A stretch of DNA of 64,000 nt from an uncultured delta proteobacterium (GTDB taxonomy: Bacteria > Myxococcota > Myxococcia > Myxococcales > Myxococcaceae). A program made the position numbers and the translations under genes. Of this stretch, positions 1 to 64,000 are shown one piece after another (position 1 is the first letter of the stretch; every line of letters begins with the position of its first letter). Under the pieces are notes generated by a model. That model did not search any database, was not told the DNA's origin, and was given only the letters and a program-made list of their open reading frames with translations. The stretch covers positions 448,001 through 512,000 of the forward strand of contig CAVZMH010000016.1 of the NCBI GenBank assembly GCA_963776345.1, written 5' to 3'.

Positions 1-905
1 ACCAGCGGGCTGTTGTCGAGGAAGAAGCCCTGGGTGTTGTAGGCCAGGAGATTCCCGCGCACGGTGACGTTGCCGGACTCCTTCATCCCCAGGCCGATGC
101 CTGCCGCGCCGCGGGAGAAGAGGATCTGGTTGCCCTCGACGAGGAGGTTGCGGCTGTACATGGCGAAGACGCCGACCTCGTTGCCCACGAAGCGGTTCTT
201 TTCCAGCCGGTTGCCATGGCTGTACATGAGATGGACGCCGTAGCGACCGCCGCGCACCTCGTTGCCCCGCAGCACGTTGCGCGACGAGTACCAGACCACG
301 CAGTCGCGGGCCTGCTGGACCTCGTTGTCCTCCACCAGGCTGTCGTTGGTCTCCCAGAGGCGGATGCCGTCTCCTCGCATCCCCAGCGCGGGCCCGCCGA
401 GCCCCACGATCCGGTTTCCGCGCAGAGTCACCCGCTTCGCCTTTTCCACCAGGATGCCGAAGATGCTGTTGAGGATGGTGACCCCCTCGACCCGGACGTC
501 GTCGCCGTGGACCTTGACGGCCGCGTCGAGCACGTCGAAGCGGCCCCCGCTCCCATCGACGGTCACTCCACCGAGCGAGGCGCCGTCCTGGAGGAGCACG
601 GTGGTGCCCGATCCGGCGGTCTTCAGCCGCGAGCGCTCGGTACCCCAGATGCCCACGCCGCGAGGCACCACCACGGAGCCGACCCAGGTACCATCGCCCA
701 GGCAGAGCACCTGACCCGGCGCAGCGTGGTCGAGCGCCGGCTGGAGCGGCTGGTCCGGGGCGACCGGCAGACAGGCCCCGGGCCGGTCCGCGCGCCTCGT
801 GCGCCGCGACGTGGCGGCGAGCTCCGGTGCCCTCGCGCAGGCGAGGAGCGCGAGCACCAGGACGCCGGAGGCGAGCCTCTGGGGCACCGGAGCCATGCCG
901 ATCAC
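1..905 (-). CDS. nosD: Nitrous oxide reductase maturation protein NosD (truncated by window edge)
   Basis: Not in the ORF track because it runs off the window. Translated by hand: GTG at 905 overlaps the nosZ stop (GTGA), with an alternative ATG at 896. Signal/lipobox-like N-terminus (VLVLALLAC), beta-helix repeats and the NosD-like motif RYGVHLMYS at about 219-245. Confidence 0.9.
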   Translation of the reverse strand, partial: MIGMAPVPQRLASGVLVLALLACARAPELAATSRRTRRADRPGACLPVAPDQPLQPALDHAAPGQVLCLGDGTWVGSVVVPRGVGIWGTERSRLKTAGSGTTVLLQDGASLGGVTVDGSGGRFDVLDAAVKVHGDDVRVEGVTILNSIFGILVEKAKRVTLRGNRIVGLGGPALGMRGDGIRLWETNDSLVEDNEVQQARDCVVWYSSRNVLRGNEVRGGRYGVHLMYSHGNRLEKNRFVGNEVGVFAMYSRNLLVEGNQILFSRGAAGIGLGMKESGNVTVRGNLLAYNTQGFFLDNSPL

Positions 906-2884
906 TTCTTCTTGGGCTCGACCAGGAAGTAACCGGCCATCTCGAGGTGCAGCGCGGAGCAGAACTCCGTGCAGTACATCGGGAAGACGCCCGGTCGGTC
1001 GGCGATGAACTCGATCTCGGTGTGCTTGCCCGGCTCGAGCGAGGCGTTGATGTTGTAGGAGTTGAGCGCGAACCCGTGCGTGGCGTCATGCGCCTGCTCG
1101 AGGTTGGTGAGGTGGATCCGCACCTTGTCGCCCTCCTTCACCCGCACCACGTCCGGGGTGAAGTGGCTGCGAATCGCGGTCATGTAGACGTCGACCGAGT
1201 TGCCCTTGCGCTCGACCCGCTCCTTGCCGCCCTCGACCGTGAAGGGGCTCTTCTCCTTGGTGATCGCATCGAGCCCCACCGGCTTGTAGATGTCCCAGGC
1301 CTTGATCTTGTCCGCCTTGATGATCTGCGCGTTGTGCGGCTCGCCCAGGCCGATCGGCAGGTCGTAGAGCAGCTGCATCTTCCCGCCGTTGGTCTCGCCG
1401 GTGAGATCGATCAGCTGGAAGTTCTGGGGGAGCAGTGGGCCGACCGAGTTGAAGCGGTCCAGCGCCCACTTGTTCATCGCCACCAGGTACTTCCCCTTGG
1501 GAGCCACGGTGTCGCCCTCGGCCGCGACCAGGTGGCCGATGTTGTACTGGGTGGAGATCTTCTCGACCAGCTTCAGGTCCTTCACGTTCCACTTCGCGAC
1601 CTTCGTCTCGATGAACAGCGAGGTGTAGGCGTTGCCGTCGCCGTCGAAGGCCGTGTGCAGGGGGCCGAGACCCAGCTCCACCTGCCCGCGGATCGCCTCG
1701 GCGAAGGGGAGAATCGGGACCCCGTAGGGGTCCTTGGCCTCGAACTTCTTCGCCGCGATCAGCGCCTGGATCTTCTTGAAGTTGAAGACGGTGGCGTGGG
1801 TGTCGAGCTTGCCGCTCACCACCAGGTCCTCGCCGTCCGGCGTGACGTCGAGCCCGTGGGGGCTCTTCGGCTCGGGAACGAAGTAGAGGAGCCCCTCCTC
1901 GATGGCCACCTGGAGGGGGATCACCCTCATCCCGGCGATCACCTTGGACTTGGTCTTCGCCACCTCGGCGGCCTTCCGCCAGTTGACGATGTGCATGTAG
2001 TCCATGTCGTTCTGCGAGGCGCCCGACTCCAGCGGGGGGTTGCCCTCCAGCACTCCGCCGGTGGCCCGCTCGGTGTTGATCGAGTTGCAGAACGCCCAGC
2101 CGTCCGAGGTCAGCTTCCCGCTGTCCGCCAGGTCCTGCATGTAGGGCGGGAACTCGATGGCGAACGACTCCTCGGGGATGATCCGCCGCTTGGCGCGGTC
2201 GAAGCGCCAGAAGGTCATCGCCCCCCGGTACTTCTCGTTGTACTCCTTGAGGTCGGCGTAGGCGCCGCCCAGCGGGGCCGCGTACTGCGACGTCTCGATC
2301 ACGTACTCGGTGTTGGGGGTGACGAAGGCACCGCCGTGGTCGGCCTCGATCAGCTTCGACTCGACGATCTGCTCGGTGACGAAGTCCTTGAGGTTGATCA
2401 CCGCGATGCGCGGGTTGGCCTTGTCGTTGACGAAGATGAACTCACCGTCGTACTCGCCCTTGGTCTCGGAGAGCGCGGGGTGGTGCATGTCGCCCCAGGT
2501 GATCGGCTTGCCGTGGCGGTAGCCCTCCTTGAGCACCTCCTGGCTGCCCTTGTCGCCTACGCCGTAGCCCTGCCAGGGCTCGGGAGTGAAGACGGCGACG
2601 TACTTGAGGATGCGCATCGAGGGCACGCCGATCACCAGCAGGTGTCCCGAGTGCCCCCCGGAGGCGAAGAGCAGGAACTCGTCCCTGCGCCCACTGGGGG
2701 TATAGGTCTTCAGCGCGGCGGTGACGTCGGCCTCGGAGAGGTTCCGGTCCTTCATCAGCTTGGACAGGTTGGCCGAGCCGGACGGAGCGGCGCCGGAGGA
2801 CTGTGGAGTCCCCGGGCTCTGGGGTTTGTCGCAGGCGAGGACCAGCGCCAGCGCACATGAGACGAGGATCGCTCGAAGGTTCAT
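902..2884 (-). CDS. nosZ: Nitrous oxide reductase, clade II (Sec-dependent, lipoprotein-like signal)
   Basis: CuZ His motifs DMHH, DHGG, PKSPHG, GPLH, EPH and C-terminal CuA motif HGF...CTEFCSALHLEM. Start placed at ATG 2884 behind GGAGG. Signal MNLRAILVSCALALVLAC has no twin-Arg motif. Confidence 0.96.
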   Translation of the reverse strand: MNLRAILVSCALALVLACDKPQSPGTPQSSGAAPSGSANLSKLMKDRNLSEADVTAALKTYTPSGRRDEFLLFASGGHSGHLLVIGVPSMRILKYVAVFTPEPWQGYGVGDKGSQEVLKEGYRHGKPITWGDMHHPALSETKGEYDGEFIFVNDKANPRIAVINLKDFVTEQIVESKLIEADHGGAFVTPNTEYVIETSQYAAPLGGAYADLKEYNEKYRGAMTFWRFDRAKRRIIPEESFAIEFPPYMQDLADSGKLTSDGWAFCNSINTERATGGVLEGNPPLESGASQNDMDYMHIVNWRKAAEVAKTKSKVIAGMRVIPLQVAIEEGLLYFVPEPKSPHGLDVTPDGEDLVVSGKLDTHATVFNFKKIQALIAAKKFEAKDPYGVPILPFAEAIRGQVELGLGPLHTAFDGDGNAYTSLFIETKVAKWNVKDLKLVEKISTQYNIGHLVAAEGDTVAPKGKYLVAMNKWALDRFNSVGPLLPQNFQLIDLTGETNGGKMQLLYDLPIGLGEPHNAQIIKADKIKAWDIYKPVGLDAITKEKSPFTVEGGKERVERKGNSVDVYMTAIRSHFTPDVVRVKEGDKVRIHLTNLEQAHDATHGFALNSYNINASLEPGKHTEIEFIADRPGVFPMYCTEFCSALHLEMAGYFLVEPKKK

Positions 2885-2923
2885 CGAAGCCTCCTGGGGT
2901 GAATTTCGGACCCCGGGGTCGGC

Positions 2924-2939
2924 TGCCAGCGGCATGCCA
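2924..2939 (-). promoter_or_regulatory. sigma54 (-24/-12) promoter candidate for nosZ
   Basis: Minus strand reads TGGCATGCCGCTGGCA (GG-N10-GC, close to TGGCACG-N4-TTGC), 40 bp upstream of the nosZ start. Confidence 0.7.
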
Positions 2940-2949
2940 TCGGTTGGTC

Positions 2950-2973
2950 TCACTGGAGTTTATACTCCATTGA
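2950..2973. promoter_or_regulatory. Palindromic operator, copy 1 (TCACTGGA-N8-TCCATTGA)
   Basis: Inverted repeat just upstream of the nosZ -24 box. A near-identical copy lies at 3040-3063. Confidence 0.65.
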
Positions 2974-2982
2974 CTATGAAGG

Positions 2983-2999
2983 TGCGCAGATTCTGCGCA
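2983..2999. promoter_or_regulatory. Perfect palindrome TGCGCAGA-T-TCTGCGCA (GCGCA-N5-TGCGC), candidate enhancer-binding protein site
   Basis: 8-1-8 perfect inverted repeat between two divergent sigma54-like promoters. Confidence 0.65.
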
Positions 3000-3039
3000 T
3001 ACGCACCTCTCATGCGCAGGATCTTCTGCTTTGCCAGAC

Positions 3040-3063
3040 TCAATGGATGTTGCTATCCATCGA
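3040..3063. promoter_or_regulatory. Palindromic operator, copy 2 (TCAATGGA-N8-TCCATCGA)
   Basis: Same arms and spacing as 2950-2973, just upstream of the plus-strand -24 box. Confidence 0.65.
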
Positions 3064-3072
3064 GTTGATCGG

Positions 3073-3088
3073 TGGCATGGCGCACGCA
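3073..3088 (+). promoter_or_regulatory. sigma54 promoter candidate for the cytochrome c-fasciclin-RIC operon
   Basis: TGGCATGGCGCACGCA fits GG-N10-GC. Caveat: it is very close to the ATG at 3103 and the AAGGAGG would fall upstream of the predicted start site. Confidence 0.45.
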
Positions 3089-3102
3089 AGGAGGCGCCTC
3101 TC

Positions 3103-3566
3103 ATGAGAATCTCGCTCTCGCTCGCGGCCGCACTCGGGCTCGGACTGGCATTCGGTTGCAGCAAGGAAGGCGGAGGCGGCGCGGCACCCCCGGCCGGCGC
3201 CTCCCAGCCCACGTGGCGGCCCAGCCGCCCGCCCCGGTGACTCCCCCGGGTCCGTCAGCCGAGGACATCAAGGAGGCGGACGAGATCTTCGCCGGCCGCT
3301 GCACTCCCTGTCATGGTCCGAAGGGCCGCGGGGACGGGCCCGCCTCGGCCGGCCTCACCCCGAAGCCTCGCAACTTCACCGACGGGACGTGGCAGGCCAA
3401 GGTGACCGACGAGCACATCGAGAAGATCGTGCTCTACGGGGGCGCGGCGGTGGGCAAGAGCCCCGCGATGCCGCCCAACCCCGACCTCGAGCAGCATCCG
3501 GGCATCATCAAGGGCCTCCGCGCACACATCCGGGGCCTGGGCTCGGCGCCTTCGGCGTCGCGCTGA
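3103..3566 (+). CDS. Mono-haem c-type cytochrome lipoprotein, split by a -1 frameshift near 3213
   Basis: AAGGAGG then ATG 3103 gives a lipoprotein signal (LGLAFGC). The haem domain (CTPCH, distal Met in PAMPP) is in another frame. Adding one G at ACG/GTG (3211-3215) joins them. Confidence 0.85.
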
Positions 3567-3595
3567 GCTGAAGCGAACCACTCACCGGAGGGACC

Positions 3596-4075
3596 ATGAA
3601 GCGCATCCTTTTCGCCGCCTCGCTCGTCGCCCTGACCGCGCATGCGCAGGGCGACGTGAAGGACATCGTGGACATCGCCTCGGCCTCGAAGGACCACACC
3701 ACGCTGGTGACCGCGCTGAAGGCCGCGGACTACGCGACCGCGCTGAAGAACCCCGGCCCGCTCACCGTCTTCGCGCCCACCAACGCCGCGTTCGACAAGC
3801 TGCCCAAGGGCACGGTGGAGGAGCTGCTCAAGCCCGAGAAGAAGGGCGAGCTGGAGAAGCTCCTCCAGTACCACGTGACGCCGTCGGTCTACGAGGTGAA
3901 GTGGCTCAAGGACGGCCAGAAGCTCGGCCAGGTCAGCGGCGGCAAGGTCACCATCGGGGTGAAGAACGGGAAGGTGACGGTCAACGGCGCGAACGTGCTC
4001 GCCTCCATCCGGGCGTCGAACGGCATCGTGCACGTCATCGACGCGGTGCTCATCCCCGAGGCGCCCAAGAAGTAG
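3596..4075 (+). CDS. Fasciclin (FAS1) domain secreted protein
   Basis: Signal peptide; FAS1 motifs TVFAPTNAAF, YHV and NGIVHVID; GGAGG RBS. Confidence 0.93.
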   Translation: MKRILFAASLVALTAHAQGDVKDIVDIASASKDHTTLVTALKAADYATALKNPGPLTVFAPTNAAFDKLPKGTVEELLKPEKKGELEKLLQYHVTPSVYEVKWLKDGQKLGQVSGGKVTIGVKNGKVTVNGANVLASIRASNGIVHVIDAVLIPEAPKK

Positions 4076-4124
4076 CACGAACCGACGGAAGCATCGCCGG
4101 GGCCGCTCCGGCCCCCGAGGAGGA

Positions 4125-4805
4125 TTGGACGTGATCGGGACAGAGCAGACGCTGGGCGAGCTGGCGGTGGCGGTTCCCACCGCCGCCAAGGTCTTCTACC
4201 GATACGGGCTCGATTACTGCTGCGGAGGAAAGCAGTCCCTGGCCGAGGCGTGTGCCCGGGGCGGACTGGACGCCGCCGAGGTGCTCGAGGCCATCCGGGC
4301 GGACCAGGCAGCCCTCGGTCTGCCCGGAGATGGCGGCATCCGCTGGCTCGACCGACCCCTGCCGGAGCTCGTCCAGCACATCCTGGAGCGGTACCACGCG
4401 CCGCTGCGCGACGAGCTCGCCCGGCTCTTGGCGCTCGCACGGAAGGTCGAGCAGGTCCACGCCGGCAAGCAAGGCTGCCCGGTGGGCCTCGCCAAGCACC
4501 TGGCGGCGGTGGGACCATTCGTCGAGGCGCACCTGGCGAAGGAGGAGCAGATCCTGTTCCCGCTCTTCCTCATGGGGCGCGGCCGTCAGGCCACCATGCC
4601 GGTGCAGGTGATGCTGCAGGAGCACGACGACCACGGAGACGCGCTGCGCCGGATCCGCGAGTTGACGAACGATCTCCGGCTGCCGGAGCAGGCGTGCGGG
4701 ACGTGGCGAGAGCTCTACCGGGCGCTCGCCCAGCTCGAGGTGGAGCTGATGGAGCACATCCACCTCGAGAACAACATCCTCTTCCCGCGCGCGCTCGCCG
4801 GCTGA
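4125..4805 (+). CDS. ric: Iron-sulfur cluster repair di-iron protein (RIC/YtfE/ScdA)
   Basis: DYCCGG N-terminal motif; hemerythrin-like ligands HLAKEEQILFP, EHDDH and HIHLENNILF. Start may be GTG 4131. Confidence 0.93.
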   Translation: MDVIGTEQTLGELAVAVPTAAKVFYRYGLDYCCGGKQSLAEACARGGLDAAEVLEAIRADQAALGLPGDGGIRWLDRPLPELVQHILERYHAPLRDELARLLALARKVEQVHAGKQGCPVGLAKHLAAVGPFVEAHLAKEEQILFPLFLMGRGRQATMPVQVMLQEHDDHGDALRRIRELTNDLRLPEQACGTWRELYRALAQLEVELMEHIHLENNILFPRALAG

Positions 4806-4821
4806 GCCGCCCCCTCGGCGC

Positions 4822-5547
4822 TCATCGCCGCGGGCCTCGAGCCGGGCGCCTGGCCGGACCGGCCTCGAACGCTCGCCCGGGGCGCGCGGGTGGTCGTGGG
4901 TACCCGACGGTCTGGGCGAAGAGCACGCGCTCCTTCCCCCCGAGCCCGAGCTCGCGGGCCATCGCGTCTCGCTGGCAGTTGTGGAACCACGCGGCGAGCC
5001 CGGCCGCGGCCGCGAAGAGGTAGACGTTGGCGGCGATCATCCCCGTGTCCACGAAGTAATACGAGCGCTGCACCCCGGGATCATGGAGCCCCGGCTCCTC
5101 GAAGCCCGAGGTGTGCTCCAGCCGGTCGAGGTCGACCACGAAGACCAGGCGAACCGGAGCCGTCGCGCCGAGGAGCCCCTGGCCCGGGTTGAGCCCGAGG
5201 TGCCGCAGGTCCCGCGCCACGACCGGCAGCAGCCGGTGACGGCGAGCGTCGTAGAGAGACGCTCCGTCGGCTCGGAGCACGTACAGGTCGATCTCCTGCG
5301 AGTTGCTCGCCGAGGCCGCGGTCCTCCCCACCGTCCCGAAGGGGCCCCGGCGCCGGTTCACGCCCCACGCGGCCCAGAGCAGCGCGGACAGGACCGAGGG
5401 TGGGAGCGGCCGTTCGGAGATCTCCCGGATGGTCCTCCGCGCGCGCAGTGCCGAGGCCAGCGGCGCACTCGGCGGCAACACCGGCCGCGGCAGCCGGAGC
5501 ACGGTCGGCAGCAGTCTCCCGGGCACTCGCGACGGTCGTCGGGTCAT
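4822..5547 (-). CDS. Nitroreductase-family (SagB-like) FMN oxidoreductase
   Basis: RRTIRE, RTAASASNSQEIDLY and DTGMIAANVYL motifs; ATG 5547 with GAGGAGG RBS. Confidence 0.85.
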   Translation of the reverse strand: MTRRPSRVPGRLLPTVLRLPRPVLPPSAPLASALRARRTIREISERPLPPSVLSALLWAAWGVNRRRGPFGTVGRTAASASNSQEIDLYVLRADGASLYDARRHRLLPVVARDLRHLGLNPGQGLLGATAPVRLVFVVDLDRLEHTSGFEEPGLHDPGVQRSYYFVDTGMIAANVYLFAAAAGLAAWFHNCQRDAMARELGLGGKERVLFAQTVGYPRPPARPGRAFEAGPARRPARGPRR

Positions 5548-5581
5548 GATCTTCCTCCTCGCGTCACGTAGGCTCGCTCCC

Positions 5582-6316
5582 GTGCGGCTCGCCGTCATCT
5601 CCGACATCCACGGGAACATCTGGGCGCTCCAGGCGGTGCTCGGCCGGATCGCCGAGCTCGGGGACATCGACCGGCTGGTCATCGCGGGCGACCTGCTCTC
5701 CGGCCCGCTCGAGCCGTCCGAGACCGCGGACCTCCTGAGGTCGCTCGACGCCGCCGTCATCCGCGGCAACCACGAGCGCCAGCTCCTGGCCTGCGCCGAG
5801 GCTCCCGGGGGGGCGAGCGACCAGTACGCCTTCGAGCACACCACCGAGGCGCAGCGGGCCTGGCTCGCCACCCTGCCGGCGACGCTCGAGCTCGCGCCCG
5901 ACGTGCTGGTCTGTCATGGGACCCCGGAGACCGATCAGGTCTACCTCTGCGAGGATCTCGACGGACCGGTCAGGCTCGCCGCGGACCAGACCATCGTCGA
6001 ACGGCTCGGCGGCGCACGCCACGCGCTCGTCCTCTCCGGACACTCGCACCACCCACGCACGGTGCAACTCTCGAGCGGGCAGCTGGTGGTGAACGCCGGC
6101 AGCGTCGGCCTGCAGGCCTTCACCGCGGAGCTGCCGAGCCCCCATCACGTGGAGAACGGCTCCCCGCACGCGCGCTTCGTGGTCTGCGAGCGGACGCCGA
6201 GGGGCTGGCAGGCCGAGCAGCATCAGATCTCCTACGACTGGGCCGCCGCCTCCGAGGCCGCGGCCGCGCACGGTCGGCCGGCCTGGGCGCGCTGGCTCCG
6301 GGCCGGGCGCCTCTGA
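5582..6316 (+). CDS. Calcineurin-like metallophosphoesterase
   Basis: SDIHGN, GD, RGNHE, HG and GHSH motifs; start set at GTG 5582. Confidence 0.9.
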   Translation: MRLAVISDIHGNIWALQAVLGRIAELGDIDRLVIAGDLLSGPLEPSETADLLRSLDAAVIRGNHERQLLACAEAPGGASDQYAFEHTTEAQRAWLATLPATLELAPDVLVCHGTPETDQVYLCEDLDGPVRLAADQTIVERLGGARHALVLSGHSHHPRTVQLSSGQLVVNAGSVGLQAFTAELPSPHHVENGSPHARFVVCERTPRGWQAEQHQISYDWAAASEAAAAHGRPAWARWLRAGRL

Positions 6317-6332
6317 GCGCACGGGTCGGCGC

Positions 6333-7823
6333 TCAGGCCGGACGCACGTCGAACACGTGGTGCCCGGCGGCGTCGATGTCGAGGTACAGCCCGGGGCCAG
6401 CGAGCTCGCCGCCGTCGCGCTCGTAGCGGGCCTCGCCCAGGAGATCGGCCAGCAGCACCCGCCCTGCCCCCAGACCGGAGAACGCCGCGTCGACCCGGCA
6501 CTGCCCACGGGTCGGGCCCAGGTTGGCGCAGGCGAGCAGCCGGCCCGAGGGGCCCTCCCAGGACATGGCGACGAATCCTCCGGAGGTGGGATTTCCATCC
6601 CACGCCGGGCGGCACTCCCGCAGCCGCCAGGCGCCCTGGTGGGTCTCCGGCCGGCGGAGCACCGCCAGGAGCCGCTGGTAGAAGGCGCGGAGCGCGGCGT
6701 CCACCGGCTCGTCCGGGCGGCGACCCAGGTGCATCGAGACGTGGACCTTCCGCCCTTCCATCTGACCCTCGTGGAAGAAGCGCAGCCCCGGGGCGAGGAA
6801 GGTGACCACCGCCGCCGCGCGGTGGCGGTCGGGCGGGAAGGTCGCCGCGGCGCGCGGCTCGTCGTGGTTCTCCAGGAAGCGGGCCAGTCGGTCCTGGAAC
6901 GCCAGATCCGCGTGGAGGTGGCCGCGCACGCCCGCCACGTCCCCTGCGCGAAGACGATCATAGAGGCGCTTGTCGTAGGTGAAGTCGAAGCCCTGCTGCT
7001 GCAGCTCCCACTCCAGGTCCCAGTACACCTCGGCCATCAGCACGAAGCCCGGGTGCTCGGTCCGGACCGCCGCTGCAGCCTCCCGCCAGAACGAGCCCGT
7101 GGCCGGTGGCGCTCCGTCCCGGGGCCGCACCCGGTCTCCCCAGGTGCGGGCGAAGACGTCCGGGAGGATCAGCATCGCCATGTCGCAGCGCACGCCGTCG
7201 CAGCGGGCAGCCACGCGGCGCAGCTCGGCGATCATCGCCGCGCGCAGGCCCGGGTGTCCGTAGTTGAGCTGGACGGTGTCCGGCCAGCCGGGGAAGTACG
7301 GATCCCGCCCGTGGGCCAGCACCCGCTGGGCGGACCGGAACCAGTTCTGCGGCTCACGGGCGAGGTCCTGCTCCGTCCCCTCGATCAGCCACTCCGGATG
7401 CTCGCGCACCCACGGATGGTCGGGGGCCATGTGGTTGGGAACGAAGTCCAGCATCAGGGCGAGCCCCCGCTGGGCGAGCCGCTGCCGGAGCCGCTGGAGC
7501 GCGCCGTCCCCGCCGAACTCCGGCTTCACCTCGTAGCTCTGGATGGCGAACGGAGATCCGGTGATGTCCTCGTCGCGGAGGTCGGGGAGGTCGCGCCGGA
7601 ACCCGTCCCTCCAGTCCGCACGGGCGAGCGACACCGCCCGGGCGGCCGGTCCGGTGCGCCACACGCCGAGCGGCCAGAACCAGTCGAAGCCGCGTCCGGC
7701 CACCTCGTCGAGGAAGGCATCCGACACGTCGTCCAGCGTCGCTGGACGCCCCCGGCTGCGACCGAGCTCGCCCAGCAGGACCCGGGTGTTGACCTGGAAG
7801 AGGAGGGGGTGTCTTCGAGGCAC
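6333..7823 (-). CDS. Cytoplasmic alpha-amylase family (GH13) glycosidase
   Basis: DFVPNH, DGVRCDMA, AEVYW and FLENHDE conserved regions. This is the C-terminal part of track ORF 6333..10172; GTG 7823 overlaps the upstream stop (TAGTG). Confidence 0.9.
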   Translation of the reverse strand: MPRRHPLLFQVNTRVLLGELGRSRGRPATLDDVSDAFLDEVAGRGFDWFWPLGVWRTGPAARAVSLARADWRDGFRRDLPDLRDEDITGSPFAIQSYEVKPEFGGDGALQRLRQRLAQRGLALMLDFVPNHMAPDHPWVREHPEWLIEGTEQDLAREPQNWFRSAQRVLAHGRDPYFPGWPDTVQLNYGHPGLRAAMIAELRRVAARCDGVRCDMAMLILPDVFARTWGDRVRPRDGAPPATGSFWREAAAAVRTEHPGFVLMAEVYWDLEWELQQQGFDFTYDKRLYDRLRAGDVAGVRGHLHADLAFQDRLARFLENHDEPRAAATFPPDRHRAAAVVTFLAPGLRFFHEGQMEGRKVHVSMHLGRRPDEPVDAALRAFYQRLLAVLRRPETHQGAWRLRECRPAWDGNPTSGGFVAMSWEGPSGRLLACANLGPTRGQCRVDAAFSGLGAGRVLLADLLGEARYERDGGELAGPGLYLDIDAAGHHVFDVRPA

Positions 7824-8728
7824 TACGGCGTGACCGCCTTCCAGCTGTCGTCGGGGTCGTAGGCCTTGAGGGCCGCGGCGGCCTGCGCGGTCTTCGACCC
7901 GAGGTCCTTCTGGAAGACCACCCCGGCCTGGTTCACCACGAAGGTCATCACGCCGGACTTCCCGTACGACGCCGGATAGGCGACGAGCGCGAAGCCGCGG
8001 GTGAGCTTCCCGCCCTCTCGGTAGTCCAGCGCGCCACCCTCGGCGTGCGGGCCCTGCGCGGTGAGGATCCGGAAGTAGTAGCCGCGGTATGGCGTGCGCT
8101 GGCCGTGCTTCGGTGCGTAACCCTCGCGGACGGCCCCGCTCACCGCCGGCCCCATCGGGCTCTCCGGCTCGCCCTGGGTCGTCTTCCAGTAGAGCCCGTC
8201 GCGCTTGCCGGGCGAGCTCATGAGCCGGTCCGCGTAGTGCGGCACGCTCGCACCCTCGCTGTTCCGCGCGAGGTAGTCCCGCTGCGCGCCCACGTAGCCG
8301 AGGCAGACCTGGATCGCGTCCAGCTCGTTCTGGCCCACCCGCCGGGCGAGGATCTCCTCCTGACCCGCCTTGGTGTCGAAGGTCCAGCCCGCCGTCCCCT
8401 TCACCAGGGGGACGGGGAAGGGCCACCCGTCGTCGCCGACGACCAGCGTCCGGGTCCTCTCGTCCGGCGAAGACAGCGTGTGGGTCCGGTCGTACAGCTC
8501 GACGAAGCGGCGGAGGGTGGCGCGATCGGCCACTGCATCGCCGGAGACGAGGACGGACCTCGACGGCTCGCCCATGACCGCGACCACGGCCTGGACCTCG
8601 CCGGAGCGCGCTGCCTCGACGAGCGCGTCGATGGCGGCCTCCGGGTTCGCGTACGTCCTGACGGCCGCGGCGAGCACCGGGCTCGCGAGGAGCAGGAGGA
8701 AGCAAACTGTCGTGCGTCGAAGGGTCAT
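7823..8728 (-). CDS. DUF2950 family exported protein
   Basis: Signal peptide; WPFPVPLVK, RRVGQNE, DGLYW, PYRGYYFRIL and YGKSGVMTF motifs; usual partner of DUF3300. Confidence 0.88.
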   Translation of the reverse strand: MTLRRTTVCFLLLLASPVLAAAVRTYANPEAAIDALVEAARSGEVQAVVAVMGEPSRSVLVSGDAVADRATLRRFVELYDRTHTLSSPDERTRTLVVGDDGWPFPVPLVKGTAGWTFDTKAGQEEILARRVGQNELDAIQVCLGYVGAQRDYLARNSEGASVPHYADRLMSSPGKRDGLYWKTTQGEPESPMGPAVSGAVREGYAPKHGQRTPYRGYYFRILTAQGPHAEGGALDYREGGKLTRGFALVAYPASYGKSGVMTFVVNQAGVVFQKDLGSKTAQAAAALKAYDPDDSWKAVTP

Positions 8729-8734
8729 GATCGC

Positions 8735-10117
8735 TCAGCGCCTCCCGCCGCCACCGCGCCCACCACCGCCCCGGCTCGCCGTGCCCCGGCTGCTGGCGGC
8801 GCGGGTCTGGGGCCCGCTGCCCATGCCGCCAAACGCCGGACCGGAAGGCGCGGGCTTCGCCGAGGGTGCGCCCCAGCCGCGGTCGCCGCCGCCGCCGCCG
8901 CCGCCGTAGCCGCCTCCCGGCGACGGGGGGGTGCTCGGCATCCCGGTCGACGGCCGCGGCCCTCCAGCTCCGGCGCCTGGAGCTCCGCCGCCCGCCGGAA
9001 GCTGGCTCGGCGCTGCGGGACCTCCCGGCCGGGCTCCGGGACTCCCCGCCCCGCCGCCCGCCGGAAGCTGGCTCGGCGTTCCGGGCCCTCCCGGCCGCGC
9101 TCCGGGGCCTCCCGGCCCCCCCGGACCTCCGACACCGCCAGGGCTTCCCGGCCCTCCGACTCCTCCGACTCCTCCCGGCCCTCCGACTCCTCCGGGTCCG
9201 CCCGGGCCTCCGACGCCGCCTGGCCCGCCGGGGCCCCCTGGGCCTCCGACACCTCCGGGCGGTCGTCCTCCCCCGCCTGGCGGACGCGGCGGGTACGGTG
9301 GCCGCGGCGGGTACGGCGGATAGGGCGGGTAGCGCCAGTAGCTCGACCCGATGGCGAACCCGATGCTGAAGCTCAGCACCGCGCCACCCATGGCGTACCC
9401 GGGCGGGTAGATCGGCGGCGGCGGGTACGCGGGGTACGCCCAGGTCCCGTAGACCACCGTCGGGCTGTAGACCGGCACGTAGACCACCTCGGGCTGCGCG
9501 GGCTCGATGCGGATGATGGTCGTGCCCTCGCTGCCTTGCGCCGCGGCCTGCTCGACCTTCACCGTCTGCTGCGACGAGGACTTGAGGTTCCCGGCCTCCA
9601 TGGCCCGGGCACGGAGCTGCTGGACGGCGAAGAGCACCGAGTCCTTCTGGGTCCGGTACGCGGTGCCGAGATCGCGCGCCCAGTCCTGGTGCTCGCTCAG
9701 CATCTTGAGGACGTCGGGGAGCGCGGAGAGCGCCTTCACGCTCCCGTCCCACGACTTGTCCTTCAGGGCCGCCTCCAGGTCCTTTCCCGACAGGCTGGGG
9801 TGCGCCTTGAGGAACGCCGCCGCGTCGGCGACCTCCTTCGGACGGAGCGACGCCTCGAGCACCTGCCCGAGCAACGGATCCGGGAAGAGCGCGATGGGCG
9901 AGACGATGGCCTCGAGCGCCTCGGGGGCGAACCCTCCCTCGGTGGCGGGGGGAGCAGCCGGCGCTGCGGACGGGCCCGGCGCCGGTGCTGCGGGAGCTGC
10001 CGGCGCGGGGGCAGGCGCCGCCGCTGCGGGCTGCGCCGTGCCCTGGGCCTGGCTCGCCGAGGAACCGGCGCATGCAGAGACCATCGAGGCGACGAGGAGG
10101 GACCGCCCGAGCGTCAT
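8735..10117 (-). CDS. DUF3300 domain protein with Gly/Pro-rich tail
   Basis: PIALFPDPLLGQVL, WDGSVKAL and VVYVPVYSP motifs; signal-like N-terminus from ATG 10117. Confidence 0.88.
   Translation of the reverse strand: MTLGRSLLVASMVSACAGSSASQAQGTAQPAAAAPAPAPAAPAAPAPGPSAAPAAPPATEGGFAPEALEAIVSPIALFPDPLLGQVLEASLRPKEVADAAAFLKAHPSLSGKDLEAALKDKSWDGSVKALSALPDVLKMLSEHQDWARDLGTAYRTQKDSVLFAVQQLRARAMEAGNLKSSSQQTVKVEQAAAQGSEGTTIIRIEPAQPEVVYVPVYSPTVVYGTWAYPAYPPPPIYPPGYAMGGAVLSFSIGFAIGSSYWRYPPYPPYPPRPPYPPRPPGGGGRPPGGVGGPGGPGGPGGVGGPGGPGGVGGPGGVGGVGGPGSPGGVGGPGGPGGPGARPGGPGTPSQLPAGGGAGSPGARPGGPAAPSQLPAGGGAPGAGAGGPRPSTGMPSTPPSPGGGYGGGGGGGDRGWGAPSAKPAPSGPAFGGMGSGPQTRAASSRGTASRGGGGRGGGGRR
8985..9260 (-). repeat. 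Intragenic tandem repeats (GGPGG/GGV units and a ~66-bp duplication encoding PSQLPAGGG)
   Basis: Visible in DNA (ccggaagctggctcggcg twice, 66 bp apart) and in the protein. Confidence 0.8.
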
Positions 10118-10205
10118 GGCCGCACTCTGCCAGGAACACCCCGGGGCGGGTCGACGAAGCACATGGGACCAAGGTGCAACACAGGGTCCCCGACCCCGAG
10201 CCGCC

Positions 10206-11093
10206 CTAGCGCGCGATGGCCACCCTCGGAGACGCGGGCGCCGCCTCCTGGACGCAGGCATGGTCCGCGTTGGACCACTGCTTCTGCAGCTGCCACCGGG
10301 TGCCGCCGAGGGCGACGCAGCTGCCGAACCTCCAGTTGCACTTGTCGGCGATCTCGTCCCCCGAGCGGTCCAGCCAGCCGTTCCCGTCCGGGTCAGTGAG
10401 CATCTCCATCACCTCGTGGGCCGTGACGTTGGCCAGCGCGCGCGTGGCCGGGCCGAGGCCGTTGCAGCGGAAGAGGTCTCCCGGATCGCACTGCGGCGCG
10501 CTGGCCATGTTCGGCAGGTAGGCCACGTGGATGCGGCGCCCGTCGGGACAGCGTCCGCCGTCGTGCCAGGCGCAGAAGTTCGACGGCTCGGGGAAGCCGT
10601 CGGTGAAGACCAGGTACAGCGCCGTCGGGCTCGGCACCTGGCGCGCGTCGGCCAGCACCTGGCACACCTTGGCCACGATCTCCTCCGTCGATGGCGAGTG
10701 GGTCGGCGAGGGCGAGGTCTCCATCAGGTGGCCGAGGAAGGTCGTCCGCGCCGGCCGGCGCACGTACTGGTCGACGATGGCCAGGTAGCGGGAGCCGTCC
10801 AGGCCGGAGAGGAAGGTGTCCATCCCCGACATCGCGTCGGCAGGGAACCGGGACGCGTCACCCCACCAGATGGCGTAGACGGGCGCCTCGGGGATGACGG
10901 CGCCCCCGAGGTCCTCGAGGTCGTCGGACGACCACCGCGCGGCGCCGGCCCGGCGGGTGGCCATGATCGACGTGTGGCCCGCGGGAGCGACCGGGGTCTC
11001 CGCGACGAGCGGCTCGCGGGGATCCCACCCCGCGGCGCCGAGACAGCCGCAGAGCCCGAGCGAGGCGACCAGGAGGTAGATGGAAGCGCGCAC
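10206..11093 (-). CDS. Lipoprotein with PHI-1/EXORDIUM-like domain
   Basis: Lipobox-like LGLCGC; motifs VYAIWWG, FCAWH, AHEVMEMLTDP, GW...EIADKC and LQKQWSN. Start set at GTG 11093. Confidence 0.7.
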   Translation of the reverse strand: MRASIYLLVASLGLCGCLGAAGWDPREPLVAETPVAPAGHTSIMATRRAGAARWSSDDLEDLGGAVIPEAPVYAIWWGDASRFPADAMSGMDTFLSGLDGSRYLAIVDQYVRRPARTTFLGHLMETSPSPTHSPSTEEIVAKVCQVLADARQVPSPTALYLVFTDGFPEPSNFCAWHDGGRCPDGRRIHVAYLPNMASAPQCDPGDLFRCNGLGPATRALANVTAHEVMEMLTDPDGNGWLDRSGDEIADKCNWRFGSCVALGGTRWQLQKQWSNADHACVQEAAPASPRVAIAR

Positions 11094-11229
11094 CGGACGG
11101 CCCTCCACGAGTGCTCTCCCCGGCCGGATCTCGACCCAGGGGCGCACCAGCGTCAAGGAGCAGCCCGCGGCCGGGCGTCGGACCGCCGGCGCCGACCGGT
11201 TGTGCAACGCTCCGGCGTCGCGAGGGGTC

Positions 11230-11541
11230 TCAGCCCTTCGCAGCGAGCACGTCGTGCTTCTCGATCCGCGGCGGCTCGGCCAGCAACTCCGGCGCCTTCG
11301 CCATCAGGGCGGCGGCGACGCGTCCAGAGAGATGCGCCTGTCGGCCCTCCTCCCCGGCGAAGGTGTCGAAGATGGCGAACGTCCGTCGGTCGAAGCGGAT
11401 CGCGTACCACTGCAAGGTGCCCGGCTCGTCCTGCACCAGCGCCAGGCCCGCGCGGAGGAAGTCCTCCACCGCGCGCTCCTTGCCCTCCTTCGCCACGAGC
11501 CGGACGAACAGCCCCATCTTCACGCTGGCCTGAGCTCCCAT
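11230..11541 (-). CDS. Antibiotic biosynthesis monooxygenase (ABM)/quinol monooxygenase family
   Basis: EPGTLQWYA, FAIFDTF and GRQAHL; about 100 aa; AAGGA RBS. Confidence 0.85.
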   Translation of the reverse strand: MGAQASVKMGLFVRLVAKEGKERAVEDFLRAGLALVQDEPGTLQWYAIRFDRRTFAIFDTFAGEEGRQAHLSGRVAAALMAKAPELLAEPPRIEKHDVLAAKG

Positions 11542-11710
11542 CGAGACGTTCCTTTCGACGCTGGCCACCGCAGGACGGACCAGCTTCTCAGGGAGATGCA
11601 CCACCGCCGTCCTCGTTGCAGGCGCGCGCGAGGGACGGCCACCCGGGGGCACGGCCGGCCGGGAATCCGGCCATCTGCAGCGCTCGGTGGTCGACAGGAA
11701 CTGCGGGGGC

Positions 11711-11986
11711 TCAGCGGAAGCCGGCCGGACACTCCCGGCGCACCAGGGCCTTGGCCTGCTCCTGGCTCGCCGGGCGGAAGCCGCGGCGCTGGTACTTCTC
11801 GAGCTCTTCCTCCGGGAACCTCACCACCATCCCCGCCGGGTCCACGGCGAAGTACATCGACTCGTACTTCTCCTTCGGACACGGCTCGGCGCCCTTGGTC
11901 TGCCCGGAGGCCTCCGAGCAGCCGGACAGCGGCAGCGCCGCGAGCGCAGCGAGGAGAACGAGCGAGCGACCTGGACGCGACGTCAT
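11711..11986 (-). CDS. Small hypothetical lipoprotein
   Basis: Lipobox LSGC after a hydrophobic stretch; two further Cys; charged, protein-like composition. Confidence 0.6.
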   Translation of the reverse strand: MTSRPGRSLVLLAALAALPLSGCSEASGQTKGAEPCPKEKYESMYFAVDPAGMVVRFPEEELEKYQRRGFRPASQEQAKALVRRECPAGFR

Positions 11987-12365
11987 GACCATCACCGAAG
12001 CGTACGGGGCCGCCCTGCTGTGCGTGCAACGGAGGGTCATGTCCGCCGCGGTCGTGGGTGCGCGCAGATCTGCGCGGGGTCGAGAAAGCACCACGGTCGA
12101 ACCGCGCCCTCGGATAAGAGGACCGGCTCTCTCCGGAGGTCTCCTCGCCGATGAAGCGCCGCGCCCGCCGGCGAGGCGCTGCCGCGCGGACCTCCATTCC
12201 CCCGCGGCGAACCGCGCCTTTCATGCAGGAAGCGGAGACGCGTGGAGCTGGACTCCAGCCAACGGGCTCGCCCGTGCAGCCGCGTTCCTCCGGATGCGCG
12301 ATGAGCGGACGTACAACGGCACATCACTCCGTCGCTGCGGCGGCACACGCCGCGGGAGATCTCCG

Positions 12366-13815
12366 ATGCGCGCTCGACATCTGCTTCCACCGCTGCTCCT
12401 GCTCCCGGCGCTGGCCCTCGCGGCCGAGGGTGCGCCGGCGACCGTCCCCATCACCACCTCCTCCCCCGAGGCCCGGGCCCTGTACCTCGAGGGCCGGGAT
12501 CTGGTGGAGCGCCTCAAGGGCACCGAGGGTCACCTCCGCACCGACCAGGCGGTGAAGAAGGACCCGCAGTTCGCCCTGGGGTGGCTGCAGTGGGCCCAGA
12601 CGGCGGGGACGGCCAAGGAGTTCTTCGCCGGGCTGGACAGGGCGGTGGCCGCTGCCGGCCACGCCACCGAGGGCGAGCAACTCCTGATCCGCGCGGTCGA
12701 GGCGGGCGCCAAGTCCCGTACCGCCGAGCAGAACCAGCTCCTGGCCACGCTGGCGAAGAAGTTCCCCTTGGATCCGCGGGTCCACGCCCAGATCGGAAAC
12801 GTGGCCTTCGGCGGCCAGGACTGGGACCGCGTCGTCCACGAAATGACCCGCGCGACCGAGCTCGACCCGAAGTTCACCCTCCCCTACAATCAGCTGGGCT
12901 ACGCCTACCGCTTCCAGGGCAAGTACGCGGAGGCCGAGAAGGCGTTCCAGAAGTACGCCGAGCTGCTCCCCGACGACCCGAACCCCCACGACTCCTACGC
13001 CGAGCTCCTGATGCGGATGGGCCGCTTCGACGACTCCATCTCCCGCTACCGGAAGGCGCTGCAGATCGACCCGCTCTTCCTCTCGGCCTACGTGGGCATC
13101 GCCAACGACCAGATCCTGCTCGGCAAGGGCGACGAGGCGCGGGGCACGCTGAAGCAGATGCTGGGCAAGGCACGGACGGACGGAGAGAGGCGCTTGACCT
13201 GGTTCTGGACCGCCGAGTCCTACATGCACGAGGAGCGCTGGACCGACGCCATCCGCAGCCTGGAGGAGGAGAAGAAGATCGCCGATGCCGCCGGTGACGT
13301 GATCTCGGCGTCCCAGGACGTGAACTTCATCGGGAACCTCCTCCTCGGGCGCGGGGAAGCCGGCCGACGCCGCGCGACGGTTCGAGGAGAGCGTCCGGAT
13401 GGCGGAGGGCTCGAAGGCCTCCGACGCCGTCAAGGACACCGCCCGCCGCGGGCACCTCTTCGACATGGCCCGCGTGGCGCTGCTGAAGGGCGACCTGACC
13501 ACGGCGCGGGCCACCGCCGCCAAGTACGCCGCGGCGGTCGAGGCGAAGGCGGTCCCCTTCGAGGTCCGGCAGTCGCACGAGCTGGCCGGGATGATCGCCG
13601 TCCAGGCGAAGGAGTGGGACGCCGCGCTGGCCGAGCTGGGCAAGGCGGGACAGCAAAACCCGCGGGTGCTCTACTTCACCGGCCTCGCCTGGCAGGGCAA
13701 GGGCGACTCGGCGAAGGCGACGGACGCCTTCCGTGCCGCCGCGGAGCTCAACCAGCTACACCCGGTCTACGGCTTCATCCGGCCGCAGGCGCGCCGGCAG
13801 CTCGCGCGGAGCTGA
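12366..13815 (+). CDS. Secreted TPR protein, split by a +1 frameshift at about 13347-13350
   Basis: GGGAG RBS, signal peptide and TTSSPEARALY followed by TPR helices. The frame of track ORF 9507..13955 turns to nonsense after NLLLG and the TPR pattern continues in the frame of ORF 13399..13815. Confidence 0.85.
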
Positions 13816-13878
13816 GCGCCACGGGCGGTCCCCGGATCGCTCGGCCGAGAGCGATCCGGGACCGACCCTCGACGAGGC

Positions 13879-14724
13879 TCAGGGCTTCTCGATCGGCGCG
13901 CCGATCAGGTTGCCGTACTCGGTCCAGCTGCCGTCGTAGTTCTTCACGTCCTTGAACCCGAGCAGGTACTTGAGGACGAACCAGGTGTGGCTGCTGCGCT
14001 CGCCGATCCGGCAGTAGGCGATGGTCGCCTTCTTCGGGTCGAGGCGCTTCTGGTCCAGGTAGATGGCCCGGAGCTCGTCGGCGCTCTTGAAGGTGTTCTC
14101 GTTGGTGACCGCGATGCTCCAGGGAATGCTGGTGGCGCCCGGGACATGCCCCCCGCGCTGGGCGGTCTCGGTCATCCCCGGCGGGGCGATGACCTTGCCG
14201 GTGAACTCGTCGGGGCTGCGGACGTCCACCAGCGGCGCCTTCTTCTCGCTCGCTGCGAGGACCTCCGGCACCTTGGCCCGGAGCGAAGTGTCCACCGAGG
14301 CCGCCTTGTACTGGCTGCGGGGGAACTTCTGGACCTCGGTGGTGAGCGGGGCGTTGTCCTCGTTCAGCCACTTGGCGCGCCCGCCGTTCAGCAGCCGGAC
14401 GTCCTTGTGCCCGTAGATCTTGTAGAGCCAGAACCCGTAGGCGGCGAACCAGTTGCTCGCGTCGCCGTAGATGACCACGGTGTCGGAGTTCTTGATGCCG
14501 GCCTCCGAGTTCAGCTTCTCGAAATCTTCCTTGGAGATGATGTCGCGCTTCACCTGGTCGTTGAGCTGGGTGGTCCAGTCCCAGCCCACCGCCCCGGCGA
14601 TGTGACCCGCGGCGTAGAGCTTCGGGTCCACGTCCACCTCGACGATGCGGACGTTGGGGGTCTTGAGGTTCTGCTTCAGCCAGTCGGTGGTGACGAGGAC
14701 CTCGGGATGTGCGTAGTCGGCCAT
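13879..14724 (-). CDS. Tandem-domain rhodanese / thiosulfate sulfurtransferase (SseA/CysA type)
   Basis: GHIAGA, DVRSPDEF, GGHVPGA, active loop YCRIGERSS and NYDGSWTEY; GAGAGGAG RBS. Confidence 0.95.
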   Translation of the reverse strand: MADYAHPEVLVTTDWLKQNLKTPNVRIVEVDVDPKLYAAGHIAGAVGWDWTTQLNDQVKRDIISKEDFEKLNSEAGIKNSDTVVIYGDASNWFAAYGFWLYKIYGHKDVRLLNGGRAKWLNEDNAPLTTEVQKFPRSQYKAASVDTSLRAKVPEVLAASEKKAPLVDVRSPDEFTGKVIAPPGMTETAQRGGHVPGATSIPWSIAVTNENTFKSADELRAIYLDQKRLDPKKATIAYCRIGERSSHTWFVLKYLLGFKDVKNYDGSWTEYGNLIGAPIEKP

Positions 14725-14763
14725 GATGGTGCTCCTCTCGTTCCTTGGTGAGACGGGTGGATG

Positions 14764-14862
14764 TCAGCCCCGGTGGCGGCGGCCGCGACAACAGATCGCA
14801 GCCCCGGACAGGGGTGCAGATCGGGTCGGCGGTCGGGCAGTCATGGGCTCACACACCTCCAT
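14764..14862 (-). CDS. Candidate intercistronic Cys-containing leader sORF (MEVCEPMTARPPTRSAPLSGAAICCRGRRHRG)
   Basis: ATG overlaps the cysteine synthase stop (TGATG). A second ATG at 14844 has GGAGG upstream. Contains tandem TGT TGT and ends 40 nt before the rhodanese start. Confidence 0.45.
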   Translation of the reverse strand: MEVCEPMTARPPTRSAPLSGAAICCRGRRHRG

Positions 14863-15827
14863 CACGGGTCCGCCTTCAGGCCGGGCACGTGCTTGAGCAT
14901 GTTGGATGCGTACTTGAAGACGTCGTCGCAGAAGATCATCACTCCGAAGGGGACCGGCCCCTTCCGGGCGATCCGCCGGGCGCCCTCGAAGATGAGGCCG
15001 GAGCTCGGGCCGGCGCGCAGCCCCTCGTGGCGGGCCAGCTCGGCGGCCACCCTGTATGCCAGCTCGAAGTCGATCTCGAGGATCTCGTCCACCAACTTCG
15101 GGTCGTAGAGCTGCGAGACGTCCAGCTCGGAGACGTTGCGGATGCCGGGCACGTCGTGTCCCGGGCTCGGCTGAACGGCGATCACCTTCACCGCCGGGTT
15201 CTTCGCCTTGAGGAACTTGCTGAGCCCCATCACCGTGCCACACGTACCGAGCGAGGTGAAGACGTGGGTCACCTTCCCTTGCGTCTGCCGCCAGATCTCG
15301 GGGCCGGTGGTGCGGACGTGGGCCTCGACGTTCTGGCGGTTGGCGTACTGGTTGGGCATCACGTAGCGGTCGGCCGAGGCCTTGGAGTGAGTCTTGGCCA
15401 GCCCGATGGTCCCGTCCTCGCTCCCCGGCAAGGGACAGAGCGCGTCGGGCACCACCTCGACCTGGGCCCCGAAGACTTGCAGGAGGACCTTCTTCTCCTC
15501 GGGGACCTTGGAGGGCACGACGGCGAGCATGGGATAGCCGCGGACGCCGGCCAGGGCGGTAAGGCTGAGGCCGGTGTTCCCGCTGGTGGGCTCGACGATG
15601 CCCCGGCCCGGCTTGCCAGGCCCCAGCTCGCCCCGCGCCTCGAGGTCCCGGATCATCGCCCAGGCGGCCCGGTCTTTCACCGAGCCGAAGGGGTTCATCC
15701 ACTCGAGCTTGGCCCAGAGCTGCGAGCCCTCCGGGACCAGCCGGTTGAGTCGGACGATGGGCGAGGGGTTCTCCTCGTCGGGGAGCATCTGGGTGATGTC
15801 GTCGTAAACGCGTGCGGAATGGTCCAT
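14862..15827 (-). CDS. PLP-dependent cysteine synthase (CysK/CysM family)
   Basis: NPFGSVKDR (PLP Lys), EPTSGNTG, NQY, GTCGT and GPSSG motifs. Confidence 0.93.
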   Translation of the reverse strand: MDHSARVYDDITQMLPDEENPSPIVRLNRLVPEGSQLWAKLEWMNPFGSVKDRAAWAMIRDLEARGELGPGKPGRGIVEPTSGNTGLSLTALAGVRGYPMLAVVPSKVPEEKKVLLQVFGAQVEVVPDALCPLPGSEDGTIGLAKTHSKASADRYVMPNQYANRQNVEAHVRTTGPEIWRQTQGKVTHVFTSLGTCGTVMGLSKFLKAKNPAVKVIAVQPSPGHDVPGIRNVSELDVSQLYDPKLVDEILEIDFELAYRVAAELARHEGLRAGPSSGLIFEGARRIARKGPVPFGVMIFCDDVFKYASNMLKHVPGLKADP

Positions 15828-15914
15828 CGGGCGGGTCCTCTAACGGGGAGGGGGCGGGGACGACAGCAGGGAGGCGAGAGCGGCGCGGGGGAACGCCCCC
15901 GGCTCGTCAACCTC

Positions 15915-15992
15915 TCAACGACAGCAACAACAGCGCGCCGGGGCCCGGCCGGTGCCCGGAAGGCTGCAGGCGCTGGCCGATGGACGCGGCAC
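15915..15992 (-). CDS. Candidate polycysteine leader peptide (MPRPSASACSLPGTGRAPARCCCCR)
   Basis: Four consecutive Cys codons TGT TGT TGC TGT (15932-15921) just before the stop, 88 nt upstream of cysteine synthase. GTG 15992 is 9 nt after TACCGT. A longer alternative start is at 16100. Confidence 0.65.
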   Translation of the reverse strand: MPRPSASACSLPGTGRAPARCCCCR

Positions 15993-16149
15993 GGTCCGCG
16001 GACGGTAACGCCCTCCCCCGGCGGACGCCAGCGCCGCCCAGGCGTCCCGTCCAGCGGGGCTGCTCTTCTCCGCTGCCTGCTTCTTGCAGCACTCCCCCAC
16101 GCTGACCGCAGTGTCGCGAGGGATTTCGATGGGTTCGGGATCGAGAAGG

Positions 16150-16695
16150 ATGGGTCAACTGGGGTCGCTGCTGTTGCTCGCGACCCTCCTCCCTGGAACC
16201 ACGGCGTGGGCCCAGGGCACCGTGTGTCACCGCGTCTGGGTGGAGGTGCGGGACAACGATCTGATGGGCAACTCGGAGATGACCGCGCCGCCCCGCACCC
16301 GGTACCCGGGCAAGTTCTGCTTCATCGTCTACGACCGGCGGACGGCGCGCTTCTCGCTCGAGCCCGACGACTCGTCGGCCAAACCCTTCGCCTCGCTGGT
16401 GCTGCGGAGGGGCCGGCATGCCGCCGCGTCCAATCTCGTGAGCTACGGGCGCTCGTCGCCGGACTACGACGAGGACCGGATCCGCGGCCGGAACGACTTC
16501 CTGTACCTCCGCACCTACGCCAACGGTGAGCGGCATTACGGCGCGACGGTCACCGACCTGACCGGACGGGTGACGCTCAGCTGGAGCGCCAGCCTGAGCC
16601 CGAAGGGCCCCCGGCTGGACGAGGTGCCTCCGCCGAAGGGCGCAACGCAGGTGGCTTCGAGCCCCCCTCACCGGCAGCCTCCCGGGCCTCAGTAG
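16150..16695 (+). CDS. Hypothetical secreted protein
   Basis: Signal peptide ending AWA; beta-rich mature part; no family recognised. Confidence 0.6.
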   Translation: MGQLGSLLLLATLLPGTTAWAQGTVCHRVWVEVRDNDLMGNSEMTAPPRTRYPGKFCFIVYDRRTARFSLEPDDSSAKPFASLVLRRGRHAAASNLVSYGRSSPDYDEDRIRGRNDFLYLRTYANGERHYGATVTDLTGRVTLSWSASLSPKGPRLDEVPPPKGATQVASSPPHRQPPGPQ

Positions 16696-16768
16696 TACCC
16701 TCCCGGGATTCGAACCCGGATCCCCGGCTTCCGAGGCCGGTGCCTCTACCAAATTGGGCCAGAAGGGC
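16696..16768 (-). tRNA. Non-canonical tRNA-like gene, anticodon CGG (nominal Pro); possibly a pseudo-tRNA
   Basis: Acceptor GCCCTTC, D-arm with GG, anticodon arm CCGGC-CTCGGAA-GCCGG and T-loop TTCGAAT. The 3' side is one base short of a 7/5 fold and ends A-CTA. Confidence 0.6.
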
Positions 16769-16860
16769 TCAGCTGAGCGCCTCCGCGACCGGGTCGGCAA
16801 CGACCTTCTGGGAACCTGGGGTGCTCTTCCTCGGACTGGCAATCGTGCGACGATGACCGG

Positions 16861-17676
16861 ATGCGCTCGCCGTGGATGCTCGCGCTTCTGGCTTCGGCCG
16901 CGGGCTGCGTGAAGCCGGATCCGGCGGAGATCGTCCAGCCGCTGGAGAGCACGCTCGGCGCCGCGGTGCCGGCGGCGTACTTCGCCGTAGCCTCGATGGC
17001 GGCGCTCGACGGTCGCCCGTCGCCGTGCGCGAAGGTGGTCACTCCGGCCGGCTCCGGAGGCAGCGTTCGCGTGGATGTCAGCCTCGGTGCAGGCTGCCCG
17101 CCGATGTTCGGCGCCGACGAGAGCGGCACGGTGGTCGTCACCGGGACGTGGACGCCACAGCTCGCAACGTTCTTGATGGACTTCACCGGTGTGTCGTACG
17201 GCGGGCGGCCGATGGTGGTCGTCGGGATCGCATCGATGACGGTCGCACGGGCGAACACCACCCACCTCGTCATCGGCTACGGCGAGGAGGACATCCGGGT
17301 GGGCACCGGCAGCACCCAGGCCGCCGGCGTCAAGCAGGTCGCGTGGGTGGTCGATGTGGACACGGCCGGCACCGACGACCCGTCCGACGATGCGATCTCC
17401 ATGTCCGGTGGCGACCAGGCCTTGTTCGCGGCCGGCGGCCTGACGCCCGAGGCCGACCTCACGCAGGTCGCCGTCGCCGAGGCCGTCTTCAAGCCCGGCT
17501 GCCGCAGGAACCCCAGCTCGGGCATCGCCGTCGTCCAGCGCGCCGGCACGCGGGGCGGCGGCTGGGTGCTGTTCAGGTTCCACGACGCCTGCGACGGCAC
17601 CACCGACGTCGCCGCCGCGCTGGCACCTTACGAGCTGCTGATCACCGATTCGCTGCCGCTCGCGTTCCTCCAGTAG
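16861..17676 (+). CDS. Hypothetical lipoprotein
   Basis: Lipobox AAGC; beta-strand-rich sequence with paired Cys. Confidence 0.7.
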   Translation: MRSPWMLALLASAAGCVKPDPAEIVQPLESTLGAAVPAAYFAVASMAALDGRPSPCAKVVTPAGSGGSVRVDVSLGAGCPPMFGADESGTVVVTGTWTPQLATFLMDFTGVSYGGRPMVVVGIASMTVARANTTHLVIGYGEEDIRVGTGSTQAAGVKQVAWVVDVDTAGTDDPSDDAISMSGGDQALFAAGGLTPEADLTQVAVAEAVFKPGCRRNPSSGIAVVQRAGTRGGGWVLFRFHDACDGTTDVAAALAPYELLITDSLPLAFLQ

Positions 17677-17901
17677 TCGCCTGGGACGCGCCTCGTCGGA
17701 GAGCGGATCGGGCGGAGCGAACCCCTGGCCGCGGGGAGCAGCGGGCGCTTCTAACCCCCGTGAACCTCGGCGGTGAGCTCCGGCGGGCAGTCTCGCCGCC
17801 TCAAGCCTTCGCCTCTCTCCCAATCCGCGCGACGCCCCCGCGGCGCGTCTCTACAATCCCCGCTCGAGCCCTCGGCCGGTCCTCCCGATCGAGGCGAGAC
17901 C

Positions 17902-19941
17902 GTGCGGCGTTCGCGGACCATCGGAATCCACCGGGAGCCCGGGGCGATCGGCGCCCTTCGCCTGGCGATCGTCGCTGCCGCGGGCGTCGCCGGGCCGGCC
18001 CTCGCCTACGACAGCAACGGGCACAACGTCATCGAGGCCCTGGCCTACCGGACGCTGGCGGAAGGACACGCGGGGGTACCCGCCCGTCCGGACGTCCTCC
18101 GCGACCTGATCAACGACGGCGCCCTCGACACTCCGTGGTGCTTCGGACGGGGGAGTCCGCCCTCGGGCGAATGCCGTGACGCCCTGACCGAGAACCCCCT
18201 CCTCTTCTGGCCTGAGCCGGAGACCGACCGGCCGGACGCCTTCTTCCGGCGCCAGTTCAGCGACTCAGGCCAGTGCTTCCACTACATGGGGACGCTCACG
18301 GACGGCCTCACGGAGGTGCTTCCGGGCACGTCCATCCCTCGCGGCCTCGCGACGAGCGCCGTCGTCCGCTGCAACGATCTCCTCGACACCCTCCTGCGTC
18401 AGGTCGTCGTGGAAGGCGGCCCAGGCACCCGCCGCAGCGGCTTCGGGCTCTACGAGCTGATGCACGTCGTCGAGGACTCCTTCTCGTTTGCCCACGCGGA
18501 GCGGACGCCCGAGGGGATCGACTTCCTCCGCGTGTGGAAGCCGCTCGAGCGGATCGTCGGGCTCCCACCCGGGCGCCAGATCCCCGACGGCGTCTTCCAC
18601 CAGGGGTCCGACCACCGGGACAAGACGTACGTCGTCGAGGGAGGCGAGGCGGCGTGCGAGAAGCGCACCGGGCACCCGTACGACGTTCCGTTCGAGTGCC
18701 TCTCCGGAGAAGGAGACCGCGCGAGGCAAGCGGTCGTCGAGCTCCTCGTCGTGGTGCGGGATCTGCGCCTGGCGAAGCTCGCCGATCCGCCCGGGACGGA
18801 CACCCGGCCGGAGGCCTCTCCGGAGTGGCAGCAGTACCGGGCACGGTGGTTCAGCCCCGTCCATCCCTGCGAGGGGGCGGAGTGCGCCGTCCGCGAGCCC
18901 GCCGATCCGGTCCCCGGCAAGTACGCCTTCCTCGGGCTCGACATGCGCCTTGAGGGGCCGGGGACGTTCGAGGCCGTCGCGCGCGGCTCGGTCCTGCGCT
19001 TCGCCGAGGGGCTGAACCCCTTCGTGTATTCGGTGAGCGCGAGTCTCGGGTACCAGTACCGGAAGGATGGCGAGAGCGCCGGCGTCGCGGGGCTGGCCGT
19101 CGGACTCGTGTTGCCGGTGGGCCTCAGGGGCGCGCTCAGCCTCACGCCCGCGGAGATGCGCGTTCTCTTCGGAGGGGCCGGCGGCAGCTTCGAGCTGCTG
19201 ACCCGGTTCCTCCGGTTCGACTACCAGCTGGGCAACCGGCTCGTGCTCTCGATCGAGGCGCCGCTCGCCGTGAACTGGGTCGAGCCCAGCGCCCGCTGGT
19301 CGGTCGGGGTCGGGATCAGCGAGGGGCTCTTCTCCCCGCGCGTCGTCGGGGGCGGGACCCTTCTCCACCACGAGGACACGACGGAGCGGCAGGATGCGGA
19401 CTGGGTGCCACCGCCGGCACCCTACGGCCGACTCCAGGGCCGGAGAACCACGGTCGGCGTGCTCGCGGGAATCTCGGTGACGACCCGTCCCGCCGACGCC
19501 GTCGAGGGACGGGTCTACGGCCTGGGCTTGCTCGGCGCCGAGCTGACCTGGGATCGCGACCGCTGGGAAAGGCGCCATGCCTTCACCCCGGTCGTCCTGC
19601 TCTCGGCCGGCATCCGGAACACGGGGGGCAACTCGACCTACCTCACCGGGACGCTGGGCCTGGGCGTCCGCTGGTACTTCCTCGGGCCCCTCGGCCTCTC
19701 GGTCACGCCCATCCGCATCGAGGCTGGCCCGAAGATCCGCGGAACGAGCGAGACCGACACCTCCGCGGGCGTCCACGGGCCTGCGGGGAACGAGCACTAC
19801 CTCCTCGTCGGCTCGCGGGCGGGCATCGCGCTCCGCCTCGGCATCCTCGACCTGCTGGTCGACAGCCCGACGCTTGCCTGGACCTCGGACCCGTTCGGGG
19901 CGCACGAGATCCTCAGCTTCACCCTCGGCATTCGTCTCTGA
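17902..19941 (+). CDS. Hypothetical exported protein: Zn-phospholipase C/S1-P1-like N-domain plus beta-barrel-like C-terminal half
   Basis: ALA-YDSNGHNVI, CFHY and LMHVVEDSFSFAH motifs; alternating amphipathic strands ending in SFTLGIRL. Start uncertain. Confidence 0.55.
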   Translation: MRRSRTIGIHREPGAIGALRLAIVAAAGVAGPALAYDSNGHNVIEALAYRTLAEGHAGVPARPDVLRDLINDGALDTPWCFGRGSPPSGECRDALTENPLLFWPEPETDRPDAFFRRQFSDSGQCFHYMGTLTDGLTEVLPGTSIPRGLATSAVVRCNDLLDTLLRQVVVEGGPGTRRSGFGLYELMHVVEDSFSFAHAERTPEGIDFLRVWKPLERIVGLPPGRQIPDGVFHQGSDHRDKTYVVEGGEAACEKRTGHPYDVPFECLSGEGDRARQAVVELLVVVRDLRLAKLADPPGTDTRPEASPEWQQYRARWFSPVHPCEGAECAVREPADPVPGKYAFLGLDMRLEGPGTFEAVARGSVLRFAEGLNPFVYSVSASLGYQYRKDGESAGVAGLAVGLVLPVGLRGALSLTPAEMRVLFGGAGGSFELLTRFLRFDYQLGNRLVLSIEAPLAVNWVEPSARWSVGVGISEGLFSPRVVGGGTLLHHEDTTERQDADWVPPPAPYGRLQGRRTTVGVLAGISVTTRPADAVEGRVYGLGLLGAELTWDRDRWERRHAFTPVVLLSAGIRNTGGNSTYLTGTLGLGVRWYFLGPLGLSVTPIRIEAGPKIRGTSETDTSAGVHGPAGNEHYLLVGSRAGIALRLGILDLLVDSPTLAWTSDPFGAHEILSFTLGIRL

Positions 19942-20073
19942 CCGCCGAGGGCGGCGCAGTGGGTGCGCCTGGAGGAGGGGGCGGCGATCGTTGGCGTCAT
20001 CGACACCCCGCCCACGCAGGCCTACTCTGATTCCGGTGAGTTCACTGGACTGAGCTCGCCGGGAGGGACCGCC

Positions 20074-21132
20074 ATGAACGCAGGCACGTTGACCCTGCTG
20101 GTGGGTCTGGCCCTGGCGGCAGGACCTCCGGCCCGGGGAAGCGACGACGTCCAGAAGAAGGCGCAGGCGCGGTTCAAGCCCATCCCGCCGAGGGCCCCGG
20201 AGTCGAAGCAGAACCCGTCCAGCCCGTCGAAGGTCGAGCTGGGCCGGATGCTCTACTTCGATCCTCGACTCTCGGCGTCGCAGCTCATCAGCTGCAACAC
20301 CTGCCACAATCTCAGCCTCGGCGGTGCCGATCTCCAGGAGACCTCCACCGGTCATGGCTGGCAGAAGGGACCGCGCAATGCGCCCACGGTGCTCAATGCC
20401 GTCTTTAACGTCGCCCAGTTCTGGGACGGCCGCGCCGAGGACCTGAGGGCCCAGGCCAAGGGGCCAGTGCAAGCCTCGGTGGAGATGGCCAACAGCCCAC
20501 AGCGCGTGGTGGAGACGCTGAAGAGCATCGCGGGGTACGCGCGGCTCTTCCAGAAGGCCTTCGCTGGAGAAGAGGACCCGATCACCTTCGACAACGTCGT
20601 GCGCGCCATCGAGGTCTTCGAGGCGACCCTGCTCACCCCCGATGCGCCCTTCGACCGATACTTGAAGGGAGACCGCAAGGCCATCGGGCCGGTGGAGGAG
20701 GCGGGGCTTGCCCTCTTCATCGAGAAGGGCTGCGTCAAGTGCCACGACGGCGTCAACGTCGGCGGCAGTGACTACGATTCCTTCGGGGTGGTGGAGGCGC
20801 CATCGGACGAGGTGCGGCCGCCCGGAGACACCGGCCGGTTCAGGGTGACGAACACCGCCGCCGACCGGTATGTCTTTCGCGCCGCCCCGCTTCGCAACGT
20901 CGCCATCACGCAGCCCTACTTCCACTCGGGCAAGGTCTGGAAGCTGGAGGACGCAGTGAGGGTCATGGGCTCGGCCCAGCTCGGGGTGGGCCTCACCGAA
21001 GCCGAGATCGCCCAGATCACCGCGTTCCTCCGGACGCTCACCGGCCGGCAGCCGAAGGTCGAGAACCCGCTCCTGCCGCCAAGCTCCGACACGACGCCGC
21101 GGCCCCAGCTCCGGGTGACGCCGACCGGTTGA
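20074..21132 (+). CDS. Di-haem cytochrome c peroxidase (CcpA/MauG family)
   Basis: CNTCH and CVKCH haem sites; RNAPTV, QFWDGRA and PYFHSG motifs; signal peptide from ATG 20074. Confidence 0.94.
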   Translation: MNAGTLTLLVGLALAAGPPARGSDDVQKKAQARFKPIPPRAPESKQNPSSPSKVELGRMLYFDPRLSASQLISCNTCHNLSLGGADLQETSTGHGWQKGPRNAPTVLNAVFNVAQFWDGRAEDLRAQAKGPVQASVEMANSPQRVVETLKSIAGYARLFQKAFAGEEDPITFDNVVRAIEVFEATLLTPDAPFDRYLKGDRKAIGPVEEAGLALFIEKGCVKCHDGVNVGGSDYDSFGVVEAPSDEVRPPGDTGRFRVTNTAADRYVFRAAPLRNVAITQPYFHSGKVWKLEDAVRVMGSAQLGVGLTEAEIAQITAFLRTLTGRQPKVENPLLPPSSDTTPRPQLRVTPTG

Positions 21133-21207
21133 TTGGCCGCCGCGCGGGGTCCACCGGCGATTGTAATGCCCCCGCCGTATGCCCAGACCTGCGACTCCGA
21201 AAACCCT

Positions 21208-21279
21208 TGGGCGCAGCAGGGTTTGAACCTGCGACCCCTGCCGTGTGAAGGCAGTGCTCTACCGCTGAGCTATACGCCC
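21208..21279 (-). tRNA. tRNA-Val(CAC), CCA not encoded
   Basis: GGGCGTA TAGCTCAGCGGTAGAGC, CTGCC-TTCACAC-GGCAG, GGTTCAAACCC and discriminator A. Confidence 0.96.
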
Positions 21280-21326
21280 GGACTGCAAGGGCGGCATACG
21301 TGCCAGACCGCGCCCTCGCCTGTCAA

Positions 21327-21614
21327 TCACCGCGGGGACGGGTTCAGCAGCCGGTCCACCCGGTCCTCGAGCTCGCGGGTCCGCCGCTTGAGCGACGAGA
21401 GCTGCTTCCCCATCTTCCCGAAGTCGCTCTTCGCCGCCAGCTGGAACGCGTGCATCAGCTCCTCCTGGCCCCGGTCCAGCGCCCTCTTCCCGCGCTGCAC
21501 GCTGCCGATGGCCTGGGCCACCCACTGGGCCCGCTGCTCGTCCGCCATCAGCCGCTCGAACGCCTTCTGGGACAACCCCAGCGCCTGCGCGCGCAAGCTC
21601 CGCCGTCCAGCCAT
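21327..21614 (-). CDS. Small helical/coiled-coil protein (phasin-like)
   Basis: GAGGAG RBS and ATG 21614; amphipathic helices and a C-terminal heptad pattern. Function is a guess. Confidence 0.6.
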   Translation of the reverse strand: MAGRRSLRAQALGLSQKAFERLMADEQRAQWVAQAIGSVQRGKRALDRGQEELMHAFQLAAKSDFGKMGKQLSSLKRRTRELEDRVDRLLNPSPR

Positions 21615-21622
21615 TGCGCTCC

Positions 21623-22045
21623 TCACTCGTCGATGAACCGGGTCTCCAGCCGACGGAGCACCCGGGTCGCGATGTCCTTGTAGCGCATCCGCTCGAGGAT
21701 GGGCTGCACGTCGCCCTCGATCCGGAGCTGCCGCTGGAGGATCGCCTGCACCGGGTCCACCCTGCCGAGCAGGAGCCCCTTCCACACCGAGTACGGCGCG
21801 CGGACCCGGTACGCCGGCTCGAGCTCGTCCAGGTCGTCCGGGTCGACCAGCACGCGCAGCTCGGCGATCCGCCCCGCCTCGGGCCGCACCCAGGCCACGA
21901 AGTGCTTCTCGAGCCTCCCGGCCTCGGCCTCGATGACCAGGCCGAAGTCGCCCGCCCAGCCGCGGGCGGCCTCCACGCTCTCCGGGTCGGCGTTCACCAT
22001 CGCCATGGCCGCCTCGGCCCAGCCGCGGGAGGGGAAGACCGGCAT
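21623..22045 (-). CDS. SCP2 sterol-binding domain protein
   Basis: FPSxxW start; W...G.VDPVQAIL...L.IEGD pattern. Confidence 0.85.
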   Translation of the reverse strand: MPVFPSRGWAEAAMAMVNADPESVEAARGWAGDFGLVIEAEAGRLEKHFVAWVRPEAGRIAELRVLVDPDDLDELEPAYRVRAPYSVWKGLLLGRVDPVQAILQRQLRIEGDVQPILERMRYKDIATRVLRRLETRFIDE

Positions 22046-22145
22046 CGCCCGGGTCTACCTCAGTCCCCCGCACCAGGGGGACGCCTTCGGAAGCGCGCAG
22101 GGGCGCGCCGGCGACCGGGCTCAGTCCCCCGCACCAGAGGGACGC

Positions 22146-23753
22146 CTAGTCGCGGCCGAGGATGCGCCGGATGCTCCGGAACAGACCGCTGTCGGTCTGC
22201 GCCGTGGGGCCCACCGGCCGCGCCCGCGCCGCCTTCTCCTCGGCCAGGAGCCGCTTCAGCGTGTCCGGCGTGTCCCGCGTCGCCAGGGCCACGTGGCGGG
22301 GGCCGCTGCTCAGCTCGACCACCACCTCCAGCAGGCACTCCTCGTTGAGCCGGAAGTCGATCCGCCGCCCCGCCGCCGAGGCCGGCACCTTCACCGTGCC
22401 CAGGTACTCGTTGTCCACGATGAACTCCGAGTCACCCTGGAAGATGTCCAGCTCGATGACCGGGCTGTCCTCCCTGGGCCCCGGGAGCCGGAAGCTGGTG
22501 GTCAGGGGGATGACCGAGTTCTTGTCGATGATCTTCCGGAACCGCCCGTTGGGCATCGCGAACCCGATGGGCATCGACAGCGCGTCGAGCAAGGTCACCG
22601 CGTCGATGTTCCCCAGCGACTCGGCGAGCAGCGCCGCCCCCAGCGCCACCGACTCGTCCGGGTGCACGCCCTTGCGCGGCGGCTTCCCGAAGTGCCGGGC
22701 GATCTCCTGCTGGACCAGCGGCATGCGCGACTGGCCACCCACCAGGATGATCTCGTCGATGCTCGGCTTGTCGATGCCCTTGTCCGCCAGCACCCGGTCG
22801 CAGAGGTCGAAGGTTCGGTCCACCAGGTCGCGGGTCAGGGTGTTCAGCTGCTCGCGCGACAGCGGGATGCGGAGGTCCAGCGGCTTGCCCTTCCGCTCCT
22901 CGATGTAGGGCAGCTCGATCACCACGTTGGGAATGAGCGTGAGGTCGATCTTCGCCGCCTCGGCAGCGTTCTTGATCCGCTGCATGGCGATCGGGTTCTG
23001 GCTCAGGTCCACCCGGGTCTGCTGCTGGAAGGTCTCCAGCACGTAGTCGATGATCCGGTTGTCGAAGTCCACGCCGCCGAGGAAGGTGTCGCCGCCGGTG
23101 GCCAGCACCTCGAACACGTTGCCGGTGATCTGCAGCACCGACACGTCGAACGTGCCGCCGCCCAGGTCGTAGACCAGGACGGTCTGGTCCAGGCCGCGGT
23201 TGAAGCCGTAGGCCAGCGCCGCCGCGGTGGGCTCGTTGACGATGCGCTTCACCTCGAAGCCCGCCAGCCGCCCGGCCTCCTTCACCGCCGCTCGCTGCAG
23301 ATCGTTGTAGTACGCGGGCACCGAGATGACCGCCTCGGGGCACGGCACGCCCAGGAACTGCTCCGAGATGCGCTTGGCGTGGCCGAGGATGAATGCGCCG
23401 ACCTCCTCGAGCGAGTAGTTCGTCCCGCCGAGGTTCACCGCCACGTCGCCCTTCTTGCCCTCGCGGATGTCGTAGGTGAAGTACTCCTTGAGCTCCTGCA
23501 CCACCCGGCTGGCGTACTGCCGGCCGATCAGCCGCTTGGTCCCGTAGATGGTGTTCTTCGGGTTCACCACCATCTGGTCCTTGGCCATCTTGCCGACCAG
23601 GAGATCTCCCTTCTCGCTCAGCGCCACCACCGACGGCAGCACGAGGTTGCCCCGGTCCGTGGGCACCACCTTGGGGATGCGATTGCGCACCGAGGCCACC
23701 AGGGTGTTGGTGGTCCCGAGGTCGATCCCGACGATGCGCGGCTTCTCGGACAT
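22146..23753 (-). CDS. Hsp70/DnaK-family paralogue with shortened C-terminus
   Basis: [36 protein letters not shown] and LVGGQSRMP motifs; about 535 aa. Confidence 0.93.
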
Positions 23754-23858
23754 GGGCTGACCCACTCGACTTTACTGGGGAGAACGCCACCCTCCAACAG
23801 CCGCCCCCGGGGGCTTTCTTGACGGGCCTCTGGCCCCCGTCACGATGGGCAGCTACCC

Positions 23859-24575
23859 GTGTCCCGTCCCCTCGCCGCCTGCGCCCTGCTCGTGTGCGCC
23901 GCATGCGCCACCACCCGCCCAGGTGCTCCTCCGACCCCCGTCGCCGGGGAGCCCTCGGTCCAGGTTGACCCGGCGGCCAGCGTCGAGACGCGTTGGCGGG
24001 TGGTGGCCACCGCCCGCCGCCTCCTGGGCCAGACCTCGGTGCAGTGGCCCGGGCAACGCTTCCCGGACGATTGCAGCGGGCTGGTGCTGGGGGTGTACGC
24101 CAGCGTCGGAGTGCCGCTCACCGGCTCCGCCCGCCCCGGCGACAGCGGCGTCACCGCCGTGTGGCGGTGGACCTCGGCGCGGGGACGACTCTTCCGCACC
24201 GGGCACCCGGACCCGGGAGATCTCGTGTTCTTCCACGACACCTACGACCGCGACCACGACGGCAAGGTCGACGACGGCCTCACCCACATCGCGCTCGTGG
24301 AGAGCGTGGACGCCGACGGGACGATCTCCATCATCCACCGGGTCAGCCGCGGGGTGATGCGTTACCGCATGAACCTCGAGCGCCCGGCGCTGCGGACCGA
24401 CCCGGGCTCCGGCCGGGTGCTCAACGACTGGCTCCGCGGCTCGTCGGGCAGGGGTCGGCCGGTGCTCACCGGGCAGCTCTTCGCGGCCTTCGGCGCCGTG
24501 CTCCCGCCCGCTCCCGAAGGGGTCCGCTCGCCGCTCCCGGTGCTCTCGCCGCAGCCCCGCGGCGGCGACATCTAG
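23859..24575 (+). CDS. NlpC/P60 (CHAP-like) lipoprotein
   Basis: Lipobox-like CAAC; DCSGLV, PGDLVFF and THIALV motifs. Confidence 0.85.
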   Translation: MSRPLAACALLVCAACATTRPGAPPTPVAGEPSVQVDPAASVETRWRVVATARRLLGQTSVQWPGQRFPDDCSGLVLGVYASVGVPLTGSARPGDSGVTAVWRWTSARGRLFRTGHPDPGDLVFFHDTYDRDHDGKVDDGLTHIALVESVDADGTISIIHRVSRGVMRYRMNLERPALRTDPGSGRVLNDWLRGSSGRGRPVLTGQLFAAFGAVLPPAPEGVRSPLPVLSPQPRGGDI

Positions 24576-24594
24576 AGGGCCTCGGCCGGGACGA

Positions 24595-26325
24595 TCACTT
24601 CGGGCGCTCCTGATCGATCAGCGCCTGCGCCAGGACGTGCCTCGGGTTCAGCGCCACCACGGCGTCGAGCTTGGAGAGGGCGGCGTCCTTCTGGCGGAGG
24701 GTGAGGAGCAGCCGGCCGGCGAGGACGTACGGCCGGATGAAGGTCGAGTCGTGGGACACCAGCTCGTTCATCGACTTCACCGCCTGCTCCATGCTGTCGG
24801 GGGGCGGGCTCTTGATGCTCAGCACGTACTCGGCATAGGCGACCTCGGCCCAGCCGTCACGGCCGCCGAGCTGCCGGTACCGCTCCCCATCGGAGATGGC
24901 GCGGTCCGCCCGGCCCGCGACCCCGGCGAAGACTGCATCCGCGCGCACGCGGGCCCGCTCGTCGTCCTCGTTCCCCGGCGGCAGCCGGTTCAGCGCGTCG
25001 CGGGTGGCGTTCAGCTTGGACTCCAGCCCGTTCACCGCGTCCACCATCGGGTCGGTCTGCTTCTTCAGCTGGTCGAGGCGCACCCTGGCCGCGTCCGCCT
25101 GGGCCTTCCAGTCGGCCGGCGTGCGCTCGGCCTCGAGCCGGGCGAGCTGCGTCCTCAGGGTCTCGGCGTCGTTGAGGCCACGGCGGAGCAGCGCCCGCTG
25201 GTCGTCGAGCTCCAGCGTCTGGGCGAGCGCCTGGGTGGCGCGCGCGCCCACCCACTGGGGGTACCGGGCCACCAGTGCGTCGAGCACCTTGAGCGCGCTC
25301 GCCCGCGACTGCGGGTCGTCCCGCCGGAGCAGCGCGAAGGCGGCGTCCCGATCGGCCTTGATGGACACGGGCACGGCGGGCCGGCCACTGAACCAGCTCC
25401 AGCCGGCGTACCCCAGGCCCCCGAGAAGCAGGACGGCCACGATGCTCCAGATCCCCCGCTGGTTCCTGCGCCGGAGCTGCTGCGCGAGCGCGCGCTCCGC
25501 CGGATCCGGCCGCGTGGGACGGCTCGTCCCCATGCCGGGCACCGGAAGCGGCTCGGCCCCGGCCCCCGGCAGGTCCAGCGACGGAGCGCCGCCGGCCAGG
25601 AGCTCGTCCTCGGGCATCGGCGGCAGGTCGAGACCCGATGAGGGTCCGGGCTCGGCCGCCGCGCCCCCGAACACCGCCGCCCGCATCGGCGAAGACGGCG
25701 GCGCGGGTGGAGGCCCGGCGCCCGGCGCGGCGGCGCCGCCGAACACCTGGGTCCGCGCCGTCGGGGGAGGCTCGGACGGGGCTCCGCCCCGGGCCGCGCC
25801 GCCGCCGAAGACCTGGGTCCGCGCGGAGGGCTCGGGCGCCGGCCGGCCGGCGCTCGCCGTCGGGGAGGGCTGGAGCGGTCCCCCGAACACCTGGGTCCGG
25901 TTGGCGGGCGCGGGAGCCAATCCGGCGCCGGGCAGGGGAGCGGCCGCGCTCGCGCCGAAGACCTGGGTCCGCGCTGCCTCGGCGGTGCCGGAGCCGAAGA
26001 CCTGGGTGCGGTTGGCGCCAGGAGCCGAGGGTGGCGGCGGGGCGGCCGCGGGCCCGGCGCCGAAGACCTGGGTGGAGGCCGACGGCGGCGGGCTCTGGCC
26101 GTACGCCTCCGTCCGGATGGGTCCCGCGGTGCGGGCCGCGCTCCCGAAGGGCAAGGTCCCCGAGGGTGGCCCGGCCTGCTGTCCCTGGCCCGGAGGCGCC
26201 TCGCCCCCGCGCTGCGCGGTGAACACCAGCCCGCAGCGGGTGCACTGGACCGGCGCTCCCCCCGTGGGGACCAGCCGATCATCCAGCGCGTAGCGGGTGT
26301 GGCAGTTGGGACAGGCGATCTGCAC
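24595..26325 (-). CDS. MJ0042-type zinc-finger membrane protein with repeat-rich linker and C-terminal TPR-like region
   Basis: CPNC...VQCTRC at the N-terminus, Pro/Ala linker with TQVFG repeats, one TM helix, then coiled coil and TPR-like helices. Confidence 0.8.
   Translation of the reverse strand: MQIACPNCHTRYALDDRLVPTGGAPVQCTRCGLVFTAQRGGEAPPGQGQQAGPPSGTLPFGSAARTAGPIRTEAYGQSPPPSASTQVFGAGPAAAPPPPSAPGANRTQVFGSGTAEAARTQVFGASAAAPLPGAGLAPAPANRTQVFGGPLQPSPTASAGRPAPEPSARTQVFGGGAARGGAPSEPPPTARTQVFGGAAAPGAGPPPAPPSSPMRAAVFGGAAAEPGPSSGLDLPPMPEDELLAGGAPSLDLPGAGAEPLPVPGMGTSRPTRPDPAERALAQQLRRRNQRGIWSIVAVLLLGGLGYAGWSWFSGRPAVPVSIKADRDAAFALLRRDDPQSRASALKVLDALVARYPQWVGARATQALAQTLELDDQRALLRRGLNDAETLRTQLARLEAERTPADWKAQADAARVRLDQLKKQTDPMVDAVNGLESKLNATRDALNRLPPGNEDDERARVRADAVFAGVAGRADRAISDGERYRQLGGRDGWAEVAYAEYVLSIKSPPPDSMEQAVKSMNELVSHDSTFIRPYVLAGRLLLTLRQKDAALSKLDAVVALNPRHVLAQALIDQERPK
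25660..26160 (-). repeat. Dispersed intragenic repeat encoding (R/S)TQVFG six times plus three variants
   Basis: Repeated ccgaa(g/c)acctgggt on the plus strand. Confidence 0.85.
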
Positions 26326-26358
26326 GGAGCGCGGGCGGAAGCGTTAGCAGGAAAGGTT

Positions 26359-26751
26359 TCAGGGATCGAGTTCGGTCGCCTGCTGCAGTGTCCGGAGCCG
26401 GGCGGGGCCCACCCCCTTGACCGCGTCCACCGCGTCCCAGCTGCGGAAGGGCCGCGCCTGCACCAGCGCCCGGGCCGCCACCGGGCCCACCCCCGGGAGC
26501 CGCGCCAGGTCGGTCTCGTCCGCCCGGTTCAGCGGGAGCCGGAGGCCCAGCGCGACCCGGGCCGACGGAGGGGGCGGGCGTCCCAGGTCGCACCGGGCAT
26601 GGGCGAGCGGCCCCTCGCCGGACCACCGGATTCGCTCTGGTGGACAGCCCAGCGCCGCGGCCCCGTCGGGCCACCGCTCCTGGGTCCACCATCCGAGACC
26701 GAGCGCGCCGAGCACGGTGACCGCGAGCGCCGCCGTGCGCCCTCCCCTCAT
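26359..26751 (-). CDS. ComEA-like helix-hairpin-helix DNA-binding protein
   Basis: LNRA...LARLPGVGP...VKGVGP; N-terminal TM; ATGA overlap with lysC. Confidence 0.85.
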
Positions 26752-27983
26752 CGCGCCGGAGCCGCCTCCGGCCGGTCCAGCCCGAACGCCGTGTGCAGCG
26801 CCCGCACCGCGAGCTCGGTGTACTTGGCGTGAATCACGCAGGAGACCTTGATCTCCGAGGTGGAGATCATCTGGATGTTGATGCCCTCCTTGCCGAGCAC
26901 CTCGAACATCCGCGCCGCGACGCCGGAGTGGTTCCGCATCCCGACGCCCACGATGGAGATCTTCGCGATCTGATCGTCGCTCTCCACCGCCCGCAGCCCC
27001 AGCTCGGGCACCAGCCGCTCCATCGCCTCGCGCGCCGAGGCGAAGTCCGCCCGGCCCACGGTGAAGCTCAGGTCGGCGCGGCCGTCCTGCTGGGCGGTCT
27101 GGATGATGAGGTCCACCACGATGGCCCGCTCGTCCAGCGCCCCGAAGATGCGGGCCGCCACCCCGGGCCGGTCCGGCACCCCGCGCAGCACCAGCTTGGC
27201 CTCGTTCCGGTCGTAGGTGATGCCGCTGACCAGCACGTCCTCCATCGCCGCGTCCTCCTCGCACACCAGCGTTCCCGGGTCGTCGGTGAAGGACGACCTC
27301 ACCCACAGCGGGACCCGGTACTTCATCGCGAACTCCACCGAGCGGATCTGCAGCACCTTCGCCCCGAGCGACGCCTCCTCCAGCATCTCCTCGTAGCTGA
27401 TGCGGTCCAGCTTCCGCGCCGCGGGGCACACGCTGGGGTCGGCGGTGTAGACCCCGTCGACGTCGGTGTAGATCTCGCAGCGCTCGGCGTGGAGCGCCGC
27501 GGCCAGCGCCACCGCGGTGGTGTCCGAGCCGCCCCGGCCGAGCGTGGTGACGTTCCCCGCCTGGTCGATGCCCTGGAACCCGGCGACCACCGCCACGTCG
27601 CCGCGGGCGAGCGCCGCGCGCAGCGGCTCCTCGTCGATGTGCTTGATGCGGGCCTTGCTGAACGTGCTGTCGGTCACGATGCGGCACTGGTGCGCGAGGA
27701 AGCTGCTCGCCTGCCCGCCCGCGGCCTGGATGGCCAGCGAGAGGAGACCGATGGTCACCTGCTCCCCGGTGGCCACCACCACGTCCTGCTCACGCTCGCT
27801 CGGCCGCTCGTTCAACGCCTGCACCAGCTTGAGCAGCCGGTTGGTCTCGCCCGACATCGCCGAGACCACCACCACCAGATCGTGCCCCGCCGCCCGCGCC
27901 TGGAGACACCGCCGTGCCACGGCCCGGATGCGATCCGGATCCGCCACCGACGTTCCCCCGTACTTCTGGACCCACAGTGCCAC
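26748..27983 (-). CDS. lysC: Aspartate kinase
   Basis: [32 protein letters not shown] and two ACT domains; GTG 27983. Confidence 0.96.
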
Positions 27984-28124
27984 CCGCGCTCCTTGCGATG
28001 TCCCGCCTGCAGCAGGCGCGCCCGCGCCTGATCGCTGGCGCGCGACTTGCGCGCTTCCGCAGGCGTGCCCCTGGTGCGAGCACCTTAGACGGAGAGCCGT
28101 GGCTCGGGGTACCTTCCGCCGCCC

Positions 28125-29645
28125 ATGACGGACCGGCGATTGCTCCTGGATGGCGACACGCTGAGCCTGGAGGAGATCCGCGACGTGGCCCGCGGTGACT
28201 GCCACGTTGCGCTCGCGCCCGAGGCCCTGGCTCGGGTGGAGCGGGCCCGGGCCCTGGTGGACCGGGTCGCCGCAGGCGAGGCCCCCGCCTACGGCATCAA
28301 CACCGGCTTCGGCACCCTGGCCGAGGTGCGCATCGACCGGAAGGATCTCCGCACCCTCCAGCGAAACCTCCTCCTGTCCCACGCGGCGGGGGTGGGGACG
28401 CCGCTGCCCATCCCCGAGGCGCGGGCGCTGCTCCTCCTCCGCTGCAACGTGCTCGCCAAGGGGCACTCCGGCATCCGGTCCCGCACGCTCCAGCTTGCGC
28501 TCGACATGCTGAACCGCGGCGTCATCCCGGTCGTCCCCGAGCGCGGCAGCGTGGGAGCCTCCGGAGATCTCGCGCCGCTCGCCCACCTGGCGCTGGTGCT
28601 CATCGGCGAGGGCGAGGCGTTCCTCGGCGGCGAGCGTCTCCCCGGACGCGCCGCGCTCGCCCGCGCCGGGCTGGAGCCGGTGGTGCTGGAGGCCAAGGAG
28701 GGCCTCGCCCTGGTGAACGGGACCCAGGCGATGTGCGCCGTCGGCGCCCTGGCGCTGCTCCGGAGCGAGGCGCTGGCCGAGACCGCGGACCTCGCCGGGG
28801 CCATGACCCTCGAGGGCCTGCTGGGGAGCCACCGCCCGTTCCTTGCGCCCATCCACGCCGTGCGGCCCCACCCGGGCCAGGTGGCGGTCGCCGACCATCT
28901 CCGGACGCTGCTCCGGGACTCGGAGATCGTCGAGAGCCACGCGGACTGCTCCAAGGTCCAGGACCCCTACTCGCTGCGCTGTATGCCCCAGGTGCACGGG
29001 GCCGTCCGCGACGGGCTCCAGCACGCCCGGAGGGTCCTCTCCATCGAGGTGAACTCGGCCACCGACAACCCGCTGGTCTTCCCCGGCGAGGACCTCATCG
29101 TCTCCGGGGGCAACTTCCACGGCCAGCCGGTCTCGCTGGCCCTGGACGTGCTGGCCATCGCCTGCACCCAGCTCGCCGCCATCAGCGAGCGGCGGGTGGA
29201 GCAGCTGGTCAACCCGGCGCTGAGCGGGCTCCCGCCCTTCCTGGCGAAGAACTCGGGTCTCAACTCCGGGTTCATGATCGCCCAGGTCACCTCGGCTGCG
29301 CTGGTCGCCGAGTCGCGCGTGCTGAGCCACCCGGCCTCGGTCGACTCCATCCCCTCCTCGGCCGGACGCGAGGACCACGTGAGCATGGGGATGACCGCCG
29401 CCCTCAAGGCCCGCCAGGTGGTGGACTTCACCCGGAGCTGCCTCGCGGTGGAGGTGCTGGTCGCCGCGCAGGCGCTGGACTTCCGCAAGCCGCTGCGCGC
29501 CGGACGGGGCGTGGCCGCGGCCCACGCCAGGGTCCGCGAGGTCGTCCCGTCCATGGAGGAGGACCGGGAGATCCACCGCGACATCGAGGCGGTCTCGGCG
29601 CTCATCGACTCGGGGGCGCTCCTGGCCGCGGCCCACGCCGCATGA
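28125..29645 (+). CDS. hutH: Histidine ammonia-lyase
   Basis: [17 protein letters not shown] (MIO), [14 protein letters not shown] and EDHVSMG. Confidence 0.96.
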
Positions 29646-32600
29646 CCGCTCCTCCCGAGCGCGAGGCGCCGCCCGCGCGACCGACCGGCCCCCCCGAGAG
29701 CGAGGCGCCGGAGGTGCGCGCCCGCATCGCCGCGCTGGAGCGCGAGGCCAGGGCACTGGAACCGGACCCGCGGAGCGCCCGGCTGTACCACGAGCTGGGC
29801 CTGCTCTGGGAACGCCCGCTCGGGAACCTCCGCGCCGCCGCCGCCGCCTTCCAGGCCGCGTACCGCCTCGCGCCCCGGTTCGTGGAGAACCTCCGCTCGG
29901 CGCGGCGCATCTTCTCCGACGTCGGCAACTGGCCGATGGTGCTCCAGCTGCTCGACGCAGAGCTGGCGGCCACCGAGGGCGCCCGGCCCCGCGCTGCGCT
30001 GCTCTTCGAGAAGGCGGAGGTGCTGGCCGACCGGCTCGATCGCTGGGGCGAGGCCACCGAGGTGCTCGCCGCGGCGCTGGAGCTCGAGCCCGCGGACCTC
30101 GGGCTCCTGGTCCAGGCCGAGGGGATGCTCGCCGCGCACGGCGACGTGGCCGGGCTGCTCCGGGTGCAGATCCTCCTCGCCCGGGCGCTCGCCGACCCGC
30201 AGCTCGCGGCCCACGCGCTCCAGACCGCCGCCGCGCTCCACGAGCGGCTCGGGCAGCACCCGGAGGCGCTGGTCCGCTGGCACGAGGCCTTCGCCCTGGA
30301 CCGGAGGGACCCCGTCACCCTTGGCGCGCTCCGCCGGGCCGCCCAGACGGCCGGTGACGACGAGGCGCTGATCGCCGTGCTGGCCGCCGAGGCGGAGCTG
30401 GGCGGCCCGACCTCGGTCCCGGCCTACACCGCGCTCGCCCGCGCCTACGTGCGCCAGGAGCGGCCGGAGGACGCCGTCGCCGCGCTCAACGCCGCCCGCC
30501 ACCAGAACCCGGCCGACTCCGCGGTGCTCACCGCGCTCGCCGCCCTGCACGAGTCGCTCGAGCGACCCGAGGAGCTCGCCGACGTGCTGGCCTCGCTCGC
30601 CGAGTCGGTCCGCGACGAGCGCGAGTGGCTCACCGTGCAGCTGCGGCTCACCTCGCTGCTCGAGGACACCCTCCATCGCGACTCGCAGGCGGTGGAGCGC
30701 TACGAGGCCGTGCTGGCCCGGGTTCCGGGACATCCGGCCGCGCTCGCCGGGCTCGGGCGGCTGCACGCCAAGACCCAGGACTGGCCGGCCCTGGTCGCGG
30801 TGTACGACGCCGAGCTGGCCGGGGTGGGAGACCCGCGGACCCGGGCCGAGCTCCACTTCCGCTCCGCGGAGATCCTCGACGGCCGTCTGCACCGGACGGA
30901 CGAGGCGCTGGCCCGCTTCCGCGAGGCGCTCCAGCTCGTCCCCGGCTATCTCCCCGCGCGGCAGGGCCTGGAGCGGGTGCTGCGGCGCGAGCAGCGCTGG
31001 ACCGAGCTCATCGCCCTCCACGAGGAGGAGCTGCTCTCCATCACCTCCCCGGCGGAGGGAGTGGCCGCGCTGGGCCGCATCGCGCAGGAGGCCGAGGAGC
31101 ACCTCGGGAACCTCGACCTCGCGTCGGACGCGCTCCGGCGGGCGCTGGACCTCGCCTCGGACCACCTCCCGTCGCTGGTCCACCTGGCCCGGCTCGCCGA
31201 GCGGCGCGAGGCCTGGGACGAGCTGGTGCCCCTGCTCGAGCGCCAGGCCGAGCTGTCCTCGGAGCCGGCCCACGCCATCGCCCTGCGGCACCGGGCCGCG
31301 CAGGTCCTCGAGGAGCGCCTCGACGACGTGGGCGCCGCCATCGCCGCGCTCGAGCGGCTCCTCTCCGCCGACCCCACCTACCTCCCCGCGCTCCAGACCC
31401 TCGGCCGGCTCTACGCGCGCGACGGCCGGTGGAAGGAGCTCGGCCAGATGTACCGCCGCGAGGCCACACTGGCAGGGGCCTCGCGGGCAGCGCAGCTCTG
31501 GGCCCGCATCGCCGACCTCGAGGAGTCCCGCCTCCTCGACCTCGACGCCGCCCGCGCCGCCTGGGACGAGGTGCTGCGGCGCGACCCCGATCACGGCGCC
31601 GCGCTCCGGGCCCTCTCGCGCATCCAGCGCGGCCAGGGAGACTGGGCCGGGCTGGTGAGCACCCTCGAGCGGATGGCCCAGGCGCGGACCGACCCGCGCG
31701 CCCGGGCCGACGCGCTGTTCGAGGTCGCCACCCTGCAGCTCGACGCCCTCGCCGACCGCGAGGCGGCCGCGGCGACGCTGGACGCGGTGCTGAGGCTCGC
31801 CCCGGACCACATCCCCGCGCTCCGCGAGCTCGAGGCGCTCGTCGGCCGCGAGCGCGGACCGGGGGCGCTCCAGCCGCTCGAGCGGGCCACGGTGGCCGGG
31901 AGCCCCGGGGAGCGGCTCGCGGCGCGGCTCCGGCTGGCCCACGCGCTCCTCGCCGCCGGTCAGCTCGACCGCTCCGCCGCCGTGGCCGAGTCGGCGCTCG
32001 AGCTCCAGCCGGACGACGTGGGAGCGCTCCTGCTCCTCGAGCACACCCGGGCCGCCGACCGGGCCCGGCGCGCCGAGGTGCGGCAGCGGCTCGCCGCGCG
32101 CGTGCGAGACCCGGGCCTGGCCGCCGCGCTGAAGCTCTCCGCCGAGCTGGAGCAGGGGCGACCGCGCCTCGACGAGCGGCTGGAGCACCTCCGCCGCGCG
32201 TTCGGCGTCGACCCGGAGGACCCGCGCACCGCCTTCCAGCTCGAGCGGGCGCTGCGCCAGGCGGGCGACGCCCAGGGCCTCCGCGAGTTCTACGAGCGCC
32301 GGCTCGCGGTGACCCAAGGCACCGCGGGCCGACTGGAGCTCCACCTGCGTCTCGCCCAGCTCGGCGAGGGTGCGCCGGAGACGCTGCCGCTGGCGCTCGG
32401 CGCGTACCAGGCCGCGCTGGCCCTCGAGCCCGCCGAGCTGGTCGCGCTCCAGGGAATCCGGCGCGTCCGCCTGCGGATGGGCGACACCGAGGCCGCGGCG
32501 CTCGCCTGGGAGACCGAAGCGGCCGCCACCCGGAGCCGCGAGGGCGCCATCGAGGCCTGGCTCGAGGCGGGACGCCTGTGGATGGACGCTCTGCAGAAGC

Positions 32601-34618
32601 CGGAGCGCGCCATCGATGCCTTCGAGCGGGTGCTGGACCTGGACCCGCTGGAGGTCGAGGCCGCCGAGGCCGTGGAGTCGCTCCTGGCGCGTAAGGGCGG
32701 CGCCGCCGAGCTGGCCTCGCTCAACGAGCGCCGCGGGCAGACCCGCCTCGCCTCCGGGGACCGCCCCGGCGCGGCCGAGGAGTTCTTCAAGGCCGCCCAG
32801 ATCTGGCTGGACGGAGTGGGAGACCACGGCCGGGCGCTCGCCGCCCTGGGGCACGCGCTCGACGCCGAGCCCGAGCACGCCGACGCCCTGGAGCTGCGCG
32901 CGGTGTTGGCCGCCGAGCAGGGACGCTGGGCCGAAGCCGCCGAGGCGCTCGAGGGGCGGCTGGGGATCGGCGGCGACGCCGAGACGCTGGCCGCGCTCCA
33001 GCTCCGGCTCGGCATCCTCTACCAGGAGCACCTGGACCAGCCGGCCCGGGCGGTGGCCGCGTTCGCCGCCGCGCTGGCCTCGGTGCGCTCGGCGGAGCCG
33101 CTCGACCGGCTCGCCACCCTGCACCGCGCGTCGCGCAACTGGACCGGCGTGGTGGACTGCCTCCAGCAGCTCCGGGCGATGGAGACACGGCCCGTCGACC
33201 GGGCCCGCACCTCGCTCCGGCTGGCCGAGGCGCTCGACGAGGGCTTCGACGACGCCGAGCGCGCGCTGGCCGAGGCCCGGGAGGCGCTCCCCTTGGTCCT
33301 CGAGGAGCCCGAGGCGATCGATCGCCTGGTCCCGCTGTTCGAGCGCAGGGGACGGATGTCGCTGCTGCTCCAGCTGCTCGACGAGCGCGCCCAGCCCCCC
33401 TGCCCTCCCGCCGCCTCGGCGCGCATCCGGGTCCGGCTCGCGGAGCTTTACCTCCGGTCCTTCGGGGACCTCTCCCGGGCCGTTGCCACCTGCCGCACCG
33501 CCGTGGAGCTCGACCCGGGCAGCGTCGAGGCCCGCGCCGCGCTGGCGGACATGCTGAGCAAGGACCCGGGCTCGGCCGACCTCGCCGTCGGCGCCCACCA
33601 GGCGGTGCTCGCGCTGGACCCCGTCCGGCTCCTCAGCCTGGAGACGCTCTACGAGGTCTGGGACTCGCAGCGGCTGCTCGACCGCACCTTCTGCTGTGCC
33701 GCCGCGATCGCCTTCGTCGAGGCGGGTCCGCCGCGGGCCGTCCACCTGCACCTGGACTGGAGAGGGCGGCTGCCCACCGAGCCGCACGCCCGGGTGGACG
33801 AGGTCTCCCTCGGGCTCCTCCTCCACCCCGACGCGCGGAATCCGCTGACCGGCGTGCTCCGGGCGGTGGGCGATCAGCTGTCGAAGCTGTATCCGCCCGA
33901 CTTCGAGATGCTCGGGGTGGATCCGAGGATGGACCGGCTGAGGCCCGACCATCCGGTCTCGCGGGCGATCCGCCTCGTGGCCGAGAGCTTCGGGGTGGAC
34001 CACTTCGACGTGTACCAGGCGCGCCGGGGGCTGATGATCGCGGAGACCGGCGAGCCGCCGAGCATCTGCGTCGGGCAGGACGTCGTCCGGCGCTTCAACT
34101 CCCGCGAGCAGAAGTTCCTCATTGGCCGCGCGGTGTTCGCGCTGCTGGAGCGGACCGCGCTCGCCGGGAAGCTCCCGGAGCCGGAGCTGGCGAACCTGCT
34201 CGGCGACTGCATCCGGGTGGTGGTCCCCGAGTTCGATGCGCTCGGACACAGGGACGAGGGGCGGATCCGCACCTTGCGCAAGCTCCTGTCGAGGAAGGTG
34301 CTGCGCGCGCTCGAGGAGCCGGCCCGGGAGATCGCCCGGGGACCGGTGCCGGATCTCGGCAAGACCCTGCAGGGGCTGTTCGCCTCCGGGAACCGGGCCG
34401 GGCTGCTGATCTGCGGCGATCCCGCCGTCGCCCTCACCATGGTGCTGCGGGAGGATCCGGCGTTCACCCCGGCGCGGGCCCCGGAGTCGCAAGAGAGCAT
34501 CGTCCGCGCGGTGCGGGAGCGAGCGGACCTCCGGGCCTTGCTGACGTTCTCGGTGTCGGAGGAGCTGTTCACGCTGCGGGAGCGGGTCGGGCCGACCTTG
34601 CCCGAGCGGGCGGTCTGA
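29642..34618 (+). CDS. Giant TPR-repeat protein (~1658 aa)
   Basis: ATG 29642 overlaps the hutH stop (ATGA); continuous TPR-like helical repeats; no signal peptide. Confidence 0.88.
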
Positions 34619-34699
34619 AGCGGGCCGGCCGGGTGATGAGGTACTCGCGCATGTCGTTCGAGCCCGCGCGGCTCGGTGGAAGACTCCCGGAACCGGACG

Positions 34700-35434
34700 C
34701 TATTCGATCCGGAGCACCGTGCCCTCGGGCAGCTCGCTCCGGAGCCGCGCCACCACCGCCTCCACCCGCTCGGGCTCGGCGCCCTCCACTGTCACCCGCA
34801 CACGGTGGTCGGCGCCGGAGGTCACCGCCGGGTAGCTGCCGATGCCCACGTCCGGCATCCCCAGCGCCACCCGGTCGAGCGTGGCCGCGATCTCCGCCTC
34901 CCCCTGCGACAGGTACAGCGACCGGACGTGCACCGCGGCCTTCGGCAGCGACGAGAGCACCGTCTCCAGCTGCATCTTGAACAGCGACGGCACGCCGGGG
35001 AGCAGGAACATCCCGTCGCAGGAGAGGACCGGGTACACCGATCCCTCGGGGAGCAGCAGCTCCGTTCCCTCCGGCGCCTCGGCCAGGCGGAGCGCCTCGG
35101 CCGGCAGGGAGCCGGAGTGACCGCGGGAGAGCAGCTCGACGATCCTCGGCAGCCGCACCACCTCGCGGCCCAGCGCCAGCGCCACTGCACGCACGGTCAC
35201 GTCGTCGTGCGTCGGGCCGATGCCCCCGCTGGTGATCACCCACCGCGCCACCGCACGGGCGTTCACCACCGCATCGACGATCGACTCGATCTCGTCCGGC
35301 ACCACGTGGATCGCCCGGAGCGGGATGCCGTGCTCCCGGAGCCGCCTCACGAGGTGCGGCCCGTTCGCGTCCTCCACCTTCGCCGAGAGGACCTCGTTGC
35401 CGATGACGATCGCCGCTGCGCCGGTGCGTCCCAT
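34700..35434 (-). CDS. CinA-like molybdopterin-binding domain protein
   Basis: IGNEVL, SGGIGPTHDDVT, LPGVP and IGSYP motifs. Confidence 0.9.
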   Translation of the reverse strand: MGRTGAAAIVIGNEVLSAKVEDANGPHLVRRLREHGIPLRAIHVVPDEIESIVDAVVNARAVARWVITSGGIGPTHDDVTVRAVALALGREVVRLPRIVELLSRGHSGSLPAEALRLAEAPEGTELLLPEGSVYPVLSCDGMFLLPGVPSLFKMQLETVLSSLPKAAVHVRSLYLSQGEAEIAATLDRVALGMPDVGIGSYPAVTSGADHRVRVTVEGAEPERVEAVVARLRSELPEGTVLRIE

Positions 35435-35447
35435 CCGGCGGAGGACT

Positions 35448-36077
35448 CTACTTCCGTCGGCGCCGGGACAGCAGGCCCCGGGTCCGGGTGATGATCTCCC
35501 GGGCGACCTCGTCCGGCGTCCTCCGGCCATCCACCCGCACCACGCGCTGCGCCCGGGCGTGCTTCTCGACCACCCGCCCGTACGCCCGGGCCACCGCCCG
35601 CTGGACGTCGTCCGCGTCGAACAGCTCCTTCGCCCCACCCCGCCCGTGGCGCCGCTTCGCCGCCGTCCGGGGATCCACCTCCAGGTAGAACGTGAGGTCC
35701 GCCGGCCGCGCCGCCGCGTTCACCGCCTCCACCCAGGCCAGCGGAAGCCGCATCCCCTGGTACGCCAGCGACGACAAGACATAGCGGTCGGAGACCACCA
35801 CCTTGCCCTCCGCCAGCGCCGGCTCCACCACCGACGCGAGGTGGTCCAGCCGGTCCGCCGCGAAGAGCAGCGCCAGCACCAGGTCGGAGAGCCCCACCAG
35901 CCTCCGGGTCAGCGCCTGGCGCAGGACCACGCCGATCGGCCCGTCCGACGGCTCGCGGGTGCTCACCACCGCGACCCCGGCCTCGCTCAGCGCCGCCGCC
36001 AGCCGCGCCGCCTGCGTCGTGGTCCCGGAGCCGTCGATGCCCTCGAGGACGATGAACCGACCGCCCCCGGCGCTCAT
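35448..36077 (-). CDS. tmk: Thymidylate kinase
   Basis: LEGIDGSGTTTQ, TREP, LFAADR and SDRY...AYQG. Confidence 0.94.
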   Translation of the reverse strand: MSAGGGRFIVLEGIDGSGTTTQAARLAAALSEAGVAVVSTREPSDGPIGVVLRQALTRRLVGLSDLVLALLFAADRLDHLASVVEPALAEGKVVVSDRYVLSSLAYQGMRLPLAWVEAVNAAARPADLTFYLEVDPRTAAKRRHGRGGAKELFDADDVQRAVARAYGRVVEKHARAQRVVRVDGRRTPDEVAREIITRTRGLLSRRRRK

Positions 36078-36430
36078 CGGGGCAGCAGCGCCTGAGGATC
36101 GTCCAGGTGGAGCGCCCGGTGCACCGCCTGCAACGAGGCGAACAGCTCCAGCTCCCGCCGGTGGTGGGCCAGCCCGCGCCGGTACTGGACCCAGGCGTAC
36201 ACCAACAGCGCGCTCGCCAGCAGCACCGCCACCGCGCCCAGCACCGGGAAACGGATCGAGTCCCAGAAGAGCTTCGCCGCCGCCGCGGCAAAGACGGACG
36301 AGGCCACCAGCGCCAGGCCGGCGCGCGCGAAGTGGGTCGTGCTCTGCCGCACGGCCAGCTGGGCCTGGAGCCCGGGCAGCCGCGCACGGGCCGCCTCGGG
36401 TGTCAGCTCGGTCGAAGGTTCGGTCTGCAA
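36074..36430 (-). CDS. Hypothetical two-TM membrane protein
   Basis: Two hydrophobic helices; stop overlaps the tmk start. Confidence 0.7.
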   Translation of the reverse strand: MQTEPSTELTPEAARARLPGLQAQLAVRQSTTHFARAGLALVASSVFAAAAAKLFWDSIRFPVLGAVAVLLASALLVYAWVQYRRGLAHHRRELELFASLQAVHRALHLDDPQALLPR

Positions 36431-36553
36431 GCGGGGGCGGACCCTACGGCAGCCGGGCCCGAAATGGCTAGCTGGACGCGGCCGCCCTGACCTCGCCGAC
36501 GATAGCCGGCCTGACGACGCCTCGACCTGGACCTCGACTGCGGCCGCCCTGAC

Positions 36554-37102
36554 CTAGGGCTCGCCGGTCGGCAGCAACGCCCCGCAGGCGCCGCACCGCT
36601 CCATCGAGGGCGGGCTGCGCTCTCCGCAGCGCTTGCACACCCGGAGCTCGGTCGGCTCCGCCGCCGCGGCCGCCGTCGGAGTCGCCCAGGGCAGCCGCAT
36701 CCCGCATCGGTCGCAGAACAGCCCCGAGGCCTGCACGTTGCGGCAGTAGCGGCAGGTGGCGACCGTCGGCGCCACCGCCGGCGGTCCCTCGGAGGCGGCC
36801 CGCCCGGCGTCCAGGTCCGGGAGGCCGCCGGCATGCACGTCGGGACCGAGGTCGGCGTGCGTCACCTCCCAGCCCGGCAGCGGCTCGGCGGGAACCTCCG
36901 GAACCGCGCTGCTGGCCGTCGGCTCGAGGTCCGGCGCCGGATCGATCGCCAGCCCGGGCCCGTCGGCGGGCAGCTGCGTCCGCTCGAGCCCCTCCAGCGG
37001 CGCGGTCGCGGTGGCGACCGCCGGAGGGGGGCCGACCTGCTTCCCACACACCTCGCAGCTCCAGCCGGTGAGCGGTGAATCGCAGACGGGACAGGGGCGC
37101 AC
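36554..37102 (-). CDS. Multi zinc-ribbon protein
   Basis: Six CxxC motifs in three pairs separated by acidic/Pro linkers. Confidence 0.75.
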   Translation of the reverse strand: MRPCPVCDSPLTGWSCEVCGKQVGPPPAVATATAPLEGLERTQLPADGPGLAIDPAPDLEPTASSAVPEVPAEPLPGWEVTHADLGPDVHAGGLPDLDAGRAASEGPPAVAPTVATCRYCRNVQASGLFCDRCGMRLPWATPTAAAAAEPTELRVCKRCGERSPPSMERCGACGALLPTGEP

Positions 37103-37113
37103 GCGTCTCGACC

Positions 37114-37743
37114 TCAGCTCGGGAGAGGGGCAGGGGTCATCGGGACGAACCGGACCGAGAGCAGCCGCTCACTCGCCAGCTCGCCGTCCTCGCGCTTCCG
37201 CAGCCGGACCAGCTCCTGGCCGTCGAGCTGCCCTCCGATGGGCCCCACGAGGCGGCCCCCGGGCGCGAGCTGCTCCACGAGCGTCTCGGGAATCCGCTCG
37301 GGGGCCGCGGTGAGCACGATGGCGTCGAACGGCGCCGCCTCGGGCCAGCCGGCGAACCCATCGCCCACCCGGAGGTGGAGGCGGGCCCCGGCGAAGGGCT
37401 GGAGGTGCTCGGACGCGCTCCGGGCCAGGGCCTCGCGCACCTCGACGCTGTACACGTCCGCCCCGAGCAGGTGCAGCACCGCCGCCTGGTACCCGGACCC
37501 GGTGCCGATCTCCAGCACCCGGTCGCCGGGCTGGACCTCGAGCGCCTCGGACATCAGCGCCACCACGAACGGCTGGCTGATGGTCTGCGACTCGCCGATC
37601 GGCAGGGCCTCGTCCTGGGAGGCGAGGAACCGGAGCCGTCCGGGCACGAAGTCCGCGCGCGACAGGAGGGTCATCGCGGCGAGCACCCGCTCGTCCCGGA
37701 TGCCCTGACGGCGCAGGGCGACGATGAGGTGGGGATCCTCCAT
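37114..37743 (-). CDS. pcm: Protein-L-isoaspartate O-methyltransferase
   Basis: QTISQP, VLEIGTGSGYQAA, APFDAI and VRFVPM. Confidence 0.94.
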   Translation of the reverse strand: MEDPHLIVALRRQGIRDERVLAAMTLLSRADFVPGRLRFLASQDEALPIGESQTISQPFVVALMSEALEVQPGDRVLEIGTGSGYQAAVLHLLGADVYSVEVREALARSASEHLQPFAGARLHLRVGDGFAGWPEAAPFDAIVLTAAPERIPETLVEQLAPGGRLVGPIGGQLDGQELVRLRKREDGELASERLLSVRFVPMTPAPLPS

Positions 37744-37778
37744 TCCACGCGGAACGTAAAACGGCGGCGCCGACCTGG

Positions 37779-40526
37779 CTATCCCACCCGGGCCAGGGAG
37801 AGCGTCCCCTCCCACCGCTCCTCCAGCGCCCGGAGCAGGCCCCGGTGCTCGGGACGGGTCAGCCGCGGGTCCGCCGCTGCGATGCCCCGGGCCTCCTCGG
37901 CCGCCACCGCCGACAGGGCCTGGTCCCGGGCGAGGTTGGCCACGCTCAGCTCGGGGAGGCCGCTCTGCCGCGTTCCCAGGAACTCGCCGGGGCCGCGCAG
38001 CTCGAGGTCCTTCTCCGCGATGACGAACCCGTCGGTGCTCTGCTCCAGCACCTCCAGCCGGGCCCGGGCGTCGGGCCCGCCCGCCGGCGATGGCAACAGG
38101 TAACAGAACGAGGCCGCTGCCCCCCGCCCCACCCGGCCCCGGAGCTGGTGCAGCTGCGACAGCCCGAACCGCTCCGCGTTCTGGATGACCATCACCGAGG
38201 CGTTGGCCACGTCCACTCCCACCTCCACCACGGTGGTGCAGACCAGCACGTCCACGCGGGCCGTCCGGAAGGCCTCCATCACCGCGTCCTTCTCCTCCGG
38301 CTTGAGCCGGCCGTGCAGCAGCTGCACCCGCCGGTGCGGCCAGCGCGCCTGCAGCTCCTCCGCGCCCCGCGTCGCGTCGGCCAGGTCGATCTTCTCCGAG
38401 GCCTCGACCAGCGGGTACAGCACGTACGCCTGGCGGCCCTTCCTCAGCTCCAGCTCCACCGCCTCCCACACCTCGGGCTGGCGCGACGGCGTGGCCACGC
38501 GGGTGGTGATGGGTGTCCGTCCCGGGGGCAGCTCGTCCAGCACCGAGAGGTCCAGGTCGCCGTAGAGCGTCATCGCCAGGGTGCGCGGGATGGGCGTCGC
38601 GGTCATCACCAGGACGTCCGGCCGGCGGCCCTTGTGCCCGAGCGCCTGCCGCTGCAGCACCCCGAACCGGTGCTGCTCGTCGATGAGCACCAGGCCCAGC
38701 CGCTGGAAGCCGGTGCCCTCCTGGATGAGCGCCTGCGTGCCCACCGCGATGCGCGCCGCCCCGGACTCCACCGCCTCGCGGGCCCGCCGCTTCTCGCCGC
38801 CCGGACCGCTCCCGGTGACCAGCGTCACCTCCACCCCCGACGGGCCGAACACGCGGGCGAAGGTCGCCCGGTGCTGGGCGGCGAGGATCTCGGTCGGGGC
38901 CATCAGCGCCACCTGCCAGCCGTCCTCCACGGCCAGCGCCGCCGCCACCGCCGCCACCGCCGTCTTCCCCGAGCCCACGTCTCCCTGGAGGAGCCGGTGC
39001 ATCGGCTCGGGGCGGGCCATGTCGCGGCCAATCTCCGCCACCGCACGGGCCTGGGCCCGGGTCAGGGTGAACGGCAGGAGGCCCCGCGCGCGGGTGAGCC
39101 GCTCCCCGTCGACCGTGAAGGCGATCCCCGGCTCGTGCTTCACCCCCTGACGCCGGAGCGCGAGCCCGAGGTGCAGGAGGAACAGCTCGTCGAACGCCAG
39201 CCGGCGGTGCGCGGGACTCCGGTGCTGCTCCAGCGCCACGAGGTCGTCGTCCGGGCCGGGCTGGTGGATGCGCGCCAGCGCCTCGGCAAGAGGCGGGAGC
39301 GCCAGGCGCTCGCGGAGGTCCGCCGGGAGTGGGTCCTCCACCGCGGCGAGGTGGGCCGCGGCGACCCGCGCGACGAGCTCGCGGACCTGCCGCTGCTCGT
39401 GCCGCTCGAACCCCGGGTAGACCGGGACGATGCGGCCGGTGTGGAGCGAGGGACCGGTCCCGGCGTCCGCGGGCTCGACTTCTGGATGGACCATCTCCCG
39501 GCCGCCCGGCGTCGCCCGGAGCTCGCCGGAGACGATGAGGCGCTTCCCCACCGGGACGCGCGACCTCATCCACGGCCCACTCTGGAACCAGGTGAGGGCG
39601 ATGCTCCCGGTGTCGTCGGCCAGCACGGCCTGGAAGCCGCGCTTGCCGGGGCGAATCATCAGCTCGCGCGCCATCCGGACGGTGCCCACGGCGACCCCGC
39701 GCTCCCCGGGCCGGAGCTCCCGGAGCGTCGAGAGCCGGCGGCGGTCCTCGTAGGTCCGGGGCAGCAGGAACAGGAGCTCTCCCACCCGCCGGAGCCCCTT
39801 CTTGCCCAGCGCCTCCACCAGCCTGGGCGGGACCCGGATGCCGGCGCCGCCGATCGGCTGCGAGAGGGGCCCGCGGCTCGGCGCGCCGGCGATCGGACGG
39901 GCCACCTCCTCGGCCTCTGGCTTCGACGGACGAGACCGAGCGGCGCGGCGAGGGCGCCGTTGGGGAGCGGGCTCCTCCAGGAGCGCAGCCTGAGCTCGGG
40001 CGCCCGAGGTCTTCGGCGTGCGCCTCACGCGCGGTGGCCGGGGAGACTCCGCCGGGGCCTGCCCGCGAGCCCTCTCGCTCGCGCCGGCCGCTGCTCCCCG
40101 CTGCTCGGGTCGAGCCACGACCTGGGGGACGGGACCGAGCCCCGGCGCGGCGGAGACGTGCGCCGGCGAGGCGCTCCCTCCAGGCGGTCGCGCGTCGGCT
40201 CTCCGGGCCGGCGGGGAGACCTCCGGAGCGCCTCCTGGCACCGCCCGGGGCGCTGGCGGGAACGAGGACGCCTCCCCGGCATCGCGCACCCGCGGCGCCA
40301 GAGCGCGCAGGGCCGCCTGCTGGGACTCGGGGCCCTCGTGCTCGAGCGCCCGAGCCAGTCGCTCCAGCAGCCGCACGTCGTCCCCCGACCGCGCCGCCCG
40401 CGCCCCCTCGAGCGACGCCCGGACCAGCGCGTCCAGCCCCTTCACCGTCGACAGGCGCTGAAAGTCGCTCAGCGCGAGGAAGCGCAGCGGGGCGACCAGC
40501 GGCTGGAGGTAAGACGCGGAGGGCAT
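37779..40526 (-). CDS. recG: ATP-dependent DNA helicase RecG with N-terminal extension
   Basis: QGDVGSGKT, DEQHRFG, MTATPIPRTL, HQLRGRVGRG and RGPGEFLGTRQSG. Confidence 0.96.
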   Translation of the reverse strand: MPSASYLQPLVAPLRFLALSDFQRLSTVKGLDALVRASLEGARAARSGDDVRLLERLARALEHEGPESQQAALRALAPRVRDAGEASSFPPAPRAVPGGAPEVSPPARRADARPPGGSASPAHVSAAPGLGPVPQVVARPEQRGAAAGASERARGQAPAESPRPPRVRRTPKTSGARAQAALLEEPAPQRRPRRAARSRPSKPEAEEVARPIAGAPSRGPLSQPIGGAGIRVPPRLVEALGKKGLRRVGELLFLLPRTYEDRRRLSTLRELRPGERGVAVGTVRMARELMIRPGKRGFQAVLADDTGSIALTWFQSGPWMRSRVPVGKRLIVSGELRATPGGREMVHPEVEPADAGTGPSLHTGRIVPVYPGFERHEQRQVRELVARVAAAHLAAVEDPLPADLRERLALPPLAEALARIHQPGPDDDLVALEQHRSPAHRRLAFDELFLLHLGLALRRQGVKHEPGIAFTVDGERLTRARGLLPFTLTRAQARAVAEIGRDMARPEPMHRLLQGDVGSGKTAVAAVAAALAVEDGWQVALMAPTEILAAQHRATFARVFGPSGVEVTLVTGSGPGGEKRRAREAVESGAARIAVGTQALIQEGTGFQRLGLVLIDEQHRFGVLQRQALGHKGRRPDVLVMTATPIPRTLAMTLYGDLDLSVLDELPPGRTPITTRVATPSRQPEVWEAVELELRKGRQAYVLYPLVEASEKIDLADATRGAEELQARWPHRRVQLLHGRLKPEEKDAVMEAFRTARVDVLVCTTVVEVGVDVANASVMVIQNAERFGLSQLHQLRGRVGRGAAASFCYLLPSPAGGPDARARLEVLEQSTDGFVIAEKDLELRGPGEFLGTRQSGLPELSVANLARDQALSAVAAEEARGIAAADPRLTRPEHRGLLRALEERWEGTLSLARVG

Positions 40527-40569
40527 CGGCAGGAACGGGGCGACCAGCCTACTCCCCGGGTCCCCCGCC

Positions 40570-41064
40570 CTATTCTTCGGTCTCGAACTCCGCGAATAGG
40601 ACCTCGACCACCTCGTACTCGCGTGGGCCGCCCGGGCTCTGCACGGTCGCCAGGTCGCCCACCACCTTCCCGATCAGCCCGCGGGCCAGCGGCGAGGTCA
40701 CCGAGACCAGCCGGCGCTTGATGTCCGCCTCGAGCTCGCCGACCAGGGTGTACGTCACTTCCCGATCGCTCTCGACGTCCAGCAGCCTCACCGTCGCCCC
40801 GAAGACGACCTTGTCGCCCGAGAGCTTCGAGACATCGATCACCTCGGCCCGGGCGATCCAGTCGTTCAGGTCGAGGATGCGGCCCTCGATGTGCGACTGC
40901 TTCTCCTTGGCCGCGTGGTACTCGGCGTTCTCCCGGAGGTCGCCGTGCGCACGGGCGACCTCGATCTCCTTCGAGATCTTGCCCCGCTCCACTGTCTGGA
41001 GCTGCTTCAGCTCCTCCTTGAGGCGCCGGAGGCCGGAGGCGGTGATCGGAATACGGCCGCTCAT
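40570..41064 (-). CDS. greA: Transcription elongation factor GreA
   Basis: AHGDLRENAEYHAAKE and SPLARGLIG. Confidence 0.96.
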   Translation of the reverse strand: MSGRIPITASGLRRLKEELKQLQTVERGKISKEIEVARAHGDLRENAEYHAAKEKQSHIEGRILDLNDWIARAEVIDVSKLSGDKVVFGATVRLLDVESDREVTYTLVGELEADIKRRLVSVTSPLARGLIGKVVGDLATVQSPGGPREYEVVEVLFAEFETEE

Positions 41065-41093
41065 ACAGGGCGGCGGACGCTAACCAGCCAGGG

Positions 41094-44324
<3,231 letters not shown>

Positions 44325-44408
44325 CGGAGGCGTCCCTGTAACACGTCCGACAGACGGATCCACCGCCCCCTCCCGGTCGCTCGGCCGTGAGCTCCGGACG
44401 GCTTCGAC

Positions 44409-45605
44409 TCAGGTCAGCGCGGCAGCAAAGTCTCGCAGCCGCTGGAGTCCCTTCTCCAGGGTCGCTCGCGACGCTGCGAAGGAGAACCGGAGGTGGCCGG
44501 GCGCCCCGAACGGCTCGCCGGGCACGGCGGCGACCAGGAGATCTTCGAGCAGCCGCTCGGAGATGTCGTGGGCCGAGCCGAGCGTCTTCCCCTTCCAGCT
44601 CTTCCCCACCCAGGCGCTCACGTCCGGGAAGGCATAGAAGGCGCCCTCCGGCTTCACGCAGCGGACGCCGGGAATCTGGCTCAACCCCGCGAACAAGAGA
44701 TCTCGCCGCTGATGGAACTCCCGGACCATCGCCTGGATGGGCTCCTGCGGCCCGGTGAGCGCGGCCACCGCGGCCCGCTGGGTGATGCTGTTCACGTTGG
44801 ACGTGGCCTGGTCCTGGACGAGCTGCATTCCGGTGATGAGCGCCTTCGGCCCCGCGGCGTAGCCCATCCGCCAGCCGGTCATGGCGTAGGCCTTGCTCAT
44901 CCCGTTCACCACCAGGGTCCGGGTCCGCAGCGCCGGTGCGACGTTGGCGATGTTGACGAAGGGCTGCCCCGTGTACAGCAGCCGCTCGTAGATGTCGTCG
45001 GTGATGACCAGGATGTCCGGGTGGACCGCCATCACCGTGGCGAGCTCGAGGAGGTTCTCCTTGGGGAGAACCGCCCCGGTCGGGTTGCCCGGGCTGTTGA
45101 AGATGACCGCCCGGGTCCGAGGGGTGATGGCCCGCGCCAGCGCCTCGGGATCCGGACGGAAGCCGTCCTCCACTCGCGTGGGCACGACGACCGGCCGCCC
45201 GCCGGCCAGGAGCACCTGCTCCGGGTAGCTCACCCAGTACGGCGCGAACATGACGACCTCGTCGCCGTCCGAGACCAGCGCCTGGAAGCAGTTGTAGAGC
45301 GCCTGCTTCCCGCCGTTGGTGACGATGACCTGGTCGGCCGCGAAGTCGAGCTGGTTCTCCTCCTTCAGCTTCCGGACGATGGCCGCGCGGAGCTCGGGGA
45401 TGCCCGTGGTCGCCGTGTACTTGGTGAAGCCCTCGCGCAAGGCCTGGATCGCGGCCTCCTTGATGTGCTCGGGCGTGTCGAAGTCCGGCTCCCCCGCCGA
45501 CAGACCGGCGACGTCCTTCCCCGCGGCGGCGAGGGCCTTGGCCCGCGCGTTCAGGGCCAGGGTGGGCGACGGCTGGATCTCGGCGAGGCGGCGGGCAAGC
45601 TTCAT
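44409..45605 (-). CDS. Class I PLP-dependent (aspartate) aminotransferase
   Basis: GEPDF, NSPGNPTG, DDIY and SKAYAMTGWRMG. Confidence 0.93.
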   Translation of the reverse strand: MKLARRLAEIQPSPTLALNARAKALAAAGKDVAGLSAGEPDFDTPEHIKEAAIQALREGFTKYTATTGIPELRAAIVRKLKEENQLDFAADQVIVTNGGKQALYNCFQALVSDGDEVVMFAPYWVSYPEQVLLAGGRPVVVPTRVEDGFRPDPEALARAITPRTRAVIFNSPGNPTGAVLPKENLLELATVMAVHPDILVITDDIYERLLYTGQPFVNIANVAPALRTRTLVVNGMSKAYAMTGWRMGYAAGPKALITGMQLVQDQATSNVNSITQRAAVAALTGPQEPIQAMVREFHQRRDLLFAGLSQIPGVRCVKPEGAFYAFPDVSAWVGKSWKGKTLGSAHDISERLLEDLLVAAVPGEPFGAPGHLRFSFAASRATLEKGLQRLRDFAAALT

Positions 45606-45760
45606 GAGTCCACTGGTACCAGTCCGGGCCGACGCGGCTCAAGAGGCAGGGCGCGACGTGCCCGCCCCGGGGCCCTGGTCGGCGCTCACCGCTGGCGCGC
45701 CCCTTCCCTGCCCGTGCTGTGATGCTGGCCGCGGAGCCCACCCGTGACGGGGGAACCACC

Positions 45761-46114
45761 ATGTCCCAGCTTGCCGACGCCCTCTTCGCCCTGTCCCCCA
45801 AGGTCCGGTACGTCGCCCTCCTCCGCGGGCGGGACCTGACGCTCCGGGAGAGGCCCGGGCTCTCCGGGGCGAGCGCATCCGAGACCGACCGCTACGAAGA
45901 GCTGCTGGTCAATCCGGCCGTCCTCACGCTGCTCCAGCGGCGGGGGGAGCTGGATTGCGGGGGCCTCGACCAGGTGTGGATTCGCTACGGGAACTTCTGG
46001 ACCGGCCTCTTCCCGCTCGAGGACGGGCACCTCAACGTCGGGCTCGAACCGGACGCCGTCCCCACCGACCTCGTTCCGCGGATTCGAGCCGAGCTGGCGA
46101 GGCTCGGCAGCTGA
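45761..46114 (+). CDS. Hypothetical small alpha/beta protein
   Basis: ATG 45761; protein-like composition; fills the gap between flanking genes. A roadblock/profilin-like fold is a guess. Confidence 0.6.
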   Translation: MSQLADALFALSPKVRYVALLRGRDLTLRERPGLSGASASETDRYEELLVNPAVLTLLQRRGELDCGGLDQVWIRYGNFWTGLFPLEDGHLNVGLEPDAVPTDLVPRIRAELARLGS

Positions 46115-46150
46115 CTCACGGGTACCGGAGGGCCGCGGCGAGCGCGACGG

Positions 46151-46639
46151 TCACCCGCCGTTCTTCGGCGGGAACTTCTCCTGGAGCGCCCGGAACACGT
46201 TGGGGGGCACCAGCGCCGCCACGTCTCCGCCGAGCGAGGCCACCTCACGCACCAGCTGCGACGAGATGTAGAAGCTGTCCTGCCCGGTCATCATGAACAC
46301 CGTCTCGAACTCCGGGTCCAGCTTCCGGTTCATGTTGGCCAGCTGGAACTCGTACTCGAAGTCGGACACCGCGCGCAGACCGCGCAGGATGAGGTGGACG
46401 CCCTTCCGCCGCGTGTAGTGGACGAGCAGGCCCTGGAACGCGTCCACCTCCACCCGCGGGTCGGGGAAGGCCTCGCGGATGAGCTGCTTGCGCTCCTCCA
46501 CGGTGAACATGGCCTGCTTCCGTGGGTTGTTCAGCACGGCGACGATCAGCCGGTCGAACATGGTGAGGCCGCGGTGGATGATGCTCAGGTGCCCGTTGGT
46601 CAGCGGGTCGAAGGAGCCGGGGTAGATGGCGATGGCCAC
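46151..46639 (-). CDS. coaD: Pantetheine-phosphate adenylyltransferase
   Basis: [24 protein letters not shown] and ISSQLVRE. Confidence 0.96.
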
Positions 46640-46675
46640 GCGGGCCTCGAGCATCTTCGCTCAGTCGCCGGACCG

Positions 46676-47236
46676 TCAAGGAGCCGTTGCCCACCGGTAC
46701 AGGCTCACCGCCGTGTCCCCGAACCGGCGCGAGTCCACCCGCTCCAGACCGGCCAGCAGGTCGGGCGCGGCCTCCCGCCGGCCGTGCTCCACCACCAGCG
46801 TGCCTCCCTCGGCGAGGAGCCGCCCCTCCCCCACCCCGCGCACCACCTCCGCCACGGCCTCCTCGGCGTACGGCGGGTCGGCGAACACCAGCGAGAAGCG
46901 CCGGCCCTCGGCGGCCAGCCGCAGGAGCGCCCTCGCCACCGGCATCCGGAGCAGCTCGATCGAGCGCTCCATCCCCAGCGCGCGGGCGTTCTCGGCCACC
47001 AGCCGCGCCGACTCGGCGCCCTGGTCCACGAGCACCGCCCGGCTCACCCCTCGGGAGAGCGCCTCGAAGGCCAGCGCTCCCGTCCCCGCGTAGAGGTCCA
47101 GGACCTCCCCGCCCTCGAAGAACTGCCCGAGCAGGTTGAACAGCGACTCGCGCACCCGGTCCGCGGTGGGCCGGAGCCCGGGGCCCTTCGGCCCGGCCAG
47201 CGGACGCCCCCGGTGCGTGCCGGCGACGATGCGCAC
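46676..47236 (-). CDS. rsmD: 16S rRNA m2G966 methyltransferase
   Basis: MRIVAG, RPTADRVRESLFN, LDLYAGTG and DPPY. Confidence 0.94.
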   Translation of the reverse strand: MRIVAGTHRGRPLAGPKGPGLRPTADRVRESLFNLLGQFFEGGEVLDLYAGTGALAFEALSRGVSRAVLVDQGAESARLVAENARALGMERSIELLRMPVARALLRLAAEGRRFSLVFADPPYAEEAVAEVVRGVGEGRLLAEGGTLVVEHGRREAAPDLLAGLERVDSRRFGDTAVSLYRWATAP

Positions 47237-47249
47237 AGCGCGCCGGTGG

Positions 47250-48200
47250 CTACCCGGCTCCCGAGCCGGCGTACCCCTGACTCTCGATCTGCAGGGTGCT
47301 GTGGTCGATGCCGAAGCGCTCCACCAGCGCCCGCTTGGCGGCCGCCAGGATGGTGTCGTTCTCGCAGGCGGTTGGCTCGTCCACCACCAGGTGCGCCGAG
47401 AGCGCCACCATCCCGCTGCCCACGGTCCAGATGTGGAGATCGTGCACCGCCGTCACCCGGGGAATGGCCTCCAGCGCCTTCCCCACCCCCTCCACGTCCA
47501 CGTGCGGCGGCACGGTCTCCAGCAGAACGTCCACCGCCTCGCGGAGCACCCGCCACCCGCCCACCACCACCACCACCGAGATGCCGATGGAGATGGCCGG
47601 ATCCACCCAGGTCCAGCCGGTGAAGGCCATCACCCCGGCGCCCACCAGCACGCCGACGCTGGAGAGCGCGTCCCCGAGCACGTGCAGGAACGCCGACCGC
47701 GTGTTCAGCGAGTGCCCCGAGTGCAGGAACCCCATCGCCAGGAGGTTGGCCCCCAGGCCGATGGCCGCCACCAGCGCCATGGGGCCGAGGTGCACCGCGC
47801 TCGGATGCTTCAGCCGGGCGAGCGCCTCGACGACGATGAAGACGGTGATGGCCAGGAGCAGCACCCCGTTCACCAGCGCGCTCAGGATCTCCAGCCGCAC
47901 GTACCCGTAGGTCCGCTTGCGGTTGGCGGGACGACCGGCGAACCAGGCCGCCAGCAGCGCCAGCCCGAGCGCCGAGACGTCGGTCCACATGTGCCCCGCG
48001 TCCGAGAGCAGGGCCAGCGAGTGGGTGAGCCAGCCCCCGACCGCCTCCACCACCGCGATCAGGCAGGTGAGGAGCAGCGCCGCGGTCATCCGCCGGGCGT
48101 CGCGCGAGCGCCCCGCGTCGGCGCTCCGGAGGCCCGGGCTGTCGCAGGGCGGGGCGTGATCGGAGAGGGACGCCGGTGGATGCGGATGGACGTGGGTCAC
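47250..48200 (-). CDS. Cation diffusion facilitator (CzcD/ZitB-type) metal exporter
   Basis: SLALLSDAGH, LHVLGD and HDLHIW motifs; six TM helices. Confidence 0.93.
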   Translation of the reverse strand: MTHVHPHPPASLSDHAPPCDSPGLRSADAGRSRDARRMTAALLLTCLIAVVEAVGGWLTHSLALLSDAGHMWTDVSALGLALLAAWFAGRPANRKRTYGYVRLEILSALVNGVLLLAITVFIVVEALARLKHPSAVHLGPMALVAAIGLGANLLAMGFLHSGHSLNTRSAFLHVLGDALSSVGVLVGAGVMAFTGWTWVDPAISIGISVVVVVGGWRVLREAVDVLLETVPPHVDVEGVGKALEAIPRVTAVHDLHIWTVGSGMVALSAHLVVDEPTACENDTILAAAKRALVERFGIDHSTLQIESQGYAGSGAG

Positions 48201-48238
48201 GTGGGAGTGCTCGGAGCTCCTGGTTACACTACGGCCCG

Positions 48239-49156
48239 GTGAGTCGCGATGCCATGCCCTCGCCGCCCTCCCGGGGCGCGCCCAGGACCTTCCGTGTCGC
48301 GCGACCGGATGGCGCGGAGATCCATGTGGAGATCGAGGGTCGCGGCAGCCCCGCGGTGGTCCTCTGCGACGGCCTGGCCTGCGACGGGTTCGCCTGGAAG
48401 TACCTCCGGCCAGTCCTCGCGGAGCACCACCGGGTCATCCACTGGCACTACCGCGGACACGGCCAGTCGCCGCTCCCGCCGCCGGGCGTCGCCCCGTCCA
48501 TCCCCCAGTTCGCCGACGACCTCGCGGCCGTGCTCGACGCGGCGCGCGTCCGGAGCGCGGTCATCGTGGGGCACAGCATGGGCGTGCAGCTGGCGCTCGA
48601 GTTCCACCGGCTGCACCCGGCGCGGACGAGCGGCCTGGTGCTCGTCTCCGGCAGCCCCGGCCACCCGCTCGACACCTTCCACGACACCACCCTGCTCCGC
48701 CGCGCGCTGCCCTCGCTCCGGAGGGGCGCCGAGCGCTTCCCCCGGGTAGCGGCCGTGCTCACCCGGGTGGGCGTCCGCAGCGGGCTGGCGATGGAGGTGG
48801 CGATGTCGGTCGAGGTCAACGCGAGCCTCCTCCGCCGGAGCGACCTCCAGCCCTACTTCGAGCACGTGGAGCAGATGGACCCCCGCTACTTCCTCCGGGC
48901 GATGCAGGCCGCCGCCGAGCACGGCGCCGAGGACCACCTCCCGGTGGTCGACGTGCCCACCCTCGTCGTCGCCGGGGATCGCGACCGCTTCACGCCCACC
49001 TGGCTCTCGCGCCGGATGGCCCTGGAGATTCCGTCTGCCGAGCTGTTCCTGGTTCGAGGTGGGAGCCACACCGCGCTTCTGGAACGACCGGAGGAAGTGA
49101 ACCGCGCTGTGCTCGACTTCCTCCACCGCCGCGTCCCGCCGCGGCGGCGCGCTTGA
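48239..49156 (+). CDS. Alpha/beta hydrolase
   Basis: YRGHGQS, GHSMG nucleophile elbow, GDRD and GSH. Start GTG 48239 or ATG 48254. Confidence 0.9.
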   Translation: MSRDAMPSPPSRGAPRTFRVARPDGAEIHVEIEGRGSPAVVLCDGLACDGFAWKYLRPVLAEHHRVIHWHYRGHGQSPLPPPGVAPSIPQFADDLAAVLDAARVRSAVIVGHSMGVQLALEFHRLHPARTSGLVLVSGSPGHPLDTFHDTTLLRRALPSLRRGAERFPRVAAVLTRVGVRSGLAMEVAMSVEVNASLLRRSDLQPYFEHVEQMDPRYFLRAMQAAAEHGAEDHLPVVDVPTLVVAGDRDRFTPTWLSRRMALEIPSAELFLVRGGSHTALLERPEEVNRAVLDFLHRRVPPRRRA

Positions 49157-49213
49157 CCCCCGACGGCGGCGGCGGTCACGCTTCGAGGTGACGAGGCTCG
49201 CCGCCGCGCCCTC

Positions 49214-51466
49214 TTGAGCGACGACACCACCACCCTTCATCCCATCCCCACCACCCAGCCGCAGCCGGTGACGGCGTGGCTGGTGGTGACCGCCGCCTCC
49301 ACGCCGGGGACGGTGGGGCGCTCCTTCAAGATCAGCAGCGAGGAGTCCATCGTCGGCCGCAGCCCCGACTCCCAGGTCCGGCTGATGGAGGAGGGCGTCT
49401 CCCGTCGGCACGCCAGGATCGTCCGCTCGCCCGAGGGGAAGTTCGAGCTCACCGACCTCGGCTCGACCAACGGCACCTACCTCAACGGGACCCGGCTCGC
49501 CGACCCCGGGCGGCTGGACGAGGGCGACCGGGTCCAGCTCGGGGGGCAGTGCATCCTCCGCTTTTCCTTCAAGGAGAGCTCGGACGGCGACGAGAACCTC
49601 CGCGAGGCGCTTGCCGCCGCGCAGGTCGCCACCTTCAGCCTGGATCTCCGCAACCGGATCATCGGCTGGAACGAGACCGTGGAGCGGGTGGTGGGCGCGC
49701 CGGCGGGCACCCTCTCCCGCACCGCGCTCCCGATGATGGATTTCGTCCACGCCGACGACCACGACCGGGTCCGCGGCGCGGTGGACACCGCAGTTCAGGG
49801 CCGCCGGCAATTCGACGCCGAGTTCCGCTTCATCCGCCCCGGCGCCGAGGGCTCGCTCTGGGTCGCGGCCAAGGGCAACGTGATGCGCGACGCGGACGAC
49901 ACGCCGCTGCGCATCGTCGGCACGCTGATGGATGTCAGCGCCCGGAAGCAGACCGAGCAGGAGCTCCGGCGCGAGGCGCTGCTCTTCGAGAGCCTGAACG
50001 ACGGCGTCATCTTCCTAGACCTGCAGGGGAGCGTCGTCGACTGGAACAGCTCCGCCGAGCGGCTCTTCGGCTACTCCAAGGGCGAGGTCCTCGGGCGCGC
50101 CTGGTCGGACGTGCTGAAGCTGTCCGAGAACAACCTCCAGGCCACGGTGCTCGCCGCGCTCAGGCGCTACGGCCGCTGGAGCCGCGAGGTGGTGGCGCTG
50201 CGGAAGGACGGCTCGGAGACCTTCTGCGAGGTGACGGTGGTGCCCCTGCGCGACGCGGACGGCCGGCACATCGCCACCATCGCGGTGCACCGGGACATCG
50301 GCGAGCGCCGGGCGATGCAGGCCCAGCTCCTCGTCGCCAGCCGCCTGGCCTCGGTGGGCACCCTGGCCGCGGGCGTGGCGCACGAGATCAACAACCCCCT
50401 GGCCTTCGTCAACGCCAACGTCCTCTACCTGGCCGACGAGCTGGAGCGCTTGCGCGCCACGCTCGGGCCCGCCACCGACGAGATCCTCCAGCTGGTCGCC
50501 GAGACCCGGCAGGGCGTGGAGCGAATCGGCCTCATCGTCCGCGACCTCAAGGCGTTCAGCCGGGTCGACTCCGAGGACGTCTCGGCCGTGGTGGACGTCC
50601 GCAAGGTGCTCGCCTTCGCCGAGAAGATGGCGGGCAAGGAGATGCGGCAGCGCGCGCGGGTGCTTCGCGACGTCCAGCCCGTGCCGATGGTGAAGGCCAA
50701 CGAGTCCCGGCTCGGGCAGGTGTTTCTGAACCTCCTGCTCAACGCCGCCCAGGCCATCCCCGACGGGGCCACCGCGGAGAACGAGATCCGGATCCGCACC
50801 CGCACCGACGGCCTCGGACGCGCGGTGGTCGAGGTGTCCGACACCGGCCGGGGGATCCCCGAGGAGATCCGGGCCCGGGTGTTCGACCCGTTCTTCACCA
50901 CCAAGCCCCTGGGCGAGGGCACGGGGCTCGGGCTGTCCATCTGCCTGGGCATCGTGCGGTCGCTCGGCGGGGAGATCCTCCTCGAGTCAGAGGTGGGCAA
51001 GGGCAGCACCTTCCGGGTCGCGCTCCCGGCGCACCAGCCCGAGCGCTCCACCGCCGCCTTCCCCGCGCCCGAGCTGCCGCCGCCCACACGGGTGAAGCTC
51101 CTGGTGGTCGACGACGAGCCCTACATCTGCACCGCCATCCAGCGGCTCCTCCGCCGCGAGCACCGGGTGACGGCGCTCACCACGGTGCGCGAGGCGCTGG
51201 CCCTGCTCGAGGGCGGCGAGCGGTTCGACGTCATCCTCTCGGATCTCATGATGCCGGAGCAGAACGGCGAGGACTTCTACAAGGAGCTGAAGCGGGTGGC
51301 GCCGGACCAGGCCCGGCGGATGATCTTCATGACCGGGGGGGCGTTCACCCCCCGGAGCGAGGAGTTCCTCCGCAGCTCGCCGGTGCCCCAGGTCGCCAAG
51401 CCCATCAGCCTGGAGATGCTCCAGGGGGCGATCCGCCAGGTCTTCGAGTCGGCAGCGCGCAACTGA
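49214..51466 (+). CDS. FHA-PAS-PAS hybrid histidine kinase with receiver (EspA-like architecture)
   Basis: FHA ([17 protein letters not shown]), two PAS domains, [11 protein letters not shown] boxes and receiver (VVDDE, SDLMMP, KP). Confidence 0.92.
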
Positions 51467-51614
51467 ACCGCGACGCGCGCGGGCGCCCATCCGCCGCTCC
51501 ACGAGCCTCCCCCGGGGTGCGGGGGACCGGGTGCGGCGCGCACACGAGGTTGCGGACCTGCAAGGGCACACGCTATGAGCACGCCGCGCCGTGGCTCCGC
51601 CCGGCCGACCCTTC

Positions 51615-53462
51615 ATGATTCCTCGCGAAAACATCCGGAACGTGGCCATCGTGGCCCACGTCGACCACGGCAAGACCACCCTGGTCGACCACATGCTGCG
51701 CCAGGCGGGGGTGTTCCGCTCGAACGAGGCACTGACCGACCGGGTCATGGACTCGAACGACCTGGAGCGTGAGAAGGGCATCACCATCCTCGCCAAGAAC
51801 ACCGCGGTGCAGTACCGCGGACACCAGATCAACATCATCGACACCCCCGGCCACGCGGACTTCGGCGGGGAGGTCGAGCGCGGGCTCCGGCTGGTGGACG
51901 GCGTGCTCCTCCTGGTGGACGCCGCCGAGGGCCCGCTCCCGCAGACGCGGTTCGTGCTCTCCAAGGCCCTGTCGATGGGCCTGAAGACGGTGCTGGTGAT
52001 CAACAAGATCGACCGGCAGGACGCGCGCCCGCGCGAGGTGCTGGACCAGGTCTACTCGCTGTACATCGACCTCGGGGCGGACGAGTCGCAGATCGACTTC
52101 CCGGTGCTCTACGCCGTCGCCCGCGCCGGCCAGGCCTCGCCCTCGCTCGCCCAGCCCGGAGAGGACCTGCGGCCGCTGTTCGAGTCGATCCTCTCGCACA
52201 TCCCGCCGCCGCCCGCCCCGGCCGAGGGTGAGGATCGGCTGAAGCTCCTGGTCGCCAACCTGGACTACGACGACTACGTCGGTCGTCTGGCCATCGGCCG
52301 GGTCCACTCGGGCCGCATCACCTCGGGCGCGTCCCTGGCGGTGGTGCGCGACGGCAACAAGGTCGAGCCAGGCAAGGTGCTGAAGCTCTACGGCTTCTCG
52401 GGGCTGAAGCGGGTGGAGATCGCCGACGCGGGCCCGGGCGAGCTGGTGAGCGTCGCCGGCATCGAGCAGGTGAGCATCGGGGACACGCTGGCCGATCCCG
52501 AGTCCCCGGTCGCCCTGCCCCGCATCACGGTGGACGAGCCCACCATGATGATGGTCTTCCGGGTCAATGACGGCCCGCTCGCCGGCCGCGAGGGGAAGTA
52601 CGTCACCTCACGGAACCTGCGCGAGCGGCTCTACCGCGAGGCCTACCGGAACGTCTCCATCCGGGTGGAGGACACCGAGACCCCGGACGCCTTCCGGGTC
52701 GTCGGGCGCGGCGAGCTCCAGCTCGCGGTGATCATCGAGACCATGCGCCGCGAGGGCTACGAGCTCACCGCGAGCAATCCCGAGCCCCTCACCCGCGAGG
52801 TCGACGGACAGGTACACGAGCCGATGGAGCTGATGGTCTGCGACGTGCCGGAGGCCTCGGTGGGCGCGGTGACCGAACGGCTCGGCCCCCGGAAGGGCCG
52901 GATGACGGACATGACCGCGCTGGGCAGCGGGCGGACCCGGCTCACCTTCCGCATTCCCGCGCGCGGGCTGGTGGGCTTCCGGAGCGAGTTCCTCACCATC
53001 ACCCGCGGCGAGGGCATCATGTCCTCGCAGTTCGACGGCTACGAGCCCTGGTTCGGCTACATCCCCAAGCGCAGCAACGGGGCCATCGTCTCCGACCGGC
53101 AGGGCGACACCGTGCCCTACGCGCTGTTCTCCATCCAGGAGCGCGGCTCGCTCTTCGTCGGCCCCGGCGTCCAGGTCTACGAGGGGATGATCATCGGCGA
53201 GAACGCCCACCCCTCGGACCTCAACGTCAACGCCTGCCGGGAGAAGAAGCTGACCAACATCCGGGCCGCGGGCCGGGACGAGAACGTCATCCTCACCACG
53301 CCTCGCGAGATGTCGCTGGAGCGCGCGCTGGAGTGGATCGCGCCGGACGAGCTGGTGGAGGTCACCCCGAAGTCGGTGCGGATGCGCAAGCGCGTGCTGG
53401 CCACCGGCGAGCGGTACAAGGCCGACCGGGACCGGAAGCGCGACCAGCTCGCCTCGGGCTGA
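51615..53462 (+). CDS. typA: Translational GTPase TypA/BipA
   Basis: [30 protein letters not shown] and KKLTNIRA. Confidence 0.96.
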
Positions 53463-53734
53463 GAGGGGCGCACCGAGCACGCCGCGGCGGCACGGGACGC
53501 GCTGCCTCGGTGGACGCTCGACGAGGCTAGGCTGCGCTGCATGCCAGAGAAGAAGGACGCTCGTGCGCGCGTCGCTGGATGACCATCACCCATCCTGCGA
53601 GCGCGAGAGAGCGCAGGGAGTGGGCGCCCCTGCTGAACGAGTGACGCGGCGGTGCGCGCGCGAGCCACCCGAGGTCCCGAGGCTGGCCCGCGCCCCAGCC
53701 ATCTCCGCCCGGGGCCCCGGGGGGACCAGTCTCA

Positions 53735-53856
53735 GCGCTCAAGATGCTATAGCAATTTCCAACACAATGAGTGCGAGTTCGACCGGTGTAAGTCCTTGAA
53801 GAATCGAAGCGGGTTCACTCGGAGCGTGTGCGTGGTTGCTATAGCGTCTTGAGCGC
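53735..53856. repeat. 122-bp intergenic element with 21-bp terminal inverted repeats (ncRNA or MITE-like)
   Basis: GCGCTCAAGATGCTATAGCAA (53735-53755) versus TTGCTATAGCGTCTTGAGCGC (53836-53856), one mismatch; AT-richer than its flanks. Confidence 0.75.
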
Positions 53857-53941
53857 CGGAGCGGCGTCCTTCCCCGCCGCCCGCAATCGGCTGCCCCTCC
53901 CGCCGTGAGCCCTGAAAGCGGTCGGGTTTCGAGGGGACTCC

Positions 53942-55018
53942 ATGGCATTCGCCGGTGCACTGCTCGCCGTCTGCCTGGCTGCCGGAGGCGCGACGTGGAC
54001 GGAGGGCGACCCGGCCGCGGCGGGCATCGACCCCGTCCCCCTCCGCGCCGTGGAGGACCAGGCCCGCTCCGGCGCCCTGGTGAAGCTCACCGGGCTCCTC
54101 GTCGCCCGGCACGGGACGCTGGTCTTCGAGCGCTACTTCGGGGGCGCCGGCGCCGACACGCTCCTCGACACCCGCTCGGCGACCAAGACCCTGACCGGGT
54201 ACCTGGTCGGCGCGGCGATCGCGCGCAAGCTCCTGCGCGGCGTCTCGACCCGGGTGACGCCGTACTTCAAGGACCGGCGACCCTTCGCCAGCCCCGACCC
54301 GCGGAAGGACCGCATCACGGTCGAGGATCTCCTCACCATGAGCTCGCTCCTCGAGTGCGACGACTGGAACCAGTTCAGCCGCGGGAACGAGGAGCGGATG
54401 TACCTCATCGAGGACTGGGTGAAGTTCACGCTCGACCTCCCCATCCGCGGCTTCCCCTCGTTCGCCACCCGGCCCGAGGACGGCCGCTACGGCCGGAGCT
54501 TCAGCTACTGCACCGCCGGCGTCGCCACGCTCGGGTTCCTGCTCGAGCGCGCGGTGCACGAGCCGCTCGACCGCTTCGCGGACCGGGCGCTCTTCAAGCC
54601 CTTGGGGATCGACCGGCGCGAGTGGGCGCGCTCGCCGCAGGGAACCGTCCAGACCGGCGGGGGGCTCCGGCTCCGCGGACGCGACCTCCTCGCCCTGGCG
54701 CAGCTCGGGCTCGACCGGGGCCAGTGGCGCGGCGCCCGGGTGCTCGATGCGGCGTGGCTCGCCGAGTCCACACGCGCCCACGCGCAGATCGACGAGCAGA
54801 CCGAGTACGGCTACCTCTGGTGGCTGAAGGACCTCCCCTGGCGCGAGCGGAAGGTCCGCGTCGTCTTCATGTCCGGCAACGGCGGGAACAAGATCGGCTT
54901 CGTTCCGGAGCTGGACCTCGCCTTCGCCATCACCAGCAACAATTACGGCGCCCGGGGGATGCACGAGCAGACCGAGCGCGTGCTGGTCCAGCAGGTCCTC
55001 GCCGCCGTGCGTCCCTGA
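53942..55018 (+). CDS. Secreted serine hydrolase, beta-lactamase (AmpC/NylB-like) family
   Basis: SATK (SxxK), LLTMSS, FSYCT, YGYLWW and SGNGG motifs; signal peptide. Confidence 0.9.
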   Translation: MAFAGALLAVCLAAGGATWTEGDPAAAGIDPVPLRAVEDQARSGALVKLTGLLVARHGTLVFERYFGGAGADTLLDTRSATKTLTGYLVGAAIARKLLRGVSTRVTPYFKDRRPFASPDPRKDRITVEDLLTMSSLLECDDWNQFSRGNEERMYLIEDWVKFTLDLPIRGFPSFATRPEDGRYGRSFSYCTAGVATLGFLLERAVHEPLDRFADRALFKPLGIDRREWARSPQGTVQTGGGLRLRGRDLLALAQLGLDRGQWRGARVLDAAWLAESTRAHAQIDEQTEYGYLWWLKDLPWRERKVRVVFMSGNGGNKIGFVPELDLAFAITSNNYGARGMHEQTERVLVQQVLAAVRP

Positions 55019-55047
55019 GCCGGCGACGGCCGATCAGCGGGGCGGTG

Positions 55048-55713
<666 letters not shown>

Positions 55714-55816
55714 GGTCGCTGCTCCTCGCTGGTACGCCGCCCCGGGCCATGCGCCGCCCTCTCCCGCGAGGGGGGTGGCCGGGAAGCGGGGCTACATAAC
55801 AGCTTGCCGGGAGGCG

Positions 55817-56386
55817 TCAAGGCGCGAGGAACCGCCCGAGGGCCTCGTCCAGCCCGGAGGCGCTGTCGGTGGGGAGCGCCGGTCCCTCCAGCCGGGCCTG
55901 CGGACGCCCCGACGCCCCGAGCCGCACCAGGGCCGGGACGGTGTGCATGGGCTGGCCGAGGACGGGCCCGGGCGGCAGCGCGTCGACGTCCACCTCGACC
56001 AGCCACCAGCCCTCGAGCACCGGGCGGTTGCTCTCCCGGGCGAAGGCGGCGTCGAGCGCCCGGCACGGCTCGCACCACGGCGCGCCGAGCGCCACCAGGA
56101 CCCGAGCGCCGGAGCGGGCCGCCTGCTGCGCGAGGGCACGGAGCCCCGGCTCGAGCCGGCGCGGATCCACCTTCACCCGGTGGATCAGCGGAGGGCGCGG
56201 CGCCGCGGTCGGTGGAGCCGCGGGGGCGCCGGGCGGAAGCTCCTCGGTGAGCGGCGGCGGCCCGGCATCGGCCGCGGTGAGGAGGAGGACGGCCAGGGCC
56301 GGGGCCAGTGCGCGGAGCAGGGCGCTCGCGGGACCTGTTCCGGGCGCCTCGGCGATGGCTGGTCCATGCGGCGGATCTCCGTGCAC
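55817..56386 (-). CDS. Thioredoxin-like protein
   Basis: GAPWCEPC, VDVD and TVP motifs after a hydrophobic segment; start uncertain. Confidence 0.7.
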   Translation of the reverse strand: MHGDPPHGPAIAEAPGTGPASALLRALAPALAVLLLTAADAGPPPLTEELPPGAPAAPPTAAPRPPLIHRVKVDPRRLEPGLRALAQQAARSGARVLVALGAPWCEPCRALDAAFARESNRPVLEGWWLVEVDVDALPPGPVLGQPMHTVPALVRLGASGRPQARLEGPALPTDSASGLDEALGRFLAP

Positions 56387-56471
56387 CGGGGCAGAGCTAC
56401 CACGAGCACGACGCGGGGTCCGTCGAGTCCGTAACGAGGGCAGCAACGAATGGTCGCTCGCGAGGTCTCAC

Positions 56472-56771
56472 ATGGACGGTCTCGACATCCAGCTGGAGGC
56501 AGGCGAGCACCGACTGGTGCTGCGGCTCACGGGCACGCTGGACGGGCGCACCGCCCACGCGGTGACCGAGGCGCTCCGGGAGCTGCCGCCGGTCCCGCTC
56601 ACCGTGGATTTTTCCCAGGTGCGCACCTTCGTCGACCTCTCGGTCAATCCACTCACCCGTGCGCTCCGGGACCGACCCGTCTCGCTCACGGGGCTGGGGA
56701 GACACCAGGCACGGATGTTCCGGTACTTCGGGCTCCGGACGGACGAGCCCGCGCAGTCCGCCGAGGCGTGA
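56472..56771 (+). CDS. STAS domain (anti-sigma antagonist-like) protein
   Basis: LRLTGTLDG and VDFSQVRTFVD; GAGGT RBS; 99 aa. Confidence 0.75.
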   Translation: MDGLDIQLEAGEHRLVLRLTGTLDGRTAHAVTEALRELPPVPLTVDFSQVRTFVDLSVNPLTRALRDRPVSLTGLGRHQARMFRYFGLRTDEPAQSAEA

Positions 56772-56808
56772 GCGAGGCGCGCGCGGAGTAGACTGCCCCT
56801 CGCCAAAC

Positions 56809-57786
56809 GTGACCGCCCCCGCACTCCCCCGTTCCCCGCTCGCCGCCTCCGCCGCGCGCTCCCTGCTCACCCGGGCCAGCGATGCGCTCTGTCGCGTCGT
56901 CCGCGGCAAGCGCCCCACCGTCGAACTCGCGCTCACCACCCTGGTCGCGGGAGGGCACCTGCTGCTCGAGGACGCGCCCGGCGTGGGCAAGACCACGCTC
57001 GCCGAGGGGCTGGCGCGGGTCTGTGGACTGCGCATGGCCCGCATCCAGTTCACCGCGGATCTGATGCCCGCCGACGTCACCGGCGTCCAGGTGTTCTCGC
57101 CCTCGAGCGGCGAGTTCCAGTTCCGCCCCGGCCCGCTCTTCCACGAGCTGGTCCTCGCCGACGAGCTGAACCGCGCGCCGCCCCGGACCCAGTCCGCGCT
57201 GCTCGAGGCCATGGCCCACGCCCACGTCACGATCGACGGCACCACGCATCTGCTGCCGCGGCCCTTCGTCGTCGTGGCCACCCAGAACCCGCTCGACCTC
57301 GCCGGCACCTACCCGCTCCCGGACGCGCAGCTGGACCGCTTCCTGCTGCGGCTCACGCTCGGGCACCCGTCGCCCGAGGTGGAGGCGGAGCTGGTCGCCA
57401 CCCGCGGCCTCGGCGAGCCGGTCTCCTCGCTGGCGCCGGTGCTGGACCCGGAGCAGCTGCGCTCGCTCCAGGCGCGCGCTGCGACCATCCACGTCGCGCC
57501 CGAGGTGGCCCACTACGTGGTGGCGCTCGCCCAGGCCACCCGGGAGCACCCGGGCCTCGAGCGCGGCGCGTCCACCCGCGCGGTGCTCTCGCTGACCGCC
57601 GCGGCGCGCGCCCGGGCGCTGTGGGACGCGCGCGACTTCGTCATCCCCCAGGACGTGGCGGACCTCCTGGTGCCCTCGCTCGCGCACCGGGTGGTGCCGC
57701 GGGGCGCCACGCAGGGGCTCGCCGCGCGCGAGGAGGCCAGCGCGCTCCTCGAGTCGGTGCTGGGGTCGGTGCCCGCGCCGCGATGA
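56809..57786 (+). CDS. MoxR family AAA+ ATPase
   Basis: LLEDAPGVGKT, RIQFTADL, DELNRAPP, ATQNP and QLDRF. Confidence 0.94.
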   Translation: MTAPALPRSPLAASAARSLLTRASDALCRVVRGKRPTVELALTTLVAGGHLLLEDAPGVGKTTLAEGLARVCGLRMARIQFTADLMPADVTGVQVFSPSSGEFQFRPGPLFHELVLADELNRAPPRTQSALLEAMAHAHVTIDGTTHLLPRPFVVVATQNPLDLAGTYPLPDAQLDRFLLRLTLGHPSPEVEAELVATRGLGEPVSSLAPVLDPEQLRSLQARAATIHVAPEVAHYVVALAQATREHPGLERGASTRAVLSLTAAARARALWDARDFVIPQDVADLLVPSLAHRVVPRGATQGLAAREEASALLESVLGSVPAPR

Positions 57787-58742
57787 GGTCCCGGAGGGAG
57801 CGGCTCGCCCGAGCCTGGCGCCGGTTCTGGACGCCGCCACGGCGCCTGCGGACCACCCCGGCTGGACGGACCTATCTCGTCTTGACCTTCGGCGTGGGGC
57901 TCGGCGCGCTGAACACCGGCAACAACCTCCTGTACCTGGTGCTCGGGCTCCAGCTGTCCACCATCATCGTGTCCGGCATCCTCTCCGAGCGCTGCGTGCG
58001 CCGGGTCCAGGTGCGGAGGCTGCTCCCGCCCTCGCCCCGGGCCCGGACGCCCTTCCACCTCGGCTGGGGGCTGCGCCTGGGCAAGGGCCATTCCTTCGCG
58101 CTCGCGGTGTCCGAGGTCCACCCGCTCCTGGGCGCCTCGGTGGGGCGGCTGGCCTGGCTCCCGCCCGGCGAGGAGGTCGTGGTGCGCGCGGTGGCCACCG
58201 CGCCGCGCCGGGGTCCGCTCCCGCTCCACGCCATCCGCATCTCGACCACCTTCCCCTTCGGGCTCTTCGTGAAGAGCCGTGACCTCGAGGCCCCGGGCGA
58301 GCTCCTGGTCCTCCCGGGCCGCGTCCCCGCCCCGCCCGAGCCGCCCAACCCCGCCAGCGGGCTCGGGCTCGAGCAGCGCTCGGTGCGCGGGCAGGACGGG
58401 GGCGGCGATCTCGCCCAGCTCCGGGAGCTGCGCGACGGGGAGGACGCCCGGCGCATCCACTGGCGGAAGAGCGCCCAGCTCGGGACGCTGCTCCGGGTGG
58501 AGCGAGACGCCCAGCCGCAGCCACGGGTGGTGCTCCAGCTGGACGACCGCGCGCCGCCGGAGGCGCTGGACGGAACCTGCGAGGAGCTCGCGGCCCGGGC
58601 CGAGATGCTGCTCGCCCGCGGCGCGGAGGTGGGGCTGGAGAGCACCGGCGGCCTCCGGATCAACCCCGGGGCCGGCGCCCACCACTCCCAGGCCATCCTC
58701 CGTGCGCTCGCCCGGGCTGGCCACCGGGAGGCTCCGGGATGA
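57783..58742 (+). CDS. DUF58 domain membrane protein
   Basis: ALNTGNNLLY, FPFGL and RIHWRKSA; ATGA overlap with MoxR. Confidence 0.9.
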   Translation: MRSRRERLARAWRRFWTPPRRLRTTPAGRTYLVLTFGVGLGALNTGNNLLYLVLGLQLSTIIVSGILSERCVRRVQVRRLLPPSPRARTPFHLGWGLRLGKGHSFALAVSEVHPLLGASVGRLAWLPPGEEVVVRAVATAPRRGPLPLHAIRISTTFPFGLFVKSRDLEAPGELLVLPGRVPAPPEPPNPASGLGLEQRSVRGQDGGGDLAQLRELRDGEDARRIHWRKSAQLGTLLRVERDAQPQPRVVLQLDDRAPPEALDGTCEELAARAEMLLARGAEVGLESTGGLRINPGAGAHHSQAILRALARAGHREAPG

Positions 58743-60730
58743 AGCCTGCCCGGCTCCGTCTCGTGCTCCGGGACCTCGCCGCGGCCGCGGCGTTCTCGGC
58801 CATGGCCATCTCGGGCCAGGTGCCGCTCTGGACGGTGGGGCTGTTCGTCGCCGCCCTCGCGGTCGGGCTCGCAGGCCGCCGGCCGCTCGCCGATGGCAGA
58901 GTGAGTGCGGTGGCGTTGCTGGTGGCGGTGGTCGTCCTCTACGCAGCGGTGGTGCTGGAGGAGCTGGACCTGGTGGTGGCCGCCTGCACCACGGCGTCGC
59001 TCCTCACCGCCCAGCGGATGCTGTCCCGGCCGACGCCCCGGACCAGCGACCAGGTCCACCTGGCGTCCCTCCTGATGATCGCCGGTGGCGCGGTGCTCAG
59101 CGCCGACCTCCTCTTCGCCCTGTGCCTCTTCCTGTACTCGGTGCTCGCCGTCCTGTCGCAGGGCCTCTCGGTGCTGGCCGAGGCCGGCGGCGGCCCCTTC
59201 CCGCCGCTCCGGCGGGTCCTCCGTCCGCTCGCAGCGGGGGTTCTGCTGGCGGTCGCCGGAGCGCTGGCCTTCTTCGTGCTCTTCCCGCGCCTGTCGTGGA
59301 ACGTGGCGGCACGCCGTGGCGGGGCCTCGCTCGGGCCCGCGACCACGGGCTTCGCCGACGGGCTCCGGCTCGGCGGCACGGGGCTCCTCAAGTCCAACCC
59401 GCGGGTGGTGTTCCGGGTCCGCCTCGAGCCGGACCCGGAGACCGAGCAGCTCGACGCCTACTGGGTGGGGAGGCGGTTCGACGTCTTCGATGGCGTGGAG
59501 TGGTCCACGGCTGGTCGCCCCGGCTCGCCCGTCCGCCAGGTGCTGCTGGGGCGCCAGGAGCCGGAGCTGGTGCGCCAGGAGTTCGACCTCTTGCCGGCGT
59601 ACGGCAGCCGGACCCTGGTCGCCCTCGACGCGCCGGTGGTCTTCACCGACGCCGAGATGCACCACCCGACGTTCACCGTGCGCACCGAGCTGGTGCCCTC
59701 GGGCGACCGCGAGGTCCGGATCCTGGGGCCCTCCGAGCGCGTCACCTACCGTGCCCTCAGCGCGGTCGATCGGCGAGCGCCCCGGCCGCTCGACGACGTC
59801 GAGCGGCAGCGCCGGCTCCAGCTGCCGCCACGGCTCGACCCGCGGATCCCGGCGCTCGCCGAGGAGCTCGCACAGGGCGCGGTCGGAGATCGGGCCGTCG
59901 CCCGCCAGCTCGAGCACGCCCTCCAGACCCGCTACGCCTACACGCTCGAGCTCCCGGGGAGAGTGAAGGACCCCCTGGCGGACTTCCTCTTCGACCGGCG
60001 CGCCGGGCACTGCGAGGACTTCGCCGCCGCGCTCGCCGTCCTGCTGCGAGCCCGGCAGATCCCCGCGCGGGTGGTGGTCGGCTTCCATGGCGGGGAGCGC
60101 GCGGCGGGCGAGTACCTCGTCCGCGCCGGTGACGCGCACGCCTGGGTGGAGGCCGATGTGGACGGCTACGCGCTGCGGCTCGACGCCACGCCTCCGCAGC
60201 ACCGGTCCGCCGCGGGCACCGGCCTCACCGGCTGGCTGCTGACCCGGTGGGAGGCGCTGGAGATCCGCTGGCTCGATCGGGTGGTGGAGTACTCCCTCTC
60301 CGACCAGACGCGGCTCGCGCAGGTCATCCGCTGGAAGGCGGAGGACGCGCGTCCGGCGCCGGCCCCCGCCCGGCCGGACGGAAGCGTGGCAGTGGCGCTC
60401 GGCGTGCTGGGCGCGGCGCTGCTCGCCGCCGCGCTGCTCGGCCGTCGGGCGGCCGCCGGCGACGCCGAGGACCTCGGACGCGCGCTCCGGCGGCTGCTCC
60501 GCCGGCGCGGCCGGCTCGGCCCCGCCGGATGGCTGGATGGCGCGCGGGTGGGCGAGGCGGAGCTCGCGCCGGTCCGCGAGGGCATCGCGCGCTACCGCGA
60601 AGCGCGGTTCGGGCGCCGTCCGCTCGGGCCGGGAGAGGGGCGGCGACTGCTGCGGCAAGCCAGCCGGGCGCTCCGTTCGGTGCCCTCCCCCTCCGCTCCC
60701 TCGGCGCCGCCCCCGACGTCCGTGGCGTGA
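58739..60730 (+). CDS. DUF3488 / transglutaminase (TgpA-like) membrane protein
   Basis: Multi-TM N-terminus, LFPR, GHCEDFA, ARVVVGF, AHAWVE and DATP catalytic motifs. Confidence 0.92.
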   Translation: MKPARLRLVLRDLAAAAAFSAMAISGQVPLWTVGLFVAALAVGLAGRRPLADGRVSAVALLVAVVVLYAAVVLEELDLVVAACTTASLLTAQRMLSRPTPRTSDQVHLASLLMIAGGAVLSADLLFALCLFLYSVLAVLSQGLSVLAEAGGGPFPPLRRVLRPLAAGVLLAVAGALAFFVLFPRLSWNVAARRGGASLGPATTGFADGLRLGGTGLLKSNPRVVFRVRLEPDPETEQLDAYWVGRRFDVFDGVEWSTAGRPGSPVRQVLLGRQEPELVRQEFDLLPAYGSRTLVALDAPVVFTDAEMHHPTFTVRTELVPSGDREVRILGPSERVTYRALSAVDRRAPRPLDDVERQRRLQLPPRLDPRIPALAEELAQGAVGDRAVARQLEHALQTRYAYTLELPGRVKDPLADFLFDRRAGHCEDFAAALAVLLRARQIPARVVVGFHGGERAAGEYLVRAGDAHAWVEADVDGYALRLDATPPQHRSAAGTGLTGWLLTRWEALEIRWLDRVVEYSLSDQTRLAQVIRWKAEDARPAPAPARPDGSVAVALGVLGAALLAAALLGRRAAAGDAEDLGRALRRLLRRRGRLGPAGWLDGARVGEAELAPVREGIARYREARFGRRPLGPGEGRRLLRQASRALRSVPSPSAPSAPPPTSVA

Positions 60731-60811
60731 CGACACCGCCCGACCGGCGGCTCCATCCCGGGGCCCGTTGTCTTTCCTCGGTCCTCGGCTAGAAGGGTCG
60801 GCTCGCCCCCG

Positions 60812-63298
60812 ATGAACGACTCCGCCCCCGCCCGAGCGACCCCGGAGCCCGAGCTCTCCGCGCCGCTCGCCCCGATGCCGCGGGAGCTCACCGTCCGGGG
60901 CCTGGTGCTGGGGAGCGTCCTGGGGGTCCTGTTCGCCGCGAGCTCGGTCTACCTCTCGGTGAAGGTGGGCCTCACGGTCTCTGCCTCCATCCCGGTGGCC
61001 GTGCTGTCCATCGCGCTGTTCCGGGTCGCCGGCCGCTCGTCGGTGCTCGAGAACTGCATGGTCCAGACCACGGGCTCGGCGGGCGAGTCGCTGGCCTTCG
61101 GCGCAGCCACCGCGCTGCCGGCCCTGCTCCTGATGGGCTACGACCTGAGCTTCGGCCACATGCTCCTGGTGGCGCTGCTCGGGGGGCTCCTCGGCGTGCT
61201 CCTGATGATCCCGCTCCGGCACGGGCTGGTCGTCCAGGAGCACGCGACCCTCACCTTCCCCGAGGGAACGGCCTGCGCCGAGGTGCTGGTGGCCGGGGAC
61301 CGCGGCGGCACCACTGCACGCCTGGTCGTCTCGGGATTCCTGATCGGCGCGGTGTACAAGACGCTCTACGCGGCGCTGAAGCTGTGGCGCGAGACGGTGG
61401 GCGGGCTCCTCGGCTCGGTGCAGCGGCTCCCGGACGGCAACGTCGTCCGGCACGGCTTCCCTGGCGCCTCGGTGTCGATGGAGGTCAGCCCCGAGCTCCT
61501 GGGCGTCGGCTACATCATCGGGCCGCGGATCGCCGGGATCACCTTCGCCGGCGGCGTGCTCAGCTACCTGCTGTTCATCCCGCTCATCCACTTCTTCGGC
61601 GACGGGCTGTCCACGCCGCTCCTCTCGCCGGACGGCGCGCTGATCCGGGACATGGGGCCGGACGAGGTGCACCGGACCTATGTGCTGTACATCGGCGCCG
61701 GCGCGGTGGCGACCGGCGGGCTCATCAGCCTGTTCCGCTCGATGCCGGCCATCGTCCGGGCGTTCCGGCGGAGCGTCCGGACCTTCCTCGACGCGCGCCG
61801 CGGCCAGTCGGTGCAGGTGCCGCGCACCGAGCAGGACCTGCCGATCACCGTGGTGGCGGGCGGGACGGTGCTCCTCTTCCTCGCCGTGTGGTGGGCGCCG
61901 CCCTTGCACGTCAACCTGTTCTCGGCGGTGCTGGTGATGGTGGCGGGGTTCTTCTTCGTCACCGTCTCGGCGCGCATCACCGGGGAGATCGGCAGCTCGT
62001 CGAGCCCCACCTCCGGCATGACGGTGGCCACGCTGCTCTCGACTTGCCTCCTGTACCTGCTGCTCGGGTGGACGTCCCCGGCGGACCGCTTCATGGCGCT
62101 GACCACCGCGGCCATCGTCGGCATGGCGGCGAGCAACGGCGGCACGACCGCGCAGGACCTCAAGACGGCGTACATCGTCGGGGCGACGCCGAGCCGGCAG
62201 CAGATCGCCATCCTGGTCGGCGTGGTCACCTCGGCGCTGTGCGTGGGCCCGGTGCTCGCGGCGGTGAATCGCGGCGCGACCGCGACGGTGCCCGAGGTCC
62301 ATCCGGGCGTCCGGGTCACGCACCCCAGCGAGGAGCGCGTGGTGCAGCGGGAGTTCCCCTTCCGGCCGAACCCTGGGGCGCTCTCCGCGTCGACCCTCAC
62401 CGGCGAGGAGCTGTTCCAGCAGCTGTGGGGCCGTGGCCTGGAGGTCCGACTGGATGGCGACGGCGCTCCGGTCGCGATCCGCACGTTCCGTCAGGACCTC
62501 ACCGCCCCGGCGCTCGCCGGGGCGGAGGTCCGGGCCCGGGAGGAGCACCTCGGTGAGCCGCTCTCGGCCCGGACGACGCTCGGAGCGCTAGGGGCGGTGG
62601 GAGCGCCGGTCGAGCGACAGCTCCACGCCGGTTTCGTCCGCAACGACGCGCCGATCCCCACCGGCAAGTACCTGAGCACGGACGACGGGACGATCGAGTA
62701 CGTGGTGGACCCGGGCATCGGCGGCCGGGTGGACGAGGTCCACGGGGTCAAGCTCACGCGCTACGAGGCCCCCAAGGCACGGCTGTTCTCGCTCATCGTG
62801 GACGGGGTGCTGACCCGGAAGCTCCCCTGGGATCTGGTCCTGCTCGGGGTCGCGCTGGCCTTCATGCTGGAGGTGGCGGGCGTGGCGGCGCTTCCTTTCG
62901 CGGTGGGCGTGTACCTGCCGATCTCCACCTCGGCGCCCCTCTTCGTCGGGGGCATCGTCCGGTGGTGGGTCGATCGGCGGGGTGCCCGGCCGGAGTCGGA
63001 CGCGAGCCCGGGGACCCTGCTCTCCTCGGGCTACATCGCCGGCGGCTCCCTGGCGGGGGTGGTGATCAACCTCCTCCACATCCCCGAGGGGGGCTGGATG
63101 GACGCCCTGGATCTCCCGGCGCGGCTCGCCGGGCATCCCGGGTGGCTCCCCCGGCTGGTGGAGGCCCTGGGCGACTCGCCCCGGGCCCACCCGATCTGGT
63201 CGATCGTCTTCGGGTTGTCACTCTTCGGGGCGCTGGCGGTGCACCTCGGGCGGGTGGCGCTCCGGACCCGGGCGCCGGAAGGGTCGCATTCGGTCTAG
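60812..63298 (+). CDS. OPT family oligopeptide transporter
   Basis: LTVSASIP, QTTGSAGE, FPEGTACA, SSSPTSG, QDLKT and PFAVGVYLP. Confidence 0.94.
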   Translation: MNDSAPARATPEPELSAPLAPMPRELTVRGLVLGSVLGVLFAASSVYLSVKVGLTVSASIPVAVLSIALFRVAGRSSVLENCMVQTTGSAGESLAFGAATALPALLLMGYDLSFGHMLLVALLGGLLGVLLMIPLRHGLVVQEHATLTFPEGTACAEVLVAGDRGGTTARLVVSGFLIGAVYKTLYAALKLWRETVGGLLGSVQRLPDGNVVRHGFPGASVSMEVSPELLGVGYIIGPRIAGITFAGGVLSYLLFIPLIHFFGDGLSTPLLSPDGALIRDMGPDEVHRTYVLYIGAGAVATGGLISLFRSMPAIVRAFRRSVRTFLDARRGQSVQVPRTEQDLPITVVAGGTVLLFLAVWWAPPLHVNLFSAVLVMVAGFFFVTVSARITGEIGSSSSPTSGMTVATLLSTCLLYLLLGWTSPADRFMALTTAAIVGMAASNGGTTAQDLKTAYIVGATPSRQQIAILVGVVTSALCVGPVLAAVNRGATATVPEVHPGVRVTHPSEERVVQREFPFRPNPGALSASTLTGEELFQQLWGRGLEVRLDGDGAPVAIRTFRQDLTAPALAGAEVRAREEHLGEPLSARTTLGALGAVGAPVERQLHAGFVRNDAPIPTGKYLSTDDGTIEYVVDPGIGGRVDEVHGVKLTRYEAPKARLFSLIVDGVLTRKLPWDLVLLGVALAFMLEVAGVAALPFAVGVYLPISTSAPLFVGGIVRWWVDRRGARPESDASPGTLLSSGYIAGGSLAGVVINLLHIPEGGWMDALDLPARLAGHPGWLPRLVEALGDSPRAHPIWSIVFGLSLFGALAVHLGRVALRTRAPEGSHSV

Positions 63299-63310
63299 AA
63301 TCATGATCCG

Positions 63311-64000
63311 TTGACTGCCGCACCGGACGCCGCTCCCGCCATCGATCCGCTCTCCGACCCGGAGAACCGGCAGCGGCTCGAGCTGGCGAAGGCCTTTGCC
63401 TTCCAGCTGCTGAAGGGGATCAAGCAGATCGGCATGTACCGGCACAACGAGGCCCGGTACACCGAGTACCTGGACAAGGCGCACGAGGCGGTCAAGCAGT
63501 ACACCGAGCGTTACGGGCCGCTGGTCTTCAAGGTCGAGCAGCAGAACTTCACGCTGTTCGAGCAGCCGCTCTTCGGCGAGGACACCACCCTCCCCTTCAA
63601 GTTCTGGCGCGACGGGATCCGCCAGTTCATCTTCCGGCCGGGTCTACGGCCCGACGAGCTGCTCACCTTCACCCTGGTCGCCCTGAGTGACGTGGAGAAG
63701 CAGGGCGAGGACACCGTGGCCCAGCTCTGGCGCTCGCCGCTGGACCACCTCGAGTACGTGGTGGTGGAGGGCTTCAAGGTCGACGGCTTCGACGACGAGG
63801 AGGTGCAGATCTCCGTCGACCGGATCGTCGACTACCTCTATTCGCGGCTGCGCAGCCACTCGGACGACTTCCTCCGCTTCGCCCGGGTGAGCGCCGAGGA
63901 CCTCGAGCTCAAGCTGGAGGGCGTGGACCAGGTCCGGGGCGCGGTCGTCGCCGGGACGACGGCGAGCGACGAGCTGAAGGCCCGGCTGCAGAAGGAGATC
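63311..64000 (+). CDS. Hypothetical helical protein, probably the N-terminus of a myxobacterial HEAT-repeat protein (truncated)
   Basis: Open frame from TTG 63311 to the window end (LLKGIKQIGMYRHN...FWRDGIRQFIF); absent from the track because it has no stop. Confidence 0.7.
   Translation, partial: MTAAPDAAPAIDPLSDPENRQRLELAKAFAFQLLKGIKQIGMYRHNEARYTEYLDKAHEAVKQYTERYGPLVFKVEQQNFTLFEQPLFGEDTTLPFKFWRDGIRQFIFRPGLRPDELLTFTLVALSDVEKQGEDTVAQLWRSPLDHLEYVVVEGFKVDGFDDEEVQISVDRIVDYLYSRLRSHSDDFLRFARVSAEDLELKLEGVDQVRGAVVAGTTASDELKARLQKEI

Follow-up and report, generated by a model that had tools for sequence, protein, structure and literature searches.

Organization of the nosZ Locus

The region under study is the intergenic stretch at positions 2885–3102 of the window, by which we mean the whole 64,000-nt stretch of DNA that was analyzed. 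It lies between nosZ on the minus strand and an operon on the plus strand that encodes a cytochrome c, a fasciclin-domain protein, and RIC/YtfE. The features are listed below.

1–905, minus strand: nosD, 5′ part (TIGR04247/PF05048)
902–2884, minus strand: nosZ, Sec-dependent (clade II) nitrous-oxide reductase (TIGR04246, 836 bits; cut-off 625)
2924–2939, minus strand: sigma54 −24/−12 box of the nos operon, GG at 2938–2937 and GC at 2926–2925, predicted +1 at about 2913 (from sequence)
2950–2973, no strand: operator 1, predicted Rrf2 site, spanning roughly −37 to −60 of the nos promoter (from sequence and matrix; conserved in G058, L228, and L230)
2984–2998, no strand: NmpR-type enhancer site GCGCA-GATTC-TGCGC, a perfect match, at 45 nt from the GG on the nos side (consensus of PMC11841059)
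3014–3028, no strand: partial second NmpR-type site GCGCA-GGATC-TTCTG, one half degenerate (from sequence; inverted repeat I9)
3040–3063, no strand: operator 2, predicted Rrf2 site, spanning roughly −59 to −36 of the cytochrome c/RIC promoter (kept, though with substitutions, in G058, L228, and L230)
3073–3088, plus strand: sigma54 −24/−12 box of the cytochrome c-fasciclin-RIC operon, predicted +1 at about 3099 (from sequence; conserved in G058 and L228)
3103–3566, plus strand: monoheme cytochrome c, predicted to have a lipoprotein-type signal, with a frameshift near 3212 (PF00034)
3596–4075, plus strand: fasciclin-domain secreted protein (PF02469)
4125–4805, plus strand: RIC/YtfE iron-sulfur cluster repair di-iron protein (NF008221, 257 bits, cut-off 254; TIGR03652 over its cut-off)
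G000:C16:443971–444405, minus strand: rrf2, last gene of the nos operon, outside the window (TIGR00738, 98.2 bits; cut-off 73.3)

The region possesses a two-fold symmetry about position 3006, with the GG pairs, the operators, and the central elements (the enhancer halves) all placed as mirror images. An earlier sequence-only reading of this DNA had described a nitrous oxide reductase and a cytochrome/NO-stress operon on its two sides, a pair of outward-facing GG-N10-GC boxes, two matching 24-base palindromes about 10 bp upstream of the boxes, and an enhancer beyond the palindromes. The flanking genes are confirmed by matches to TIGR04246, PF00034, PF02469, and NF008221/TIGR03652, the boxes were found at 2939–2924 (minus) and 3073–3088 (plus) and the palindromes at 2950–2973 and 3040–3063, and the enhancer can now be equated with the NmpR-type site, of a kind already described, at 2984–2998. 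Neither this central site nor the rrf2 gene of the nos operon was part of the sequence-only reading.

Beyond the window the nos operon continues from nosZ through nosD, nosF, nosL, and nosY to a membrane protein, a hypothetical protein, and finally rrf2, and its open reading frames down to rrf2 abut or are no more than 22 bp apart. The rrf2 gene closes the nos operon in G058 as well.

The cytochrome c reading frame is interrupted near 3212, where the contigs of three related runs have one extra base; the frame is open in L230. The nosD gene is also frameshifted just outside the window, at about G000:C16:447862. At both positions a one-base difference is seen in contigs of related runs from soil and wetland, nosD is intact in G058, and more single-base indels surround nosF/nosL. 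The cytochrome c and nosD frameshifts are probably assembly errors. Elsewhere in the window, a rhodanese-like sulfurtransferase and a cysteine-synthase-like gene (minus strand, 13879–15827) were annotated by eye.

The Paired Palindromes

Operator 1 reads TCACTGGA-GTTTATAC-TCCATTGA and operator 2 reads TCAATGGA-TGTTGCTA-TCCATCGA. The gaps from the palindromes to the GG of the boxes are 11 nt on the nos side and 10 nt on the cytochrome side. When up to 2 mismatches are allowed, the palindrome matches twice within the window, versus 0 in 100 dinucleotide shuffles; this control, like the shuffles for the TGGCATG box below, is generous because each of the two patterns was derived from the very sites that it matches. 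Across the 5.1-Mb genome the two window sites alone are 1 mismatch away from a perfect palindrome, and the next four are at 3. A matrix constructed from 44 sites of other genomes, with the consensus TCAATRGA(C/T)-N6-(G/A)TCYATTGA, ranks the window sites first and second genome-wide (28.3 and 28.2 bits; next, 17.4 bits), a ranking that is partly circular because the training sites were chosen by their likeness to the same consensus. The third-best match (17.4 bits) lies in AT-rich sequence on the downstream side of an nrfA fragment, the fourth-best match lies in 23S rRNA (by reading of the sequence), and the matrix scan returned no convincing further target in this genome.

FNR/DNR, HcpR, NorR, and NsrR boxes were considered for the palindrome and rejected, since it departs from their consensus sequences in PMC1274295; the sequence-only reading had likewise set it apart from FNR/DNR, NorR, and NsrR. 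The Crp/Fnr boxes TTGAT-N4-ATCAA, TTGAC-N4-GTCAA, and TGTGA-N6-TCACA fit neither the sites nor the matrix. A description of the operator and its regulator was not found in the literature searched; RegPrecise, subscription papers, and supplements were outside the scope of that search and could hold the motif.

A metagenome scan for the enhancer together with the operator gave 5 matches, 3 of which are the same nos region in relatives, with the double operator, and 2 of which look like chance. In the most divergent of the three contigs (L228), both operators are kept with new spacers, and the nos-side gap from operator to GG is 22 nt rather than 11 nt, or one helical turn more, which argues that the operator needs no contact with the polymerase. 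The layout enhancer, 10 or 11 nt, operator, 10 or 12 nt, GG was also found in G058 and at the nirK promoters of G008, G074, and G054, which belong to another genus.

Predicted Sigma54 Promoters

The nos-side box, TGGCATGCCGCTGGCA (2939–2924, minus strand), and the cytochrome-side box, TGGCATGGCGCACGCA (3073–3088, plus strand), both begin with TGGCA, contain GG-N10-GC, and conform to the sequence of a sigma54 promoter. Positions −14/−15 of both deviate from TT, as they do in other nosZ boxes of the family. The box TGGCATG-N6-GCA has 2 matches in the window versus a mean of 0.05 in shuffles. A sigma54 box was found upstream of nosZ at 20 of 29 loci of the family, counting the window's own locus and leaving out one short locus, versus 2.6% of shuffles. 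No promoter came out of a sigma70/terminator scan of the locus.

The predicted leader on the cytochrome side is only about 4 nt long, and the sequence AGGAGG at 3089–3094 lies before the predicted +1 at about 3099. A start at this position would leave the AGGAGG untranscribed, and this counts against the model. Short leaders are maybe normal here, because an ATG lies 13–16 nt past the GC at three nosZ promoters of the family (L012, L014, and L016) too.

A divergent twin-sigma54 layout at nosZ, devoid of operators, was observed in other genera (L006, L012, L014, L016, L017, and L018). The frequent ATG at 13–16 nt past the GC of such twin promoters suggests that their sigma54 transcripts may be near-leaderless. 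Many nosZ promoters of the family that lack the Rrf2 operator contain a GTTTCA-N3-TGAAAC palindrome within the 330 nt upstream of nosZ (L010, L011, L020–L022, L024, L025, and L027–L032). At 13 of the 29 loci, a gene for a sigma54 activator (with a Fis-type GRTTLWRK helix) on the same strand ends just upstream of nosZ. The activator and the palindrome may constitute a dedicated nos activator with its own site.

The NmpR-Type Enhancer

NmpR is the low-oxygen sigma54 activator of Myxococcus xanthus, and its site, GCGCA-N5-TGCGC, usually occurs in pairs that are 14–15 nt apart (PMC11841059). The bound M. xanthus sites all have the TGC core. By the rule given in the same article, a second site must be 14–15 nt away with at most 2 mismatches and an intact GCA-N5-TGC, and the first site must be no more than 500 bp from a sigma54 box. 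The site at 2984–2998 is a perfect match near a sigma54 box and thus has the makings of an NmpR-regulated promoter site. The second site, at 3014–3028, lies 15 nt from the first and 45 nt from the cytochrome-side GG, a spacing that matches that of bound promoters. It fails the second-site rule, with 3 mismatches and no TGC core, and is more decayed in L228.

Perfect NmpR sites number 50 in this GC-rich genome, so it is the position of the site that carries weight and not the match alone. An NmpR-like site in combination with a sigma54 box was found at 11 of the 29 family nosZ loci (the same set as above) versus 0 of 1450 mononucleotide shuffles. The other pairs of NmpR-like sites and sigma54 boxes are 32–85 nt apart and have no operator.

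The sole protoglobin kinase of the genome is encoded at C18:51063–55119, together with a receiver-kinase and a divergent NtrC-like regulator, and the gene order is the one reported for Anaeromyxobacter. The kinase and the divergent regulator occupy C18:51860–55119, and the NmpR assignment is by gene order. The larger segment G000:C18:49861–55119, which also includes a universal stress protein, is likely the Nmp locus. From the arrangement of sites we consider NmpR to be the probable activator of both promoters. Targets named in PMC11841059 include the cbb3 oxidase, hemN, hemerythrin, a universal stress protein, pilR, and the nmp genes; the words "Nitrous" and "Rrf2" do not occur in its main text, where the targets in anaerobic myxobacteria are stated to be unknown.

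The Rrf2 Protein Encoded by the nos Operon

The protein encoded by the last gene of the operon was found to belong to the Rrf2 superfamily (TIGR00738, 98.2 bits, cut-off 73.3; PF02082, 98.3 bits, cut-off 30), and databases name it generically as Rrf2. Its AlphaFold model (pLDDT 83) has the winged helix and the long C-terminal dimerization helix of the fold, and the best Foldseek matches of the model are RsrR, CymR, IscR, and NsrR. The protein scores below the cut-offs of the equivalog models for NsrR (NF008240, 45.5 bits versus 182) and IscR (TIGR02010, 60.1 bits versus 207.55), and the cut-offs for RirA and CymR were likewise not reached.

Close orthologues (E below 1e-33) were found in 14 of 151 genomes of the family. 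Residues C91, C98, C104, and H107 are invariant in all 14, giving an invariant ligand pattern of Cys-x6-Cys-x5-Cys-x2-His. Position 8, the equivalent of Asp8 in NsrR, is Gln here; among the 14 orthologues, 11 have Glu there, 2 have Gln, and 1 has Val. On the features of NsrR membership that were tested, the protein appears to be one that works like NsrR and yet is no member of that group.

Co-occurrence of the Motif and the Rrf2 Clade

Tandem palindromes are present just upstream of rrf2, divergent from an operon of the heme-copper-oxidase type, at 6 of the 14 orthologue loci; 1 of the others has a palindrome downstream and 7 have none within 1.5 kb. In a genome-wide scan at no more than 1 mismatch, the motif was found in 13 of the 14 genomes with an orthologue versus 34 of the 137 others, and the reversed control was found in 6 of 151. 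Exact matches to the degenerate pattern occur in 7 of the 14 genomes with the orthologue versus 2 of the 137 without it, and one of those two is inside an open reading frame. One locus (L005) has a 23.5-bit match upstream of nosZ though no orthologue was found in its genome.

The analysis was extended to Rrf2 loci from GTDB with a fixed consensus at no more than 2 mismatches. A site was found at 18 of the 40 closest loci (12 of 33 when 7 re-finds are left out), whereas all 40 of the more distant loci and all 80 resampled sequences lacked one; the other 22 close loci have no site at this threshold. These co-occurrence counts overstate the significance because kin are not independent. Whole-genome scans of five genomes from other phyla were informative in three; one of the five gave no match, and in one AT-rich genome the control pattern had 8 matches versus 4 for the motif.

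In a tree of 89 rows and 136 columns, with 7 duplicates left out, the motif-bearing Rrf2 proteins form one clade (100/97; 48 of the 89 rows). The clade takes in Balneolota, Rhodothermota, Bdellovibrionota, and Geobacteraceae and excludes the two other Rrf2 paralogues of this genome. In a sister clade from Gemmatimonadota (23 loci examined, L160–L196), many loci have a different, AT-rich palindrome that resembles TATCAT-N4-ATGATA, located 30–100 nt upstream of rrf2; some of these loci are beside nosZ. The operator and the regulator therefore change together, as the different palindrome of the sister clade occupies the equivalent place. The sequence-only reading had proposed a single regulator for both sites. 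This is very likely, and from the position of rrf2 in the operon and the co-occurrence with the clade, the palindromes are most probably bound by the product of rrf2, the last gene of that operon.

Predicted Regulon Across Genomes

Sites precede nirK in L099, L101, and L149 (TIGR02376 over its cut-off), the nos operon in G024, G074 (azurin-nosZ), and L127 (norQD-nosZ, TAT type), and norCB genes of the cNOR type with the HLWVEG motif in L127, L134, and L155. Genes for NnrS and hemerythrins also lie downstream of sites. Heme-copper oxidases in which GHx(S/A)QQ replaces the cross-linked Tyr were found at 14 of 27 loci scanned; the GHxSQQ oxidases are presumably eNOR-like. Together the targets comprise RIC, nirK, norCB-type genes, nosZ, NnrS, and hemerythrins, the content of an NsrR-like regulon. 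No linkage to isc/suf of the IscR type was apparent, as the annotated neighbors and the strong targets are respiratory. A DUF1858/FeS_assembly_P cluster contains two weaker sites (L103 and L110).

Two further observations were made at these loci. A degenerate COX1-like membrane protein of about 470 residues (L116:5175–6620, with homologues in L117, L118, L122, L137, L140, L146, L149, and L200) stands before the CuA subunit and the GHxSQQ oxidase in most such operons. In the deltaproteobacterial L127:1000–5900, a TAT-type (clade I-like) nosZ, interrupted in the assembly, is located behind norQ-norD and adjoins norCB and rrf2.

The sequence-only reading had made conservation upstream of orthologous nosZ genes a touchstone, and as a general rule for clade II nosZ this does not hold: 28 of 29 other nosZ loci, scanned within 1.5 kb, have no clear operator. 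The one that does is from the same genus, and there is one more weak match; among the loci counted as negative is one from the unpublished genome G049. Extended nosZ upstream regions of G029, G098, G035, G057, G013, G090, and G086 contained no operator. The operator precedes nos in 4 of the 12 genomes that have both nosZ and the Rrf2 orthologue, one locus of which ends at a contig edge. The motif scan that had been suggested as a check did reveal clustering at nitrogen-oxide and respiratory genes in related genomes; within this genome no convincing further target was obtained. The motif appears to be that of an Rrf2 denitrification/NO regulon that took in nosZ in some lineages, and the control of nosZ is lineage-specific.

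One locus departs from this pattern. In L153 (Bdellovibrionota, 2070–12805), four operators flank rrf2, a cbb3 oxidase, hemN, and a heavy-metal P-type ATPase. Because sites precede the cbb3 oxidase and hemN, the L153 regulon looks like a regulon for O2 rather than for NO. Its target set resembles that of NmpR in M. xanthus, and control of the microaerobic regulon may have passed to Rrf2 in this genome.

In the genome under study nrfA is present, and nirK, nirS, and NOR were not found with the queries used (genome 98% complete); NO would therefore come from nitrite chemistry, NrfA, or neighbors. At G000:C14:115567–120852, nrfA is followed by a partial second copy of nrfA and an AT-rich insertion. 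Judged from its gene content, the organism seems to reduce N2O without being a denitrifier, and it would read NO as a sign that denitrification is going on nearby.

Proposed Mechanism and Alternatives

The arrangement of sites points, with somewhat better than even confidence, to a symmetric pair of sigma54 promoters that share an NmpR-type enhancer and carry operators for an Fe-S Rrf2 protein, which would repress both until a signal, probably NO, is received. In the first step, low O2 would act through the protoglobin kinase NmpU to switch on NmpR. Dimers of holo-Rrf2 would occupy the gap of about 45 bp between the enhancer and the −24 element and thereby block contact between NmpR and sigma54. 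NO or oxidative damage to the cluster would then free the DNA, and nos and RIC would be expressed together. Induction of the nos operon would in turn make more Rrf2 repressor, a negative feedback on nos because rrf2 is the last gene of the operon. The whole would operate as an AND gate for low O2 (through NmpR) and a second signal (release of Rrf2).

That Rrf2 acts by repression rather than by activation is rather likely. In the tandem pairs proximal to rrf2, TTGAC is embedded at a fixed offset in one operator in 9 of 12, and a −10-like hexamer follows 16–18 nt after the TTGAC, at or just before the second operator, in 8 of 11 pairs scanned (for example, TTGACA-N17-TACATT in L150). The geometry is that of a repressor, because the tandem operators cover these sigma70-like −35/−10 elements, and holo-Rrf2 proteins generally repress (PMC11672702). 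NO is, by a modest preference, our candidate for the releasing signal, because the targets include RIC, nirK, cNOR-type norCB, NnrS, and hemerythrins.

A less probable reading keeps the same operators and enhancer and lets the Rrf2 cluster sense O2, redox state, or the supply of iron or Fe-S clusters, in the manner of IscR, RirA, or RsrR, so that transcription would be doubly locked to anoxia or cofactor availability. The pattern Cys-x6-Cys-x5-Cys-x2-His does resemble the Cys3His ligands of IscR, the sites in L153 precede a cbb3 oxidase, hemN, and a heavy-metal P-type ATPase, and this genome yielded no NO-producing reductase. However, most targets are nitrogen-oxide genes (nirK, norCB, nosZ, NnrS, and RIC), isc/suf genes are absent among the strong targets examined, and a second O2 sensor would be redundant since NmpR already provides the O2 input. 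For these reasons we regard this reading as unlikely.

Bending proteins at sigma54 promoters usually bind where the operator lies here. The Rrf2 dimer could accordingly be imagined as a co-activator that bends the 45-bp segment as IHF does while it still represses sigma70-type promoters. The constant gap of 10–11 nt between enhancer and operator (nos and nirK) and the shift of the operator-GG gap by one helical turn in L228 are compatible with such a role, and apo-IscR is able to activate (PMC11672702). Most nosZ promoters of the family, however, consist of NmpR-like sites and sigma54 boxes with no operator. Since NmpR-like/sigma54 pairs occur at similar distances without it, the operator appears to be an added brake and not a needed bending aid. 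The operator also lies elsewhere over −35/−10-like elements, repression is the general mode of holo-Rrf2 proteins (PMC11672702), and a co-activator is accordingly improbable.

It is very improbable that the palindromes bind another factor, such as a Crp/Fnr protein or a sigma54 activator, and that rrf2 merely travels with respiratory operons. Two Crp-HTH proteins over the Pfam cut-off are encoded in the genome, but the geometry of Crp/Fnr boxes does not fit, and the motif goes with the Rrf2 clade in different phyla and gene neighborhoods, lies directly upstream of rrf2, and changes when the clade changes. That the symmetry of enhancer halves, operators, and boxes about 3006 is a relic of a local inverted promoter duplication, with one or both palindromes functionless, is extremely unlikely, because the arms are kept while operator spacers and flanks differ between the halves and both operators persist in G058 and L228 with other spacers and flanks.

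Beyond the preferred reading of an NO-released Rrf2 repressor at this locus, a wider proposal is offered tentatively, as one that may well prove wrong. The protein would represent an Rrf2 subfamily not described before, which has a 24-bp operator of its own, serving as a master switch for denitrification/NO in Myxococcota and others, and in myxobacteria as an anti-activator between the NmpR enhancer and the polymerase. Its scope would include nirK, the cNOR and non-tyrosine heme-copper NO reductases, nosZ, and RIC, and members in Balneolota, Rhodothermota, Bdellovibrionota, and Geobacteraceae. If this proposal is true, the consumption of N2O by this non-denitrifier needs hypoxia plus NO from its neighbors.

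Carriers of clade II nosZ that have no nitrite reductase are sinks for N2O, and their nos switch is poorly known. The locus offers named parts for such a switch: a regulator, an operator, an activator site, and a predicted AND logic. The NmpR regulon would extend to nosZ and nirK, and repression by an Rrf2 protein placed between enhancer and sigma54 would be unusual for this family. With the motif one can predict which genomes couple nosZ to NO; they are a minority of those examined.

Comparison with Known Systems

The closest comparison is with NsrR, the NO-sensing [4Fe-4S] Rrf2 repressor of E. coli, Bacillus, Streptomyces, and Nitrosomonas. The two have in common the Rrf2 fold, three Cys residues in the linker, a palindromic operator, and a regulon with ytfE/RIC, nirK, and NO-handling genes. 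The NsrR operator is gATGyAT-N5-ATrCATc (PMC1274295), whereas the operator here is an even 24-bp palindrome, TCAATRGA-N8-TCYATTGA. The cluster of NsrR is held by three Cys and Asp8 (PMC9218516); here Gln or Glu replaces Asp at position 8, and an extra invariant His follows the third Cys. In addition, the operators here are found at predicted sigma54 promoters beside an enhancer.

With IscR, a [2Fe-2S] protein, the Cys3-His pattern is shared. The Cys spacing here is x6/x5, the first being one residue longer than in E. coli IscR, and respiratory and nitrogen-oxide genes take the place of isc/suf among the targets. RsrR resembles the present system in that full operators lie in tandem in the interval separating the regulator from a divergent gene. 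It differs in its ligands (Glu, His, and two Cys) and in its 11-3-11 (25-bp) site (PMC5015018), compared with Cys3-His and a 24-bp operator here.

The NmpRSTU regulon of M. xanthus shares with this locus GCGCA-N5-TGCGC upstream of a sigma54 box, a second site 15 nt off, and, elsewhere in the genome, a protoglobin kinase with a divergent regulator. The second site is degenerate here, and nosZ is not among the M. xanthus targets listed above (PMC11841059). Rrf2 genes have been reported as enriched in scaffolds with clade II nos (PMC6264515). The queries in that article were flavobacterial, and its passages on these genes give no operator, regulon, or mechanism. The presence of Rrf2 near clade II nos was thus already known, and what is particular here is the predicted coupling of Rrf2 operators to NmpR at sigma54 promoters.

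Follow-up and report, generated by a model that had tools for sequence, protein, structure and literature searches.

In the classical attenuators of the trp, his, leu and thr operons, codons for the operon's own amino acid lie in the frame of the leader, and what becomes of the mRNA depends on where the ribosome stands. The closest described system is that of the polyCys leaderless sORFs of mycobacteria, among them Ms5788A, a leaderless sORF of 90 nt that is started by GUG and separated by a 97-nt spacer from an operon with a gene for a thiosulfate sulfurtransferase (Canestrari et al., bioRxiv 10.1101/834739). As described in that preprint, the Cys tract of Ms5788A forms a duplex with the SD region, which is blocked by stalled ribosomes; six mycobacterial loci respond to cysteine, and the mechanism at the loci other than Ms5788A was left open by the authors (bioRxiv 10.1101/834739). 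The same work, which is also Mol Microbiol 2020;114:93-108 according to the reference list of PMC13236596, covers Ms5788A, Rv2334A and others, the 'Cys ribulon'. In 2005, leader peptides with Cys runs and without terminators had been predicted in Mycobacterium, P. acnes and B. longum, and Rho was suggested for them (PMC1262725). Finally, the uORFC-8-2 motif upstream of cysS in Rhodobacterales is a candidate for ribosome-mediated attenuation through tandem Cys codons (PMC8632094). A full-text search found no paper on polyCys leaders in Myxococcota or Planctomycetota, and subscription journals or supplements may hold some.

Here, we analysed a stretch of 64,000 nt (the window, whose positions are used throughout) from the genome of an uncultured soil myxobacterium of the Myxococcaceae. 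A first-pass annotation of the window had proposed a polyCys leader sORF on which the stalling of ribosomes would sense cysteine and control a cysteine synthase-rhodanese operon. From the comparisons presented below, it is probable that this upstream frame of 25 codons, four of them for Cys, is a ribosome-based cysteine sensor for the operon of a CysM-like gene and a rhodanese gene. The way in which the sensor would act on the operon is proposed more tentatively.

The leader frame and its operon

All features of the locus are on the minus strand. Those of the promoter region, the leader frame and the genes are as follows.

16026..16031, minus strand: -35-like hexamer CTGGCG, 18 nt upstream of the -10-like box
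16002..16007, minus strand: -10-like box TACCGT (TANNNT), 9 nt upstream of the GTG
15992..15915, minus strand: leader sORF, 25 codons and a stop, product MPRPSASACSLPGTGRAPARCCCCR
15992..15990, minus strand: start codon GTG of the sORF, whose stop codon TGA is at 15917..15915
15921..15932, minus strand: Cys run TGT TGT TGC TGT (codons 21-24), on which stalling is proposed; CGT TGA comes next
15836..15841, minus strand: SD-like AGAGGA, 8 nt before the cysM ATG
14862..15827, minus strand: CysM-like cysteine synthase family gene, 321 aa (PALP domain, E 2.3e-60)
13879..14724, minus strand: two-domain rhodanese (sulfurtransferase) gene, the second gene of the operon (Rhodanese domain, E 1.2e-32)

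The frame ends in CGC TGT TGT TGC TGT CGT TGA (CCCCR and stop), just as it was first read. The distance between the sORF and the cysteine synthase gene, previously given as 88 nt, was nearly right, the exact figure being 87 nt from the stop at 15915 to the ATG at 15827. The 321-aa protein has CysM as its top NCBIfam match, with 248 bits against a curated cut-off of 413 bits, and because of this score the gene is termed CysM-like here; the nearest solved relatives of the protein are CysM / O-acetylserine sulfhydrylase B. The product of the rhodanese gene resembles 3-mercaptopyruvate sulfurtransferase, with a score below the cut-off. On the other side of the leader is a divergent gene (ATG at 16129 or 16150) for a secreted-looking protein with no family match, and the leader is thus located within a divergent intergenic region of about 300 nt.

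Upstream of the frame, the previously noted arrangement TACCGT-N9-GTG was found in place, with TACCGT at 16007..16002, a spacer of 9 nt and the GTG at 15992. The -35-like hexamer is TTGGCA or CTGGCA in the relatives, with TGGC invariant in an alignment of 11 genomes. Both hexamers are weak when compared with the E. coli consensus, and a strict sigma-70 scan of 15700..16250 called no promoter. No SD is present at the proper distance before the GTG of the sORF. The candidate promoter would yield a leaderless transcript, judging solely from the TANNNT box situated 7-9 nt before the GTG. In four metatranscriptome runs, short contig fragments of relatives were recovered (90-95% likeness), mostly inside cysM. 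A longer frame that begins at a GTG at 16100 (61 aa, MGECC...) was also considered and rejected, since the congeners do not retain its 5' part with the TGC TGC and since it crosses the conserved -10 box.

The codons of the Cys run are unusual for this genome. TGT had been described as disfavoured, and in 2,322 long ORFs of high GC3 from the same genome it was indeed counted 988 times versus 9809 for TGC (9.2%), while it makes up three of the four codons of the run. Across the 11 genus members, a hand count gave TGT as 35 of the 43 Cys-run codons. ARAGORN detected one tRNA-Cys, with the anticodon GCA, and TGT would therefore be decoded by wobble.

Conservation in the family and recurrence in other phyla

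The assignment of the host to the myxobacteria fits its close relatives (CysM 91-94% identical), which are titled Myxococcaceae MAGs. The genus set consisted of 11 genomes, namely the window's own and ten congeners with the orthologous gene. A search for the Cys run in relatives had been named beforehand as a test that could refute the proposal; the run was found, and the proposal was thus not refuted by it. A run of 3-4 Cys codons and the TGA are kept in all 11 genomes, and the only differences within the run are TGT/TGC exchanges. The genus sORF is 25-26 codons long, and in 10 of the 11 genomes the GTG stays in frame with the Cys run, an Arg codon and the TGA, despite 3-nt indels in the variable middle of the sORF. 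A TANNNT box (TACCGT, TAGCGT or TACGGT) is present 7-9 nt before the GTG at every one of the 11 loci. The exception in frame is G009, an assembly of 760 contigs, in which the run and the TGA are retained but shifted by one base relative to the frame of the GTG; this break may be either a sequencing error or a real change.

A sister clade within the Myxococcaceae (labelled Myxococcaceae or 'delta proteobacterium'), whose CysM is 76-79% identical, has a GTG-started sORF of 27-33 codons at all seven of its loci, with a TANNNT box that precedes the GTG by 9-14 nt. These sORFs have an ending of the CC-R-CC type (e.g. CCRCCR), and no run of three Cys was observed in the seven loci. The genus and the sister clade have a SAS..LP stretch in common, which indicates that their leaders are homologous.

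To what extent such runs arise by chance was assessed in the genome and upstream of the gene. The string (TGY)4 by itself is not enriched genome-wide (16 matches versus 36 for a reversed control pattern). Genome-wide scans for Cys-rich sORFs (at least four Cys among the final 10 or 12 codons; 50 and 90 matches, respectively) contained, by inspection, just two sense-oriented intergenic Cys-run sORFs, and both of them precede sulfur amino-acid operons. The other inspected candidates look like off-frame or antisense coding DNA, and no further convincing polyCys leader locus was identified in this genome beyond those of cysM and metY. In a set of 79 loci, runs of at least three Cys located no more than 450 nt upstream were present at 20 in the sense orientation and at 7 in antisense, against 2 loci with such a run in the region from -900 to -450 and about 1 per mononucleotide shuffle. 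A reversed-sequence control is not independent, because TGT reads identically backwards. A looser criterion (three Cys in eight codons), with 14/41 matches in loci outside the leader-rich clade, was too noisy and was left out of the counts.

The second of the two frames, on another contig of the same genome, has 36 codons, ends in ECCCRCCC and stop, and shows the geometry TTGACA-N18-TACCGT-N8-GTG, with the TACCGT placed before the GTG as in the cysM leader. Some 215 nt further on lies metY (O-acetylhomoserine sulfhydrylase), with frames for metX and for an aspartokinase/homoserine dehydrogenase behind it; these genes were named from their translations alone. The metY leader is kept in 12 of 13 genus genomes, with 3-6 Cys codons.

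Similar frames occur outside the Myxococcota. Among loci labelled Planctomycetota (mostly Phycisphaerae), where the orthologous gene is 61-74% identical, an upstream sORF with 3-6 consecutive Cys codons was seen in 12 of 23, counted by hand from record titles. Several of these sORFs are preceded by TTGACT-N17-(-10 box)-N7-9-ATG, which is how a leaderless start would be laid out. The Cys run is absent upstream of the gene in eight loci labelled Verrucomicrobiota, in six Acidobacteriaceae/Acidobacteriota loci (61-68% group) and in loci of about 45-48% identity. In a quick maximum-likelihood tree of 78 CysM-like proteins, both Myxococcaceae clades fall inside a group of 34 rows, the rest of which are Phycisphaerae-type sequences and one row labelled Gemmatimonadales. 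Leaders, either runs or CC-R-CC, were present in 24 of the 34 rows inside this group versus 3 of the 44 outside it. The tree was rooted at the midpoint after a quick search, with modest SH-aLRT values (82-91) and labels typed by hand, and it left out L096 (too short) and L101 (a fragment). We take the distribution as a lead only, namely that the CysM-like gene and its leader may travel together.

One might ask from these alignments whether the sORF is instead a functional small cysteine-rich peptide, for example one that binds metal or sulfur, co-expressed with the sulfur enzymes and not a leader at all. The C-terminal CCCC-R ending is conserved, an Arg after the Cys run recurs in the other phyla, and the sORF would be co-transcribed with the sulfur-transfer enzymes. 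However, the stretch that joins the N-terminal block to the Cys run varies freely in both sequence and length, the number and spacing of the Cys differ among clades, and the conserved N-terminal part has no excess of third-position change. The rare TGT codons, moreover, fit slow decoding rather than efficient production of a peptide, and we regard a peptide function as extremely unlikely.

Comparison thus gives strong support to the cysteine-sensing leader that had been put forward for this operon, because the frame and the run are kept in the genus, the sister clade has a homologous leader, Planctomycetota have independent Cys-run sORFs before the orthologous gene and a second leader precedes metY. 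We infer the sensing step from the anatomy of the leader, from its recurrence and from the mycobacterial precedent. Transcription would begin with the GTG or very close to it, producing a leaderless mRNA. When charged tRNA-Cys is plentiful, the ribosome would pass the rare TGT codons and be released at the TGA, and the leader would then fold. With little charged tRNA-Cys available, the Cys run would make ribosomes stall, the leader would be held open and the expression of the operon would rise.

The leader RNA and its possible outputs

The elements of the leader RNA that bear on the output are listed below.

15977..15984, minus strand: leader block UCCAUCGG (leader nt 9-16), predicted as the 5' side of P1, a long-range helix
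15870..15912, minus strand: hairpin P3 after the stop, with a lower stem of UGACGAGC with GCUCUCG and an upper part CCGGGGG-CGUU-CCCCCGG; no U tail
15833..15892, minus strand: C-rich, G-poor tract, a candidate Rho-loading region by composition
15823..15830, minus strand: cysM start-codon region CCGAUGGA, predicted 3' strand of P1

The leader block and the cysM start-codon region are perfect complements over 8 bp (15984..15977 with 15823..15830) and are paired by RNAalifold as P1. The two 8-nt windows that rank highest for conservation in the alignment of the leaders coincide with these predicted partners: within the leader, conservation peaks at nt 9-22, of which the block is the first eight bases, and the CCG before the cysM ATG is invariant in all 11 sequences. 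Conservation in nt 9-22 is equal at the three codon positions (0.884, 0.884 and 0.893), which argues for a constraint on the nucleotides and not on the peptide. P1 shows no compensatory changes among the 11 sequences, and three of its pairs are lost in G004. In the sister clade there is no comparable long-range helix, just a local one, so P1 would be specific to the genus.

Such conservation of the 5' block at the nucleotide level, with no codon periodicity, is also what would be expected if the leader were an element bound by a protein or a ligand, such as a structured RNA or an operator in the DNA at +10..+25, with the Cys run as a by-product of the sequence constraint. The TGT/TGC changes would also fit G-U/G-C exchanges in the predicted helices, and short inverted repeats are visible in the DNA (CTGGC...GCCAG and CCATCGG...CCGATGG). 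Against this, an Rfam scan of 15600..16400 gave four matches, all of them far below the gathering scores (best E 0.13), and the frame between the GTG and the Cys run survives indels in 10 of the 11 genomes. Leaders unrelated in sequence, those of the Planctomycetota orthologues and of metY, also end in Cys runs, a recurrence that a pure nucleic-acid motif leaves unexplained. A binding element of this kind is therefore very unlikely in our judgement, and we return to the leader as a cysteine sensor.

In the consensus fold, nt 17-30 of the leader pair with the Cys, Arg and stop codons, and no pairing of the Cys tract with the SD region is predicted. Partition-function folds left the cysM start region mostly paired (probability of being unpaired 0.05-0.22) in 8 of the 11 orthologues, and in the model this region opened (0.40-0.66) only with the 5' nucleotides blocked. 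A single ribosome stalled on the Cys run did not open P1 in the model. Since opening requires the 5' end to be occupied, a queue of ribosomes behind the stalled one is an added assumption of the proposal made below.

Covariation in the leader is weak, with 3 of 47 pairs changing on both sides, none of them in P1, and the minimum free energy is no better than that of shuffled sequences (z = 0.01). The hairpin of GGGGG with CCCCC that the first-pass annotation had pointed out does exist, and one of its base pairs covaries (GC, CG, AU); P3 is the sole helix with compensatory changes, two of its pairs changing on both sides. A second hairpin, placed by the same annotation over the stop codon (UCGUUGA-GAGG-UUGACGA), can form, with 84% of cells paired, but comparison does not support it, as no covariation was seen and, of its seven pairs, one is broken in 4 and another in 8 of the 11 sequences. 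For this hairpin (nt 75-92), P2 and the lower stem of P3 are competing structures, and there is no terminator at that place for it to oppose. Around the SD-like AGAGGA, a local CCUC/GAGG pairing is possible (86% of cells paired, no covariation).

The spacer after the hairpin had been likened to a Rho-loading site, and its composition is real: the 60-nt tract has 34 C and 12 G, which places it in the top 0.04% of about 1.02 million windows of the genome, and it is C-rich in all 11 orthologues. A Rho gene is present in the genome. A scan of the minus strand found no U-tailed terminator, in line with what had been said before. The same sensor could thus act by Rho-dependent attenuation of transcription, with Rho loading on the C-rich spacer and stopping transcription before or early in cysM, and with stalling preventing this through refolding of the leader, and Rho had been put forward in the 2005 prediction for those Cys leaders of Actinobacteria that lack a terminator (PMC1262725). 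C-richness alone, however, is no proof of Rho binding. A ribosome at codons 21-24 would cover the RNA to about nt 85, whereas the tract begins at about nt 101, some 15 nt past the expected edge, and stalling alone would therefore not mask it. Moreover, uncoupling usually favours Rho, and no conserved alternative pairing was found that could sequester the tract on stalling. Overall, we consider attenuation by Rho as the main output somewhat unlikely.

The output that we tentatively prefer, while giving it rather less than an even chance, is a translational clamp on the cysM start codon, possibly reinforced by Rho. As modelled, UCCAUCGG would pair with CCGAUGGA across the start codon of cysM unless stalled and queued ribosomes occupied the 5' part of the frame, and untranslated cysM RNA, together with its C-rich spacer, would also be exposed to Rho. 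A broader and more speculative idea, which we hold to be unlikely as a whole, is that the CysM-like gene and the polyCys leaderless sORF make up a self-regulating cassette, passed at some time between the Myxococcaceae and the Planctomycetota (Phycisphaerae). A ruler of queued ribosomes would then, in this genus, hold open the 8-bp clamp between the 5' end and the cysM start as a new switch, unlike the mycobacterial duplex of Cys tract and SD.

Comparison with known leaders

If the proposed sensor is true, sensing by polyCys leaderless sORFs would be extended beyond mycobacteria, where it is known by experiment, and beyond Actinobacteria, where it was predicted, to Myxococcota and, upstream of the same gene family, to Planctomycetota. 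It would suggest a widespread and recurrent control of sulfur amino-acid genes that needs no dedicated regulator. Two unannotated genes would be marked in this genome, with a hint that leaderless translation takes part in regulation in these phyla. The locus, of 180 nt, would also be a compact test case for a leader that has neither a terminator nor a duplex of Cys tract and SD.

Compared with the classical attenuators, no U-tract terminator and no terminator/antiterminator pair were found here. In the composition of the C-rich, G-poor region after the leader ORF, the locus is similar to the tna-like leader attenuators that depend on Rho. The uORFC-8-2 motif, as described in PMC8632094, has an AUG-started uORF with two Cys codons, mostly UGC, followed by an intrinsic terminator with a U run, and controls a cysteinyl-tRNA synthetase; the present leader, in contrast, has four Cys codons, mostly UGU, no terminator, and biosynthetic genes downstream. 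More similar are the Actinobacteria leaders of 2005 as presented in PMC1262725, which are also short ORFs with Cys runs near the stop and with no conserved terminator hairpin. They differ in being restricted to Actinobacteria and in having been found by comparison only, and a leaderless geometry was not considered for them (PMC1262725).

The mycobacterial system differs from the one described here in phylum, as this one belongs to Myxococcota with parallels in Planctomycetota, in the number of Cys codons (eight versus four here) and in that the present leader is known from its sequence alone. With respect to Ms5788A in particular, the model predicts that the region of the cysM start codon is complementary to the 5' block of the sORF and that the Cys tract does not pair with the SD; as the predicted pairing differs, the feature that defines Ms5788A, a Cys tract paired with the SD, was not found in this leader. 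In other respects the likeness is close. As in the mycobacterial polyCys leaderless sORFs, a GUG start is located at the probable 5' end of the mRNA, the Cys run is at the 3' end of the sORF and there is no U-tailed terminator. As in Ms5788A, the spacer is of about 90 nt (87 here versus 97) and the operon is one of sulfur and cysteine metabolism with a rhodanese-type sulfurtransferase. And, as in the mycobacterial 'Cys ribulon', several such leaders are present in one genome, here before the CysM-like gene and metY.

A second polycysteine leader, upstream of metY

The genome that carries the cysM-like operon holds another polycysteine sORF, on a separate contig (C18), where it precedes metY.

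C18, plus-strand coordinates about 126004-126114 (L119:2005-2115), minus strand: polycysteine sORF of 36 codons, ending in ECCCRCCC and the stop codon

Its GTG start codon is preceded by the arrangement TTGACA-N18-TACCGT-N8-GTG, and metY begins about 215 nt downstream of the sORF. The following genes, as read from their translations, would be metX and then one for a bifunctional aspartokinase/homoserine dehydrogenase. This leader is retained in 12 of the 13 genomes of the genus, and several Met codons are also found within it.

The cysM leader and its flanking genes

As for the leader of the cysM-like gene, there is a single congener in which the frame is broken between the conserved GTG and the Cys run. 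In that locus (L003, contig C717 of the 760-contig assembly G009), the Cys run and the TGA are kept but shifted by one base relative to the frame of the GTG; this may be a genuine loss, or misassembly of a fragmented MAG.

Upstream of the operon lies a divergent gene, with a conserved block between the two.

16052-16100, both strands: conserved block TCTGCAAGAAGCAGGCAGCAGAGAAGA (minus-strand reading), between the cysM-like gene and the divergent gene
16052-16075, plus strand: terminator-like hairpin, followed by a T-rich tail, directly upstream of the divergent gene
16129/16150-16695, plus strand: divergent gene, product of about 181-188 aa

Within the block is a short inverted repeat, which in relatives reads TCTGC...GCAGA, and the element at 16052-16100 may be a regulatory element of the divergent gene. 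The product of this gene has an N-terminus resembling a signal peptide and showed no match to Pfam or NCBIfam. The leader's conserved CCAUCG has a complement in the start region of this gene (CGATGG), as it does in that of cysM.

At the distal end of the operon, going by the gene ends as listed, an ORF on the opposite strand overlaps the 3' end of the rhodanese gene by about 77 nt.

9507-13955, plus strand: ORF of 1,482 aa, converging on the rhodanese gene
13879-14724, minus strand: rhodanese gene

Related leaders in the sister clade and in Planctomycetota

In the sister Myxococcaceae clade (L045-L049, L051, L054), little or no variation is seen in two blocks just 3' of the leader stop codon: CTGAACCGTTC, with the palindrome GAAC-C-GTTC inside it, and GCATCT. 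The window's own genus lacks any counterpart of these blocks, which suggests that the output element of the sister clade may be a different one.

Many Phycisphaerae (Planctomycetota loci in the range L056-L094) also have leaderless-looking polycysteine sORFs, such as MVSGVFQACCCCCRA and MATCCQPDCCC (each followed by a stop codon), upstream of the orthologous CysM-like gene. In a quick maximum-likelihood tree, the Myxococcaceae CysM-like genes nest among those of the Phycisphaerae, a hint that gene and leader might have moved together by horizontal transfer.
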